From a virus, in the IMG/VR virus record IMGVR_UViG_3300023184_000101, positions 4,706 to 68,705 of that record: 64,000 bases of DNA. The stretch is one strand, 5' to 3'. The notes beneath the pieces are model-generated. The model saw only the letters and a program-made list of their open reading frames with translations. It ran no database searches and was not told the DNA's origin. Both the position numbers and the translations under genes were made by a program. Shown here one piece after another: positions 1 to 64,000 of this stretch; position 1 is the first letter of the stretch; every line of letters starts with the position of its first letter.

Positions 1-28
1 TAGTATTTATTAGTTAAATAAGAATATT

Positions 29-322
29 ATGTCATGTAGTAAATATACTCTAACAAATACAGGTTCCTCAATTGTGAACTTCAGTTATCAAAGATGCGAC
101 GACGCGATGTGGGAATATCAAGTTGAGATTAATCCAAATCAAACAAAAACAATTTGGTTATTAGACCCAACTTATTCAACAGCTTTTTCATCAAGCATTG
201 TTAAAATTGATTTGGGGGCTTTTCCTCCAACAGATAATGGTCCAACCTTAACCCCAACTCATACCCCAACACCAACAGGTACTCCTTCGGTTACTCCTAC
301 ACCAACTCCAACACGTCCTTAA
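29..322 (+). CDS. Small putative virion-associated protein with C-terminal Thr/Pro (mucin-like) tail
   Basis: 97 aa ORF with a beta-rich N-terminal part followed by PTLTPTHTPTPTGTPSVTPTPTPTRP. A TATTTAT motif lies upstream at 4-10. Confidence 0.6.
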   Translation: MSCSKYTLTNTGSSIVNFSYQRCDDAMWEYQVEINPNQTKTIWLLDPTYSTAFSSSIVKIDLGAFPPTDNGPTLTPTHTPTPTGTPSVTPTPTPTRP

Positions 323-353
323 TTTTTTTAATTAAAAATAATTTTATACATTT

Positions 354-382
354 AAACCCTATTCTTTTGGATAGGGTTTTTT
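354..382 (+). terminator. Putative intrinsic terminator
   Basis: AAACCCTAT-N8-ATAGGGTTT inverted repeat followed by T-run, downstream of ORF 29..322. Confidence 0.55.
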
Positions 383-405
383 ATTTTTAAAACAAAATAC
401 AATTA

Positions 406-1674
406 ATGAGCAAAATTTTTATTCAAATCGCATCATATAGGGACCCACAGTTAATCCCAACTTTAAAAGATATGATTGCAAATGCCAAGAAACCAAAAAA
501 TTTGGTTTTTTCAATCGCAAGACAATTCAGTGAAACCGATGGTTTCGATAACCTTGATGAATTCAGAAACGACAAAAGATTTAAAATCTTGGATATTCCT
601 TATCAAGATGCAAGAGGAGTTTGTTGGGCAAGAAATTTAACTCAACAACTATATGGTGGTGAGACTTATACAATGCAAATCGATTCTCACATGAGATTTG
701 TTAAAGATTGGGATGATATCCTGATTAAAATGATAAAGGGGTTGCAAAAGGATGGGTATAAGAAACCTCTACTTACGGGTTATGTACCTTCCTTTGACCC
801 TGATAATGACCCTGCGGGTAGAGCACAAGATGCTTGGAGAATGGCGTTTGATAGATTTATTCCTGAAGGTGCGGTATTCTTTTTACCTGAAACAATTCCT
901 GGATGGAGAGAAATGAAAAAACCTGTAACGGCAAGATTTTATTCGGCTCACTTCTGTTTCACATTAGGTGAATTTTCAAAAGAAGTTCAACACAATCCTG
1001 AATACTATTTCCATGGAGAAGAAATTTCAATCGCAGCAAGAGCTTACACTTGGGGTTATGATTTATTTCATCCTCACATTCCTGTGGTTTACCATGAATA
1101 TACTCGTAAGGGTAGAACAAAACAATGGGACGATGATAAGACTTGGGGTGACAAAAATAAACATTCACATTTAACAAATAGAAAGTTATTTGGAATGGAT
1201 GGCGAAACCCAAGAAGGTCACGATGGTCCTTATGGTTTTGGTACTGTTAGAACATTAAGAGACTATGAAAAATATTCTGGTTTGTTATTTGAAAGAAGAG
1301 CAATCGACAAACATTGTTTAGACAAACAATATCCACCAAGTCCTTATAATTTTGAAACAGAAGAAGAGTGGAAGGATAGTTTTGCAACAATATACAAACA
1401 TTGTATTGACGTTGGTTACACAAGCGTACCTGAAAAAGATTATGATTTTTGGGTGGTTGCATTTCATAATGCTAAAGATGAAACGTTACATAGAAGAGAT
1501 GCAGATAAGAATGAGATTGCTGGTTTCATGAGAGACCCTGACGGATACTGTAAAGTTTGGAGAGAATTCCAAACCACAGAATTACCAACATATTGGGTTG
1601 TTTGGCCTCACTCAGAATCAAAAGGTTGGTGTGATAGATTAACGGGTCAGTTAAACCACAACAACGTTAGTTAA
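406..1674 (+). CDS. Glycosyltransferase, GT60/Gnt1-like (polypeptide N-acetylglucosaminyltransferase, 'GlcNAc' family)
   Basis: Motifs IFIQIASYRDP, ARGVCWAR, QIDSHMRF (DxH) and YFHGEEI...AR.YT.GYD match Skp1/mucin-type polypeptide GlcNAc transferases. No signal peptide seen. Confidence 0.8.
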   Translation: MSKIFIQIASYRDPQLIPTLKDMIANAKKPKNLVFSIARQFSETDGFDNLDEFRNDKRFKILDIPYQDARGVCWARNLTQQLYGGETYTMQIDSHMRFVKDWDDILIKMIKGLQKDGYKKPLLTGYVPSFDPDNDPAGRAQDAWRMAFDRFIPEGAVFFLPETIPGWREMKKPVTARFYSAHFCFTLGEFSKEVQHNPEYYFHGEEISIAARAYTWGYDLFHPHIPVVYHEYTRKGRTKQWDDDKTWGDKNKHSHLTNRKLFGMDGETQEGHDGPYGFGTVRTLRDYEKYSGLLFERRAIDKHCLDKQYPPSPYNFETEEEWKDSFATIYKHCIDVGYTSVPEKDYDFWVVAFHNAKDETLHRRDADKNEIAGFMRDPDGYCKVWREFQTTELPTYWVVWPHSESKGWCDRLTGQLNHNNVS

Positions 1675-2417
1675 TGAAATTTAATGAAATACCAAAGTTT
1701 GTTGTTAATTTAGAAACAAGACCTGATAATCTTGAACTTATAAAAAAAGAGATGGATTATATTGGTTGGGAGTTTGAAAAGTTCAACGCGGTAAATAGAA
1801 ACAGTTATATGGGTTGTACCCTATCTCATTTGGAAATTATTAAAATTGCCAAAGAAAGGGGGTATGATAGAGTTATGGTTATTGAAGACGATTGCGTATT
1901 CATGCCATACGCCAAATCCCTTTTAGATGACATTGAAAAACAAACTGAAGGTATTGAATTTGGTGTGTTTAATATAACTCCGACTTTAAATAGGAAACTT
2001 AATCCGAGCGATAAATATGATTTATTATTAGACATTACAAATATTCCTCCAAAAGAAGAACATCATACTGAAACATTTGCAACAAATATTTTAATCTATG
2101 ATAAGTCAGTATATGACGAAATGTTTAATATTGCTTTGACCGCATTTACTGAATCAGGAGATTATTATTTTCCAATAGACGGGTACCTTGTTAAATTTAT
2201 TTATCCTAAGTTTCAAAGTTATTGTGCGGTATTACCTATTGCACCACAAAGAAATTCGTATTCTGACGTTTCTCATGGTATGTATAATAACTTCTATACT
2301 CAAACGTATAATTGGAATTTATATTCTCCCAAGAAACTTCCAAACGAATTTAAAAGTGAGCAGGAGAATGAAAAAATAAAAGAAGAAAAAAAACACATTC
2401 AATATTATGTCAGTTAA
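1674..2417 (+). CDS. Glycosyltransferase family 25
   Basis: Hallmark GT25 motifs FVVNLETRPD, GCTLSHL and VMVIEDD. TAATG overlap with the upstream gene. Confidence 0.8.
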   Translation: MKFNEIPKFVVNLETRPDNLELIKKEMDYIGWEFEKFNAVNRNSYMGCTLSHLEIIKIAKERGYDRVMVIEDDCVFMPYAKSLLDDIEKQTEGIEFGVFNITPTLNRKLNPSDKYDLLLDITNIPPKEEHHTETFATNILIYDKSVYDEMFNIALTAFTESGDYYFPIDGYLVKFIYPKFQSYCAVLPIAPQRNSYSDVSHGMYNNFYTQTYNWNLYSPKKLPNEFKSEQENEKIKEEKKHIQYYVS

Positions 2418-3288
2418 ATTTATAACATCGATTTATAGTGATTTACACGGAACAGAATTAGGTGGTAGAACAGGTAGAAATGGTCATTATAGATATAGTT
2501 TATTGTCATTATTAAAAATGACGGATGCTGATTTTTTATGTTATACGTCAGATAGAGAAATAGAATCATTAAAAGAATTTTTCTATACAGATAATAAAAT
2601 TTCAGAAGAAAAATTAAAGTTTCAAATTTTTAATATTAGTGATACTAAATTTAAAGATTTAATTAGTAAAAGAAAAAATATAGACCAAATTAAACAAGGG
2701 GATAGATGTGTTGAGATTCAATACTCTAAGTTTCATTGGTGGTGGAATGAGGATAAATCTTATGATTACTATTATTGGATTGATGCAGGATTTTCTCATT
2801 GTGGGTTAATTCCACCAAAATATTTACTTGGCGAACATCCTCAAGCAAGATATTATGAAAGTAGTTTATTTAGTAATGATTTTTTGAAAAATTTGATTGA
2901 AGATACTGGTGACAAATTTTTAATTTTAGGTAAAGAGAATGATAGGAACTATTGGTCAGGAACTGTGAACCCAAAATGGTATACTGAGTATGATAGAAGT
3001 ATTCACATTATTGGTGGTATGTTTGGTGGTCACAGAGATAAGTGGGATACTATAGTTAGTATGTTTGAAAGTTATATTGAGAATGTATTAACTGAAGATG
3101 AGGGATTACCTCACGAAGAACAAATAATGAGTTTGATGCACGTAAATCATAGAGATTTATTTGTAAGAAAACATTTTGATATATGGTGGTATAAAGGTAA
3201 CTCCCCTTCAGGAGTATCGGACGAGATGTTCGAACAAAATAAAAGTTTTTATAAAATATTAGAAGAATTTAATAGAATTTATGAGTAA
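2407..3288 (+). CDS. HtrL/YibB-like (WlaTC-type) putative glycosyltransferase
   Basis: YYWIDAG, IIGGMFGG and HEEQIMS motifs typical of the HtrL_YibB family. Lies within the GT cluster. Confidence 0.65.
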   Translation: MSVKFITSIYSDLHGTELGGRTGRNGHYRYSLLSLLKMTDADFLCYTSDREIESLKEFFYTDNKISEEKLKFQIFNISDTKFKDLISKRKNIDQIKQGDRCVEIQYSKFHWWWNEDKSYDYYYWIDAGFSHCGLIPPKYLLGEHPQARYYESSLFSNDFLKNLIEDTGDKFLILGKENDRNYWSGTVNPKWYTEYDRSIHIIGGMFGGHRDKWDTIVSMFESYIENVLTEDEGLPHEEQIMSLMHVNHRDLFVRKHFDIWWYKGNSPSGVSDEMFEQNKSFYKILEEFNRIYE

Positions 3289-4951
3289 AATAACTTTAGT
3301 AACCGGTATATGGAATATCGGTAGAGATGAATTACAGGAAGGATGGTCAAGACCATTCCAACATTATTTGGATAAATTTTCTCAATTATTAGAGGTGGAT
3401 ACCAACATGATAATTTTTGGAGAAGAAGAATTAAAAGATTTTGTCTTTAGTAAAAGAAGTAGAGAAAACACTCAATTTATTACAAGACCATTAGATTGGT
3501 TTAGAAACAATGAGTTTTTTGATATGATTCAAAAAATAAGAACTAATGAATCTTGGTCAAACCAAGTTGGTTGGTTAAAAGAATCAACACAAGCAAGATT
3601 GGAAAATTACAATCCTCTTGTAATGTCTAAAGTATTTTTACTTAACGACGCTAAAATCATGGACCAATTCAATTCGGAATATTTGTTTTGGATTGATGGT
3701 GGTTTAACAAATACCGTTCACCCTGGTTACTTTACTCACGATAAAGTTTTAGATAAATTATCTAAACATATTTCTAAATTTTCATTCATTTGTTTCCCTT
3801 ATGATGCTGAAACTGAAATTCATGGATTTGAATATAATAAATTAAATTCAATTGCTGGAGATAAGGTAACAAAAGTTGCTAGAGGTGGTTTCTTTGGTGG
3901 TCCTAAAGATTCTATTAGTGATATTAATGGAATTTACTATTCATTATTAAAGACAACCTTAGATGAGGGATATATGGGTACTGAGGAATCTATTTTCAGT
4001 ATTATGTGTTATAAACATTCTGATATTATAAATTATTTTGATATTGAATCAAATGGTTTAATTGGTAAGTTTTTTGAGGATTTAAAAAATGATACCCTTA
4101 AAACTAAAAATGAAAGTAAGGTTGTTGTAACAAATAATTTGGACACCAATAAAGTTGGTCTATATGTTATAACATTTAACAGCCCAAATCAATTTAGAAC
4201 TTTAATTAAATCAATGACTGAGTATGATAAAGATTACTTACTTAAAACTGAAAAGTTTTTATTAGATAACTCTTCTGACGAATCTACCTTTGAAGAATAC
4301 GCTAAACTTTGCGAAGAACATAACTTTACTCATATCAAAAAAGATAATTTAGGAATATGTGGTGGAAGACAATTTATTGCCGAACATTTTGATACAACAG
4401 ATTTAGATTATTATTTATTCTTTGAAGATGATATGTTTTTCTTTCCAAATGAAGGGGTTTGTAGAAATGGGTTTAATAGATATGTCCCAAACCTATACAC
4501 CAAGTCATTAGAGGTTATGAAAAAAGAAAATTTTGATTTCTTAAAACTTAATTACTCAGAATTTTACGGAGATAATGGAACCCAATGGGCTTGGTATAAT
4601 GTACCTCAACATGTTAGAGAAGAATTTTGGCCAGGTAAAAACAGATTACCTGTTCAAGGGTTAGACCCAAATGCACCAAAAACAGTTTATAGTAATGTCT
4701 TATCCCACAAAGGATTACCTTACTCAGTTGGTGAAGTTTATTACTGTAATTGGCCACAACTTGTTAGTAGACCTGGAAACCAAAAGATGTTTTTAGATGT
4801 GACATGGGCACACCCATTCGAACAAACATGGATGAGTCATATGTATCAGTTAGTTAAAAAAGAGGAATTATATCCTGGATTACTACTTTTAACCCCAACT
4901 GAACATAATAGATTCGAACATTATGACGGGGGTCTTCGTAAAGAGTCATAA
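3281..4951 (+). CDS. Two-domain glycosyltransferase: N-terminal HtrL/YibB-like plus C-terminal GT-A fold
   Basis: N-terminal ITLVTGIWNIGR, FWIDGG, RGGFFGG and GTEESIF. C-terminal LLDNSS, NLGICGGR and FFEDDM (GT2-like DxD region). Confidence 0.7.
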   Translation: MSKITLVTGIWNIGRDELQEGWSRPFQHYLDKFSQLLEVDTNMIIFGEEELKDFVFSKRSRENTQFITRPLDWFRNNEFFDMIQKIRTNESWSNQVGWLKESTQARLENYNPLVMSKVFLLNDAKIMDQFNSEYLFWIDGGLTNTVHPGYFTHDKVLDKLSKHISKFSFICFPYDAETEIHGFEYNKLNSIAGDKVTKVARGGFFGGPKDSISDINGIYYSLLKTTLDEGYMGTEESIFSIMCYKHSDIINYFDIESNGLIGKFFEDLKNDTLKTKNESKVVVTNNLDTNKVGLYVITFNSPNQFRTLIKSMTEYDKDYLLKTEKFLLDNSSDESTFEEYAKLCEEHNFTHIKKDNLGICGGRQFIAEHFDTTDLDYYLFFEDDMFFFPNEGVCRNGFNRYVPNLYTKSLEVMKKENFDFLKLNYSEFYGDNGTQWAWYNVPQHVREEFWPGKNRLPVQGLDPNAPKTVYSNVLSHKGLPYSVGEVYYCNWPQLVSRPGNQKMFLDVTWAHPFEQTWMSHMYQLVKKEELYPGLLLLTPTEHNRFEHYDGGLRKES

Positions 4952-4967
4952 CAATATATTTATTGTT

Positions 4968-5348
4968 ATGGAATTTTATATCAAGAAGAATGCGACCCTA
5001 CCTGTTTTAAAAATGCAGGTTGTTAAAGACGGAAGAGCTGGCTATATCCAACTAATGCAAGATTTGGAAGTATCGACTATTTTCTTTTCAATGGTTGATG
5101 TTTACAACGGTATTCCAAAAATTGTTTCTGCTCCGTGTTATATTGTCCCCCTTATCTTTGCAGAAGACGGGGCACCAACAGAATATTATATTTATTATCA
5201 ATTTAATGAAAGGGATACAAATACACCTGGCAGATATCAAGGTCAATTTTTAATTAAAAATGATGAGGGTAATTTAATTTTACCTATCAGAGAAGACTTG
5301 TATATTAATATCCAAGATAGTTTTATTTCTGAAACTGCGTGTTGTTAA
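4968..5348 (+). CDS. Putative structural protein (BppU/baseplate-upper-like Ig fold)
   Basis: FYIKKNATLP...YQFNERDTNTPGRYQGQF pattern. Start moved from 4923 to ATG 4968, which follows the TATTTAT motif and avoids overlap. Confidence 0.5.
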   Translation: MEFYIKKNATLPVLKMQVVKDGRAGYIQLMQDLEVSTIFFSMVDVYNGIPKIVSAPCYIVPLIFAEDGAPTEYYIYYQFNERDTNTPGRYQGQFLIKNDEGNLILPIREDLYINIQDSFISETACC

Positions 5349-5380
5349 TTTGATTAATCCAAACTAATTTTTATATTTAT
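5349..5380 (+). promoter_or_regulatory. Putative promoter of the DNA polymerase gene (TTTG-N19-TATATTTA)
   Basis: Resembles the Bacteroidota -33 TTTG / -7 TAnnTTTG architecture and contains the recurrent TATTTAT motif. Confidence 0.45.
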
Positions 5381-5438
5381 TAAAGAAGGTAAATTTCACA
5401 TATCGTGAAAGCTAATACACCACTTTAAAAAATATATT

Positions 5439-8237
5439 ATGATATCTGACGAAGAGATTGAATCGTTCCTACACGGAAACGACCCCGAAGAATTTATTGT
5501 CGCCATCGAGTACGACTATCGCGAAAACTGCATTTACAAAATCAAAGAAATCCCTGGTAAAGGAAAAGAAATACGTAAAGATACGTTTACCCCATTTGCG
5601 TGGGTGGGTGATTTACGTGGTATTAAGTTCTATAATGATTCCAAGGCATTACAGAAAGAGGCGATGACCAAACACGGTATCGTCATAGACAAATTAGAAA
5701 CTCACGGTAACGAGAGATTAGAAAAAGGTATGACCTACATGGTTAAATCCCTTAAAGGTTATAGAGAACTTATTCAGTTCTTTAGAGATGGTGGTTGCGA
5801 CCCGTGGGGAGACAGGACAAAGGATAAGGTGATGATTCTACCTCCTGTGGAACAATATTTAATTTCCAAAGAAAAAAGACTATTCAAAGGTTTTGAGAAC
5901 TACGAAGAAGTGACTCGACTTGTATATGACTTAGAAACGACAGCCCTTGACCCAAAGGATGGTCGTATATTCATGATTGGAATTAAAACAAATAAGGGTT
6001 ACCACAAGGTTATCGAATGTATGGATGAGTCCCAAGAGATGGGTGCCATCATAGAATTCTTTAAGATTATTAACGAAATCAAACCAAGTATTATTGGTGG
6101 GTATAACTCAGCGAACTTCGACTGGCATTGGATATTCGAAAGATGTAGAATCTTAGGTATCGACCCAAAGAAGATATGTAAGTCGTTACACCCCGAACAT
6201 TCATTCACAAGAAAGGATAGTATGTTAAAACTTGCCAATGAGGTGGAGGAATATGTTCAGACATCCATTTGGGGTTATAACGTAATTGATATTATCCATG
6301 CTGTTCGTAGAGCTCAAGCGATTAATTCAAGCATCAAAGCTGCGGGTTTAAAGTATATTACAAAATTTATTAATGCTGAAGCTCCTGACCGTGTGTATAT
6401 CGACCACGAGAACATTGGTAAAATGTATACTAACAAAGAAGATTATTGGTTGAATATACAAAACGGTAAATATAGAAAGGCGAAAGTTGACCCAAAGATT
6501 GATGAAGTTTGTGAAAAAAGAACTGACGTTTATATTAAGACAACAGGAGATAATATTGTTGAGAGATATCTTGACGATGACTTGGATGAAACATTAAAAG
6601 TTGACCAAGAGTTTAACCAAGGTTCGTTCTTGCTTGCTGCAATGATTCCAACAACTTATGAGAGAGTATCAACAATGGGTACCGCAACATTATGGAAGAT
6701 GTTAATGTTGGCGTGGTCTCATAAACACGGACTTGCAATACCAGCAAAAGAATCCAAGACAGACTTCGTAGGAGGTCTTTCTCGACTACTTAAGGTTGGT
6801 TATAGTAAGAATGTATTAAAGCTCGACTTTTCGTCTCTATACCCCTCTATTCAGCTCGTACACGATGTGTTCCCCGACTGTGATGTAACAGGTGCAATGA
6901 AAGGTATGTTAAGTTACTTCCGTAACACCCGTATCAAATACAAACAACTTGCTGAAGAGTTTTATAACATCGACCGTAAGAAGTCCGAATCATATGGTAA
7001 CAAACAATTACCGATTAAGATTTTTATTAACTCGATGTTCGGAGCCTTGTCTGCACCTCAGGTGTATGCGTGGGGTGACATGTATATGGGAGAACAAATT
7101 ACTTGTACGGGTAGGCAATACCTTCGTCAAATGATTAAGTTCTTTATGACTAAGGGTTATGTTCCGTTGGTAATGGATACGGATGGTGTGAACTTCTCTA
7201 CTCCTGATGATGCCAAAGACCGAGTTTATGTTGGTCGTGGATTGAATTGGAAGGTAGTGTTGGGTAAAGAATATTATGGTCCTGAGGCCGATGTTGCAGA
7301 GTATAATGATATCTTTATGAGAGGTGAGATGGCTCTTGATACCGATGGGGTGTGGCCGTCTTGTATTAACTTGGCTCGTAAGAACTATGCTGTTATGGAC
7401 TCCAAGGGTAAGATTAAGTTAACCGGTAATAGTATTAAGTCAAAGAAACTTCCATTGTATATTGAGGCGTTCTTGGATAAAGGTATTAAAATGTTATTGG
7501 AAGGTAATGGTAAGGCGTTCGTAGAATACTATTATGAGTATCTACAAATCATTTATGATAAGAAAATTCCATTGAGTAAAATCGCCCAAAGAGCAAAGGT
7601 TAAATTAACCCTTGAGGATTATTCTAAAAGATTAAATACCAAAACTAAAGCGGGTAATAGTATGAGTAGAATGGCTCATATGGAATTGGCAATTAAAGAA
7701 AAATTAAATGTGAACTTGGGAGATGTTATTATGTATGTTAATAACGGTACCAAGGCGTCTCAGGGTGATGTTCAGAAGATGACTGCAAAACAAATTAAAG
7801 ATACGAATTTAGTTAATCAATATAATGACCCTAAATCTAAACCAATCACTGATGGCGTTATGATTAATTGTTATATGTTGGATAAAGATATTTTGGAGAA
7901 AGACCCTGATTTAACAGGTGATTATAATGTTCCAAGAGCGATAACAACATTCAACAAAAGAATTGAACCGTTGATGGTTGTATTCCAAGATGAAGTTAGA
8001 AATCATTTGATTGTTGATAATCCACAGGATAGAGGAATTTTTACAACATCTCAGTGTGAGTTAATAAACGGACATCCGTTAGGTGAAGGTGACCAAGATG
8101 ATTTACAAAAAGATGTTATGGATATAACCGAACCTGAATTACGTTATTGGGAAAAAAGAGGTTTGAAATCTGATTATATGTATGATTTAGCTGAAGAGGG
8201 TTGGAAAGAAAAATTAGGAATTCTTCAAACCGTCTGA
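5439..8237 (+). CDS. polB: DNA polymerase family B with 3'-5' exonuclease domain
   Basis: Exo motifs YDLET and GYNSANFD. Polymerase motifs LDFSSLYPS, KIFINSMFG and MDTDG, plus RKNYA. Confidence 0.95.
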   Translation: MISDEEIESFLHGNDPEEFIVAIEYDYRENCIYKIKEIPGKGKEIRKDTFTPFAWVGDLRGIKFYNDSKALQKEAMTKHGIVIDKLETHGNERLEKGMTYMVKSLKGYRELIQFFRDGGCDPWGDRTKDKVMILPPVEQYLISKEKRLFKGFENYEEVTRLVYDLETTALDPKDGRIFMIGIKTNKGYHKVIECMDESQEMGAIIEFFKIINEIKPSIIGGYNSANFDWHWIFERCRILGIDPKKICKSLHPEHSFTRKDSMLKLANEVEEYVQTSIWGYNVIDIIHAVRRAQAINSSIKAAGLKYITKFINAEAPDRVYIDHENIGKMYTNKEDYWLNIQNGKYRKAKVDPKIDEVCEKRTDVYIKTTGDNIVERYLDDDLDETLKVDQEFNQGSFLLAAMIPTTYERVSTMGTATLWKMLMLAWSHKHGLAIPAKESKTDFVGGLSRLLKVGYSKNVLKLDFSSLYPSIQLVHDVFPDCDVTGAMKGMLSYFRNTRIKYKQLAEEFYNIDRKKSESYGNKQLPIKIFINSMFGALSAPQVYAWGDMYMGEQITCTGRQYLRQMIKFFMTKGYVPLVMDTDGVNFSTPDDAKDRVYVGRGLNWKVVLGKEYYGPEADVAEYNDIFMRGEMALDTDGVWPSCINLARKNYAVMDSKGKIKLTGNSIKSKKLPLYIEAFLDKGIKMLLEGNGKAFVEYYYEYLQIIYDKKIPLSKIAQRAKVKLTLEDYSKRLNTKTKAGNSMSRMAHMELAIKEKLNVNLGDVIMYVNNGTKASQGDVQKMTAKQIKDTNLVNQYNDPKSKPITDGVMINCYMLDKDILEKDPDLTGDYNVPRAITTFNKRIEPLMVVFQDEVRNHLIVDNPQDRGIFTTSQCELINGHPLGEGDQDDLQKDVMDITEPELRYWEKRGLKSDYMYDLAEEGWKEKLGILQTV

Positions 8238-8549
8238 TGATAAGATGTACCATGTACCACCAACAAATCTAAACTCAACACAGGCATATCTGTCCATTAC
8301 TATTTCGTCATAATCCTCATCAATCTTACCTACATCAGGTCTGATTGTGAGGTGTGTCATAGACTTAACTACAACGTGGTCGGTTGTTCTTGAATCAAGA
8401 ACCACAACTGAAAATGGTATGCCTGTTACAATAACACACTCTTCACCGTTTGTGCGATAATCCAACTCCGAAACCATTGAGATTTCTGATGTGGTGATTT
8501 GCATCCCGTTGATAATCCTTCTTGAGGGTATTGTTCTTACTATTGCCAT
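8214..8549 (-). CDS. Hypothetical protein (beta-rich, possibly virion-associated)
   Basis: 111 aa ORF directly downstream of the neck gene on the same strand. Its 3' end overlaps the polB 3' end. Confidence 0.6.
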   Translation of the reverse strand: MAIVRTIPSRRIINGMQITTSEISMVSELDYRTNGEECVIVTGIPFSVVVLDSRTTDHVVVKSMTHLTIRPDVGKIDEDYDEIVMDRYACVEFRFVGGTWYILSSDGLKNS

Positions 8550-8553
8550 AAAA

Positions 8554-9678
8554 TTAGATTACGTAAATTTGACGAGGCATTGCTCTAAATTTCATTTGTT
8601 TGTTTAGGTTTTCAGCAATTTGGGCTTCTCTTTCCATTACTTTTTCAGGTCTTAATCTTGTTAACCAACCTTCAGCACCTGTTAATTCTTCTAATAGTTT
8701 AGATTTTTCGTCTTTAGCTTCTGTTAATAAACTTGTGTAGTCCATTGTAATTTCAGAGTCTGGTGTTTTTAAATTACCACTATACTTACCTCTTACTCTT
8801 GCTAATGTTTCTTTTACATAAGCTGTGAACCATCTTCTAACCCATTGTTTTCCCGGAACATTTAATTCTTCCCACGATAGTTCTTCTAATGGAACATCTG
8901 TTGGAAGTTTAATAACATCTTTGTTTGCCTTAAGACAAGCCGCCCTGTCATCAGGACCTACATCATAATACCAATACCATACTGCTTTTCCAACGTAACC
9001 ACTATATTGATTCCAGTTAAATTTTCCACCAGGTGTATTGTATAAGAAAATATTCTTTTTACCATCAGGTAAACCTGTAATTCTGTAAGTTAATGAACCA
9101 CCTAAAATTCTATTTAGGATATTGGCTTCTTGCATTCTGATTAAATAATCAAAACCCGACATCATATAATAAGAACCTTGATTACCCATTTGAGCAAATC
9201 CTGCTTGGTCAGCACCAAGACCTACACCACCGCCAACACCAGCAAATCCGCCCAAACCAAATGCGGTCCAAGCTTGATTGCTAAACCATAAAAGTTCATT
9301 AACCTCACGACCTGCGGGGATTTCATAGTTTTGTGTGTTAGCACTTAATATAAAATAATCTTTCTTTAATACCCACGGACCCATAGTTTGAAGTCCAACA
9401 ATTTTTGAATATGAATATGCGAACTGTTGTTCAAAATCCATTGTTCTTGTAACCAACGCCTTTGCAACAGATTTTTCAGACATGTTTAAGTTAACAAGGT
9501 TAACCCATTGACTATCAATTAACCATTGTAAAATGTATTCTTCATAATCTTGAATAGATAATTCCATCAAAGAATCCATCATTTCATCTTCGACTTCTAC
9601 ACTTCTCAAAGGAGCACCTAACAGGTGTTTAATTCTCGTGTATATTTTTGACCTTTCTGGTTCTGGAATTACTGCCAT
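8554..9678 (-). CDS. Neck / head-tail adaptor protein (T4 gp13-like)
   Basis: N-terminal IKHLLGAPLRSVEV...SIQDY and C-terminal KETLARVRGKYSG...EAKDEK resemble gp13-like adaptors. Confidence 0.7.
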   Translation of the reverse strand: MAVIPEPERSKIYTRIKHLLGAPLRSVEVEDEMMDSLMELSIQDYEEYILQWLIDSQWVNLVNLNMSEKSVAKALVTRTMDFEQQFAYSYSKIVGLQTMGPWVLKKDYFILSANTQNYEIPAGREVNELLWFSNQAWTAFGLGGFAGVGGGVGLGADQAGFAQMGNQGSYYMMSGFDYLIRMQEANILNRILGGSLTYRITGLPDGKKNIFLYNTPGGKFNWNQYSGYVGKAVWYWYYDVGPDDRAACLKANKDVIKLPTDVPLEELSWEELNVPGKQWVRRWFTAYVKETLARVRGKYSGNLKTPDSEITMDYTSLLTEAKDEKSKLLEELTGAEGWLTRLRPEKVMEREAQIAENLNKQMKFRAMPRQIYVI

Positions 9679-9702
9679 ATCAAATAAATATCATCAAAAC
9701 GT

Positions 9703-11241
9703 TTATTCGATGTTTAACTTTAAAGCATCGATTGGAAACACATAATTACCATTAAATATCTTAGGTTTTTTGTTAAAAATTAAAACGTTTTTTCCTTTTT
9801 GGAATATCAATAAATCGGTACTATAATACTTAACCTTACCAGTACCAAGAAGTGTAATAGTTCCTTTTTCTTCGTCAACTATTTTAACTTTGAATGGTTT
9901 AACTTGTGCAGTTTCTGTCTTGCCTCCACTTGTCAATTTCAAATCAATTCCTGATAATGCATCTTCTTTACTACCAAGTTTACCAATTTGTTCTATCTTA
10001 ACATCTTTACCAAAATATCTTCTTAATATGGCTGCTGTTATTTCTTCTCTCTTATCCCCCATAGCGTTTTTCTCTTCAAGAGTCTTCATTATGTTAACAA
10101 ACGTTGAACTTTTAGTATCAAAAATTTTATATTTAAAATGGTCTAAAGCGTTAACAAATCTTTCAACTTCTTTAAGTTGTTCGTTAGGGTTTTTACCTTT
10201 AAATACAATTGGTTTTTTACCTTCTATTGTTTTAATAACTTGGTTGATGTCGCTAAGTAAAATACAGAACGTTGTGTAGTTTGTGTTTAATTTATTAATA
10301 ACAGACCTTCCTTCATTTTCTAAATTGAATATCCCCGGTAATTCACCCTTAGGTGGATTGGAAACATATAGGTCACTAAAGACCTCAATTAATATTCTTT
10401 CGATTCCGGCTCTATATCTTGATTCAATATCTTTGTGTGTGTTGAATAACTTTCTATAAAAATCAGTTTCTTCAGGTGAACATGCTTCTGATTTTGCTTC
10501 AGACATAAGTTTTTTTAATTCTGTAGACTCAGTTAATTTTGTCTTGGTCTTCATTTTGTACATCTTGGTTACAAAATCCCAGTTCACAACTTTCCAAAAG
10601 TTTGCAATATATTCGTCTCTTTTGTTTCTGTATTTTAAATAATATGCATGTTCCCATAAGTCTAATCCTAAAAGTGGAAACCCACCGTTCTCAATAACAT
10701 TCATTAATGGATTGTCTTGATTAGGTGTCGACATTATTTTCAAAGTATTTCTTGTTGTTAATACTAACCATACCCAACCTGAACCAAATCTGTCTTTAGC
10801 AACTGCTTCAAACTTTTTCTTAAAGGTAGGAAAACTTCCAAAGTCTTTTATAATTTTCTTGTAAAGGTCTCCTTCTAATTTCTTTGGAGTTGGGGTCAAC
10901 ATATTCCAAAACAGTGCGTGGTTAAATGCCCCACCTGCGTTGTTTCTAATTGATTTATCAAACCTACTTATCGTTTTGATAATTTGTTCTAACTCTACAT
11001 CCCCATATTCTTTCTTTGATAAAGCACTGTTTAACTTGTCTACATAACCTTTATAGTGTTTGTTGTAGTGAAAGTTCATTGTCTCTGCGTCAATGAATTG
11101 TTTGAGGGCGGAATAGGAATAGGGTAATTTTTCTATTCCAATTTTTTTCATTTCAGTTATTAACTGATTGGCTTGTTCTTCAACTTTTGATTCAATTATC
11201 TTATTTTCTGTAAGTTGAATTTTCTCTTCTATTTTGTTCAT
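9703..11241 (-). CDS. sod: Fe/Mn superoxide dismutase fused to a ~280 aa C-terminal domain (putative PD-(D/E)xK-like)
   Basis: SOD motifs LPYSYSAL, HYNKHY, NNAGGAFNH, FGSGWVWL, NQD and DLWEHAYY are present. The C-terminal extension contains EDALSGIDLK...TAQVKP. Confidence 0.9.
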   Translation of the reverse strand: MNKIEEKIQLTENKIIESKVEEQANQLITEMKKIGIEKLPYSYSALKQFIDAETMNFHYNKHYKGYVDKLNSALSKKEYGDVELEQIIKTISRFDKSIRNNAGGAFNHALFWNMLTPTPKKLEGDLYKKIIKDFGSFPTFKKKFEAVAKDRFGSGWVWLVLTTRNTLKIMSTPNQDNPLMNVIENGGFPLLGLDLWEHAYYLKYRNKRDEYIANFWKVVNWDFVTKMYKMKTKTKLTESTELKKLMSEAKSEACSPEETDFYRKLFNTHKDIESRYRAGIERILIEVFSDLYVSNPPKGELPGIFNLENEGRSVINKLNTNYTTFCILLSDINQVIKTIEGKKPIVFKGKNPNEQLKEVERFVNALDHFKYKIFDTKSSTFVNIMKTLEEKNAMGDKREEITAAILRRYFGKDVKIEQIGKLGSKEDALSGIDLKLTSGGKTETAQVKPFKVKIVDEEKGTITLLGTGKVKYYSTDLLIFQKGKNVLIFNKKPKIFNGNYVFPIDALKLNIE

Positions 11242-11280
11242 ATTATTGGACTATCTTATAATAAATAATCCGTTTTTCGT

Positions 11281-13032
11281 TTAACGACGCATTTCTTGAA
11301 TTCTCTTTAGAATTTCCTCCGCAGCATCTGTCGTGTTTTGATTGTCCCCCATAACTGTGGCAATCACTTGTTTTTTATTATTTAAGATGTCGTAGATAAT
11401 TCCTTCGATTGTGTTTTCGAATATGGGGTAGTAAACTAATACATTGTTCTTTTGACCGTATCTGTAGGCACGGTCTTCGGCTTGTGAGTGGTCTGATGGT
11501 AGAAATGATAGGTCATTCATAATAACAGCTTCAGCGGCGGTTAATGTTAAACCAACACCGGCTGCTTTGATGTTACCAACAAACACTTTTATTTTTTCAT
11601 TGTCTTGGAATTGGTCAACCGAGTTTTGTCTTTCGTGCTTTGGTGTTGAGCCATCGACTCTAACCGCCGCCTTTCCAAAGTGTTCACATATCTTAGATAG
11701 TGAGTCTGTGAAGTTACAGAATATAATAACTTTCTTTCCTTGCTCAACGATGTTTTCGGCCAACTCAATTGTTTGACTAATCTTCTCATCGGCAATTACT
11801 TGTCGTATCTTGGTTAACTTGGTGAACTGAACGGTAAGTGATTTTGATTCGTCGGGGTTCTTATCATACCAATCATAATATTCACCCATAATATCTTCAT
11901 ATGCTTTCGACTTTAATCTAAGGTATACTGGTGTGATAATCTTATCAGGTAAATCTAAAACATCTTCCTTTAATCGTCTTAAGGTAAGACCCGCAGTCCT
12001 ATCTCTTAACTCTTCAAGATTACTGGCACCTGTAACGTTCCATATCTTTCTACCACCAGCATTGAACTGATATCCACTACAATATCTGATGGCGTATGCC
12101 ATCCAGTTTTTGGCTACGGGTGAATCAACTAAACTTAATAAGTTAAAATAATCCATCGGTCTTGAAGTCATTGGTGTACCTGTTAACAACCAAAGTCTAT
12201 CAACTTTCTTTACAAGGTCGTTGATTAGTTTTGTTCTTTGTGCTTGACCGTTTTTAATATAGTGTGCTTCATCAACGACAACCAAATCAAAATCGGCTCC
12301 AAGAATTTGCGAATCAGATTTCTTTTTAACATTATGAAAATTTTTAATAATATCGTAATTTATAATAACAAAGTCGTGTTCTTTACTGAAGTTCTTTCCT
12401 TCAGAAATATAAACACTTCTGTCTGTGTAGTTTGCAATTTCTCTTTGCCAGTTTATCTTCAAACTCGCAGGACAAACAATCAAAACTTTTTTGGACCCAC
12501 TTTCAAGTGCCGCAATTATAGTTGATGTAGTCTTACCAAGACCCATATCATCAGCCAAGATATACTTCTTATTCTCAACAAGTTTTTGAATTGCCTCTTT
12601 TTGATGAGATAGTGGTGGTCTGTGAGAATATTTTTCATAACTAATAACAACGTCTTTTACTGTATTATCTTTAATGACCGCGGCTTTAGGTAACCAAAAG
12701 TCGTGGAGTTCTTCTCTCTCAAAAACTTTTCCCCAAATGTGAAACGCCTTTTCCTTTTCTGCCAACAACTTCTCCACCCAAACTTTTTCAGGTATTGTGG
12801 TGTATAATTTATCGTCAGCCAGTCTCTGAGCAAAATAAGCATCAAGTATCACCCACTTCTTGGCTACTTTAGGTGGCTTGTCGTGATTGTTTATAATATA
12901 TTCAGATTGACTCCTTGTAGGATAAAATCTCTTATTCAACCGTGACTTCCTTTTAAGCTCAAGAATGTAGTTGTTGGGACCTTCATAGTTATCCAATAAG
13001 GACATTGCTTTTGACTCTAAACTTAATTCCAT
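11281..13032 (-). CDS. SNF2/SWI2-family (HARP-like) helicase
   Basis: Motifs LADDMGLGKT, VVDEAH, LTGTP, GVGLTL and QAEDRAYRYGQ. Confidence 0.92.
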   Translation of the reverse strand: MELSLESKAMSLLDNYEGPNNYILELKRKSRLNKRFYPTRSQSEYIINNHDKPPKVAKKWVILDAYFAQRLADDKLYTTIPEKVWVEKLLAEKEKAFHIWGKVFEREELHDFWLPKAAVIKDNTVKDVVISYEKYSHRPPLSHQKEAIQKLVENKKYILADDMGLGKTTSTIIAALESGSKKVLIVCPASLKINWQREIANYTDRSVYISEGKNFSKEHDFVIINYDIIKNFHNVKKKSDSQILGADFDLVVVDEAHYIKNGQAQRTKLINDLVKKVDRLWLLTGTPMTSRPMDYFNLLSLVDSPVAKNWMAYAIRYCSGYQFNAGGRKIWNVTGASNLEELRDRTAGLTLRRLKEDVLDLPDKIITPVYLRLKSKAYEDIMGEYYDWYDKNPDESKSLTVQFTKLTKIRQVIADEKISQTIELAENIVEQGKKVIIFCNFTDSLSKICEHFGKAAVRVDGSTPKHERQNSVDQFQDNEKIKVFVGNIKAAGVGLTLTAAEAVIMNDLSFLPSDHSQAEDRAYRYGQKNNVLVYYPIFENTIEGIIYDILNNKKQVIATVMGDNQNTTDAAEEILKRIQEMRR

Positions 13033-13086
13033 TATTTCAGAATAATCTTTGAGTTAAATATAGTTATAATTAAAGTATTTATCAAT

Positions 13087-13599
13087 ATGGAAAAATTAGT
13101 CCCTATTACTCGTTTAGGTAAGTTCTTCGGTGGAGAGGATTATACGTTGGATATTGGTATGGGTGAGGAGTGGTTGTTAGGTGATATGAACTTTACAATA
13201 ATTCTTTATAGAATTGATAGATACAAAACTAAAACGGATGATGTTTATGGTGAGGTATTGGAAGATGGTATACAATTCTTGGCTCCTGTTGAGTTGAAAG
13301 GGTTGGTACAGATTATGGCGCCTTCCAATAAGAATTTGGGTAATTCTAAGGTTGCACAAAATGAGCCAGGTAATATGAAGTTTTCAATTTACCAAAAAAC
13401 ATTGGAAGACCTTCAGGTTAATGTTTTTGTGGGGGATTATATTGGATACTATGAGACTGAAGACAGGGTTAGATATTACACAGTAATTGATGACGGTCTT
13501 GTTAAGTCCGACAATAAACACACTTATGGTGGATACAAACCATTCTACAGAACGGTTACAGCAACATGGGTAAGTGAAAATGAATTTAGAGGAATATAA
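13087..13599 (+). CDS. Putative neck / head-closure protein (gp14-like)
   Basis: DDVYGE motif, position before the tail terminator and sheath, and appropriate size. Confidence 0.5.
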   Translation: MEKLVPITRLGKFFGGEDYTLDIGMGEEWLLGDMNFTIILYRIDRYKTKTDDVYGEVLEDGIQFLAPVELKGLVQIMAPSNKNLGNSKVAQNEPGNMKFSIYQKTLEDLQVNVFVGDYIGYYETEDRVRYYTVIDDGLVKSDNKHTYGGYKPFYRTVTATWVSENEFRGI

Positions 13600-14639
13600 T
13601 GGCGTTTCCAAAACAAGTTAAACCAACACTACCGTTAGTACCTAAGAAAACTTTACACGCTCGTAGAGAACAATTATTAGAGTACATCAACAAAGACGGA
13701 ACTTATTTACCTAAGTCGGTATTACATGCTGATTTGGATAGAGGTATGTTAGATTTTGTTAAAGAAGATTTAAAAGTTGTTACTGCCGGAAAAATTGTTC
13801 CGATGGTTGACATTATTATTACAACACAAAACTGGTCTCAATACGTTGAAACCGCTTTGTTTGTTGATTTGGATTACAATCCAACCCCACCATTTATCAC
13901 GGTTGTTAGAAGCCCTGAAGTAAAGTACGGGACAAACCCGTCACTTCAATATACAATTCCAAACAGAAAACAATTTTATTATGCATCTGTCCCAACATGG
14001 AATGGTAATGAACAAGGTATGGACATTTACACAATACCTCAACCAGTTCCTGTTGATATCAATTATAGTGTGAAAATTATTTGTAATAGAATGAGAGAGT
14101 TGAATCAACTTAACAAGATTGTAATGCAGAAGTTTTCATCAAGACAGGCTTACACATTTATTAAAGGCCAATACGTTCCAATCGTTATGAATAATGTTTC
14201 GGATGAATCTCAAATGACTTTGGAGTCGAGAAAATATTATATTCAAAGTTATGACTTCACAATGTTGGGTTATCTTATTGATGAGGAAGAGTTTGAAGTT
14301 AAGCCCGCAATTCAAAGGGTCACACAATTATTTGAACTTGATACAAGAGTGTTGAATAAAAAAAGAAAACAATTTCCTGAGAACCCTGATGAAATTGTGA
14401 ACAACTTTTTATTTGTTGTAGGGAACACAACTTTAGTTGATGTTATCGATTATACCGCTAATATGGTTTTAGTCGGGACGGAAAACATTGCGAGTTACGA
14501 TGTGTATATTAATAATGATTATTATGGTAGTGATGTTAATCTAATTCAAATCACAACTAATGATACTTTGAGAATTCAAGCATTCAAAAACGATTATAGT
14601 TATGAGGCCAAAATTATCTTCGATAGTAAGTTAGTTTAA
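13599..14639 (+). CDS. Putative tail terminator / sheath stabiliser (gp15-like)
   Basis: PPFITVVR and PQPVPVDINYSVKI...MRELNQL patterns, with synteny before the sheath. Confidence 0.55.
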   Translation: MAFPKQVKPTLPLVPKKTLHARREQLLEYINKDGTYLPKSVLHADLDRGMLDFVKEDLKVVTAGKIVPMVDIIITTQNWSQYVETALFVDLDYNPTPPFITVVRSPEVKYGTNPSLQYTIPNRKQFYYASVPTWNGNEQGMDIYTIPQPVPVDINYSVKIICNRMRELNQLNKIVMQKFSSRQAYTFIKGQYVPIVMNNVSDESQMTLESRKYYIQSYDFTMLGYLIDEEEFEVKPAIQRVTQLFELDTRVLNKKRKQFPENPDEIVNNFLFVVGNTTLVDVIDYTANMVLVGTENIASYDVYINNDYYGSDVNLIQITTNDTLRIQAFKNDYSYEAKIIFDSKLV

Positions 14640-14797
14640 CCCTCACCATAGATATCTTTCTTTTCCTTACACTTTTCCATAATTAAATTTTCAACAAATT
14701 TGTAAATCTTAATTCCACGTTTATCACAGTATTTTTTTAATACCTCGTGTGATTCAGGTGATATCTTTAAGTTCTTTATTTCTTTCTTTGTTTTCAT
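14636..14797 (-). CDS. Small ribbon-helix-helix-like DNA-binding protein (53 aa, missing from the ORF track)
   Basis: Translated by hand: MKTKKEIKNLKISPESHEVLKKYCDKRGIKIYKFVENLIMEKCKEKKDIYGEG*. The strand-helix-helix pattern fits RHH, and it fills the intergenic gap. Confidence 0.65.
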   Translation of the reverse strand: MKTKKEIKNLKISPESHEVLKKYCDKRGIKIYKFVENLIMEKCKEKKDIYGEG

Positions 14798-14917
14798 AGG
14801 TAGAAAAAAGGCAGAATAAAATCATACCGTTTACAAATACATATCTAAAAGTCAAGTTTTTTGTGTTAGTAATGAATATTTATCATTAAAATAAATCTGC
14901 AATAGAATTAATTAATA

Positions 14918-17900
14918 ATGGCAACAGCACAAGCAAACAAAAAGGTGTACGTTTCACCTGGTGTATACACTTCTGAAACGGACTTATCGTTCGTAGCCCA
15001 AAGCGTGGGTGTTACGACTTTAGGGGTAGTTGGGGAAACATTGAAAGGTCCCGCTTTCGAACCGATTTTTATAACTAACTATGATGAGTTCCAAGCCTAT
15101 TTCGGTGGTACAGAACCAGTGAAATTCGTGAACACACAAATCCCCAAGTATGAAGCTGCGTATATCGCAAAATCTTACTTACAACAATCAAACCAATTAT
15201 TCGTAACAAGAGTATTAGGTTTATCAGGATATGACGCGGGTCCATCTTGGAGTATTACTGTAACTGCGAATGTTGACCCTTTAACTATTGGACTTACGTC
15301 TTCAGTTGGTGTTCCATTTACCGCATCATTTACAGGTAGTAATTCTGCAAATACTGTAACAGTTAATACTTCGGCGTTACCTGTTTCAATTCAACAAGAT
15401 TATACAACACAATATAGATTAAGTGATGGAAGTACATCAACTTATCAGGCAGACTTTAACACATATCTTAGTGGTATTTGGGATACTTCAGGTTCTTCGG
15501 GTAACACTTCTGTGATTTATGGTTCAATACCTAACGGTGATTGGTATTCGTTGGCAACAACATATCAAAATATTAATAACGTTTTTGGTGTACCAGGAAA
15601 TTGTAATATTGAATATAACGATTTAAGTTCGGGTTCTAACGACCCTTGGTATTATGCAACGTTCACAGGTTATACTGGAGATAATTATTCAGGATATTCT
15701 TTTGATTATATCGTTAATTCACTATCTTCAGGTGCTACAAGTGATGCGTTTGTTGGAACAATATCTGGTACAATTTATACTTTCTCAGGATTTGCTTATA
15801 CTGAATACAACAACATGGTTGTTGCAACATTACGTTCAAGAGGTATTTCTGAATATACAAACAACGTTTCTTCACCAAATCACGGTCCTATCTATCAAGT
15901 TACTGGTATAACAGATGTAAGTTTGGTAACTGATGGAGCGTATTCAGGTGTAAGTAAAAATCCTTATGGAACATTCATAGTTTCTGGTATTACTAAAGCT
16001 GACTTTAATACAGGACAAAGAACAACTTTCCAACTTGAAACTTCATTAGCTGCTTCATCTTCAAAATACTTAACTAAAGTTTTTGGAGTTGATAATTTTG
16101 GAAAAGATAGATTTTCTGTACCTTTGTTTGTTGAGGAGTCTTATCAAGCATCATTAAATATTGCTTATCAAAAAGGTTACATTAGAGGATTAAATTCTAC
16201 TTTAATTGAACTTGAAGATGCTAGAAGTGAAAATAACACATCTATTGCATATAGTTTAGAGAAATACCAATCTCCTGAAACACCTTTCTTGGTTTCTGAA
16301 TTAAGAGGTAATAAAGTTTACAACTTATTCAAATTCATTTCAATCTCCGATGGAGATGCTGCAAATATGGAGGTTAAAGTTTCAATTGCAAATCTTTCTT
16401 TTAATAATATGTCTTTTGACGTATTAGTTAGAAATTTCTATGATACTGATGCTAATCCAGTGGTTATCGAAAAATTCACTAACTGTAATATGGACCCAGC
16501 TTCTAACAACTTTATTGGTGTTAAGATTGGTACATCTAACGGTGAATACGCATTACTTTCAAAATATGTTATGGTTGAATTATCACCAACGGCTCCTATA
16601 GATGCAATACCTTGTGGATTCCGTGGGTACACTCAAAGAGAATATGAAAATCTTTCTTCATATCCTTCACCATATATTCAATACAAAACAAAATATTTCT
16701 ACCCAGGTGAAACTATTACAAACCCTCCATTTGGTGGGGCAGCAAATACAACAGAATCTGCGGGGGATATTGTTAGAAGAGCTTATTTAGGTTTCTCAAC
16801 TCAATACGGCGTTGATGAATCATTTTTAACTTATAAAGGAAAACAAAATCCATCTAATTGGATTTCAAGTCCTACACAAGAAGCGGCTCCTTGGAATGTA
16901 CAAAGTAAAGGATTCCATATGGACTCAGGTGCTACGGTTGTTACAATTTCAAACACTTATCAAACAAGTGGTGAAACAGCGTTTGAGTGTGGAACTGCTG
17001 ACTTTAGATTTGACCCAGAATCTCAAGAAAACCCTTACTACTTCATTTACGCTAGAAAATATACAGTATGTTTTGCTGGTGGTTTTGATGGTTGGGATAT
17101 CTATAGAGAGTGGAGAACTAACGAAGACAGATTCCAATTAGGTGCGTCAGGTTTCTTAGCAGGAGCTTATCCTTCTTCAAGATATCCAAACGCTACAGGT
17201 GAAGGTTTATTCAAGAGAATTGTTGTACAAAACAATACTCAAGACTTTGGTAACACTGACTACTACGCTTACTTACTTGGTATCCTTACATTCGCAAATC
17301 CTGAATCTACAAATATTAATGTATTTGCAACTGCAAGTATCGATTATATTAACAACTCAAACCTTTGTGAAGACGCTATTAACATGGTTCAATATTCAAG
17401 AGCTGACTCGGTTTACATCGTAACAACTCCTGACTATAAAATGTATACACCAGACGGAACAAGTCAGTATGACGTTATCTACTCTCAAGAAGCTGTTGAT
17501 AACTTAGACAATACAGGAATTGATTCCAACTACACAGCAACTTACTATCCTTGGATTTTAACAAGAGATACAGTTAACAATACACAAATTTACTTACCAG
17601 CAACTGGTGAGGTTTGTAGAAACTTAGCTCTAACAGATAACATTGCATTCCCTTGGTTCGCATCAGCGGGTTACACAAGAGGTCTTGTAAATTCAATCAA
17701 AGCTAGACAAAAACTAACTCAAGAAGATAGAGATACATTGTATCAAGGTAGAATTAACCCTATCGCAACTTTCTCTGATGTTGGAACAGTGATTTGGGGT
17801 AACAAAACTTTACAAGTTGCTGACACAGCTCTTAACAGATTAAACGTTAGAAGATTGTTGTTACAAGCTCGTAAGTTGATTTCAGCGGTAGCGGTAAGAT

Positions 17901-18145
17901 TATTGTTCGAACAAAACGACCAAATCGTTAGACAACAATTCTTAGACAGTGTTAACCCAATTTTAGATTCTATCAGAAGAGACAGAGGTTTATACGATTT
18001 CCGTGTAACAGTTTCATCTTCTCCTGAAGACTTAGACAGAAATACACTTACAGGTAAGATTTACTTAAAACCTACGAAGGCTTTAGAATTCATTGACATC
18101 GAATTCTTCATCACTCCAACAGGAGCTTCGTTTGAAAATATCTAA
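14918..18145 (+). CDS. Contractile tail sheath protein
   Basis: N-terminal SPGVYTSETD and GETLKGP. C-terminal WFASAGYTRG, RINPI, WGNKTLQ, LNVRRLL and IYLKPTKALEFIDIEF. Confidence 0.95.
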   Translation: MATAQANKKVYVSPGVYTSETDLSFVAQSVGVTTLGVVGETLKGPAFEPIFITNYDEFQAYFGGTEPVKFVNTQIPKYEAAYIAKSYLQQSNQLFVTRVLGLSGYDAGPSWSITVTANVDPLTIGLTSSVGVPFTASFTGSNSANTVTVNTSALPVSIQQDYTTQYRLSDGSTSTYQADFNTYLSGIWDTSGSSGNTSVIYGSIPNGDWYSLATTYQNINNVFGVPGNCNIEYNDLSSGSNDPWYYATFTGYTGDNYSGYSFDYIVNSLSSGATSDAFVGTISGTIYTFSGFAYTEYNNMVVATLRSRGISEYTNNVSSPNHGPIYQVTGITDVSLVTDGAYSGVSKNPYGTFIVSGITKADFNTGQRTTFQLETSLAASSSKYLTKVFGVDNFGKDRFSVPLFVEESYQASLNIAYQKGYIRGLNSTLIELEDARSENNTSIAYSLEKYQSPETPFLVSELRGNKVYNLFKFISISDGDAANMEVKVSIANLSFNNMSFDVLVRNFYDTDANPVVIEKFTNCNMDPASNNFIGVKIGTSNGEYALLSKYVMVELSPTAPIDAIPCGFRGYTQREYENLSSYPSPYIQYKTKYFYPGETITNPPFGGAANTTESAGDIVRRAYLGFSTQYGVDESFLTYKGKQNPSNWISSPTQEAAPWNVQSKGFHMDSGATVVTISNTYQTSGETAFECGTADFRFDPESQENPYYFIYARKYTVCFAGGFDGWDIYREWRTNEDRFQLGASGFLAGAYPSSRYPNATGEGLFKRIVVQNNTQDFGNTDYYAYLLGILTFANPESTNINVFATASIDYINNSNLCEDAINMVQYSRADSVYIVTTPDYKMYTPDGTSQYDVIYSQEAVDNLDNTGIDSNYTATYYPWILTRDTVNNTQIYLPATGEVCRNLALTDNIAFPWFASAGYTRGLVNSIKARQKLTQEDRDTLYQGRINPIATFSDVGTVIWGNKTLQVADTALNRLNVRRLLLQARKLISAVAVRLLFEQNDQIVRQQFLDSVNPILDSIRRDRGLYDFRVTVSSSPEDLDRNTLTGKIYLKPTKALEFIDIEFFITPTGASFENI

Positions 18146-18154
18146 TAAAAAAAT

Positions 18155-18177
18155 GGGGGAGTTTATCTCCCCCTTTT
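18155..18177 (+). terminator. Intrinsic terminator after sheath gene
   Basis: GGGGGAG-TTTAT-CTCCCCC followed by TTTT. Confidence 0.75.
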
Positions 18178-18184
18178 AGCCAAT

Positions 18185-19012
18185 ATGAGAAGAATAGTAG
18201 AGGGATTTAAATCAGAGCATACACCAGATATGAAATATTATGCATTCGATTGGGATGATAATATTGTTCATATGCCGACTAAGATAGTTTTAAAAACTGA
18301 AGACGGTGATGAGATTGGGATGAGTACTGATGATTTTGCAGAATATAGACACAACATTGGAAAAAAACCATTTAATTATAAGGGTGAAACTGTTGTTGGT
18401 TTTGCTGATGATGCATTTAGAAACTTTAGAACCGATGGTGATAAAGATTTTTTAATCGATGCAATGACCGCTAAAAAAGGTCCCGCGTTTAATGACTTTA
18501 AAGAGGCTATTAATAACGGTTCAGTTTTTTCTATAATCACTGCGAGAGGTCACAACCCAAATACATTAAAAGAGGCGGTTTATAATTATATCATCAACGG
18601 GTTCGGTGGTATCGATAAAGACCAATTAGTTAAGAATCTTAAAAAATATAGGACGTTTTCTGATGAGGAAGATATGTCTGATGATGATTTAATTAGGTCA
18701 TATTTAGAACTTAACAAATATCACCCCGTTTCTTTTGGTAATGACAATAGTGCCGCAAGTCCTGAAGAATTAAAGGTTATGGCTATGGATGAGTTTGTGG
18801 ACTATGTTAAAGGATTAGCGGCATCACTTAATAAGAAAGCGTTTCTTAAAAAAGATATAGGTAATAAATTTGTACCAGAGCAACCTAAAATAGGTTTTTC
18901 AGATGATGATTTAAAGAATGTAGAAAAGATAAGTAAACATTTTAAAGATAAACCAGATAATATAGTAAAAACTTATTCTACTGCTGGAGGAATTAAGAAA
19001 GAATATAAATAA
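18185..19012 (+). CDS. HAD-superfamily-like protein
   Basis: Motif I-like YAFDWDDNI, motif II-like IITARG and motif IV-like IGFSDDD. Confidence 0.65.
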   Translation: MRRIVEGFKSEHTPDMKYYAFDWDDNIVHMPTKIVLKTEDGDEIGMSTDDFAEYRHNIGKKPFNYKGETVVGFADDAFRNFRTDGDKDFLIDAMTAKKGPAFNDFKEAINNGSVFSIITARGHNPNTLKEAVYNYIINGFGGIDKDQLVKNLKKYRTFSDEEDMSDDDLIRSYLELNKYHPVSFGNDNSAASPEELKVMAMDEFVDYVKGLAASLNKKAFLKKDIGNKFVPEQPKIGFSDDDLKNVEKISKHFKDKPDNIVKTYSTAGGIKKEYK

Positions 19013-19106
19013 TGAATATTAATTTTTAACCACAAAGTAAATAGAAATATTTTTGATAAGACTATATTTATAAGATATAAAATAAAAAAAACAAAATTAT
19101 AATAAC

Positions 19107-19595
19107 ATGGCTGATTTACTAATGAAAATGCCGATTCCTTACGAACCGAAACGTCAAAACCGATTCATCTTGAGGTTTCCTTCAAGCTTAGGAATAAATG
19201 AGTGGTTCGTAGAAAGTACGAAAAGACCATCCATTAAAATTGCTCCAACAGAGATACAATTTTTAAATACATCAACATACGTTGCAGGTAGATTCAACTG
19301 GGATGAAATGACTGTTAAGTTTAGAGACCCAATTGGTCCTTCAGCTTCTCAAGCTCTTATGGAGTGGGTTCGTTTACATGCAGAATCGGTAACAGGTCGT
19401 ATGGGATACGCCGCAGGTTATAAGAAAGACATTGACTTGGAGATGTTAGACCCAACAGGAGTTGTTGTTGAAAAATGGATTCTCTATGGAACCTTCTTAA
19501 CAAGTGTGGACTTCGGTTCTTTAGGGTATTCAACAGACGCATTGGCTGATATTACAGCAAGTCTTCGTCCTGACCGTTGTGTGTTAGTGTACTAA
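19107..19595 (+). CDS. Tail tube protein (gp19-like)
   Basis: EPKRQNRF, YVAGRFNW and GYKKDIDLEMLDP.G.VVEKW patterns, 162 aa, downstream of the sheath. Confidence 0.9.
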   Translation: MADLLMKMPIPYEPKRQNRFILRFPSSLGINEWFVESTKRPSIKIAPTEIQFLNTSTYVAGRFNWDEMTVKFRDPIGPSASQALMEWVRLHAESVTGRMGYAAGYKKDIDLEMLDPTGVVVEKWILYGTFLTSVDFGSLGYSTDALADITASLRPDRCVLVY

Positions 19596-19628
19596 TACTA
19601 TTTATAAAAAATCAATACATACTATATT

Positions 19629-19664
19629 TAACCGTAAAGACATAAACTTTACGGTTATTTTTTT
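19629..19664 (+). terminator. Hairpin / intrinsic terminator after tube gene
   Basis: TAACCGTAAAG-N7-CTTTACGGTTA followed by a T-run. Confidence 0.65.
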
Positions 19665-19666
19665 AT

Positions 19667-20410
19667 ATGGACAATCAAACATCAAATTACGCACAACAAA
19701 ATTTTACGTTACCTCATGACGTGGTACCTTTACCATCCCAAGGTATTTTTTATAAAAACAAAAAAAAATCTGTTAAGATAGGTTATCTTACGGCTTCTGA
19801 TGAAAACATTCTTTTATCTGGAGGTGAAGATATTACAACTAATTTAATTAGGACTAAATTATATGAACCAGATATTAGAGTTGAGGATTTATTAGAAGGT
19901 GACGTTGAAGCAATACTTGTCTTCTTAAGAAACACTTCATTTGGACCTGAAATCACATTAAATGTAACAGACCCTAATACAAGAAAACTGTTTGAAACAA
20001 CAGTTATTTTAGACGAACTTTCAATAGTTAATGGACAAGAACCATTAGAAGACGGAACGTTTGTTATCACACTACCAAAATCAGAGGCGACTATTAAAAT
20101 AAAACCAATGACTTATGGTGAGATAATGGAGATTAATAAAATGGTGGAGCAATATCCTCAAGGAAGAACGGCACCAAGAGTTACTTGGAGATTAAACAAA
20201 CAAATTGTTGAGGTAAACGGAAATCAAGATAAAGGTGAAATTGCTAAATTTATAGAACAAATGCCAATCATGGATTCCAAATTCGTAAGAAAATTTATGG
20301 ACGAAAACGAACCAAGATTAAACATGAATAGAGTAGTAACAACCCCATCAGGAGATAGACTGACAGTTAACGTCGGTTTTGGGGTGGAATTTTTTCGTCC
20401 TTTCTTCTGA
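19667..20410 (+). CDS. Tail / baseplate-hub assembly chaperone (gp26-like)
   Basis: VPLPSQG.FY, LTASDENIL and LRNTSFG motifs. Lies between the tube and tape-measure genes. Confidence 0.7.
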   Translation: MDNQTSNYAQQNFTLPHDVVPLPSQGIFYKNKKKSVKIGYLTASDENILLSGGEDITTNLIRTKLYEPDIRVEDLLEGDVEAILVFLRNTSFGPEITLNVTDPNTRKLFETTVILDELSIVNGQEPLEDGTFVITLPKSEATIKIKPMTYGEIMEINKMVEQYPQGRTAPRVTWRLNKQIVEVNGNQDKGEIAKFIEQMPIMDSKFVRKFMDENEPRLNMNRVVTTPSGDRLTVNVGFGVEFFRPFF

Positions 20411-20549
20411 TTATAGAAAAGGACAACTTGACGAGTTCTATTATTTAAGTACTCTGATGAACATTTCTTACAACGATTTTTTAAATATGCCATTGTTTAT
20501 GAGAAAATATCTTTTAGATAAATGGGTTGAAGAACATAAGAAGGACTAA
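20391..20549 (+). CDS. Probable frameshift extension of the chaperone (or tiny gp51-like ORF from ATG 20457)
   Basis: The +1 frame is open across the TGA and reads FFVLSSDYRKGQLDEFYYLSTLMNISYNDFLNMPLFMRKYLLDKWVEEHKKD*. A TTT-TTT-C slippery site is at 20390-20396. Confidence 0.6.
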   Translation, partial: FFVLSSDYRKGQLDEFYYLSTLMNISYNDFLNMPLFMRKYLLDKWVEEHKKD

Positions 20550-20565
20550 AAAAATAGTCCTTCTT
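20538..20565. terminator. Inverted repeat (possible terminator or processing hairpin)
   Basis: AAGAAGGACTA-A6-TAGTCCTTCTT, a perfect 11 bp stem. Confidence 0.45.
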
Positions 20566-20587
20566 CTATTTATAAGAAAAACACTTA

Positions 20588-22414
20588 ATGGCAGACAAAA
20601 AAGAAACTTTAGACGAATTTAATGAAGGACTTGGTAAAGCGATATCTTTTGGTTCTGACGAATGGGTAGGGGCTATTGACCAAATGACTATGGCAGGTAA
20701 TGAACTTACTAAAGCCTTTTCACAATCTCGTGCCAGAGTAAGTGAGATGATGACTGCTGTGAACGAAGCGGCACCAAGAATGAGAAGACTTGGAGCTGAT
20801 TTTGAACAGACAATGGCAACAATGCAAGAAATTGCTAAAGCTACAGGTAAAAACACATTAGCATCGGCCGATAGTGTTGCTAAATTATATGCAACATCTC
20901 AAGTCCTTGAACAAAGCACCGAAAGTATTGTTAAAAACTTTGAAGGGGCAGGAATTCAATTTGGTGTTGTTGGAGGTCAATTAGAAGAGGCGACAAACAC
21001 TGTAAGAGATTTAGGGTTAAACGCCAAAGAAGTGATGGGACAAGTTGTCCAAAACGCATCTGCACTTAATAAATTTAATTTTGATGGTGGTGTTCAGGGA
21101 TTGACTAAAATGGCGGCAAGAGCGGCCCAACTTAAGATGGATATGGGTCAAGCACTTGATTTTGCTGATAGAATGATGGACCCTGAAAGTGCAATTAACA
21201 TGGCATCGGCATTTCAAAGACTTGGAGTTTCAGCGGGAAGTCTTGTTGACCCATTTGCATTAATGAATCAATCAATTAATGACCCAGGAGCACTACAAGA
21301 AAGTTTAGCAAAAGTAGGTAAACAATTTACTTATTTTGACGAAAAAACAAAATCATTTAGAATTAATCCTCAAGGTATCTTAACCTTGAAAGAAATGGAA
21401 AAAGAGGCTGGATTGGCCAGTGGTACACTATCAAAAGCCGCTTTAGCATCTTCCGAATTAGATAAGAGACTTTCAAACATAAGTCCTAGTATTACTTTTA
21501 AAGATGAATCAGACAAACAATTCTTAAGTAATTTATCTGAAATGGATTCGTCTGGTAACTATGTCGTTAAGATTAGTGACCAAGAAACTAAAAAACTTAG
21601 TGACGTAACTCAAGATGAATTTGATAAATTAATCAAAGAACAGAAGAATCAGCCAAAGTCAATGGAAGAAATTGCCAGAGCTAGTATGAAAACAAGTGAT
21701 GTTATTAAAAATGACGTTACGGCAATTAAAGAAGCTATTACAAGAGGAGCAGCAGGAACAACATTCGTTAAAGATAATCTTGAAGCGTCTAGAAAAATAC
21801 TCACAATACCATCAGGGATTTTATCGGACAAAGCTGGAAAAACAGAAATTTATAACAAACAGTTTGAAACACTTAGTAATTCAATTAGAGATGCTGCAAA
21901 AGAGTTGGTTAAAACAAATGGTAAATCAATGGGTGAGGTTTTAAAAGATTTGGGTGGTAAATTTGGAAAACAAGGGGAAGATGTTAAAAAATTTGTTGAA
22001 CAATTTAGTACATCAGTTTATAAAGAGTTTAAAGGAAAAGATTTAAGATTTAGGTCTTCTGAAGCTGGTGACATAGCACAAAGTGCAAAAGATGCGTTTC
22101 AAAATTATGTTGATAAAACAAATTTTGGTAAAAAAGCGGCAGAACAAAGTGGAACATCGGTACCAACAGCCAAATCAAAATCATTATTCTTAAGTGGAAC
22201 AGATGCATTCACTAGTAAAGAAAATCAAAATCAAACATTAACATCTACAGTAACTAAAACTGTTGATTATAGTGGTACTGTTGTGTTTAAGGTAGACGCC
22301 CCTCCAGGTATTAGCAAAGAATATTTAGAACGATTCTTGAACGAAGAAAAATTCAAAGAAATGATTTACAAATATGTTGACGAAAAAAACAAACAACTCC
22401 AAAAGACAAAGTAA
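20588..22414 (+). CDS. Tape-measure-like protein
   Basis: Ala/Gln/Lys-rich, predicted helical 608 aa protein following the tube and chaperone genes. Confidence 0.65.
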   Translation: MADKKETLDEFNEGLGKAISFGSDEWVGAIDQMTMAGNELTKAFSQSRARVSEMMTAVNEAAPRMRRLGADFEQTMATMQEIAKATGKNTLASADSVAKLYATSQVLEQSTESIVKNFEGAGIQFGVVGGQLEEATNTVRDLGLNAKEVMGQVVQNASALNKFNFDGGVQGLTKMAARAAQLKMDMGQALDFADRMMDPESAINMASAFQRLGVSAGSLVDPFALMNQSINDPGALQESLAKVGKQFTYFDEKTKSFRINPQGILTLKEMEKEAGLASGTLSKAALASSELDKRLSNISPSITFKDESDKQFLSNLSEMDSSGNYVVKISDQETKKLSDVTQDEFDKLIKEQKNQPKSMEEIARASMKTSDVIKNDVTAIKEAITRGAAGTTFVKDNLEASRKILTIPSGILSDKAGKTEIYNKQFETLSNSIRDAAKELVKTNGKSMGEVLKDLGGKFGKQGEDVKKFVEQFSTSVYKEFKGKDLRFRSSEAGDIAQSAKDAFQNYVDKTNFGKKAAEQSGTSVPTAKSKSLFLSGTDAFTSKENQNQTLTSTVTKTVDYSGTVVFKVDAPPGISKEYLERFLNEEKFKEMIYKYVDEKNKQLQKTK

Positions 22415-22463
22415 TTCATCATCAGAAAAATACCAATTAACCTATTTATAATAAAAGTATTGA

Positions 22464-25400
22464 ATGGGTAGTCCATTAGATTTAGTTAATTCAGACGCGT
22501 TTAGAAAGAAACTCATTACGAGAAACTTGACCCCTTATCTTAAGGCTCCCAATAGACCTACGCCTCCATTTAATACTGAATACATACAATCAGATACATC
22601 AGTTCAAGATAGTCCTGACCAACTAATTGACGAACCATCGTTCGCCAATAAATTATATCCATTGAATAAGTGGGGTAATGAAGGCGGGTATTTACAAGCT
22701 CCAGACCCTGTTGGGAACACAAACACAAAATCAAATGAAGGGGAATATGGATTTCAAGATGCGAACATTTTAAGCGAAGCTGAACCTGAATCAAAAAATT
22801 GGAGAAAGATTAATGCCTTTGGTAACGGTAGTGAACAATTATATGATAGTGGAGAATTCGTTGGGAATTTAGAAACAATTGACGCCAATGGTAGTTCAAG
22901 ATACTATAACAACCAACCATACCCCAACTTTAACCCGTCGACATACGGACCCGTTTCAATCTTATTAACACCAGACCCACAAGGTAGTAATGGTTTATTA
23001 AGTTCTGATTCATATCTTGCTCGTTTAGGTGCATCAAGATTAAGAAAAGGTTTTGAAGAAAGAATTGCAACAGGAATATATCAACAAACTGTAGGTAGAG
23101 CCAACGCATTTAATGTAAGAAGTGGTACAGATGTTTTAAATTTAGTAACAGGTAGAGTTCCTTTAATTGAACCTAACTACACTATTACAATGCCGTCTAA
23201 CCCAATACTTGCGGCAACCGACTTTGCTTTAAGACTTGCGGGCAGTACTATCCCAACATCTACAATCCCTGGTTCATACTTCGATGCTAGTATCAATTCA
23301 GGTCAACCAACAACAATACAACAATTAAGTTCTGCGTTCCTTAAAACATCTGTTGGTAAATCATTCAGTAGACTATTGGGTGGTGATAAAACAGGTTCAC
23401 AGTTATTCTTAAACAATACAGGTGGCGGTCAAAAGTCGAGACTATTCGGTAACATTGACTATAACAAGTATAAGCCGAGTTACGACAGAACTTTATTTGA
23501 TAGAGTTGCTGGAGCTTTAGTAGGTTCTACAACCGACAACAGTAATTTTTATGTTGGCTCAAGAACATCAGACCCATCAAGAGTATTCTCACCGGGTGGT
23601 GATATACCGGTAAATCAGTTTGGACAAGAGGTTCAATCACCTGTTTATGGTCCAAACGAACTTGCGGCATTATATGAGGGTCCTGATAAGGAAAGTAAAC
23701 TTGGTGCTAACGGACCTACCTATGGTAATGGTGGTGGTGTTGAAGGTGGATTCACATGGGTTTCACCAAAATATAAGGGCAACGCTGGTAAGTATGTTGG
23801 TATAGGTGGGGAAATTATTAGACAGGACGAAGATTTCAAACCATCATCATACGACAAGACTGAATCAACAAATCAAACATATAGAGAAGGTTCAATTCTT
23901 GATGATACCCAAAGATTAATTAATAGTCAACCAGCGGGCGGAAGAAGATTACAACACGTAGGTAATGCTATTGACCAAGTTAGTAAGGTCTTTCATGATG
24001 GATATAAAGAGATTACAAAGGGTTCAAAAGTTCTTAAGTACATTGGTTCAATTGGACAAGAAGTAGGAACAGAGTACTGTCGTATCTTCACTAAAGACGT
24101 TCCTTATTTACAATACAATGACCTTCAAAAAAGAAATGGAATGACAACTGAAGGCAGAAAGTTTTCTTATTCGGTAATGGATAAGACATGGAACTTGAAT
24201 ATCTATCCAAACAAACAAGAGGGAGGTCAAGACTCTACAAATCTTATTGGTACAACCAATAACTCTTATGCCAAGAAATATATGTTTTCAATTGAGAATT
24301 TAGCTTGGAGAACATCTAATACTCCTGGTTTTTCTGTTTCAGATTTGGCGATATGTGAAAGAGGACCTAATGGTGGTAGAGTTATGTGGTTCCCTCCGTA
24401 TGGTTTAACGTTTAGTGAGAACGTAAGTACTAACTGGAAAGATACTTCTTTCATAGGTAGACCCGAACCCATTTACACATACAACAATACAAATAGAACT
24501 GGAAGTTTAACTTGGAAAATAGTTGTAGACCATCCTTCGGTATTAAATCTATTGGTCGATAAAGTTCTTAAGAATGAAACCAACAGACCGAGAATTGATA
24601 GTATTATTGACTCATTCTTTGCGGGATGCAGAACCTACGACTTATATGAGTTAGCCAAAAAATATTATACAATCAACCCTAACGATTTGTTTCAATTACA
24701 ACAAATGATTTCATCTAAAGAGATGACTAAGGAACAAATGACGTATGCGGTTGAAACAATCCAATCAGGTGCAAAATCAGGACCCAAAACGCAACCTATC
24801 AGTCCAAGTAACACACCGGTTATAATACCAAACTCAACTAACATTGGGTTCTATTTTGATAATGATATACCTAAAAAAGGTGACAATGTTCCAAACTTTA
24901 CTTCAGAATATGCGGCATACAGTGGCAACGTATTAAGTGGAAGTTATACAAAACAAGACACTGCTGCGTTAACTCAATCGTTCTTCAAATCGGTAGTTGA
25001 ACCAAACTACAATCAAATTCAAAAACTGTGTGAAGAAATTGGAAAAGCTTTAAAAAACAATGATGGAACTGTCTCAATATCGATTGACTCTAGTTGTTCT
25101 GCTCCTGCGACAGTTGCCTATAATGTAGAATTATCTAAGAGAAGAATTAATGCTGCAATACAATATTTCACAACGAACCCAAATACTGCACCATATTTCA
25201 ACAGTTCACCAAGAAGGTTGTTTCTTTTGTCAGGAACCGCTTCTGGTGAAACGGCAAGTGTCATGAAATATAATGACCAAGATAAAAAGTTTGAAAATGG
25301 TACAACAGTAAGTTGTACTGATGCTAACCCAAAAGCAAAAGGTGGGGACACATTAGCGGCTTCACATGAAATTTATACAACAACAGCCATGGCTTGTAGA

Positions 25401-27512
25401 AGAGCGTATATTAATGTAAACACATCAAAATTAACACAACCACCAGCTCAACCATCAGCATCGATAACACAACAACAACCACAACCAAACTTGGCTAATC
25501 AAATAGTTGGAACAGTTACACCTGTAACAACAACAGTTCAAAAAATTGAAGAGAAGTGGGTTGAGAAAGATAACATTACAAAGAGAGTGTTAAGGTCATT
25601 ATTGTCTGAGTGTAATTACTTTGAGGCAATTAAAGAAGAAACCCCAATGGTTTATGATAACTTGAAAGATAAATTGAAGTTTTTTCAACCGGCATTCCAC
25701 TCAATGACACCTGAAGGATTGAACACAAGATTGACTTTCCTTCAACAATGCATGAGACCTGGAGACACTATTCCAACAATTAAAACAGTAGGTCAAACAA
25801 ACGAACTTCAATATAATAATGCGACTAATACAGCGTTTGGTGCACCACCTGTTTTAGTATTAAGGGTTGGTGATTTCTATAACACAAAAATAATTCCGGT
25901 ATCGTTAGGACTTACCTATGAAGACTTAGACATTAATCCCGAAGGTATTGGTATTCAACCAATGATTGCTAACGTAACAATGACATTTAATTTTGTTGGA
26001 GGAAGTGGATTAAAAGAATCTGTTGATAAATTACAGAATGCATTAACTTTCAACTATTATGCTAATACTGAAATGTATGATGAAAGAGCCGACGCAACAG
26101 ACTTGAGTTATAAAGTTGTTGATAAAGATTTCTTGAGTTCTATTGGAGCTCAACCACCAGCGGCAACTGTTAACCAAACACAAGACAACAACCCACAAAC
26201 TAATGAGGCGACTATTGGTGATATATTATCGACTTCAGGTACAACAGGAACAACAAGTTATCAAAAGTATATGGATAATCTTGTTGCACAAACCCAAACA
26301 TATTTCCAAAACTATGTTAATAAGAGTAAAGAATGTGTTAAACAATATAACAACGCAATGTTACAGAATTTAACTTGTGATAGAAATTATACAAAAGGAA
26401 TATTCTTGGTGGATACAAGTAAAGAAGTGCTTTTAATAGGAAAACCTAATAATGTCCAACAAGTTGTTAATAATGTTTTTGCGGATTATATTGTGAATAT
26501 TGAAAGTACCGACTCAACTACTCAAGATAGGTTTATTAATTTTATGTCTAACAATAAAGGTTTTAGTCCTAAGGTAATTAGACAATTAACAATGAACCTA
26601 AAAAACTTTGTTACTAATAAAACAAGTACATATCAAAACGCTGTGACTCAGTTAAGTCAAGAACTTGTTAATCAACAACAAACATATATTCAATACCTTA
26701 CAAGAGCAAATGTAATACCTTTATACAAATCAGGACCAACAACAGGTACGGATGGTTTACAAGAAAAGAACGGTAATGTTGTGATTTATGATATTAGTGG
26801 GACTGCGAATGTTTATAATAAAACAGAAGCGGCAGATACATTCACTGAGATTCAAAATGATATTAGAAAGATTGGACGTAATATTAGTGAATACTATGGA
26901 CTATTAATTACCGCCAGCACATTCAATTACAACTCGGTACCGTATACAGGTATTGGTTTATATGGTGATATTGCGGAACAAACCACTTACGAAAAGTACA
27001 TAAAACGTGTTGTGTTTATACCATTTACTCAGGGTGATTTTGGACAAACTATTACAAATGGTGACGGAACTCCTCAAAACTATGCCTTTAGAAGAATGTA
27101 TATGATTTTATCACCAGAAATATTGGATGATAAAAAGTATCAAACCTTTAAAGACGCGATGATTAATAATATAATTAACAATAAGGATATTCTTGATAAT
27201 GGAAGTCAAGATGTTTCGGCACAATTTGATGCTTATTGGATTGGAGTTGCTAAACCACAATTTGCTAATGAAAACGCTGTAACAACTGCGTTCCTTGAAA
27301 ATCTTGAAAAAGGTAAATTACAAAACTTTATAAAATATACACCATTCCCAACAAAGAAAAGATTATTCACGTTTGAAAAATCAACTTCTCCAACGGCAAG
27401 CCAAACTGAAGTAATCACAGGATTGGGAAGAGTGTTGGCTAACTCAGACAAAACAACTTGGAATAATCCAGATAAAACATTAGCATATGTTGCAAAATTA
27501 AAACTTAATTAA
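22464..27512 (+). CDS. Large baseplate / tube-initiator protein with inserted OmpA-like domain
   Basis: Tube-like motifs FSENVSTNW...IGRPEPIYTY and PPVLVLRVGDF...PMIANVTMTF. An OmpA-like YNVELSKRRINAAIQYF segment lies between them. Confidence 0.6.
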   Translation: MGSPLDLVNSDAFRKKLITRNLTPYLKAPNRPTPPFNTEYIQSDTSVQDSPDQLIDEPSFANKLYPLNKWGNEGGYLQAPDPVGNTNTKSNEGEYGFQDANILSEAEPESKNWRKINAFGNGSEQLYDSGEFVGNLETIDANGSSRYYNNQPYPNFNPSTYGPVSILLTPDPQGSNGLLSSDSYLARLGASRLRKGFEERIATGIYQQTVGRANAFNVRSGTDVLNLVTGRVPLIEPNYTITMPSNPILAATDFALRLAGSTIPTSTIPGSYFDASINSGQPTTIQQLSSAFLKTSVGKSFSRLLGGDKTGSQLFLNNTGGGQKSRLFGNIDYNKYKPSYDRTLFDRVAGALVGSTTDNSNFYVGSRTSDPSRVFSPGGDIPVNQFGQEVQSPVYGPNELAALYEGPDKESKLGANGPTYGNGGGVEGGFTWVSPKYKGNAGKYVGIGGEIIRQDEDFKPSSYDKTESTNQTYREGSILDDTQRLINSQPAGGRRLQHVGNAIDQVSKVFHDGYKEITKGSKVLKYIGSIGQEVGTEYCRIFTKDVPYLQYNDLQKRNGMTTEGRKFSYSVMDKTWNLNIYPNKQEGGQDSTNLIGTTNNSYAKKYMFSIENLAWRTSNTPGFSVSDLAICERGPNGGRVMWFPPYGLTFSENVSTNWKDTSFIGRPEPIYTYNNTNRTGSLTWKIVVDHPSVLNLLVDKVLKNETNRPRIDSIIDSFFAGCRTYDLYELAKKYYTINPNDLFQLQQMISSKEMTKEQMTYAVETIQSGAKSGPKTQPISPSNTPVIIPNSTNIGFYFDNDIPKKGDNVPNFTSEYAAYSGNVLSGSYTKQDTAALTQSFFKSVVEPNYNQIQKLCEEIGKALKNNDGTVSISIDSSCSAPATVAYNVELSKRRINAAIQYFTTNPNTAPYFNSSPRRLFLLSGTASGETASVMKYNDQDKKFENGTTVSCTDANPKAKGGDTLAASHEIYTTTAMACRRAYINVNTSKLTQPPAQPSASITQQQPQPNLANQIVGTVTPVTTTVQKIEEKWVEKDNITKRVLRSLLSECNYFEAIKEETPMVYDNLKDKLKFFQPAFHSMTPEGLNTRLTFLQQCMRPGDTIPTIKTVGQTNELQYNNATNTAFGAPPVLVLRVGDFYNTKIIPVSLGLTYEDLDINPEGIGIQPMIANVTMTFNFVGGSGLKESVDKLQNALTFNYYANTEMYDERADATDLSYKVVDKDFLSSIGAQPPAATVNQTQDNNPQTNEATIGDILSTSGTTGTTSYQKYMDNLVAQTQTYFQNYVNKSKECVKQYNNAMLQNLTCDRNYTKGIFLVDTSKEVLLIGKPNNVQQVVNNVFADYIVNIESTDSTTQDRFINFMSNNKGFSPKVIRQLTMNLKNFVTNKTSTYQNAVTQLSQELVNQQQTYIQYLTRANVIPLYKSGPTTGTDGLQEKNGNVVIYDISGTANVYNKTEAADTFTEIQNDIRKIGRNISEYYGLLITASTFNYNSVPYTGIGLYGDIAEQTTYEKYIKRVVFIPFTQGDFGQTITNGDGTPQNYAFRRMYMILSPEILDDKKYQTFKDAMINNIINNKDILDNGSQDVSAQFDAYWIGVAKPQFANENAVTTAFLENLEKGKLQNFIKYTPFPTKKRLFTFEKSTSPTASQTEVITGLGRVLANSDKTTWNNPDKTLAYVAKLKLN

Positions 27513-27835
27513 TGGCATATCCGTATTATAATCGATATAGTGAATTCATCATTAATGGTGAACAAACTGTCGTGCCATTTGTTTATATTGCTCAAAAACC
27601 TACAGACCAAACATATATTTATAAAGTTGCTAGAAGTAGATTAGATAAAGTTTCCCAAGAATTTTATAACTCTCCATATTTCAGTTGGTTGATATTACAA
27701 GCGAATCCTCAATTCGTTGGGTTAGAAGATAATATTTATGACGGTGCAGTATTGATTATTCCATTTCCGCTCATAGCTTCTTTACAGGATTATAAAGCGG
27801 CATTAGAAAATCATTTTTATTATTATGGCAGGTAA
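27512..27835 (+). CDS. Baseplate LysM-like protein (gp53/gpX-like)
   Basis: RLDKVSQEFYNSPYFSWLILQANP...GAVLIIP is the typical LysM-like wedge pattern. Confidence 0.75.
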   Translation: MAYPYYNRYSEFIINGEQTVVPFVYIAQKPTDQTYIYKVARSRLDKVSQEFYNSPYFSWLILQANPQFVGLEDNIYDGAVLIIPFPLIASLQDYKAALENHFYYYGR

Positions 27836-30800
27836 CTTACAAGCTGACAACAGCGGAAACATATTGGTGGACTTTGACTATAATAATATTATTGTAGTTG
27901 ACCCCAACAAAACGATAGATAGTTTTGGTAATGTCAAAGAAAGATTGGTTGACCATGAGAATTTGGTTATGTATGCCAATCTTGAGGCTGAAGTTGTGCC
28001 GAGAACAAAATTGTCGGTAGGAGGAAGTCCTGAAGATAGAATTAGAACAATATCAGTGGCTAAAATTAATTTTCTAAAGCCAACAAAAAACGCCTACTTA
28101 GGAACTGGATATTATGACGAATTAACAGGAAAAAATTCAACCAAGTATGAAGGAGTTAATCAACCTAAACAAACGTTAACTCAAACCGCTGATGGTAAAG
28201 AAGCCTACAAGATTAATAGTGTTGCTGACCAAACAAATGTAATTGATACAGGATTACTTGGTATGACAAGTATTAGTATTAGAACAAGTACGTCATTTAT
28301 TCCAACCGTTTCAATCAGATTGGAAGACATTCAAGGAAGAGCGTTATTTCAATTAGGGAATAATTCTCCATACTCCGCTTTTTTTAATTTACCATATTGT
28401 CCTTTCTATTTGACACTTAAAGGATATTATGGACAAGCAATTAGATATCAATTAAATCTTGAAAAATTTTCAGCGTCGTTTAATCAAGCGGGTGGAAGTT
28501 ATATTGTGGATTTAGAATTTAAAGGATACAAATTCAATATCTTAAATGAAATTTCTTTTGGTCATTTACTTGCGGCACCGCATATGTACTCCCAAAGATT
28601 TCAAATTACTCAATCTCCAACCGAAGGTCAAAATGCCAATGAACAAAAAGACGCGTCTTTAGCGGGTAAAACCGGTGCTGGAACTACAAGTACAAATAAT
28701 GTAACATCAGAAATAGTTGCGGAAAGAGGTTATCAAAAAGTTGCTGAACTTTATAGTGAATATAAAGCCAAAGGATTAGTTGCTAGGGATTTTCCAGAAT
28801 TGACGGTTCAACAATTAATGAATAAGTTAGATAATTTTGAACAAGCCATTGTTAATTCTTATCAAAAAGCCAACGTTGAACCACTTACAAACATTCGAAA
28901 TTATCAACAAAAACTTAAAGAGTATTTTGCAAATGTAAGAGGTGAAAATACTTCATGGTTCAATACATATTGTGATGTCAGACCGATTTATTTAAATAAT
29001 AAACCGGAGGTTGTTTATGCGTATAAAGCCAATTTAGACCAAGCGGCAATATCTGAGGCAAATACTAAACTATCTGATTTGGTTGCAAGATATAATTTAG
29101 GATTAGCTGAAAACCCAACATTAGGAAAGGCCGGAACCTCACCAATTCCGAACCCAATTAAGTATGATGACTTTTTTAAAACGGTTGTGGGGAGTGATGT
29201 TGATTGGGTGGAAACAACAAGGTCACAAACCGGTATTATTGCACCCACAACTGGAGATACAGAATTGGTTAAAACTACGTTGTCAAAATTCTTTAAAGTG
29301 TCGTTTGAAACAGATATTAACTCTAATTTAGCCCTACCCGTGCCTAAAAAAATTGTGTTACCACAATTTATTGTTTTTGAGGGTGACAAACATTTTGACA
29401 AAAGTCTTGCCAATATGGAAACTTTGGCAAGTGCAAAACTTGCTGAGATTGAGGGTTTATTGTCGGCGGATTTGGCTAGAAAGATAGAGGACAAGGCAAC
29501 GGGTTTAGGTTTTAAACCTACGGTAAGAAATATTATTGCGGTTTTAATGGCTTCTTCGGAAGCGTTTATTAGATTGTTAGATGATGTTCATACTAATGCT
29601 TGGAATGTAAAATATGACCCGATTAGAAAAAATGCCATATTAGATAATCCATCATCAGCTCGAAGCTCTGATGGTAGAGATGATGTTAAAATATCTGCAG
29701 ATGCACAACAATCAAACCAAGGGTTGTCCACGGCTCAAATACCGGTTTACCCGTGGCCTCAATTTTTTGTTGAAACACCTGAAGATAAAAAAGGAAGATT
29801 CCAATTAAAATATATTGCCGACCCGTCCGTTGTTAATTCAACAAAAGGTTATTTGTATGATAAATGGCCTGAGGTAGAATTTGTTGAGGAATACATGAAA
29901 GGGTTAACACAAAAGTTTCAAAATCCATTAAGTCAGCCATCATTAGGTGCGGAGTCAAAAACAATAATAACTAACGTAAATGGAATTGAATTTCCAAATG
30001 CGGGAATTGCCTACGTAAACAAAGAAGAAATAAAGTTTTTTTATGAAATTTGGGAAAGACAATATCTTACATCTTTTTATTCAGGTTATGTCAGAATATT
30101 GGGTAACAACAATGGAAGTGATGTGTTCAGTGATTATGCAATGTCTGCCGAATCTCAAAACATAAAATTAAGTTTAGGTGCGAGCTCACCATACTTAAAT
30201 CTAAAACTGAAGAACTTAAATTTAAACTCTACCAATTATGTTAGTACGTTAGAAACAATTTCAAATCAGGGAACAGGTAGAGCTTATCAAGATTTTATTA
30301 GAGATTTTTATGTGACACCATATATTAAAACTTTGACCGAATCTCCGTTCTCAATCTTAAATTTAAATGAGACTGGCAAAATTCCGGAACAACCAATAGT
30401 ATCTGAAGCACTTCAACAAATTATAAAATCACCATACAACACTCCGATGTTATTGGACACTTATCCGTTTACAGATGGAAAGTGGTGTTTTAATAATATG
30501 GATAACTCGGCCGCAAATACAAATGAGTTAGTCTATAATACAAACAAAACATATAAAATTTACTCAGAGAATAAGGTTATTGCGAACTTCGATACTTTAA
30601 CAGACTATACAACAAACAGACCTGTAACAAACTTTTCTTATTTGAATGTAAGTAATCCCTCAGACGGGCGTACCAATGGTAACTTAAATGAATTCTATAG
30701 AACTAGAATAACAACAGAATTCATACCAACGGAAGGTTATTGTTATTTTCCATCACCTGACACCACCTTTGAAATTAGAACAACAACCTCAATATTGAAT

Positions 30801-33800
30801 ACACCGTATTTTGTAAATGCAATTCAGAACGGCGTGAATAATTCAAGAAAGTCGGACCCATATCCTTATGTTCAGGCGGCTTATTTGTTCATTAATTCAT
30901 TACCATTAGCGTCTACAAGAGAAAGATACAAAACATATTCACAAGGACAAACTAGTGAGTTGGATTATATTGCTTCAGTGTTTAAAAAATTTGGTGCAAT
31001 ACATAAAGTACCATATGCTTGGGTTTTAAAAATGGGTTCTATCTGGCATAGATATAAAAAGCATGTCGAAACAAACGTAGATATTTTGGATTCATGTTGG
31101 AAAGAGTTTGATTATGCTGTTAACTACGACCCAATAACAAATGACGTAAACCATCAATATAGTTATGAAACTACTGTTCAAGGGATAAAACCCCCAACAC
31201 AAAAAATTGTTTTACAAGATGAAACCTCAACAAGTATTAAAATACAGAGCGGTTTTTATCCTAAGTTAGTTAATGACTTCAACGTTTTTTATAATGGATA
31301 TGAATTATATCAAAATTATACTAACGAAGAAATACAGGCTAGTTTAAATAATGGAATGAAATTATTTTCATTAAAAGAAGGTTCTATTTCAGGTGTAAAA
31401 CAAAAAACAAAAGACCTTATAGTTGAACCCTTTAGTGTGGTTATTCCACATTTAATTGATGATTCATCTAAAAATCAATCTGTTTGTGTGCCAGCAAATA
31501 ATACTAAAGGTGGTGAGTATTATGTAATACCATCATATGGAACTACTTTGAGTCAAACAGCGGCACAGTGTGTTAATACAATAGGTAGTACCATAGTTGA
31601 TTTAACATACAACCAATCAATGTATAATGGTAGTGTTAGATTATTATGGGCGGCACCAAACTATGGATATTTTGATTCATTATCAATTCGTAAACCATCG
31701 CCAGATTCTTATTTAAATTATATTAATCCATTAAGTGCAATACAAGCTCCGATGAGATTATACTCGGGAGATACGTATTCTAAAATTGAAGAGATTTTCT
31801 CTGTGTTTGATAAATCAATTCTGAATCAATTTGAACAAGAGTTTTTAAATTTTTGTAAACCAATTAATACATTAGACGCCGCATTATCAGTGGTCGGAAT
31901 TGGACAAAGCCCAATTGACTTAAATGCTGGATTTAAAAACTTCCAATCGTTTATGAGGACCGCAATGACAGTTCCGGCACAAGCGGCCTCTGAAGATAAC
32001 GTACAATATTTTAAAAACACTATCAATAACCAAGCTCAAGTTTTTTGTTCAAACATAAAGAACTTCATGGAGTATGATGTTATTTTAAGAAATGGTAACC
32101 CTGGAAATTACAATAGAAGAATATTCGGTTCTTTCCTTGGTACCGCAACTGACCCAATTCCATACGAACCGTATGTTAAAAACAGTTTACCAACATCAGG
32201 TGGCGGAATAACCTTGTCACAAAGTAAGGCAAAGTATCCACTTGAATGGGCGGCATTACAAACAAATATAGGGTTCTCAACAATCATCAATTTAGAATAT
32301 ACGGATAAAGGTTCTTATATTACAGACTTCTTTGTTGATAACAATATGTTATTTAGTGTACCAAACATCACATTATATTCTGAGTTAATAAAAGTATACG
32401 CAACAAGAAAACTATTAAATCCAACAATAACAACAGGAAATTTTAAAACACAAATACAAAACTTTATTTCTGACGGTACTAACATACAAAACATAGTTTT
32501 AAACAAAACATTGGAATCACTTAGAAAAAATTTAGATGATTATTCCCAATTACCCGAGAGAACAATTCAATCAGTTATTGATGGACAACAATCTAAAGTT
32601 GAAAACTATGAAGTATTTAAAGCACTTAACGATAAGTGGGTTGCTGGTGGTGACTATAAAACAAAAACATTGTTTGAAGATATGATGTTCTTAGACAGAG
32701 CATCAAGAAATATTGGAGATACAATTATTATTGACATATTTGACCTACAAACAATGTTGGGTAAAAATGCCTATAACGAGGCAATGAGTGTCTTCACACT
32801 TATAAGTGGAATTTTAATTAAAAATAATTTTAATGTAATGCCTCTTCCGGCCTATGTTAACTTTTATAATGTACAAGATGTTTCTGGGATTAATATACCA
32901 CAAAAATCTGAAGGTTCACTTGAGTTTGCGAATAGTATGTGGGGGACTTATTTAAATGTTGACTATAGAAACTCAGGTCCAAAAATGGTTTGTTTCTATG
33001 CGGGTAAACCATCACAATATTTGGATTTACCAAAAGGTAATTTTAGATTTAGAGATGATAGTTTTGATATGAAAAGGGCATCTGAAAATCCATTAATTGA
33101 GGACTTAAAAGATAAAAAAGATTATGGATTATCAAACAGATGTGTCGGGTTCAACGTAGAGATAGGGATAAGAAATCAAAATGTATTTAAAGATTTTTCA
33201 GTTTCACAAGAGGCGGGAAAGGCAACTTCTGAAACAATAAACGCTCAGTTAAATATGATTGACCAAGCTTCTGGTAGAAATGTTACAACTCAAAATGTAA
33301 GTTTGTATAATTTGTATAAAAACAGAAGTTATAAATGTAGTGTAACTTGTTTGGGTAATGCAATGTTACAACCTACAATGTATTTTAATGTACAACATGT
33401 ACCAATGTTTAATGGGCCGTATTTAATTCAGGAGGTTACACACACCATAGCGGCGGGAACCTTTGAAACACAGTTTACAGGTGTAAGACAAGGTATTTTT
33501 GATTTACCTGCAATTGATAATTTCTTACAGAGTATCAATAAAAATCTCTTAAGTAAAATTGAACAAGCGGTTCTTAATAAAAAAGACGCAACACCGGCGA
33601 TTGGTGCAACAACAGACCAAGCTAAGGCTTCTAAAATCATACAAGAAGCTAAGAGTACTTTACAAGCTCAAAACGCTTGTAAGAACAAATTAAGTCCTAT
33701 TTATACAGAACAAGGTTGGGAATCAGCAACAGCGAAATCAACACCACTTTCACCACAAGAATTTAAAGACGCTATCGTAAGTAAAACATCTGACTTATAT

Positions 33801-35171
33801 CTTCAAACAATAATATATTCTTTATGTTATGTTAGGGCATATCAAGGAACTAAAGATAAAGGTTCTTTTGTTGGGTTCAATAATAACTTTGCAACCGTAA
33901 CTTTAGATTTGGATTACGGAAATAATAACACATATTTCAATCAACAACCAAGAACGTATTCTTGTGTGGATGTTCAATCAGGAACCGCAACCAAAGTTGA
34001 GAATGTATTGCCTATTGCTAATTTCTCAGATGTAAATAAGTTTTTGGATTTTATGATTTCTAAATTGAATGCAAACGTCCAAAGAATTACGCAAATTGGA
34101 TTACCAAAATATTATGTTTGTTATTGGCCAACAACAAACTTTACCGAACAATATTATGATACTAAAGCGACCACAGAATTTAAAGAAGTTAATGCCAATT
34201 TCGAAAGGGCGATTAAATCTGCAGTAAGCTTAGGATTATCTGATTTAGAAGGTGTTTATGAGCCACAACCTACACCAACAATTTCTGCGACAATAGGGTC
34301 AACACCAACAGCAACTAGCTCGGTTACACCTACACCAACACCTACTAAAGGAACAATACCTCCACCAACACCTACACCAACTCCTTGTGAAAAACCTGTT
34401 ATTACTTCGTTCACGCCAACTTCAGGTGGTTACAACACTATTTTAACTATCACAGGAAAATATTTACAATCAACACTTCAAATCATTATAAATAACGTTT
34501 CTGTAGATAAAGGTTTCACTGTTTCAAGCGATGGAACACAACTTACTGTTACAGTACCTGAGGCAAGATTAATTGGTGTATTAATTAATTCTATAACTGT
34601 AAAAACTCAGAATGGGGATGTTACAAGCACTGAAAAATTCATTTACAATCCGGCAATCAAAATGCCGATTTCTCCTGCACGACCATTGAATTTAACGATG
34701 GCAAGCACACAAACACAAATAAAAGATACTGAAAAACAAAGTTCTACATTTTATGATGGGCTAACAGGACCAAAAGTACTAACTGAAAAAATTGTAACAC
34801 TTCCAACAGGAACCATGCAAAATATATCAGTTAAGGTAAATACCGATGTTGGAATATGGTCGATAACTGACAGTGTGAATATACAGTTACAATTATTTGG
34901 GTACGATGTAGGACCAAACAATTCAATTAATAAAGTATTAATCAAAGAACAGGGATTCACAGAAACAGGTTTAGTTTCAACTAATAGACAATCGTTCTTT
35001 ATCGATGCCACTGATATTGATGACTTGATAAAAAACAGTGGTAAATTCACTGCTGATGAAATTAAAAAAACTAAGGAAATACTCGGAAGAGTGTCCTTAA
35101 CAACAATACCGGCGGACAAAAATAAACAACAAATAAATTCAACATATAACTTCAAAATCTTGATGGTTTAA
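27825..35171 (+). CDS. Very large baseplate hub-like protein with Thr/Pro linker and C-terminal IPT/TIG domain
   Basis: Hub-like segment SYKCSVTCLGNAMLQPTMYF...GPYLIQEVTHTI...FETQFTGVR. A TPTPTP linker is followed by PVITSFTPTSGG...LTITG (IPT/TIG). Confidence 0.6.
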   Translation: MAGNLQADNSGNILVDFDYNNIIVVDPNKTIDSFGNVKERLVDHENLVMYANLEAEVVPRTKLSVGGSPEDRIRTISVAKINFLKPTKNAYLGTGYYDELTGKNSTKYEGVNQPKQTLTQTADGKEAYKINSVADQTNVIDTGLLGMTSISIRTSTSFIPTVSIRLEDIQGRALFQLGNNSPYSAFFNLPYCPFYLTLKGYYGQAIRYQLNLEKFSASFNQAGGSYIVDLEFKGYKFNILNEISFGHLLAAPHMYSQRFQITQSPTEGQNANEQKDASLAGKTGAGTTSTNNVTSEIVAERGYQKVAELYSEYKAKGLVARDFPELTVQQLMNKLDNFEQAIVNSYQKANVEPLTNIRNYQQKLKEYFANVRGENTSWFNTYCDVRPIYLNNKPEVVYAYKANLDQAAISEANTKLSDLVARYNLGLAENPTLGKAGTSPIPNPIKYDDFFKTVVGSDVDWVETTRSQTGIIAPTTGDTELVKTTLSKFFKVSFETDINSNLALPVPKKIVLPQFIVFEGDKHFDKSLANMETLASAKLAEIEGLLSADLARKIEDKATGLGFKPTVRNIIAVLMASSEAFIRLLDDVHTNAWNVKYDPIRKNAILDNPSSARSSDGRDDVKISADAQQSNQGLSTAQIPVYPWPQFFVETPEDKKGRFQLKYIADPSVVNSTKGYLYDKWPEVEFVEEYMKGLTQKFQNPLSQPSLGAESKTIITNVNGIEFPNAGIAYVNKEEIKFFYEIWERQYLTSFYSGYVRILGNNNGSDVFSDYAMSAESQNIKLSLGASSPYLNLKLKNLNLNSTNYVSTLETISNQGTGRAYQDFIRDFYVTPYIKTLTESPFSILNLNETGKIPEQPIVSEALQQIIKSPYNTPMLLDTYPFTDGKWCFNNMDNSAANTNELVYNTNKTYKIYSENKVIANFDTLTDYTTNRPVTNFSYLNVSNPSDGRTNGNLNEFYRTRITTEFIPTEGYCYFPSPDTTFEIRTTTSILNTPYFVNAIQNGVNNSRKSDPYPYVQAAYLFINSLPLASTRERYKTYSQGQTSELDYIASVFKKFGAIHKVPYAWVLKMGSIWHRYKKHVETNVDILDSCWKEFDYAVNYDPITNDVNHQYSYETTVQGIKPPTQKIVLQDETSTSIKIQSGFYPKLVNDFNVFYNGYELYQNYTNEEIQASLNNGMKLFSLKEGSISGVKQKTKDLIVEPFSVVIPHLIDDSSKNQSVCVPANNTKGGEYYVIPSYGTTLSQTAAQCVNTIGSTIVDLTYNQSMYNGSVRLLWAAPNYGYFDSLSIRKPSPDSYLNYINPLSAIQAPMRLYSGDTYSKIEEIFSVFDKSILNQFEQEFLNFCKPINTLDAALSVVGIGQSPIDLNAGFKNFQSFMRTAMTVPAQAASEDNVQYFKNTINNQAQVFCSNIKNFMEYDVILRNGNPGNYNRRIFGSFLGTATDPIPYEPYVKNSLPTSGGGITLSQSKAKYPLEWAALQTNIGFSTIINLEYTDKGSYITDFFVDNNMLFSVPNITLYSELIKVYATRKLLNPTITTGNFKTQIQNFISDGTNIQNIVLNKTLESLRKNLDDYSQLPERTIQSVIDGQQSKVENYEVFKALNDKWVAGGDYKTKTLFEDMMFLDRASRNIGDTIIIDIFDLQTMLGKNAYNEAMSVFTLISGILIKNNFNVMPLPAYVNFYNVQDVSGINIPQKSEGSLEFANSMWGTYLNVDYRNSGPKMVCFYAGKPSQYLDLPKGNFRFRDDSFDMKRASENPLIEDLKDKKDYGLSNRCVGFNVEIGIRNQNVFKDFSVSQEAGKATSETINAQLNMIDQASGRNVTTQNVSLYNLYKNRSYKCSVTCLGNAMLQPTMYFNVQHVPMFNGPYLIQEVTHTIAAGTFETQFTGVRQGIFDLPAIDNFLQSINKNLLSKIEQAVLNKKDATPAIGATTDQAKASKIIQEAKSTLQAQNACKNKLSPIYTEQGWESATAKSTPLSPQEFKDAIVSKTSDLYLQTIIYSLCYVRAYQGTKDKGSFVGFNNNFATVTLDLDYGNNNTYFNQQPRTYSCVDVQSGTATKVENVLPIANFSDVNKFLDFMISKLNANVQRITQIGLPKYYVCYWPTTNFTEQYYDTKATTEFKEVNANFERAIKSAVSLGLSDLEGVYEPQPTPTISATIGSTPTATSSVTPTPTPTKGTIPPPTPTPTPCEKPVITSFTPTSGGYNTILTITGKYLQSTLQIIINNVSVDKGFTVSSDGTQLTVTVPEARLIGVLINSITVKTQNGDVTSTEKFIYNPAIKMPISPARPLNLTMASTQTQIKDTEKQSSTFYDGLTGPKVLTEKIVTLPTGTMQNISVKVNTDVGIWSITDSVNIQLQLFGYDVGPNNSINKVLIKEQGFTETGLVSTNRQSFFIDATDIDDLIKNSGKFTADEIKKTKEILGRVSLTTIPADKNKQQINSTYNFKILMV

Positions 35172-35210
35172 TTTAACGATGAATTAGTATATTTATAATA
35201 AAAGATTTTT

Positions 35211-35435
35211 ATGGATTTAAAATTAGCATTGAACAATTACCTTGGAAAATCAGTGAGATATTCTGAGGAAGATAACGGAGACGGAAGTAAACAAGTTTGT
35301 GACTTGGATACTGGAGACTGTTACACAGTTAGAGAAAGAGACGGACTAATCGAAAGAGCGGGACATCAAACAACAGCTAACAGAAAAGTTAGAGTTGAAA
35401 CAGCTAACGGAATAAAACAACTTTTAAACGGATAA
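35211..35435 (+). CDS. Hypothetical protein
   Basis: 74 aa ORF with an upstream TATTTAT motif and CDLDTGDC. Confidence 0.6.
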   Translation: MDLKLALNNYLGKSVRYSEEDNGDGSKQVCDLDTGDCYTVRERDGLIERAGHQTTANRKVRVETANGIKQLLNG

Positions 35436-35439
35436 CAAC

Positions 35440-36111
35440 ATGAGTTTAGATAGAAAAATTATCAGCGAAATTCAAAGATATAAGAATATCAACAAATACA
35501 TAATGGAGCAAGATGCACCACCCCCACCGGCTGACTTAGGTACGGAGTTAGGGGCTATGGCACCACCACCACCTGCAGACCCTGCAGCCGCGGCGGCACC
35601 TCCACCAGAAGCTGTACCAGCACCTGAAGCGGCACCTCAACCAATAGATGTTGCGAATGACCCTGATGTTGAAAAGATTGACGACGACGGTAAGTCAGAA
35701 GAAAAGAAAGACGATGAGGGAGAAGGTTCAGAAGAGTTGGATGTAACAGACTTAGTCGATTCTCAAAAAAACATTGAACAAAAACAAGAAGAGTATTTTG
35801 AAAACTTGTTTGGACAATTAAATAAGTTAGAATCAAGATTAGGAGAAATGGACCAAATCATGTCTAAGTTGAATACCCTTGAAGCTAAGATTGAAAAATA
35901 CAGAGAAAAAACTCCTCAAGAAAAATTGGAATTAAGAACGTATGATTCATATCCTTTCAATCAAAAATTATCTGATTTCTTTGACGATAAGAAAGAAGAA
36001 ATGGAGTTAACTGGTAAGAAAGATTATGTGTTAACATCGGATGATGTAACTGACATTAATGCGAATGATGTAAAAAAATCATTCCAACCAACAGAGGACG
36101 ATTTAATGTAA
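35440..36111 (+). CDS. Acidic Pro/Ala-rich coiled-coil protein (possible internal head protein)
   Basis: 223 aa with PPPP/AAAA low-complexity stretch, an acidic region and a coiled-coil. Confidence 0.6.
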   Translation: MSLDRKIISEIQRYKNINKYIMEQDAPPPPADLGTELGAMAPPPPADPAAAAAPPPEAVPAPEAAPQPIDVANDPDVEKIDDDGKSEEKKDDEGEGSEELDVTDLVDSQKNIEQKQEEYFENLFGQLNKLESRLGEMDQIMSKLNTLEAKIEKYREKTPQEKLELRTYDSYPFNQKLSDFFDDKKEEMELTGKKDYVLTSDDVTDINANDVKKSFQPTEDDLM

Positions 36112-36132
36112 TACAAAGAAAAAAATATTGAG

Positions 36133-36159
36133 AAGGTCATCGAAAGATGACCTTTTTTT
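36133..36159 (+). terminator. Intrinsic terminator
   Basis: AAGGTCATC-GAAA-GATGACCTT with a GNRA loop, followed by a T-run. Confidence 0.85.
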
Positions 36160-36160
36160 A

Positions 36161-36193
36161 TTTGACATAGAGCCAAATTATACCTATATTTAT
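36161..36193 (+). promoter_or_regulatory. Putative promoter of the replication operon
   Basis: TTGACA-N17-TATATT, also readable as TTTG-N20-TATATTTA. Overlaps the TATTTAT motif. Confidence 0.6.
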
Positions 36194-36213
36194 AAACAAT
36201 AAAACACTTTAAA

Positions 36214-37074
36214 ATGAGTAATGTATTAGACGCCGTATTGGCACAGTATGAAAAAACAAAACAACAAGGGGCAGGCCCACAGTTCAAAATGTCGCAAGAC
36301 GAAAGAATGAAAAAGTATTTCGCTTTAATCCTTAGTGATAAAGAGAAACAAGGACAAAGAAGAGTAAGAATCCTTCCTACCCAAGACGGTTCATCACCGT
36401 TTAAAGAAGCTTGGTACCACGAAATTCAAGTTGGTGGTCAATGGCAGAAGTTCTTCGACCCAGGAAAGAATGACAACGAACGTTCACCTTTAAACGAGGT
36501 TTACGAAGAGTTAATGTCTACGGGTAAAGAATCAGATAAAGAATTGGCGAAACAATACAAGTCTCGTAAGTTCTATATCGTTAAGGTAATCGACAGAGAC
36601 CACGAAGAAGATGGTCCAAAGTTTTGGAGATTCAAACACAATTACAAGAACGATGGTATCTTGGACAAAATCATCCCTATTTGGAGAAACAAAGGTGATA
36701 TCACTGACCCTACAACAGGACGTGATTTAATCATTGAGTTAACAAAATCAAAAACACCGGCAGGTAAAGAGTACACAAGTGTATCTACAATTATGTATGA
36801 AGACCAAGCTCCTGTTCACGCAGAAAAAGAGCAAGCAAATGCTTGGATTAACGATGAGTTAACTTGGTTGGATGTATATTCTAAAAAACCTGTTGAGTAC
36901 CTTGAGGCGATTGCAAGAGGTGAGACACCGAAATGGGACACTGAAAAAGGTGGATATGCTTATGGTGACGCAACGGTAGCTGAAGAAACTTTCGGTGGTA
37001 GCAAAAAGGCGGCACCTGCAATGGTTGTTGACCCTCAAGCTGAAGCTGAGGCTGATTCGGATTTACCATTCTAA
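36214..37074 (+). CDS. Single-stranded DNA-binding protein (gp32-like)
   Basis: VRILP, V.VIDRD, DITDPTTGRDLII and an acidic C-terminus ending DSDLPF. Confidence 0.8.
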   Translation: MSNVLDAVLAQYEKTKQQGAGPQFKMSQDERMKKYFALILSDKEKQGQRRVRILPTQDGSSPFKEAWYHEIQVGGQWQKFFDPGKNDNERSPLNEVYEELMSTGKESDKELAKQYKSRKFYIVKVIDRDHEEDGPKFWRFKHNYKNDGILDKIIPIWRNKGDITDPTTGRDLIIELTKSKTPAGKEYTSVSTIMYEDQAPVHAEKEQANAWINDELTWLDVYSKKPVEYLEAIARGETPKWDTEKGGYAYGDATVAEETFGGSKKAAPAMVVDPQAEAEADSDLPF

Positions 37075-37081
37075 TTTATAC

Positions 37082-37110
37082 GGGTGGAGGTAATACTCCA
37101 CCCTTTTTTT
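37082..37110 (+). terminator. Intrinsic terminator after SSB
   Basis: GGGTGGAG-N6-CTCCACCC followed by T7. Confidence 0.85.
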
Positions 37111-37120
37111 AATTTATCAT

Positions 37121-37417
37121 ATGACATTTAAAGAAGAAATTGAATTACAATTAGTTGACAATAAAACATTGTCCTACGAAATATTGAGTCAATTAAAACA
37201 TAAGAATTATTACTCTGGTAGAGCTAAACAAATTGGTGATACAGTTTTATTTGGGATGTTGAAAGAAGAAACTGAAGATGGTCAATTGGGTTTGAAGTTA
37301 GTTACCTTTCATGAAGAGGAACTTAGTGAGTTGTATGAAGAAGATACAGAATTCTATAAGGTAACTAAGATAAGTAAAATACCAAACATTAAAAGAAAAG
37401 AAGATGGCGGGAATTAA
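37121..37417 (+). CDS. Hypothetical protein
   Basis: 98 aa ORF in the replication operon, overlapping the recA-like start. Confidence 0.6.
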   Translation: MTFKEEIELQLVDNKTLSYEILSQLKHKNYYSGRAKQIGDTVLFGMLKEETEDGQLGLKLVTFHEEELSELYEEDTEFYKVTKISKIPNIKRKEDGGN

Positions 37418-38387
37418 GAAAAAAGAATCGGGAGGATTTAAAGATAAGTTCTCAACCAAAACAAAATATAAAGAAACTAGCTACTACTTTTGTGGCGATG
37501 CTTTCTTAAGTGCTAGTGGATTACCAGGCCCTGTTATGGGTGGTATCAATATGTTCTTGGGACATAGTAATAGTTCTAAAACAACTGCCATGATATTAGC
37601 TGCGGCTGATGCTCAAAAGAAAGGTCACTTACCTGTCTTTATTATTACTGAAAAAAAATGGAGTTGGGAACACGCTGTTGAATTAGGGTTGGATGCCAAG
37701 AAGAATTCTGACGGTGAGTGGGACGGCGACTTTATTTTTAATGATAGTTTTGATTATATTGAACAAGTAACTGAGTTTATTAATGAAGTATTGGATGCTC
37801 AAGAGAAAGGAGAGATTCAACAATCAATATTATTCCTTTGGGATTCGGTAGGTTCAATTCCTTGTAAGATGACCTTTGATGGTAAGGGTGGTAAACAACA
37901 TAACGCAGCAACACTTGCTGATAAAATTGGTATGGGAGTTCACTCAAGAATTTCTAAATCAAAGAAAGAAGACTACGCTTACTACAATACTTTAGTAGTT
38001 GTAAACCAACCTTGGGTTGCTCTTCCTGACAATCCTTTTGGACAACCAACAATCAAAGCAAAAGGTGGCGAAGCTTTATGGTTAGCATCTTCATTGGTAT
38101 TCCTTTTTGGTAATCAAGCAAGTGCTGGTATTAACCACATTACAGCAACCAAAGGAGGAAGAACTGTAAGATATGCAATCAGAACTAAGATATCAATTTT
38201 AAAGAATCACGTAAATGGTTTAGGTTACAATGACGGTAAGTTGATTGCGGTACCACAAGGATATATTGAAGATACTAAGGAGGCTTTAGAATCTTATAAG
38301 AAAGAGTATTCCCAATATTGGAATGGTATCTTATCAGGAACTGGCGAATTGACTTTAGAAGAAACAACAGACGATATCAGCGAGTAA
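37404..38387 (+). CDS. recA: RecA/UvsX-like recombinase
   Basis: Walker A variant GHSNSSKTT, FIITE, Walker B FLWDSVG, VVNQ, KGGEAL and ILKNHV. Confidence 0.85.
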   Translation: MAGIKKKESGGFKDKFSTKTKYKETSYYFCGDAFLSASGLPGPVMGGINMFLGHSNSSKTTAMILAAADAQKKGHLPVFIITEKKWSWEHAVELGLDAKKNSDGEWDGDFIFNDSFDYIEQVTEFINEVLDAQEKGEIQQSILFLWDSVGSIPCKMTFDGKGGKQHNAATLADKIGMGVHSRISKSKKEDYAYYNTLVVVNQPWVALPDNPFGQPTIKAKGGEALWLASSLVFLFGNQASAGINHITATKGGRTVRYAIRTKISILKNHVNGLGYNDGKLIAVPQGYIEDTKEALESYKKEYSQYWNGILSGTGELTLEETTDDISE

Positions 38388-38419
38388 GAAACAATTTTTA
38401 TCACCTCTAATTTAACAAA

Positions 38420-39415
38420 GTGACTAAAACACTTTTAGTAGACGGAAACAATTTATTTAAAATAGGATTTCACGGAGTCAAAGAATTATACAGTGATGGG
38501 GACCATTTAGGTGGAATCTATCACTTTATAAACATTCTTAGAAGATTCTTACAAGAACATGACCACGATAAAGTGGTTGTATTCTGGGATTCTAATTCGT
38601 CTATCCGTAAATCAATCTACCCACAATATAAGGCTAATAGACGCCAAGATATGAATGAGGATAAGTACCAGTCATATCTTAATCAACAATCAAGAATTAA
38701 AGAATACCTTGAAGAGATTTTTGTAAGACAGGTTGAAATGATAGATAATGAGGCGGATGACCTTATTGCTTACTATTGTAAGGTTGCCGTTGAAGAACAG
38801 ATAATTATCTTTTCTGCGGATAAAGACCTGACTCAATTGATTAACGAGAACATTAGTATCTATTCACCCGTATCCAAACAATACTTTAAGAATGGAGATA
38901 ACATTATAATTAATAAGGTAGAGATACCTCATTATAACGTATTGTTATGTAAAATTTTTACAGGTGATAAATCCGACAACATAGATGGAATAGAAGGCCT
39001 TGGTGAAAAGACATTAATAAAATACTTTCCACAAATGCAGGAAAAACCCTGCACTATCAAAGAATTACTCGATATTGCACGAAATATCCCGCAAAAAAAA
39101 CCTATTAAAACTTTATCAAATATTTTGACTGGGAAGACAAAATCAACTATTCTTGGAGAAGAGTTTTATAACACAAACAAAAAAATTGTAGACCTTTCAA
39201 ACCCGTTAATTACAGATGATGGAAAGACCTTAGTAGAACAAATTTACACTGATACAATAGACCCCACCGACAGGGGGTATAAAAACCTAATGAGAATGAT
39301 GATGGAAGATGGACTCTTCAAGTACCTCCCTAAAGATGATGAGGCTTGGGTTAACTTTCTCACACCATTCACAAAATTAATAAGAAAAGAAAAACGAAAC
39401 ACAAACAAAAATTAA
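38420..39415 (+). CDS. 5'-3' exonuclease / RNase H (FEN-like)
   Basis: Motifs LLVDGNN, YKANR, EADDLIA, SADKDLTQL and GDKSDNIDGIEGLGEKT. GTG start. Confidence 0.92.
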   Translation: MTKTLLVDGNNLFKIGFHGVKELYSDGDHLGGIYHFINILRRFLQEHDHDKVVVFWDSNSSIRKSIYPQYKANRRQDMNEDKYQSYLNQQSRIKEYLEEIFVRQVEMIDNEADDLIAYYCKVAVEEQIIIFSADKDLTQLINENISIYSPVSKQYFKNGDNIIINKVEIPHYNVLLCKIFTGDKSDNIDGIEGLGEKTLIKYFPQMQEKPCTIKELLDIARNIPQKKPIKTLSNILTGKTKSTILGEEFYNTNKKIVDLSNPLITDDGKTLVEQIYTDTIDPTDRGYKNLMRMMMEDGLFKYLPKDDEAWVNFLTPFTKLIRKEKRNTNKN

Positions 39416-39420
39416 ACGCA

Positions 39421-39873
39421 ATGAAAGAAATGGACAGCACCAAAATGGAATTCCTTTTGACTTTGAATGACAACATTGTTGTACAAAGATTCTTCAACGT
39501 TAGAGGATTTAACCCTAAGGCGAAGAACTCGGTAGACTTGTATGATTATATCAAATCTCTAAAAGAAGAGTTGCAGTATTATCTTAAAATGAAAACAGTT
39601 GTTTACATGATGGACAACAGAGATGCAATCAGTCATGACCCAAAAATTATGGATACATCATTCACAGATGGTCCTGAAATATTTAACCTTTTTGTGAAAG
39701 TTGGAGAACAGACAATTTGTCATAGACAATTTGATGGAAAATTATTTCCGCCGAAAGTTCGTTATACGGTGGACGTACGACCATTTTTGAAAGATGTCTT
39801 AAGAGATTTAACTGACATTTTTTCAAACAACCAATTATCTTACCAATATTTGGATTTCGAAACAAGTAAGTAA
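39421..39873 (+). CDS. Hypothetical protein
   Basis: 150 aa ORF in the replication operon. Confidence 0.65.
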   Translation: MKEMDSTKMEFLLTLNDNIVVQRFFNVRGFNPKAKNSVDLYDYIKSLKEELQYYLKMKTVVYMMDNRDAISHDPKIMDTSFTDGPEIFNLFVKVGEQTICHRQFDGKLFPPKVRYTVDVRPFLKDVLRDLTDIFSNNQLSYQYLDFETSK

Positions 39874-39908
39874 GTATTTAATAAAAGAGGGGATATTTTA
39901 AAACAACT

Positions 39909-41291
39909 ATGAACAAGAATTTTGATTATTTAGGGAACACATTTCAGGTGCAGTTACTCAACCAAATAGTTGTCGACAAGGATTTTTCACATTCCATTAT
40001 GGATGTTATTGAAAGTTCATATTTCGACAACAAATACTTTAAAATCATCATACAGATGATTAAAGAGTATCACATAAAGTACGAGTCAACACCTACTTTC
40101 GACACCTTAGAGCAGATTGTAAAATCTGAGATACCTCAAGAACTTGTTGCCAAGATTGTTTTGGACACACTTAAACAAGTTAAAGACGCTCCGTTTGAGG
40201 GAACATCTTTTGTTCAAGAGAAGGCATTAAAATTCTGTAAACAACAAGAGTTACAGAAGGCGATGGACAAATCACAAAAGATTATTACTGAGGGTGACTT
40301 TGAATCTTACGACAAGGTGGAAGGACTTATTAGAGAAGCTCTACAAGTTGGTGAGTTTGAGAAAGGTGAGACAGATGTATTCGATAACTTAGAGACAGTC
40401 CTCGAGGAAGACTACAGACACCCCATTCCAATGGGTATTACAGGAATCGACAAACTACTTAAGGGTGGACTTGCGAAGGGTGAGATTGGGGTTATATTAG
40501 CTCCTACGGGGGTCGGTAAAACCACCGTCTTATGTAAGATAGCCAACACAGCATTCAATATGGGTTATAACGTTCTTCAAATATTTTTTGAGGACAACCC
40601 AAAGATTATTCAAAGAAAACATTTCACGATGTGGACGGGTATTGAACCAGATAATTTGGTTCTCCACAAAGATGTTGTCATGGGTAAGATAACTGAGATT
40701 AAAGAGACGATGAAGAATGAGTTAATCTTGAAGAAGTTAGCTTCTGATAGTATGACCATGAATCAAATCAAGAATCAAGTTAGAAAGATTATTGCTGATG
40801 GTACAAAGATTGATATGATTCTATTGGATTATATTGATTGTGTTCTCCCTGAATCAAGTGCAAAGGATGAGTGGAAAGCTGAAGGTTCTGTAATGAGAGG
40901 ATTTGAAGGTATGTGTCACGAGTTGAATCTTGCTGGATGGACCGCAACACAAGGTAATAGAAGTTCAATCTCATCTGAGGTTGTGACTACAGACCAAATG
41001 GGTGGCTCAATCAAAAAGGCTCAGGTGGGTCACGTAATCATCACTGTGGCTAAATCATTACAACAAAAGGAAATGAACTTAGCAACAATTGCCATTACAA
41101 AGTCACGTCTTGGTAAAGACGGAGTTGTCTTTGAAAATTGCAAGTTTAACAATGAACTTCTTGAAATAGATACTGAATCGTCAGTTACCTTCTTAGGATT
41201 TGAGGGACAACAAGAGGAAAGAAAAAGGGATAGAGTTAAGGAACTTCTTGAGAAAAGAAAAGAAAGAGAATCTCAACAAAAATCCACTTAA
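39909..41291 (+). CDS. dnaB: Replicative DnaB/gp41-like helicase
   Basis: Walker A APTGVGKT, plus LLDYID, WTATQGNR and KSRLG. Confidence 0.9.
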   Translation: MNKNFDYLGNTFQVQLLNQIVVDKDFSHSIMDVIESSYFDNKYFKIIIQMIKEYHIKYESTPTFDTLEQIVKSEIPQELVAKIVLDTLKQVKDAPFEGTSFVQEKALKFCKQQELQKAMDKSQKIITEGDFESYDKVEGLIREALQVGEFEKGETDVFDNLETVLEEDYRHPIPMGITGIDKLLKGGLAKGEIGVILAPTGVGKTTVLCKIANTAFNMGYNVLQIFFEDNPKIIQRKHFTMWTGIEPDNLVLHKDVVMGKITEIKETMKNELILKKLASDSMTMNQIKNQVRKIIADGTKIDMILLDYIDCVLPESSAKDEWKAEGSVMRGFEGMCHELNLAGWTATQGNRSSISSEVVTTDQMGGSIKKAQVGHVIITVAKSLQQKEMNLATIAITKSRLGKDGVVFENCKFNNELLEIDTESSVTFLGFEGQQEERKRDRVKELLEKRKERESQQKST

Positions 41292-41424
41292 TTAAATATC
41301 TACTTTTTTCAAAAAAAACTTATTTTTTTAATTACAAATTGTTGGTCGATTGGTGTTCGACCACATATTTATCATAAAAATCAACGATTTTTTAATAAAA
41401 TATCTACACCTAAAAATTTACAAA

Positions 41425-43287
41425 ATGGACATTTCAAACAGAATTTTATCGGATATTACAGTGTATATGAAATACGCAAAGTATATCCCTGAGTTAAAGA
41501 GGAGAGAAACGTGGCAAGAATTAGTCACAAGAAACATGGAGATGCATATTAAGCAATATCCACAATTAGAGAAAGAAATTAGAGAGAACTACATGTATGT
41601 TTACAGAAAACAAGTTCTTCCATCAATGAGGTCAATGCAGTTCGCAGGAAAGCCAATTGAAATTTCACCAAACAGAATTTACAACTGTGCCTTTGCACCC
41701 ATTGATGATTGGAGAGTATTCTCTGAAATCATGTTCTTACTTTTAGGAGGAACAGGTGTTGGTTATTCAGTACAAAAACATCACGTTGATGCTTTACCTG
41801 AAATCAGAAAACCAAATAAAGAAAGAGGTAGAAGATGGCTAGTTGCCGATTCAATTGAAGGATGGGCTGACGCTGTAAAAGTGTTAGTTAAATCATACTT
41901 CTTTGGAGGCTCAAAAATTGAATTTGATTTTTCGGACATTAGAGCTAAAGGTGCTAGATTAGTTACATCAGGTGGTAAAGCACCTGGTCCTCAACCATTA
42001 AAGGAATGTTTAATTAAAGTTGAAGGTATCTTGGATTCAAGACAAGATGGTGAAAGATTAAAACCAATTGAAGTACATGATATCGTTTGTCATATTGCGG
42101 ACGCAGTATTGGCTGGTGGTATCAGAAGAGCGGCTCTTATCTCATTATTCTCAGCAACTGACGAAGAAATGATTGGTTGTAAGAGTGGAGCTTGGTGGGA
42201 AACAAATCCACAAAGAGGTAGAGCTAATAACTCTGCGGTATTAATGAGACACAAAATTACAAAAGACTACTTTATGGACCTTTGGAAGAGAATTGAAGCA
42301 AGTGGGGCGGGAGAACCTGGTATCTACTTAAGTAACGATAAAGATTGGGGAACTAACCCTTGTTGTGAAATCGCTTTAAGACCATTCCAATTCTGTAACC
42401 TTACAGAGGTTAACGTGTCTAACGTTGTATCTCAAGAAGATTATGAAGATAGAGTTAGAGCGGCATCTTTCATTGGAACATTACAAGCGGGATATACAAA
42501 CTTCCACTACTTAAGACCAATTTGGCAAAGAACAACGGAAAAAGATGCATTGATTGGAATTTCAATGACAGGTATCGGTTCAGGTGCGGTGTTAGGTTTA
42601 AATATGAAATCTGCGGCTAAAGTAGTTAAAGAAGAAAACAAAAGAGTTGCTGAATTATTACATATAAATCCATCGGCAAGAACAACAACAGTTAAACCGG
42701 CAGGAACAACATCATTAACTTTAGGCACATCTTCAGGTATCCACGCTTGGCACAATGAATATTATGTTAGAAGAGTGAGAGTTGGTAAGAATGAAGCGAT
42801 TTATTCACACTTGAAGAATAATCACCCTGAGTTAGTTGAAGATGAATACTTCAGACCACACGATACAGCGGTAATCGGTATTCCACAAAAAGCACCAGAA
42901 GGGTCAATCTTGAGAAACGAATCTCCAATTCAATTATTAGAGAGAGTTAAAAAGGTTCAACAAGAATGGATTAAACCAGGACATAGAAATGGAAACAACG
43001 CACATAACGTATCGGCAACAATCTCAATTAGAGAGCATGAGTGGCCGGCAGTTGGTGAGTGGATGTGGGAGAATAAAGAATACTACAACGGACTTTCAGT
43101 ATTACCTTATGATGGGGGAACTTACATTCAAGCACCATTTGAAGATTGTACGAAAGATAGATATGAAGAATTAATGAAGACACTTCATGATGTCGATTTA
43201 TCAAAAATCATTGAGATGGATGATGATACAGATTTAAGTGGTGAAGTGGCTTGTGCAGGCGGGGCTTGTGAAATAGTACTTGTATAA
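41425..43287 (+). CDS. nrdJ: Class II (adenosylcobalamin-dependent) ribonucleotide reductase
   Basis: PSMRSMQFAG, YNC, RRAALISL, TNPCCEI, VKPAGTTS and C-terminal CAGGAC. Start moved from 41350 to ATG 41425, downstream of TATTTAT at 41366. Confidence 0.9.
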   Translation: MDISNRILSDITVYMKYAKYIPELKRRETWQELVTRNMEMHIKQYPQLEKEIRENYMYVYRKQVLPSMRSMQFAGKPIEISPNRIYNCAFAPIDDWRVFSEIMFLLLGGTGVGYSVQKHHVDALPEIRKPNKERGRRWLVADSIEGWADAVKVLVKSYFFGGSKIEFDFSDIRAKGARLVTSGGKAPGPQPLKECLIKVEGILDSRQDGERLKPIEVHDIVCHIADAVLAGGIRRAALISLFSATDEEMIGCKSGAWWETNPQRGRANNSAVLMRHKITKDYFMDLWKRIEASGAGEPGIYLSNDKDWGTNPCCEIALRPFQFCNLTEVNVSNVVSQEDYEDRVRAASFIGTLQAGYTNFHYLRPIWQRTTEKDALIGISMTGIGSGAVLGLNMKSAAKVVKEENKRVAELLHINPSARTTTVKPAGTTSLTLGTSSGIHAWHNEYYVRRVRVGKNEAIYSHLKNNHPELVEDEYFRPHDTAVIGIPQKAPEGSILRNESPIQLLERVKKVQQEWIKPGHRNGNNAHNVSATISIREHEWPAVGEWMWENKEYYNGLSVLPYDGGTYIQAPFEDCTKDRYEELMKTLHDVDLSKIIEMDDDTDLSGEVACAGGACEIVLV

Positions 43288-43288
43288 A

Positions 43289-43477
43289 ATGAAACAAGAG
43301 AATATTAAAAGGGAGAAGCCAAAACTTCTCCCTTCTTATTTTTATGAAGAAAATGGTAGAACCGTTTTCACTGAAGAATATCACATTGAAAGAGGATATT
43401 GTTGTGGTAATGGATGTAGACATTGCCCTTTTGAACCAAAAGCTCAAAAAGGTAATATGTATTTAAGAAAAAAATAA
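43289..43477 (+). CDS. Small Cys-rich protein (DUF5522-like)
   Basis: VFTEEYHIERGYCCGNGCRHCPF motif. Likely ATG at 43289. Confidence 0.7.
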   Translation: MKQENIKREKPKLLPSYFYEENGRTVFTEEYHIERGYCCGNGCRHCPFEPKAQKGNMYLRKK

Positions 43478-43497
43478 TCCAAGTATATTTATCACAT

Positions 43498-43968
43498 ATG
43501 GCAAATGGTACAACATATGGTTTGGCGTTTCCTTTTAATGATTCAATTAAAGGTGATTATTTAGAGTTAACTGAATTTCAGAAAGACGAAATTAAATCAG
43601 ACCTGTTACATTTATTATTGACAAGGAAGGGCTCAAGATATTATTTACCTACGTTTGGTACAAGATTATATGAGTTTATTTTTGAACCTTTTGACGGATT
43701 AACATTTGATGCGATACAATCAGATATTAGAGATGCAGTTCAAAATTTTATGCCGAACTTATTAATAAATGAAATTACAATAACACCGGCTGACCCAATG
43801 GAAGAAGTTGACATTGCCACAGGACAAAACTTTGTAGGAACAAGTGAATCTTCAATCTACAGACTTCCTGGAAAAGGAACCGCAGAATATACTGCAAAAA
43901 TAAAAATAGATTATGCAACAAACGGTCAAACGTTTTCACAAAGTGATTTTCTAATTATCAATATTTAA
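43498..43968 (+). CDS. Baseplate wedge subunit (gp25/GPW-like)
   Basis: LLLTRKGSRYYLPTFGTRLYEFIFEP. Confidence 0.9.
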   Translation: MANGTTYGLAFPFNDSIKGDYLELTEFQKDEIKSDLLHLLLTRKGSRYYLPTFGTRLYEFIFEPFDGLTFDAIQSDIRDAVQNFMPNLLINEITITPADPMEEVDIATGQNFVGTSESSIYRLPGKGTAEYTAKIKIDYATNGQTFSQSDFLIINI

Positions 43969-43973
43969 CATAG

Positions 43974-45812
43974 ATGGCTAGTCGTAAAATACCATATACA
44001 AGCAGAGATTTCCAAGCGATAAGAGTAGAACTACAAAACTACGTTAGAACTTATTATCCGGAATTAATACAGGATTTTAATGATGCCTCAGTATTTTCGG
44101 TATTCTTAGATTTAAATGCTGCGGTTGCTGATAACCTACATTATCATATTGATAGAAGTATTCAAGAAACCGTTCTTCAATACGCACAACAAAAGTCTTC
44201 GGTTTATAACATTGCCAGAACTTACGGTTTAAAATTACCGGGTCAAAGACCATCAGTATCGTTAGTAGATTTTTCAATCACAGTACCAGCTTATGGTGAC
44301 AAAGAAGATGAAAGATATCTTGGTACTATATTAAGAGGTTCTCAAGTAGTAGGAGCTGGTTTAGTTTTTGAAAATATTTACGATGTAAACTTTGCATCAC
44401 CATACAATGCTCAAGGATTCCCTAATAGATTAAAAGTTCCAAACTTTAATGCCAATGGTATTTTAATAAACTATACAATAACTAAGAGAGAACTTGTTGT
44501 TAACGGTATTACAAAGGTATTCAAAAGAGTTATCACACCAAACGACGTTAAGCCATTCTTTGAATTATTCTTACCTGAAAAAAACGTGTTAGGTATCACA
44601 AATGTTTTACTTAAAGACGGTACAGAATATACAAACATACCAACGACAGCTGAATTCATGGGATTATCAAACAGATGGTACGAAGTAGACGCATTAGCAG
44701 AAGATAGAGTATTCATCGAAGACCCAACAAAAGTTTCAGACCAACCCGGTATCAAAGTTGGTAGATATATCCAAACTCAAGATAGATTCATTAGTGAATA
44801 TACCGGAGAGGGATTTAAGAAGATGACATTCGGTGGCGGAACAAACACAGCTCAAGACCAATTAGACCAATTCACAACATTTGGTGGAACTTTAGAATTA
44901 CAAAAATATTCAAATAACTTTTCATTAGGTTCTGCATTGAAAGCCAACTCAACATTGTTCGTTCAGTATAGAGTAGGTGGTGGATTACAAAGTAACTTAG
45001 GTACAAACGTAATCAATCAAATTGGTACAGTATCATTCTTTGTTAACGGACCTTCAGAAGCAACAAACTCATCAGTAGTAAATTCTTTAAGATGTAATAA
45101 CGTAACTGCGGCTATCGGTGGAGCGGGATTACCAACAATTGAAGAAATTAGAAACTACGTATCGTTTAACTTCTCAGCACAAAAAAGAGCGGTTACTGTT
45201 CAAGATTATGATTCAATTATTAGAAACATGCCAGCTCAATTTGGAGCTCCTGCAAAAGTTGCAATCACAGAAAACGATAATAAAATTTTAATTCAAATAT
45301 TATCATACGATACTTCAGGTAAACTGACTAATATTGTATCTAATACTTTGAAACAAAATATTGCCAACTACCTATCTAACTACAGAATGATGAATGACTA
45401 CATCTCAATCTTCACCGCTGAAGTTATTGATGTAAGTGTAGACATTTCAATCGTATTAGACTCTGCTCAAAACTCTGGCCAAATTATTTCACAGGTTATT
45501 GATATAATATCAACATACTTTAATCCACAAACAAGACAACTTGGACAAAACGTTTATTTATCTGAGATAAGAAGTATAGTTCAAAACACAAATGGAGTCT
45601 TAACTGTTGCAGGACTTGATATTTACAACGAAGTTGGAGGTCAATATTCATCAGCTGAAACGTCAATGACATACTCTAACCCTGAAACAAAATTAATTGG
45701 ACCTGTTGACGATACAATATTTGCACAACCATCACAAGTGTATCAAATTAGATATCCAAACAAAGATATTAGAGTATCTGTGAAGAACTTCCAATCAGTT
45801 ACATTCTCATAA
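43974..45812 (+). CDS. Baseplate wedge protein (gp6/baseplate J-like)
   Basis: YTSRDFQAIR, DFNDAS, YRVGGG..SN and QKRAVTVQDY. Confidence 0.88.
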   Translation: MASRKIPYTSRDFQAIRVELQNYVRTYYPELIQDFNDASVFSVFLDLNAAVADNLHYHIDRSIQETVLQYAQQKSSVYNIARTYGLKLPGQRPSVSLVDFSITVPAYGDKEDERYLGTILRGSQVVGAGLVFENIYDVNFASPYNAQGFPNRLKVPNFNANGILINYTITKRELVVNGITKVFKRVITPNDVKPFFELFLPEKNVLGITNVLLKDGTEYTNIPTTAEFMGLSNRWYEVDALAEDRVFIEDPTKVSDQPGIKVGRYIQTQDRFISEYTGEGFKKMTFGGGTNTAQDQLDQFTTFGGTLELQKYSNNFSLGSALKANSTLFVQYRVGGGLQSNLGTNVINQIGTVSFFVNGPSEATNSSVVNSLRCNNVTAAIGGAGLPTIEEIRNYVSFNFSAQKRAVTVQDYDSIIRNMPAQFGAPAKVAITENDNKILIQILSYDTSGKLTNIVSNTLKQNIANYLSNYRMMNDYISIFTAEVIDVSVDISIVLDSAQNSGQIISQVIDIISTYFNPQTRQLGQNVYLSEIRSIVQNTNGVLTVAGLDIYNEVGGQYSSAETSMTYSNPETKLIGPVDDTIFAQPSQVYQIRYPNKDIRVSVKNFQSVTFS

Positions 45813-45897
45813 GTTTATTTTTACTTTGATTGAACTATAATTTATTGTGGTGTGTTTTATAAAATTCCACATAAACTATTTATAGTAAAACCATTGG

Positions 45898-48800
45898 ATG
45901 GGTCAATCATATAGGATACAAACAGAACTTGGGATTAATAAGACAATTAATGTTCAATTAGACCAAGAGTTCGAATTTCTTGAAATTCTTTCACTAAAAA
46001 TTCAACAATCAGACATCTATACAAGAAGTTGTGCTGACTATGGTGTAATGGTGGGAAGAGTGACTGCGAACAATGGATTTGGATTACCAAATGCAAGGGT
46101 TTCAATATTCATACCAATCGAAAGTGTCGATGAGTCAAATCCCGTTATTCAAAGTATCTACCCTTATAAGTCACCAAGTGATAAAAATGAAGATGGGTAT
46201 AGATACAATTTATTACCTTACGAAAAATCATATTCAAAACACGCAGCTACAGGTACCTTACCTTCAAGAATTGATGTATTAAATCAGTCAATTGCGGTTG
46301 AGATATATGACAAATATTATAAATTTACTGCCAAGACAAATGAAAGTGGTGACTACATGATTATGGGTGTTCCATTAGGTAGTCAAAGTATCGTAATGGA
46401 TGTGGACCTTTCAGATATTGGAGAGTTTTCTTTAACACCACAAGATTTAATTAGAATGGGTAGAGCCACAGAGGCTCAAGTTGCGGGTAATCAATTTAGA
46501 ACTTCTACCGACCTTAACTCATTACCACAAATTGTTAACTTAACAACAAATGCCGAAATATCTCCATTATGGGGAGACCCTGACTTATGTCAAATAGCTA
46601 TTAATAGAGTTGATTTTGATTTAAGAGATGATGCTAATATTGATATCCAACCAACATCAACATTTATGGGTTCTGTATATTCTACTTCAGATGCCTATAG
46701 AGTTAGAAGAAATTGTAAGCCAAGAGATGATATGGGTAATCTTTGTTCGTTATCTTCAGGACCTGGTCAAGTATTGGCAATAAGACAAACAATACAACAA
46801 GATTCTGATGGTAACCCTATTTTAGAATTATATCAATTGGAGCAGGCTGGAAATATTATAGATGGAAATGGAGTATGGTTGACTGAACTACCAATGAATT
46901 TAGATTACTTAGTAACAAACCAATACGGCGAAAAAGTAATATCAAATGACCCAACAATTGGTATTCCAACTAAAGCTAAGTACAGATTTAAGATTAAATG
47001 GCAACAACCAGCTGCTTTGTCAACTCAAACAAGAAGACCTAATTATTTGGTTCCAAATATTAAAGAATATGGTCCTGATGTTACACAAAGAAAAAGTTCT
47101 TATTATTTCGGATTAGCTTGGAGTGGATACACAAATGGATTTATAGGAACCCAAAAAACAAATAGATTAAATGAAGTAATAGATTGTGAAGATACATTTT
47201 ATGAGTTCAAGTTTAATAAAGTTTATACTGTTGCCGGATTAATCGATGAGTATAAAAAAGGTGCTAAAGGTAGATTTATTGGAATTAAAGAAATTGATAG
47301 CAGCGATTGTGAAAGCACAATAAATAAGTTTCCTGTTAACGACGGGTTTAGAAATTTTGATTTATTATTTTTTATATTCTCAATATTAATGACTTTAATA
47401 ACGCCATTAGCTCTTGCAATTCTTTTTGCGATGCATTTGGTGTTGTGGATTTATTTAACATTAATAAATGCGCTTTGTTGGATATGTGGTATTAAACTAT
47501 TAGGAGGACACCCATTCGGATTTATCTGTAGGGGTTTAGGAATTGATTGTAATCAAAAAAGAGATTATTCATTCAGATTACCAATGATAACATACCCTGA
47601 ATGCCAAGCGTGTGACTGTAAACAGTCCGCACAAACACTCCCAATAAATAACTCAGGAGGACCAACGAGTTATCTGCCAACAGGTACCTTAAGTTATTTA
47701 TCATCAGCACCTCAATATCAAACAAAGTTTGAGCAATATTACTCGGCGTCAACATCTGCTGACATTTTTAACTTGGCAACAATATCTTCTCAGTCAGTTG
47801 CGGGGTTTGGTGCTGTTGCGGTTTTAAATGACCCATCAAGATATAAAATTCCGTTCTCTGAGACTTTAACATTTAGTAATGGTAAATCAGGATTTGCGAT
47901 ATCAAAATCTTTACCAATAGGAGAAAGAATTAATTTATTTAACCAAAGGTCTAATTTCTTTACAGGATTAAATTCCGTGAAAGTAAGTTTTGCTGGAGAC
48001 TCTAACATAAATAAATTTCATTTGGATAATACAATTACCGTATTATCCAATATACAGTATAATGCTGGTGATTTACTAAGTACTGTTTCTATAACAGGCT
48101 CAACCGATATAAACTGGACATACACCGCAGATACGGTAAATGGAATGGAAACAGGTATTAGTGGAGAAACTTACAATGGAGCTAGCGCAACCACAATCAA
48201 TGTTACATATGCAACATCACAGTATACAAACTCACAAACAATAAGTTATAATTTACCATATGGTTCGGAAACAACTAATTACAAATACCCGGCTGATATT
48301 GAATACTTCCAAGTTGTAACTGCAATTACAATTGCCGATGCTGCAAAAATTTGGAATAGCGGAACTACACAATCTTTTCCGAATGTTATAACAACACCAA
48401 TCGATTTCAGTATATTTGAACCATTCTTGGGGGTTAATCGTGAAAAGAGTACCGCATCGGTAACAGTATTTGATACTTTTGATAATATAGAAAATCAATA
48501 CATTTTAATATTACAAAGAGGAGTTGACCCATATTCTCCTAAATATAAAAACGTTTATAGTTTGGGTAGAATATTTGGTAGTAATATCGATGATGCCAAC
48601 TTTGTGGTAACCGCTGAAACAAGAGTTAACATACCAATACAAGCTTTAAATAACTCATCTACAACAATTCAAGGTTATAGTATTAATGACATGTATTATC
48701 AGTCATATTTTTTCAAACCTGGAGTATCGGGAAGTACGGCACCTGGTGGAATGTTTACAGGGTTTAATACAACTAATTTGGCTTATTATGGGGCGCAATC

Positions 48801-50604
48801 ATCTTTAACATCATTATCAACACAAGAAGAAGTATTAAATTCTGCGGTTGTGAGTAAGAGTTCTAATGGTTTTTATGCGGTTGGGGCAAATGCTGCAAAA
48901 TATGACAATAGTGAAGATGTCTCAGGTTTATCGTTTATGCAATGTGGTAACTATGGTTCCATCCTTAGCACAGATAGTGCTTTAATTCCTGTACAATTGG
49001 GATGTTACTATTATACACCAAGTTTATTTTCATCTATAAACACAGCAGGACCAACATTATTAATTAATAACAATGTTAAAAATATTGTAAGAACGGATAG
49101 ACTACCAACTTCAGATGTACTTGACGGAGGTAGTTTTTCAAACAACCCATCAATACTACAACAAAATAATTCATTTTCATTTTATTTAATCAACACAGAT
49201 AGCGAAGACATTACAACTTCAAGTAACACTTTTGGAGCGTCTCAAGTTCCTCCCGAACTAGGCGACTTACCTGGTGTTACAAACGTACTTGAAAGTTTTA
49301 ACTGTGAAAGTATGGTTGGATTAGGGTGTTACGAAGGACTAGGAACAAATTTCCAAGTAAATCAACAATGTACCGAAGTAGACCCTGTTGAAAATGGGTG
49401 TTATGTATTCATGAAAAACCCTACAAATTTAGGAACAATTAAAGATGATTTTGCAACATACTCAGAATGGAGTTTCAGGTTTAGATTTTTCTATGGATTA
49501 TGTCGTGGAGTTTTATCTCAATCGTTTATGAACAACTGGGTTAGCGGAAGTCTGTATATGTTTCCAATACAAGTTGATACAAGATATAATAATAAGAACC
49601 AAGCATATTCTCTTTATTGTAGTGATTTAGTTTATTTTGAATCTGAAACAAACAATTTTTACTATAGAAGTAGTCCTTATAATACAGGTTCTGCAAAATT
49701 TGTTGGAATACCGGCACCAGACTCTACGTCAGTAAACACAAGAAATTTATTGTTCCCAACAACAATAATGAATTTAGGAATGAAAGATTATTTTTATCAA
49801 GAGATAACTTTTAACCCTGAAACAAAAGGGTATGTAATGCCTAATTTAGATTCAACTAGCTATGGTGATACATCTGATTTAGTTAACTTATTTGTTATTT
49901 CAAGAATTACAGACGAAGGATTTTTAAGACAGATTATTGTAGTTGGAGATAACTCTTTAAATCAATTATTTAGTAGAACTGATAAAAGAATTGACGGTGA
50001 TTTAGCACAACTTCTTTCAATTAATTCTGAAGAGGGTGTTATTAAATTTTCACCTGAGTATTATGAAACAATTCAAGGTTCAACAACCGACCCTGTAAAC
50101 ATTTTAGGTACTTCTTTAGACCCTGTCATGTGTGTTTGGTTTTCATCAACAACAAATGATATTCAATTCAAAGATTATTTAACGCCAGGAAGAATTGATT
50201 TCAGAACTAACGATAATACAAATTATTACCCTTATCCATATGGTATTAAATCACAAGTAACTCCATTCTATCAGTGGAAATTAGCTAACACCACAACAAT
50301 TTTTGGTAGTCAAAGCAATACATGGGCTACAGACCTCGGAGATATTGTTCAAAACAAAAGATTCCAAAGTTTAGATAGAACAAGTTTAACTCAACCAAAC
50401 TATTTTAGACCATCAACTTCAAGCGTTAATGATTTATATGCGAGAGGTTATATTTTCAGTGTTGATTCGAGCGGCGTTTATTCTACAGTAGGAGCAACAA
50501 GTGATAAGTTCATAGTTGGAGCACCATTCCATTTCTATTTTGGGACAATTAAGGGTCAAACAGCTTTAGATAAATTTAAAACAAAATATTCTATCATTGA
50601 GTAA
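45898..50604 (+). CDS. Large structural protein (1568 aa) with internal hydrophobic segment
   Basis: N-terminal carboxypeptidase-regulatory-like Ig region (GLPNARVSIF, TNESGDYMIMGVP) and a ~50 aa hydrophobic stretch, within the baseplate operon. Confidence 0.55.
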   Translation: MGQSYRIQTELGINKTINVQLDQEFEFLEILSLKIQQSDIYTRSCADYGVMVGRVTANNGFGLPNARVSIFIPIESVDESNPVIQSIYPYKSPSDKNEDGYRYNLLPYEKSYSKHAATGTLPSRIDVLNQSIAVEIYDKYYKFTAKTNESGDYMIMGVPLGSQSIVMDVDLSDIGEFSLTPQDLIRMGRATEAQVAGNQFRTSTDLNSLPQIVNLTTNAEISPLWGDPDLCQIAINRVDFDLRDDANIDIQPTSTFMGSVYSTSDAYRVRRNCKPRDDMGNLCSLSSGPGQVLAIRQTIQQDSDGNPILELYQLEQAGNIIDGNGVWLTELPMNLDYLVTNQYGEKVISNDPTIGIPTKAKYRFKIKWQQPAALSTQTRRPNYLVPNIKEYGPDVTQRKSSYYFGLAWSGYTNGFIGTQKTNRLNEVIDCEDTFYEFKFNKVYTVAGLIDEYKKGAKGRFIGIKEIDSSDCESTINKFPVNDGFRNFDLLFFIFSILMTLITPLALAILFAMHLVLWIYLTLINALCWICGIKLLGGHPFGFICRGLGIDCNQKRDYSFRLPMITYPECQACDCKQSAQTLPINNSGGPTSYLPTGTLSYLSSAPQYQTKFEQYYSASTSADIFNLATISSQSVAGFGAVAVLNDPSRYKIPFSETLTFSNGKSGFAISKSLPIGERINLFNQRSNFFTGLNSVKVSFAGDSNINKFHLDNTITVLSNIQYNAGDLLSTVSITGSTDINWTYTADTVNGMETGISGETYNGASATTINVTYATSQYTNSQTISYNLPYGSETTNYKYPADIEYFQVVTAITIADAAKIWNSGTTQSFPNVITTPIDFSIFEPFLGVNREKSTASVTVFDTFDNIENQYILILQRGVDPYSPKYKNVYSLGRIFGSNIDDANFVVTAETRVNIPIQALNNSSTTIQGYSINDMYYQSYFFKPGVSGSTAPGGMFTGFNTTNLAYYGAQSSLTSLSTQEEVLNSAVVSKSSNGFYAVGANAAKYDNSEDVSGLSFMQCGNYGSILSTDSALIPVQLGCYYYTPSLFSSINTAGPTLLINNNVKNIVRTDRLPTSDVLDGGSFSNNPSILQQNNSFSFYLINTDSEDITTSSNTFGASQVPPELGDLPGVTNVLESFNCESMVGLGCYEGLGTNFQVNQQCTEVDPVENGCYVFMKNPTNLGTIKDDFATYSEWSFRFRFFYGLCRGVLSQSFMNNWVSGSLYMFPIQVDTRYNNKNQAYSLYCSDLVYFESETNNFYYRSSPYNTGSAKFVGIPAPDSTSVNTRNLLFPTTIMNLGMKDYFYQEITFNPETKGYVMPNLDSTSYGDTSDLVNLFVISRITDEGFLRQIIVVGDNSLNQLFSRTDKRIDGDLAQLLSINSEEGVIKFSPEYYETIQGSTTDPVNILGTSLDPVMCVWFSSTTNDIQFKDYLTPGRIDFRTNDNTNYYPYPYGIKSQVTPFYQWKLANTTTIFGSQSNTWATDLGDIVQNKRFQSLDRTSLTQPNYFRPSTSSVNDLYARGYIFSVDSSGVYSTVGATSDKFIVGAPFHFYFGTIKGQTALDKFKTKYSIIE

Positions 50605-52294
50605 CTATAGAATCATACCAAGTAGATTAACTTATCAATCAGCACCTTCTGTTGACCAAGAAATCCCTATTTCATTGGAACAACAAAGTCAATTAATGAC
50701 TGAATACGACAGAAGCTCAACAGTTAGTTTGGCCCAAGTTTATGATGATGAGAGACAGGCTTGTTTAATTTTCAGACCAACTTTTAAAGTAACATATTTA
50801 TATGCAAATACCTACACAGGTACGACAAACTACACACCGTTTCAATATAATTTATTTTATGCTCAACCTGAGGTTTCAATGTCAAGTGGAACATGGAAAG
50901 GATTACCTCAATACTATGAGTTTGACTTTATGAGACCTAATATAACAGACCAACATTTAGACTACAAGGCAAAAAGTGCTTACACATACAATTGGACATA
51001 TTATTTAAGTTATGGTTATGAGAATGACTATGATAAAACTTTATATTTTAATTTAAACAATTCCAACTTAACATGGACTGCTTCAACAGGTATTCCTTTT
51101 ATCATTAACAATAGTGAAACTAATGGAAGTCCGTTAGTATCTTTTCAATGTGTTGCACCTCATGGACTTACAGAGGGTGAGTATGTTGAACTTTCATTTT
51201 TCTATAACAACACAAATTTATTTCAGGTATATTCATTGGGTAATAATCAATTGGATAGTTCTGAGTATATTTTTAATGTTTATGATATTGGTTACACAGG
51301 CAAAACATTTCAAAATGGAGTGGTTGGTACATTTAAGAGAGTAACAAATCCTGATAATATTGAAGAAACAAGGTCAAAATATTATGTAAGAAAACATAAG
51401 ATTCTAACTAACTTAGAGGATTCTGTTATGACTAAAGTTGCTTTTGAAAAAAATGTTTTTAGTGAGATTAAAAAGTTAGAATATAGTTCAATCACGCCAA
51501 ATCAAGTTACAAGAATATCTCAATTAACAAGTAGTAATGCTTACAATGTAACGGTTAATTATGATTTAGATTTTACTAATTTATTGGACAATCAAAAAAG
51601 ACCAATAAGTGAATTATTTCTAACTGTAATTAATAAAGGGTATTCAGGATATTTTAATGCACCATTTAACAACGTTGGTTTGAAACAAGGATGGAAATTC
51701 AACTTAACACCAAAACCAAATAGCTATTGGAGTGCAACAAATAACTTATCTAATACTAACATACCAGTATCTTCTTATACAAGAAGTGATAATGGAAAGA
51801 CATATACCTTTTATTTTAATTTGAATTTAAAGAAAGATGATATAATCGACGGTGATTTTTGTGAGTGGAATGATTATGAACAGATGGAGAGAGTAGTTTC
51901 GAGTTATTATCAAAAGATAAAATACAATCAGAACATTTTTCAAACAACAAGAACTACTGACCAAAACTCACCTGGTTTCTACTATACTCCACACAATAAA
52001 ATGACTTTAAGGGTATTCTCAGATTATATCGAGACAGGGGATATTAAATTTATCGACCAAGTTCCATCGTTCTCTTACTTCTCTAAGTCTGACCAACAGT
52101 TTAGATGGAGAGACTTGTATACTTTTGGATTCAAAGACAATCTTAAGAGAGGTGTTGATTATCCTTTTATGAATACGGCCCAATACCCATTTGCAGATGT
52201 GGTATTTAGATTAATACCTGAGGGAATAAACTTTAATTCTAACTTACTTGGAATTAATTATCCAATTAAACCATTGATAGATGGATGTGAATAA
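50597..52294 (+). CDS. Putative structural protein
   Basis: 565 aa Tyr/Asn-rich ORF with a TTG start overlapping the previous stop. Confidence 0.55.
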   Translation: MSNYRIIPSRLTYQSAPSVDQEIPISLEQQSQLMTEYDRSSTVSLAQVYDDERQACLIFRPTFKVTYLYANTYTGTTNYTPFQYNLFYAQPEVSMSSGTWKGLPQYYEFDFMRPNITDQHLDYKAKSAYTYNWTYYLSYGYENDYDKTLYFNLNNSNLTWTASTGIPFIINNSETNGSPLVSFQCVAPHGLTEGEYVELSFFYNNTNLFQVYSLGNNQLDSSEYIFNVYDIGYTGKTFQNGVVGTFKRVTNPDNIEETRSKYYVRKHKILTNLEDSVMTKVAFEKNVFSEIKKLEYSSITPNQVTRISQLTSSNAYNVTVNYDLDFTNLLDNQKRPISELFLTVINKGYSGYFNAPFNNVGLKQGWKFNLTPKPNSYWSATNNLSNTNIPVSSYTRSDNGKTYTFYFNLNLKKDDIIDGDFCEWNDYEQMERVVSSYYQKIKYNQNIFQTTRTTDQNSPGFYYTPHNKMTLRVFSDYIETGDIKFIDQVPSFSYFSKSDQQFRWRDLYTFGFKDNLKRGVDYPFMNTAQYPFADVVFRLIPEGINFNSNLLGINYPIKPLIDGCE

Positions 52295-53072
52295 ATTTTT
52301 TATTAGGAAAGATGGTTTCACTGCAAAACAGGTGAATATACCTATTCAGTTGGAGTGGGATTATTTAGGTTTGGACCAAAGTGTGGACTTGTATGAGAAA
52401 GAGGTGATTACTGAGGTAATTGGCGTGGGTAGAGATTTTGAGGTTAGTAGATTTGCGAATGAGCCGTTCTCAGGTAGAACAGATGAAACAGCGATAAAGT
52501 ATCAGTTCTATTTTTATTCTGGTGGTTCGTTAACCAATGTTGCGAATTGGAGATTAGATTATAGAAGTGAAGGTTTTACGACTGGTAACATATACTATTA
52601 CGAGAACAATTTTTCTAACTCTTTTTTTAAGTTGGATTTGTATGATACGACTGATGATAAGAGACAAAAAAACTATATCACGATTATCATACCAACTCAA
52701 CAAGGATTAAAAAAAGATGCGATATTACAAAGAACACCTGTGACAATCAAATATCCTGATTTTGTTTTGGATTATATTGGAGACACAGAAGGGTTCTTTC
52801 TTTATTGGTTAAAGAAAAGAACTTTCTTGGATATTGATACTTTTTATATGTCTGCGAAGTTCTATAATGCGATAACGGGACAATTCACCAAAATGATGAC
52901 GGTACCGCAATCAACATTACAAGGAGAACATAATTTCGATAGTTTAACATATTTCTATTATAAGGTTAAGTTGGATTATGATAAGAGAACTTATCAAGTG
53001 TTTAACACAATAACAGGTAATAGAGAGGGAACTCCACTTCCCATAAAATGGTATGAATACGTTAATCCATAA
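52281..53072 (+). CDS. Putative structural protein
   Basis: 263 aa ORF coupled within the baseplate/fibre operon. Confidence 0.55.
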   Translation: MDVNKFFIRKDGFTAKQVNIPIQLEWDYLGLDQSVDLYEKEVITEVIGVGRDFEVSRFANEPFSGRTDETAIKYQFYFYSGGSLTNVANWRLDYRSEGFTTGNIYYYENNFSNSFFKLDLYDTTDDKRQKNYITIIIPTQQGLKKDAILQRTPVTIKYPDFVLDYIGDTEGFFLYWLKKRTFLDIDTFYMSAKFYNAITGQFTKMMTVPQSTLQGEHNFDSLTYFYYKVKLDYDKRTYQVFNTITGNREGTPLPIKWYEYVNP

Positions 53073-54151
53073 TGGCAGATTATAATTTTATAGTATCACC
53101 TGAGAATGTTGAAAGAGACCTTTCCGTTGTTAATTCAAATGGGATAAGTGTTGGAGTCTATTCAGGTATGTCTCAAATTGTTAGCGGGGGTACGTATGGT
53201 ACGTCTTTATTAACAGGTTTAACGGTTAACATCTTGTTAACCCAAAGCGCTGTTGACGCGGGTTATTATACACCTTTTGATGGAGCTGTTATGCAGAAAG
53301 ACGTGGTATCTAACTTTATATTTTCATCTACAACATCTGACCCTTATAGAGTTTATGTTTATAACACTTCAAGTGAGTTCCAAAAATTTCTGGACCTATC
53401 TAAGTATGTAATCAGTTGGGGTGATGGTTCACAATTACAAGCTGTGACCGCATATACACCAAATTCAATATCACACGTTTATCCTTCAGCCAGTAAAACC
53501 TATACAATTACTTTAACTCAAACTAATCCATGGGGTGTGATTAAAGTTCAAAAGAACGTTACTTTACCTTATTCTGTGGTTACAATTTATAACCAACAAG
53601 GTACGGCTTATTTCACACCTGCGGGCGGTAATTGGTTCGGAACACCGGTGAGTTATGATTACATATTTTCAGGAGATGCCGTGAATGTTGTGTCCGCTCA
53701 AACAACAAACAACTTCGAACAAGTTCCGTTTATTGTTTCGGGTATAACAACATCAAGAGTAACAGAATTGGCGTTATATGGTAGTCCAAAGTATCAGGTT
53801 GGAGTTCCGGTAATTAAGAACGGTGAGATATGGGGAGCGATTACAAACATAAGTGCAATCTATACGGCTTATACGATAACGGGAATAAACTTTTATGATT
53901 ATGCTGATGGTACGAGCATCTTCTTCCAAGAATCATCAGGATTTACGGATAGTAATTTAACAGCGGTACCAATAACAAAATTGGAATCATTACTCAAAGT
54001 AATGGACCAACCACAAATACAAACAGACGTGTTTTTGGAAAGAGGAAAAAACAGTGCATACGAAAGAGTACAAAGACTTGGTGAGGTAGATAACTTAGGT
54101 GATTTATTAAACTACGGATATGGATTTTTCAACGTGCAAAAGGCACCTTAA
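53072..54151 (+). CDS. Putative structural protein with PKD-like domain
   Basis: YVISWGDGS...SHVY....YTITLT PKD signature. Confidence 0.55.
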   Translation: MADYNFIVSPENVERDLSVVNSNGISVGVYSGMSQIVSGGTYGTSLLTGLTVNILLTQSAVDAGYYTPFDGAVMQKDVVSNFIFSSTTSDPYRVYVYNTSSEFQKFLDLSKYVISWGDGSQLQAVTAYTPNSISHVYPSASKTYTITLTQTNPWGVIKVQKNVTLPYSVVTIYNQQGTAYFTPAGGNWFGTPVSYDYIFSGDAVNVVSAQTTNNFEQVPFIVSGITTSRVTELALYGSPKYQVGVPVIKNGEIWGAITNISAIYTAYTITGINFYDYADGTSIFFQESSGFTDSNLTAVPITKLESLLKVMDQPQIQTDVFLERGKNSAYERVQRLGEVDNLGDLLNYGYGFFNVQKAP

Positions 54152-54174
54152 ACTATTTATTAAAAAACTAAATT

Positions 54175-55083
54175 ATGGCAATAGGTTCATACGGTACAAT
54201 AAGACCAAGTGATGTCTCACCTCAAGATGTAGACATTATCATGGCTTACACACCAACAAGAGATGTGACCGACAACTATACACTTACTTCGTTAAATGCT
54301 CAAAGCATTTTAAAACCTTATTTCAACAACTCTGAAACAGGAGGAAATGCGGGTGTTGAAGTTTTAGGTGGATTATACAATCTAACATTACCAGCAGAAC
54401 AATTTAATGCCCTTGGAATTTATACTTTATATTTGAGACCAGCACAAATTAGAACAGTGATTACTGATTGTGGTGTGTTAAGTGCTTTACCTAATGTAAA
54501 AGGAATTGTTATTGATTTAACAAACGTTCCTGTTGAATACCAAAACAAATTTGTCCCACAAGGACTTGTTGGATTCAGAGTTGAATATCTAAATCCAGAT
54601 GGTTCAAAAATACCAAACTTCTTTAGAGTTATCACTTCAAGTTTCTTCTGTGAACCGGTGGTTACCAACGAAGTTAACACAACTCAAAAATCTGTAAGAT
54701 ATAGATATGTTGATGGAAGTGCTAATTTACTATTCTGTACGTTATCACCGTCATCATCTCCAACAAATAAACCGAATGCGACACCATTCATTGGTCAGCC
54801 AAATCAAAGTATTATTATCTCAAATACTTTCTTTAATCCAATTTCTATAGAAATTGAAATGGTTGAGTACGATATTTCATCTCTTGCGATTGCTCTTTAC
54901 GGTAATCAAACTAAGTCTATTGATGATGGTATCTACACAATCTACGATGCTCAAAATAACATCTACAGACAATATAACCTATACGAAATTAGAGACCAAT
55001 TTAACGCATTGTTATATGAGGTTAGACAAAGTAGAGGTACTAATATTGATTTCAGTAAGAACTTTACAAACATAACCGCATAA
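54175..55083 (+). CDS. Putative structural protein
   Basis: 302 aa ORF with an upstream TATTTAT motif. Confidence 0.55.
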   Translation: MAIGSYGTIRPSDVSPQDVDIIMAYTPTRDVTDNYTLTSLNAQSILKPYFNNSETGGNAGVEVLGGLYNLTLPAEQFNALGIYTLYLRPAQIRTVITDCGVLSALPNVKGIVIDLTNVPVEYQNKFVPQGLVGFRVEYLNPDGSKIPNFFRVITSSFFCEPVVTNEVNTTQKSVRYRYVDGSANLLFCTLSPSSSPTNKPNATPFIGQPNQSIIISNTFFNPISIEIEMVEYDISSLAIALYGNQTKSIDDGIYTIYDAQNNIYRQYNLYEIRDQFNALLYEVRQSRGTNIDFSKNFTNITA

Positions 55084-58082
55084 TGGCAACATCGATAAAG
55101 AGTACCAAATATTTTTATCCGCCAAGACCAGGTAGTGGGGCGGCCACCTTTTCAGACAACATTGTAGGTTTACAAACTGTTGAGGGTGGCGGACTTACGC
55201 AAGGTAACTTTGAGTTCACAACAGGAGTAACCGAGAAGGTTAATAGAACGTTTAATGTAGGCGCTTTTTCTGAACCAATGACTCTTGATAATATGAATAT
55301 CGAGGATTTGGCGGAGAGTAGAAGAATTCAAGCAACACAATTTAGAGTTTATCCAAACTATGATGTTTCTCAAGTTCTGAACTTTTCAATGTATGGTTCA
55401 TTATCGAAAAGATTTAGTGTTTCTGTTCTTCATATTATAAATTATTTTCCGGCATCGGTTGATGTATTATTTAATAACTTGTCATTTGCCACAGGGTCAA
55501 CCGCGTATGATATATCGTATGATTCGGTTTTAAATGAAACTTTTTTTAAAGTAGATGTTGATAGATTTAATAATCCTTTTGATGTTGATTATTCACTTAG
55601 TGCGTCAACCAATTTAAGTGTAAGAGAGATTGTAGTTTCTCCGTATAGAAATTTATACAACACCTATTTGGATTACTGTATTGCTTTTACAAATGACCAA
55701 GGTGAAAACAATATATTTAAAGTTGTTGGATTTGCTCCATCACCAAGTCTCACAAGCGGGTACCTTCAATTTTATGTTCAAGGTGCTCCATTTGGTACTG
55801 GTACAACTCAATCCTATATCAATTATAGTATTAGACCTAATGACCTAATAGTTGATAAAGTATTTTCTGAAACTTTTGATGAGGTGGAAAAGTTTTTAGT
55901 GAACAGATTAGTAAGACCTGAATATACTGCGGTATTCCAAGTACCACAACAAAATGAGGCGGGTCAGTATTATACCAATAACGAACAAGTTACTTGGCCG
56001 AAAGATGGTAATTGGAACTTAGATATTAGGTCGTTTAGTTTCGATGCTTATTTAACACAACTACAAGAAATTGCAATTAATTTAGATTCATTTAAAACAA
56101 ATTTAATTTCAAGATTTTTGGTGAGTGATTCACTTAAAGAATTTGATACTCTTGGTAGAAAGGTTGAAAAGGTTTTACAGATATATGGTAGAAGTTTTGA
56201 CCAAGTAAAACAATTCATTGACGGGTTGGCTTATATGAACTCAGTAAACTATACTCCTGAAAACGACATCCCATCCCAATTATTGGTTAACTTAGCTCAA
56301 ACATTAGGATGGACATCTAATTTCTCACCAATTACTGAAGACGACTTTTTACAATCAATTTTTGGTAACGAAAACAATTACAAATATCCAGGTTATGCCC
56401 GAGCTCTTACACCAACAGAGATTAACTACGCATTTTATAGAAATCTTATCTTGAATTCGGCTTACTTGTTTAAATCGAAAGGAACAAGAAGGTCAGTTGA
56501 ATTTATTTTAAGATTAATTGGTGCACCCGATTCTTTGATTGAGTACAATGAACACATTTACTTAGCCGACCAAAGAATTAACATGGACCAATTCTATACA
56601 CAATATGCTCAAATATCAGGAGGAACTTACGTGAATACTTCACCAAGTTATATCCCTGGTGACACATATAAAGTAAAAGGAAAAACATTTACAGCATTCA
56701 CATCAAGTTCGGTTTATGAAGATACAACTATTAGATTGGTTGATTATCCTGTAGACGCGTTGGGTTATCCAAAAGCACCTTTGAATACAGAATCTTACTT
56801 CTTCCAAATCGGAGCGGGTTGGTATGAAACAACACCACAGCATCGAAGTCCAGATAATGTTGTTGTCACAGGTAATGTATTCACTGGGCAAAACTATAAC
56901 ATCCAAACTCAATTACAACCATTCACTTATGGTCAAACATATTTGGATAGATATAGAGATTTTCCTTATATGACTGAAGGGTTTAAACTGAGAAAGATTG
57001 TCGACAATAATAAATCATGGTTACAAGACGATGATAAAATAAGAGTATCAACACAGGGAGATTATAATGCCTACTACTTCGTTGACAACGAAAAACTTGT
57101 ATTAAATGTTAAGAACGTAGATATCTTTATGAATCCTGGCCAAGGTTTGACCTATGCCATTTGGGATACATCAAGAGAATACAATTACCCAATACCTGAA
57201 GAAGGTTTAACCGTTGGATATCCTGTGCCGGGAGGGGTTGATTGGACTTATGTTGACCCCCAACCGAAGAAGAAAACTTTCTTCGAGTTTGCACAAACTT
57301 TTTGGGAGAACATGATTAATGTTAGAAACAGACAATATATTACTGATGGTAAAACAGGTGGATATCCTACATTACAATCATTATGGTGGAAGTATATTGA
57401 AGTTGAAGACCCAAATGTTAAAACAAACAAATACACTTATCAAAAATTAATAAACTATGTGGAGGGTATTGGTCCTTATTGGTTGAAGTTAATGGAACAA
57501 ATGATTCCGGCAACAACAATTTGGAATGGAGGAATTAGATATGAAAACTCAATTCTTCAAAAACAAAAGTTTGTTTATAGAAGACAAAGAGGGTGTCAAT
57601 TTGTACCAGTTCCTGCTGAACCATGTTACATTATTGGAAATATATTCCAATACAATTGTGCAACTGAATACGTTGACTTCTATATTTATCCATGGTTAAA
57701 CGGTGATACTAACGTATCAAACTTTAGTGCAATATTAAACAATAGAGTAACCGCTTTATTAGTTCAAAATAACTTATCACCTACACAATGTATTGCCGAT
57801 TCAATTGCAACAGATTGGTATGTTAACTTAACAATAGGGACTGATACGATAATAAACGCCTTATTCTACACAGGGTATGGAAGTACTGATGTTCCTACTA
57901 ATAGACAATGGAGAAACGCATTAATTGCAAATCTACCATTGTTATATGATTATGGATTTACTTATTTCCTAAACGGGAATAACTTAAGAATATCAAGTTT
58001 GACTTGCGAACCAAGAAATTTGGATGAAGCGGTAAAATTAAATGTGGGAATAATGATAGATATAAATTGTAATACAAATTAA
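55083..58082 (+). CDS. Putative baseplate wedge protein (gp7/P2 gpI-like region)
   Basis: LLVNLAQTLGW...YLFKSKGTRRSVEFILRLIG resembles the tail protein I/gp7 core. Confidence 0.55.
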   Translation: MATSIKSTKYFYPPRPGSGAATFSDNIVGLQTVEGGGLTQGNFEFTTGVTEKVNRTFNVGAFSEPMTLDNMNIEDLAESRRIQATQFRVYPNYDVSQVLNFSMYGSLSKRFSVSVLHIINYFPASVDVLFNNLSFATGSTAYDISYDSVLNETFFKVDVDRFNNPFDVDYSLSASTNLSVREIVVSPYRNLYNTYLDYCIAFTNDQGENNIFKVVGFAPSPSLTSGYLQFYVQGAPFGTGTTQSYINYSIRPNDLIVDKVFSETFDEVEKFLVNRLVRPEYTAVFQVPQQNEAGQYYTNNEQVTWPKDGNWNLDIRSFSFDAYLTQLQEIAINLDSFKTNLISRFLVSDSLKEFDTLGRKVEKVLQIYGRSFDQVKQFIDGLAYMNSVNYTPENDIPSQLLVNLAQTLGWTSNFSPITEDDFLQSIFGNENNYKYPGYARALTPTEINYAFYRNLILNSAYLFKSKGTRRSVEFILRLIGAPDSLIEYNEHIYLADQRINMDQFYTQYAQISGGTYVNTSPSYIPGDTYKVKGKTFTAFTSSSVYEDTTIRLVDYPVDALGYPKAPLNTESYFFQIGAGWYETTPQHRSPDNVVVTGNVFTGQNYNIQTQLQPFTYGQTYLDRYRDFPYMTEGFKLRKIVDNNKSWLQDDDKIRVSTQGDYNAYYFVDNEKLVLNVKNVDIFMNPGQGLTYAIWDTSREYNYPIPEEGLTVGYPVPGGVDWTYVDPQPKKKTFFEFAQTFWENMINVRNRQYITDGKTGGYPTLQSLWWKYIEVEDPNVKTNKYTYQKLINYVEGIGPYWLKLMEQMIPATTIWNGGIRYENSILQKQKFVYRRQRGCQFVPVPAEPCYIIGNIFQYNCATEYVDFYIYPWLNGDTNVSNFSAILNNRVTALLVQNNLSPTQCIADSIATDWYVNLTIGTDTIINALFYTGYGSTDVPTNRQWRNALIANLPLLYDYGFTYFLNGNNLRISSLTCEPRNLDEAVKLNVGIMIDINCNTN

Positions 58083-60214
58083 TGGCAGCATTTAGTTACA
58101 TACTACAGATTACTGGGGATTGTCAATCAACAGGGGCGGGAGCAATTAATTTGATACCTACGGGAGGTACCGCACCATATACTGTAGAATGGACACAACC
58201 TTCTTTAGGGGAAGACCAAGCCGTTTTATCATCAAGTAGAAGTGGATTAGTTCCAAACACATATGTTGTAAGAGTTAACGATTCTACGTTACCTACAAAC
58301 CAAGAATTTTATATTAATATACCAGTATCCGATGGTATTTGTGCCAGTGTTTCAGGAATTAGTAATACAACTTGTGAACTTGATAATGGAGTTGTTACAG
58401 GAACCTCAACTTCAGATTATTCATCAACAAATTATTATTTGTATGATAATAGTAATAGTTTTATCACATCAGCAGTAACAAATGTGTCTTATGTTGAATT
58501 TGCGAATTTATCGGCAGGAACCTATTATATGATTGCTCAAGATTTGGGTGGTTGTACGGGTAGAAGTGAAAGTTTTATTATTGAAAGTTCGCCACCATTT
58601 GACTTTGGATTATATGCGGTACCCAATTCAAGCTGCGGAGGAACACCTATAGGTAAAGTATTAGTCTCAGGAATGACGGGAGTTGCGCCTTACACTTATC
58701 TTTGGAGTAATGGGACAACGGGTAGCACAATCACAGGATTGACTGAAGGGTCTTATTCCGTTCAAATAACTGATTCTAAAAATTGCCAAGTTACACATTC
58801 TGCGACAGTAACAAGAGTAGACCCAATTGGTTTTGGCTCATTCACAGCGGTAACGCCAAGTTGTTTACAACAAAACGGTAGTATTACTCTTACAATCACA
58901 GGGGGGACGGCTCCATATTATTATTCAGCCTCAACAGGAGACGTTTTAATATCATATTCTCAAGAATATACAATTAGTGGACTAACTGCTGGTCAATATA
59001 ATTTCTTAGTTACAGACGCAGGATTTTGTACATTAAATGTCGGAACAACTTTGGCAACGCCACAAGGTATTTCAAGTGTTTCTGTTAATGGAAAAAACTC
59101 AACATGTTCAAGTACGGACGGTTCAATACAAATTACTGTTGTGGGTGGTACATTACCTTATACTTACACGTTAGTTTTACCTGATGGAAGTACAAGTGCA
59201 ATAACAAACTCTCAAACAAGTATAATTTATCCAAGTCTGACAACAGGAACTTACACAGTTGCGGTTGCTGACTCATCAGGATGTTATTACGTACAAGAAG
59301 TGACAATTATTACTGAAAATAAATTTACAATTTCAACTAATATTATTGGAACATCATGTAATCAGCGTAATGGACAAATAACAGTTACAAGAACAACAGG
59401 TGGAACAGAACCATTTGACTTTGCCTTAGATGGAGTAACAAGTTTCCTTGATACAAACTTAACTGCGGTAACATTCTCAAATGTTGCTTCAGGACAACAT
59501 CTTATTACAGTAACGGATGCTACGGGGTGTACTCAAACAGCAACAGTTTTTGTTACACCAAGTCAACAACTTGATTACTCACTTTATAGTACATCATGTG
59601 GAGGAGGTTCAAACGGAACAATAACAGCCTTTATAACTTCAGGAACACCACCGTTCACATATCAGTGGTCAAATAATGTTTCAAGTAATCCACAACAAAT
59701 ACAAGTATCGGGATTAACTGCAGGAACTTATAGTGTTGTAATAACTGACGCATCAGGATGTACACTCAGAAGGTCAACAACAATTAGTTGTGCGACATCT
59801 TATGTGTCTTATGAAAGTTATGTTATGGGGGCTGAACTTTTACAAGTACAATCACCGACAAAATACGGATTACTACAAATGATGAACGAAGGTTTTGCTG
59901 ACCTCACATCAGGAAATACAAATTGTGATTTGGTAACAGCAATATTTTATGCTCAAGTATTAGTTAATCCATTAGGGACTTCAGTAAGCCAACCATTCTT
60001 TACGGCAACAACATTAAATGTTGGACCAAGTGATAACTTATGGTATAATACAATCAGAACAATATTGTTAAGTATTAATGGTGTAAGTGGGGTTACAATT
60101 GACCAATTGAATAATCAAATAACTATACAAACGAGTACAAGTAATTTCTCGTTAAACGGACAAGAAATCATTATCAAATTGAATATTGTCTATGAAATAA
60201 TGTGCTTAACATGA
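58082..60214 (+). CDS. SprB-repeat-containing protein (putative fibre/adhesin)
   Basis: Repeated units of C...G.I.....GGT.PY.Y.W...GL.AG.Y.V.VTD..GC. Confidence 0.75.
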   Translation: MAAFSYILQITGDCQSTGAGAINLIPTGGTAPYTVEWTQPSLGEDQAVLSSSRSGLVPNTYVVRVNDSTLPTNQEFYINIPVSDGICASVSGISNTTCELDNGVVTGTSTSDYSSTNYYLYDNSNSFITSAVTNVSYVEFANLSAGTYYMIAQDLGGCTGRSESFIIESSPPFDFGLYAVPNSSCGGTPIGKVLVSGMTGVAPYTYLWSNGTTGSTITGLTEGSYSVQITDSKNCQVTHSATVTRVDPIGFGSFTAVTPSCLQQNGSITLTITGGTAPYYYSASTGDVLISYSQEYTISGLTAGQYNFLVTDAGFCTLNVGTTLATPQGISSVSVNGKNSTCSSTDGSIQITVVGGTLPYTYTLVLPDGSTSAITNSQTSIIYPSLTTGTYTVAVADSSGCYYVQEVTIITENKFTISTNIIGTSCNQRNGQITVTRTTGGTEPFDFALDGVTSFLDTNLTAVTFSNVASGQHLITVTDATGCTQTATVFVTPSQQLDYSLYSTSCGGGSNGTITAFITSGTPPFTYQWSNNVSSNPQQIQVSGLTAGTYSVVITDASGCTLRRSTTISCATSYVSYESYVMGAELLQVQSPTKYGLLQMMNEGFADLTSGNTNCDLVTAIFYAQVLVNPLGTSVSQPFFTATTLNVGPSDNLWYNTIRTILLSINGVSGVTIDQLNNQITIQTSTSNFSLNGQEIIIKLNIVYEIMCLT

Positions 60215-60591
60215 CGCAGGTAAGAATTGATATGATATCAGGGGGTACCTACCCCATTACAGTTAGTATTGCGGATGTTTATGGTAACAACCTGACGTAC
60301 CTTGCAACAATAACATCAGGTCCCGTACCACCAACAGAAACTTATAATTCAGGTAATACGACTATTCCTGCAATTTTTAATACGGCGCCTCAGATAATGT
60401 TAATATTGACTGACGCAAACGGATGTCAAGTATTTAAAATTCTTGATTGTACTTACGGATGTTCTTTTGAAATTACAATTAATCTTGTTTCTTGTGTTGT
60501 TGATATTAACATCCAAGAGGCTAGTTGTTCCTTCAGTTTAAATGTAGAAGACTCATCTTGTAACTGTTCAGTTTTTACGATTGAGGTATAA
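60211..60591 (+). CDS. Small Cys-containing putative structural protein
   Basis: SGGTYP and LTDANGC resemble a single SprB-like unit. ATGA overlap with the upstream stop. Confidence 0.55.
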   Translation: MTQVRIDMISGGTYPITVSIADVYGNNLTYLATITSGPVPPTETYNSGNTTIPAIFNTAPQIMLILTDANGCQVFKILDCTYGCSFEITINLVSCVVDINIQEASCSFSLNVEDSSCNCSVFTIEV

Positions 60592-60671
60592 AAAATAATA
60601 TACTGATTTTTTAATCAAATAATTTTCATTAAATAATATATCCGTGGTATTTATTAAATAAAAATCTGCGG

Positions 60672-62462
60672 ATGTCAACTTATTCCATAATTGTAACCAA
60701 TAATGCTCCTGGCTGTAATAACGAAGTCGCTCAACAACTATCTGTTTCTGGCTGTTCAACTTATATTGTAAGATTAGCATCAACTTCTAATGCAATTGGA
60801 CCTTTCAATGTTTATATTGATTCAATTCTAACTACTCCTGTTTACTCCGCACAAACAAGAACTGAAATGTTAAATGGTGTTGTTGTAACATTTGATTGTG
60901 CAACGCCAACGCCGACTCCAACACCTTCAGAAACTTCTGCTGCTACAACGCCAACACAGACTCCTACCAATACTGCAACTCCTACCAATACTGCAAGTAA
61001 TACACTTACACCTACACCAACAATTACTCAAACACAAACTCCTACCAATACTGCAAGTGATACACCAACACCTACACCAACGATTACTCAAACACAAACT
61101 CCAACACCAAGTGTGACCGCAGGATTAACACCAACTGCAACTGAAACTCAAACTGCGACTCCAACAAATACACCAACAAATACACCAACTAATACAGAAA
61201 CGCCAACAAACACTCCGAGTAATACTCCAACAAATACTGAAACTCCAACAAATACTCCAAGTGAAACACCAACAAACACTCCAACCAATACTATAACCAA
61301 CACTCCAACTAATACTGAAACCCCAACAAATACTCCGACTGAAACGCAAACTCCGACTCCAAGTGTAACTGCTGGACAAACTCCGACTGCAACCGAAACA
61401 CAAACTCCGACCCCAACTAATACGCCTTCAGTAACTCCTACTAATACAGAAACGCCAACAAACACTCCAACAAACACACCAACTAATACAGAGACACCAA
61501 CTAATACACCTAGCGAAACTCCAACCAACACTCCTAGCGAAACTCCAACTAATACACCAACCGAAACGCCAACTAATACTCCAACTCAAACTGAAACTCC
61601 TACACAAACACCAACACCTTCTATCACTGCATCTCAAACTGAAACTCCTACGCAAACACCGACAAATACTCCAAGTGATACTCCAACAAGTACTCCAACA
61701 GAAACACCAACACAAACACCGACAGTTACGACAACAGACACACCAACAATGACGCCTACTAGCACTTCAACACAAACACCGACAGTTACAACAACAGACA
61801 CACCTACACAAACTCCAACAATGACCGCAACACAAACTGCGACAGTAACACAAACCCCTTCACCAACACCAACAAGAGCTCCATTAATGGCTTACATATT
61901 CATGGACCAAGGTTCACCAGCACCAAGAAATGATTTAAGTGCTTGGATGCAAGCAAATCAAGGGGCAATCACTCCACAATTCAGAGGATTTAACGTTGCA
62001 GGATTCTCAGTACCGTCTACAGGACAAACCAACTTTGATACTCAGATGAATGCATTCATTAGTTACTCAGGATGGAATAATTACGAACCTTCAATTCTTA
62101 CGGCACCAATATCTACAACATCTGGTGGTAATGACGCATTTGGTAACCCTATTGTGGCATATACTTTCCAAACAACACAAATACCTATCGGACAATTCTC
62201 GGCAACAAGTTGGGTTATTATATTTGTATCGACGGGAGCAACAAATGGATTGAAATACTCAACAATCAAAAACGGTACTTCGCCAGGAGCAATGGTCTCA
62301 AGAGTTATGAATACAACATATAATAGTTTAATTGTAAACTATTCTGGAAGCACAAATATGCCAGCTGGAACGTATAGAATGTATTCTACTTATAATGGAA
62401 CATCATTCCAATTATCAACAGGATTCTTACCTAACTATTTCCAAGGAGGAACGTTGGTTTAA
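60672..62462 (+). CDS. Mucin-like Thr/Pro-rich protein (putative virion decoration or fibre)
   Basis: Globular N- and C-terminal parts joined by about 325 aa of TPT[N/E/Q] repeats. Confidence 0.75.
60900..61880 (+). repeat. Coding Thr-Pro tandem repeat region
   Basis: Degenerate 12-nt (TPTN) and longer units, including a near-perfect ~60 nt duplication around 60978-61100. Confidence 0.85.
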
Positions 62463-62517
62463 GACTATTTATGAATTAAAAGAAATAAAAAAATATAAAA
62501 AACAAAAATAAATAAAA

Positions 62518-64000
62518 ATGAGTTTTGATTATAAAAATCCCACATCAGACACCGTAGTTGCAGGTCCTTTTTCGGTAGAAAGGAGTTCGGATACAGGTGT
62601 CAATTTTAGTGTAAATACTGTTGGAGGTTATATGGAAGTATGGAACCTTTCAGATTTAGACTGGACAATCCCTACTGACATCTATGAAGGTGGTGGACAA
62701 GTACTATATTCTGGAAATAGTATTCCTATAAGCTTTATTTGTGGGGGATATGTGCCATATAGTCCACCGGTAATCAACCAATTGAATTTATTTAATGATG
62801 GTATTTCTTCGGGTAGAAGAAGACTTGGTATGCAAGTTTTTGTTCAAGAAACGGGTGAAGTTTATCAATATACAATACCAAACTATGCATCATTATGGAA
62901 TATAGCGGAGTTAGACGGTGATATTACTCAATTAGACTATGGTTATCAAGTTTTAAATATTGGAGCTGGTGGGACTGCTCTTATGAACGCTTGGACTGGG
63001 TCAACAATTGAAGGAGTTAGTGGTGTGACAAGAGAAAATGCGAGATGGAGAATCTTTCACGGAGATGATATTCAAATAACAGGGGGTACTTATTATTCTG
63101 CAACAACAACTTTAGATTTATTTAACAATACTGGGGGTACAATATCAATCACAGGGTTTACAGGTACCGTAACAGGAGGGACATATAATAGTGGAAGTTC
63201 AACTTTAACTTTAAATAATAGTGATGGTACTGAGGTATCAATCACAGGTATTACTTCAGGGTCAGGTTCAGCCTTATCCGTTGGAGATGGTACAACAACG
63301 GTAAATCCTGTATCAGGAATTACATTCAATGGCGCAACGGTAACTGATAATGGTAGTGGTAATATTACAGTAACAATAACAGGTGGAACTTCAGGTTCAT
63401 CAGGAACGGATGGTAGCTCAGGCTCATCGGGAACTTCTGGTTCATCAGGAACAGATGGTAGCTCAGGCTCATCGGGAACTTCAGGCTCATCAGGAACGGA
63501 TGGTAGCTCAGGTTCATCAGGAACGGATGGTAGCTCAGGCTCATCGGGAACTTCAGGTTCATCAGGAACGGATGGTAGTTCAGGTTCATCAGGAACTTCA
63601 GGTTCATCAGGAACGGATGGTAGCTCAGGCTCATCGGGAACTTCAGGCTCATCAGGAACAGATGGTAGTTCAGGTTCTTCGGGAACAAGTGGTAGCTCGG
63701 GAACATCAGGAATAAGTGGTGTTGATGGTACGGACGGTAGCTCAGGTTCTTCAGGAACAAGTGGTAGTTCAGGTTCTTCAGGAACGGATGGTAGCTCAGG
63801 TTCTTCAGGAACGGATGGTAGCTCAGGCTCATCGGGAACTTCAGGTTCTTCAGGAACGGATGGTAGTTCAGGTTCATCAGGAACTTCAGGTTCATCAGGA
63901 ACGGATGGTAGCTCAGGCTCATCGGGAACTTCTGGTTCATCAGGAACAGATGGTAGCTCAGGCTCATCGGGAACTTCAGGCTCATCAGGAACGGATGGTA
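62518..64000 (+). CDS. Collagen-like (Gly-X-Y) fibre protein, 3' truncated by window end; missing from the ORF track
   Basis: ATG at 62518 (MSFDYKNPTSD...GRRRLGMQVFVQET...) with the frame open to the window end. From 63385 it is continuous GSS/GTS/GTD triplets. Confidence 0.85.
   Translation, partial: MSFDYKNPTSDTVVAGPFSVERSSDTGVNFSVNTVGGYMEVWNLSDLDWTIPTDIYEGGGQVLYSGNSIPISFICGGYVPYSPPVINQLNLFNDGISSGRRRLGMQVFVQETGEVYQYTIPNYASLWNIAELDGDITQLDYGYQVLNIGAGGTALMNAWTGSTIEGVSGVTRENARWRIFHGDDIQITGGTYYSATTTLDLFNNTGGTISITGFTGTVTGGTYNSGSSTLTLNNSDGTEVSITGITSGSGSALSVGDGTTTVNPVSGITFNGATVTDNGSGNITVTITGGTSGSSGTDGSSGSSGTSGSSGTDGSSGSSGTSGSSGTDGSSGSSGTDGSSGSSGTSGSSGTDGSSGSSGTSGSSGTDGSSGSSGTSGSSGTDGSSGSSGTSGSSGTSGISGVDGTDGSSGSSGTSGSSGSSGTDGSSGSSGTDGSSGSSGTSGSSGTDGSSGSSGTSGSSGTDGSSGSSGTSGSSGTDGSSGSSGTSGSSGTDG
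63385..64000 (+). repeat. Gly-X-Y coding tandem repeat (9-nt units such as GGTTCATCA, GGAACGGAT, GGTAGCTCA)
   Basis: About 68 consecutive Gly-X-Y triplets visible in the window. Confidence 0.9.

Follow-up and report, generated by a model that had tools for sequence, protein, structure and literature searches.

The window analysed here, a 64,000-nt stretch of one viral record, comes from a phage that is probably a freshwater jumbo myovirus with a host probably among the Bacteroidota. Positions 406-4951 of the plus strand carry four overlapping glycosyltransferase-type genes, encoding successively a GT60-family protein (PF11397), a GT25-family protein, an HtrL-like protein and a fusion of an HtrL domain to a GT-A-like domain. 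Successive genes share 1, 11 and 8 nt at their junctions, export signals are absent, and no TM-like segment was detected in any of the enzymes (maximal Kyte-Doolittle 19-aa mean ≤0.99). The first-pass annotation had described four coupled glycosyltransferase-like genes without signal peptides, a description borne out by the open reading frames, the overlaps, the profile matches and the hydropathy. Downstream, the enzyme operon continues into PolB, a replication gene. Upstream lies a gene for a 97-aa protein (29..322, plus strand) made of a 65-aa Cys-containing N-terminal domain and a 27-aa Thr/Pro tail (residues 71-97). Its adjacency and its tail, noted previously, are real, but a terminator-like hairpin (354..379, plus strand; a T run follows its 11-bp stem) separates this small Thr-Pro (TP)-tail gene from the enzyme genes, so that the two are neighbours and probably not part of one transcript. 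Terminator-like sites are not enriched region-wide (4 found versus 3.6 expected).

Profile comparisons agreed with the families initially assigned: PF11397, PF01755 and PF09612 were matched, and 2407-3288 was recognised as HtrL-like via hhalign only. The first enzyme (406..1674, plus strand; 422 aa) matched PF11397 with an E-value of 1.5e-66 (225.7 bits, cut-off 21) in a Pfam profile search and phrog_24687 over its full length (E 2.3e-164). It carries the DxH motif replacing DxD and the downstream metal-binding His common to GT27 enzymes, followed by a C-terminal domain of ~125 aa; within D93-S-H95, D93 and H95 are invariant in 15/15 homologues, and H230 is found in at least 90%. The DxH motif and the His are also aligned in the best PDB profile match, the polypeptide GalNAc-transferase 6s22 (E 0.037). 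Dictyostelium Gnt1 is a GT60 polypeptide alpha-GlcNAc transferase. The DxH motif and a polypeptide O-glycosylation mode are common to GT27 and GT60, and GlcNAc-alpha-O-Thr on mucin-like proteins is the product of the characterised GT60 enzymes. We propose that 406-1674 encodes a putative priming enzyme that would transfer HexNAc onto Thr/Ser. We know of no prokaryotic or phage GT60 for which glycan, donor or acceptor has been demonstrated, and full-text literature searches returned no study of what GT60 enzymes do in phages or bacteria.

The second enzyme (1674..2417, plus strand; 247 aa) matched the GT25 family (PF01755; E 8.8e-11, 42.5 bits, cut-off 24), with a best stretch limited to residues 46-116 and weak PDB sequence matches to Mimivirus R655 (E 0.004) and procollagen galactosyltransferase 1 (E ~0.1). 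It is proposed as a putative extending enzyme and occupies the variable slot of the cluster: no GT25 homologue was found in 8/80 related IMG/VR loci, and GT34-like, GT2 or methyltransferase genes take its place in some relatives. As the middle genes vary between relatives, the glycan probably varies too. The stand-alone HtrL-like protein (2407..3288, plus strand; 293 aa), which contains WIDxG and GGxFGG motifs, gave no match in Pfam, PHROG and NCBIfam searches; its profile aligned with the HtrL domain of the following protein with a probability of 96.7% (E 3.4e-10). Among its neighbours in the atlas are an HtrL_YibB cluster with PF09612 in 51% of its members and another cluster dominated by Nucleocytoviricota. 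The last enzyme (3281..4951, plus strand; 556 aa) has two domains. Residues 3-252 matched PF09612 (HtrL_YibB; E 1.9e-17, 64.2 bits, cut-off 24.1), as did 14/14 homologues. The 556-aa protein has this domain in common with E. coli YibB but is not its orthologue, scoring 71.2 bits with the TIGR02192 equivalog profile (cut-off 264.9). The 'GT-A' label of the C-terminal GT-A/GT2-like domain (residues ~285-556) is drawn from weak signals only, namely phrog_842 (beta-glucosyl-HMC alpha-glucosyltransferase; E 1.2e-5 over 82 residues), GT2 in 1/14 and TAGT in 2/14 homologues (E 0.004), and an invariant FEDD motif.

In the complete relative G001, the N-terminus of a 672-aa protein with multiple TP linkers shares 63% identity with the N-terminal domain encoded by 29-322, and homologues of the small protein are present in 68/80 related IMG/VR loci; the small protein is a short representative of a family whose longer proteins have several TP linkers each. 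The cassette is directly preceded by four TP-linker genes, three of them outside the window. A 126-aa protein (4968..5348, plus strand; likely start Met16 of the ORF 4923-5348) is 60% identical over 122 aa to L379:15116-16402, a 428-aa TP-linker protein of a relative with two TP tracts that is headed by the domain of the 126-aa protein. The Ser/Thr-rich regions reported farther along the window were confirmed. The 2448-aa giant protein of the baseplate region (27825..35171, plus strand), a candidate substrate, contains a Cys-flanked TP linker at nt 34284-34391. A comparable Cys-flanked TP tract lies close to the C-terminus of the 3313-aa giant protein of phage XacN1 (a likeness of the tracts themselves), and the RsoM2USA homologue of this XacN1 protein stops just short of the tract. 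Another candidate substrate is a mucin-like protein of 596 aa (60672..62462, plus strand), composed of a 75-aa N-domain, a region of ~310 aa and a 200-aa C-domain; its nt 60897-61826 region is 45% Thr and 20% Pro, and Pro is the commonest neighbour of Thr on either side. Finally, a collagen-like tail-fibre protein (62518..63999, plus strand; open at the window end), a possible substrate, displays (GSS/GTD/GTS)n repeats from ~63380 to the window end, where it matched PF01391 (E 3.1e-30); tail-fibre PHROGs were also matched.

The GT60 (46% identity), HtrL-like (32%) and HtrL+GT-A (43%) genes recur as a cluster in the jumbo phages XacN1, Xoo-sp13 and RAS14, whose PolB is barely alignable with that of the window (26% over 156 aa). 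In XacN1, ORF334 is the GT60 homologue, ORF332 aligns with the HtrL-like protein (32%, E 9e-28) and ORF330 with the 556-aa protein over its full length (43%, E 4e-168); the XacN1 cluster adds a carbamoyltransferase and is without GT25. ORFs with S/T/P tracts number 16/938 in XacN1, 13/689 in RAS14 and 9/475 in G001, as against 0/678 in Serratia phage BF and 0/654 in RsoM2USA, the outgroup closest to the XacN1 group, in which no PF11397 and no HtrL+GT-A match was found. The strict TPTxTPTxTPT DNA pattern occurs 22 times in G001, 7 in XacN1, 6 in Xoo-sp13 and 0 in RAS14; each of six GT60-negative jumbo phages has 0, and a reversed-pattern control gave 0 everywhere. XacN1 virions contain at least two glycoproteins, for which the authors suggest that ORF328 or ORF334 is responsible, and these two are the only ORFs annotated as transferases in that paper (PMC5852040). 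TP-linker ORFs, which we looked for, go unmentioned in the text of that paper that was searched.

In IMG/VR, PF11397 was detected in 15/47 contigs sampled by a TP-repeat pattern and in 0/39 sampled by a random 14-mer (Fisher p 7e-5). Many of the 32/47 TP-pattern contigs without PF11397 are fragments. Among the records of this sample that are at least 90% complete, PF11397 is absent in 6/10, and genuine TP-linker ORFs were found in all five of these six that were checked. One of the 15 positive contigs (G042) is a false TP match, caused by a (VG)n repeat read on the opposite strand, and at least 9/15 belong to the window's wider lineage, with GT60s 60-87% identical (G006 left out); with the 4 distant positives only, the association has a p of 0.12. 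The predicted co-occurrence of GT60 and TP repeats across phages is partly supported by the IMG/VR counts and by XacN1 and RAS14 versus RsoM2USA, but five near-complete TP phages lack PF11397 and the association is not obligatory.

The same pairing was encountered in bacteria. GT60 and HtrL+GT-A, sometimes fused, adjoin TP-rich proteins in several phyla: HtrL+GT-A lies beside GT60 in 38/77 bacterial GT60 loci, and a TP-rich ORF lies within 600 bp of the module in 14/77, the comparison flank holding 5 TP-rich ORFs in 412 kb lying >3 kb from the module. The island of the isolate Jiulongibacter sediminis comprises UDP-sugar enzymes, a GT60-like protein, a TP protein, a GT60, a carbamoyltransferase and an FkbM-HtrL-GT-A protein, and in a Vicinamibacterales MAG three TP proteins are followed by a GT60-HtrL fusion in one 1184-aa protein. 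A scan of four bacterial loci revealed no polysaccharide polymerase, flippase or ligase family, the constant non-enzyme partner being the TP-rich protein. Some module-adjacent TP-rich proteins carry Tat-like leaders or T9SS tails. A crude rule of RR plus a hydrophobic stretch selected 8/22 TP-rich ORFs versus 36/1099 other ORFs; among 12 bacterial proteins, none exceeded the cut-off of 16.7 for the twin-arginine signal TIGR01409, the best (2/12) reaching 14.0 and 11.8 bits. In a quick ML tree, phage GT60s take three separate positions among the bacterial ones. These observations lead us to a tentative suggestion, which we hold with less than even confidence: GT60 and HtrL+GT-A could be the core components of a 'mucin-type' system, undescribed but widespread among prokaryotes, for cytoplasmic O-glycosylation of TP repeats, in which bacteria would export TP-rich surface proteins already glycosylated through Tat-like leaders or T9SS tails, and which jumbo phages would have captured at least three times for linkers of their own particle proteins.

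For the window itself, these comparisons, and comparisons only, make protein O-glycosylation the best supported reading. We consider it probable that 406-4951 is a cytoplasmic module that would add sugars to the Thr-Pro 'mucin-like' linkers of the phage's own particle proteins. The GT60, a DxH retaining-type relative of the mucin-type polypeptide HexNAc transferases, would add the first HexNAc, probably GlcNAc, to Thr/Ser of TP linkers in 'beads-on-a-string' particle or fibre proteins, and the GT25, the HtrL-like protein and the HtrL+GT-A enzyme would extend or decorate this first sugar. The earlier idea that GT60 primes and the others extend draws support from the co-occurrence, from the neighbourhoods in distant phages and bacteria and from the XacN1 glycoproteins, but is weakened by the association not being obligatory. 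What we observe is the family membership of the enzymes, their lack of export signals, the presence of TP-linker proteins and a recurrent pairing of enzymes with TP proteins in phages and bacteria; what we infer is which residues accept the glycan, which sugar is donated, in what order the enzymes act and a benefit that may lie in protease resistance, linker stiffening, adhesion or shielding.

A few actinobacteriophages and giant viruses are known to glycosylate their particles with enzymes of their own, and the glycan linkages of the giant viruses differ from the one proposed here. Full-text literature searches returned no paper on mucin-like O-glycosylated phage virions. A close parallel lies in the protist GT60 alpha-GlcNAc transferases (T. 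cruzi TcOGNT1/2; Dictyostelium GntB/Gnt1), which have the Pfam/CAZy family and the DxH in common with 406-1674. The T. cruzi TcOGNT acceptors are Thr-rich mucin-like repeats, and in T. cruzi Gal is subsequently added to the first GlcNAc, which parallels the GT25 partner of the window cassette. TcOGNT1 is a eukaryotic protein of the Golgi, whereas the window GT60, whose activity is predicted, is soluble and phage-encoded, has an additional C-terminal domain of ~125 aa and is accompanied by HtrL-type enzymes, which are not known from the protist pathways. Mycobacteriophage transferases reportedly modify structural proteins of the phage in the cytoplasm (Freeman et al. 2023, as cited in PMC12619734; PMC11256854), and an HtrL/YibB protein is annotated near the glycosyltransferases of an F1-cluster phage; there, enzymes other than GT60 place the glycans at the C-termini of capsid and tail-tube subunits, whereas the acceptors proposed here are long internal TP linkers in fibre or decoration proteins of jumbo phages infecting Gram-negative hosts. 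Chloroviruses and mimiviruses encode cytoplasmic glycosylation of capsid or fibril proteins (PMC4691112), but have eukaryotic hosts and no TP-linker logic. The 'Moraphages', large freshwater phages with a predicted Bacteroidota host and four putative glycosyltransferase orthogroups in their core genome, are possibly the same or a related lineage as the window phage; their description leaves the function of these enzymes between DNA, serotype and virion (PMC12619734).

The enzymes could instead remodel the host envelope, modifying a surface glycan such as the LOS/LPS core or the capsule, which could serve to block superinfection or change receptors, with the TP proteins as unrelated neighbours. 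GT25 is an 'LPS biosynthesis' family, HtrL_YibB occurs in Acinetobacter LOS outer-core loci and is called LOS-associated in enterics and Campylobacter, a comparative jumbo-phage study reads cyanophage glycosyltransferase clusters as outer-polysaccharide diversification, and core-type transferases need no signal peptide either. We nevertheless find envelope remodelling improbable, though it retains some weight: the conserved core is GT60 with HtrL+GT-A and not GT25, for which 8/80 related loci yielded no homologue, the four scanned bacterial loci combine a constant TP-rich protein with no polymerase, flippase or ligase family found, and presence of the module goes with TP-linker content in the phages compared, LPS being common to all their hosts. 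Quite improbable, in our view, is a role on host proteins, other phage proteins or a free or lipid-linked glycan, with TP linkers as plain flexible spacers; the five checked TP-linker phages without GT60 fit it, but it gives no reason why, in phages as in bacteria, the module and TP-rich proteins should repeatedly lie side by side and be lost together.

A DNA-sugar role for the cassette is unlikely. In the window the operon runs directly up to PolB, in XacN1 and Xoo-sp13 the genes for DNA polymerase and RNase H are found ~5 kb upstream of the cluster, and the C-terminal domain of the 556-aa protein bears a faint profile likeness to the T-even/TET-associated DNA base glycosyltransferases, which are GT-A-type enzymes encoded near replication genes; but matches to TAGT and T4 alpha/beta-GT fall below family thresholds. 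Unlike in those systems, no hydroxymethyl-base source (TS-family hydroxymethylase, TET/JBP) was found in complete relatives: a single thymidylate-synthase-family gene is present in each of five complete genomes (G001-G003, XacN1, Xoo-sp13), that of G001 scoring as a canonical ThyA (TIGR03284, 302.8 bits, cut-off 108; Asn kept in LPFNIASY), and Tet_JBP matched 0/5, in a search whose control genomes were equally silent. The XacN1 annotation lists DHFR, dCMP deaminase and dNMP kinase, and XacN1 DNA is cleaved by BssHII, NaeI and SpeI (PMC5852040). With the GT60 and HtrL+GT-A pair moreover chromosomal in many bacteria and adjoining TP-rich proteins, glycosylation of modified phage bases against restriction is very improbable. 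The first-pass annotation had itself named host LPS and phage DNA as alternatives; the comparisons weaken both, yet both retain some probability given the faint DNA-base glycosyltransferase likeness and the LOS association of two of the four families.

If protein O-glycosylation is the correct reading, known virion glycosylation would come to include a mucin-like form, based on GT60, in abundant jumbo phages of freshwater and of plant pathogens; this would explain the many Thr-Pro linkers in their fibre and decoration proteins and would bear on particle stability, adhesion and shielding from antibodies or proteases. The bacterial cassette of TP-rich protein, GT60 and HtrL+GT-A raises the question of the export route of a cytoplasmically glycosylated protein. 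It also suggests a function that can be tested for the HtrL/YibB family, as yet uncharacterised; a prokaryotic mucin-type system, if true, would be the first function for this orphan family.

The source record (IMG/VR IMGVR_UViG_3300023184_000101) is a 68.7-kb viral contig, of which the window takes bases 4706-68705, and family matches (sheath, tube, baseplate, PolB, gp32-like SSB, UvsX-like recombinase and class II RNR) identify it as a myovirus. Its IMG/VR relatives are as long as 317-326 kb, and terminal repeats are present in one of them, so that the contig represents only part of a jumbo phage genome. Megablast of window positions 1-8300 against phages returned no match. Three giant ORFs of 1682, 2448 and 1568 aa (22464-27512, 27825-35171 and 45898-50604) in the baseplate/tail region match no Pfam or PHROG family. 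A 512-aa ORF on the minus strand (9703-11241) contains a complete Fe/Mn superoxide dismutase (residues 36-226; PF00081 and PF02777, E 1e-23 and 1e-39) with about 285 further residues beyond it, and is a phage-encoded superoxide dismutase fusion.

Four ORFs at 406-1674, 1674-2417, 2407-3288 and 3281-4951 overlap by 1, 11 and 8 nt. The first belongs to GT60 (PF11397, E 1.5e-66) and the second to GT25 (PF01755, E 8.8e-11). For the third, no family matched directly; in a profile comparison with hhalign, it aligned with the HtrL domain of the fourth (probability 96.7%). The fourth combines an HtrL_YibB domain (E 1.9e-17) with a C-terminal domain (here GT-A) that has an invariant FEDD motif and gives only weak GT2, TAGT and phrog_842 signals. 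No hydrophobic segment was found in any of the four enzymes, and a single-sequence PDB search gave no match for three of them. The ORFs, their overlaps and the family and profile matches confirm the four coupled glycosyltransferase-like genes reported in the first-pass annotation, and the Ser/Thr-rich regions that it named are indeed present in the window sequence.

Three more proteins with long Thr-Pro (TP) linkers are encoded in the 4.7 kb that precede the window; one of these proteins has at least 976 aa and two Laminin_G_3 domains. The TP-tail gene at 29-322 encodes a short version of a family that is represented in the complete relative G001 by a homologue with 672 aa and five TP tracts. 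In a relative, the counterpart of the gene 3' of the enzymes (probable start 4968) forms the beginning of a 428-aa TP-linker protein. The enzyme operon is therefore embedded in a TP-linker gene block; a terminator-like hairpin at 354-379 parts it from the upstream TP-tail gene, and the operon continues towards PolB. It should be noted that matches of window proteins to phrog_15511 cover the TP low-complexity region only and were rejected as evidence of homology. A Cys is found just before the linker (...DCATPTPTP, ...VCPTPTPT) in most TP-linker proteins of the contig, of G001, of the IMG/VR record G024, of the fetched locus L379 and of phage XacN1, and on both sides of the linker in the giant ones.

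Among 50,697 phage records, only XacN1, Xoo-sp13, CM1 and RAS14 have a GT60 homologue, and only these four a full-length HtrL+GT-A homologue. Judged from their proteins, the XacN1-type phages are only remotely related to that of the window (PolB aligns over no more than 156 residues, at 26% identity); in the same comparison, GT60 and HtrL+GT-A show 46% and 43% end-to-end identity. The order in the XacN1, Xoo-sp13 and RAS14 loci is GT60, a Nol-like carbamoyltransferase, an HtrL-like gene, sometimes another ORF, then HtrL+GT-A; XacN1 ORF331 was rejected as a GT25 homologue. IMG/VR holds 365 GT60 relatives, and the best 80 of these 365 loci contain HtrL+GT-A (79), HtrL-like (74), GT25 (72) and TP-tail family (68) genes. 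The middle of the cluster is variable, with GT34-like, GT2 and FkbM methyltransferase genes found there in other relatives. In some phages (loci L059, L381 and L385), the HtrL+GT-A enzyme has an N-terminal extension of about 230 aa (777-790 aa in all). Synechococcus phages B3, B23 and DSL-LC02, without GT60, match the HtrL domain only over its initial ~143 residues (27-32% identity). A distant GT60-like gene (29% identical) in the IMG/VR record G042 (locus L390, 9701-12937) lies directly 3' of the gene for a fibre-like protein (735 aa), which has long (VG)n repeats and whose C-terminal region may be Hint/intein-like.

GT60 presence was compared with TP-linker content across phages. ORFs with a 20-aa window of at least 75% S/T/P number 9 of 475 in G001, 16 of 938 in XacN1 and 13 of 689 in RAS14, all with GT60, versus 0/678 in Serratia phage BF and 0/654 in RsoM2USA, both without it; the window contig, counted without the extra Pro/Ser-Thr minimum used for the others, has GT60 and 6 of 52. 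RsoM2USA, the nearest outgroup of the XacN1 group (PolB 36%), has neither PF11397 nor an HtrL+GT-A match, and its homologue of the 3313-aa giant protein of XacN1 ends right before the TP linker of the latter. The strict DNA pattern for TPTxTPTxTPT matched 22 times in G001, 7 times in XacN1 and 6 times in Xoo-sp13; it had no match in any of six GT60-negative jumbo phages, nor in RAS14, which marks it as insensitive, and the reversed-pattern control gave none in all genomes.

A longer TP pattern detected at least 80 loci in IMG/VR, from which one locus was taken for each of 50 contigs with a length of 20 kb or more, setting aside the final six loci and all shorter contigs; 47 of the 50 contigs were compared. 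PF11397 was present in 15 of these 47 versus none of 39 contigs of the same minimum length obtained with an arbitrary 14-mer (Fisher p 7e-5). Nine of the 14 fetched positives are kin of the window phage, with GT60 60-87% identical to its own, and p is 0.12 when only the four distant true positives are counted. G042 was rejected as a true TP positive, its (VG)n repeat having been read on the other strand. In the distant positive G024, the GT60 gene (36% identical) is flanked by an SprB/TP-linker protein, a Laminin_G_3 protein and another TP-linker protein. PF11397 is absent from 6 of the 10 TP-pattern records that are at least 90% complete, and five of those six hold genuine TP-linker ORFs, so that TP linkers do not require GT60. 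In five TP-linker phages without GT60, a search for HtrL gave no match, control genomes being silent too.

In a quick ML tree of GT60 (79 rows, SH-aLRT support only), the window lineage lies beside Saprospiraceae and Lewinellaceae sequences, the XacN1 group apart from it with a Verrucomicrobia MAG and Oxalobacteraceae, and G024 inside Verrucomicrobiota, therefore giving three phage placements. Some of the 'bacterial' rows, on short MAG contigs, may be phage DNA themselves. A 710-aa window protein (58082-60214) contains the SprB repeat in four copies (PF13573, E 2e-31) and also gives a Hoc-like head-decoration match; the repeats point to a Bacteroidota host, in agreement with the tree.

Taken together, these comparisons make protein O-glycosylation, as suggested in the first-pass annotation, the best-supported reading of the enzyme cluster and a probable one, with the reservation that GT60 is dispensable for TP linkers. 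Remodelling of host LOS/LPS by these enzymes is harder to dismiss than an action on DNA because GT25 and HtrL are LOS-locus families, but it gives no reason to expect their pairing with TP-rich proteins and appears unlikely. DNA glycosylation requires a hydroxymethylated base. That the cluster glycosylates modified bases of phage DNA is highly improbable. In its favour, the C-terminal domain of 3281-4951 faintly resembles TAGT and phrog_842, although a generic GT2-like GT-A domain would be expected to do so as well. Against it, five complete genomes (G001-G003, XacN1 and Xoo-sp13) each have one thymidylate-synthase-family gene, that of G001 passing the ThyA equivalog model and keeping the dUMP-specifying Asn, Tet_JBP was found in none of the five (search controls were silent as well), DHFR, dCMP deaminase and dNMP kinase are annotated in XacN1, and XacN1 DNA is cleavable by BssHII, NaeI and SpeI (PMC5852040). 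The G001 thymidylate synthase (locus L087, 1486-2580) has 364 aa, about 100 residues above typical ThyA, owing to two insertions.

Regarding protein O-glycosylation, virus-encoded glycosylation of virion proteins and mucin-type priming by GT60 are already known, and the module described here would be a variant of these. XacN1 virions are reported to contain at least two glycoproteins, for which the authors suggest the phage's own transferases as makers (PMC5852040); the text of that paper makes no mention of the TP-linker ORFs. Freshwater 'moraphages', with predicted Bacteroidota hosts, have four glycosyltransferase orthogroups in their core genome, the role of which was left open in the 2025 paper (PMC12619734). 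The known activity of GT60 and its kinship with GT27 are described in the literature, whereas full-text searches turned up no publication on GT60 from either phages or bacteria.

Bacterial counterparts were sought in one genome per GTDB species, which gave 567 relatives, 77 loci being kept. HtrL+GT-A is also encoded in 38 of these, and an ORF with an S/T/P tract of at least 60 residues lies within 600 bp of the module in 14; only 5 such ORFs occur in 412 kb of bacterial flank more than 3 kb away. The isolate Jiulongibacter sediminis carries an island of, in this order, UDP-glucose dehydrogenase, epimerase, a second GT60-like, TP-rich protein, GT60, carbamoyltransferase and FkbM-HtrL-GT-A fusion genes, with unrelated genes at either side; the core of this island recurs in an Arcticibacterium MAG. 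FkbM-HtrL, GT60, HtrL+GT-A and a TP protein occur together in a Verrucomicrobia MAG, and a Vicinamibacterales MAG encodes a GT60-HtrL fusion (one 1184-aa protein) after three TP-rich proteins. No polysaccharide export, polymerase or ligase families were found in these four loci. In the bacterial loci L463 and L474, the HtrL domain is preceded in the same protein by an FkbM methyltransferase, with a GT-A-like domain too in L463; such fusions hint at methylated sugars. Just upstream of the cassette in the Arcticibacterium MAG (locus L483, 422-5676) are three tandem Peptidase_S74 (endosialidase chaperone) proteins, a domain typical of trimeric fibres.

Unlike the phage TP proteins, bacterial ones carry leaders: a crude twin-arginine rule selects 8 of 22, versus 36 of 1099 other ORFs and none of 41 phage TP ORFs. 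The curated Tat model (NCBIfam) scored below threshold in 2 of 12 proteins (14.0 and 11.8 bits for a cut-off of 16.7), and the Pfam TAT_signal model gave no match on the bacterial TP proteins. One of them has a T9SS sorting domain above cut-off, and others have Fn3 or LamG domains. The bacterial cassette is a more novel lead than the phage module.
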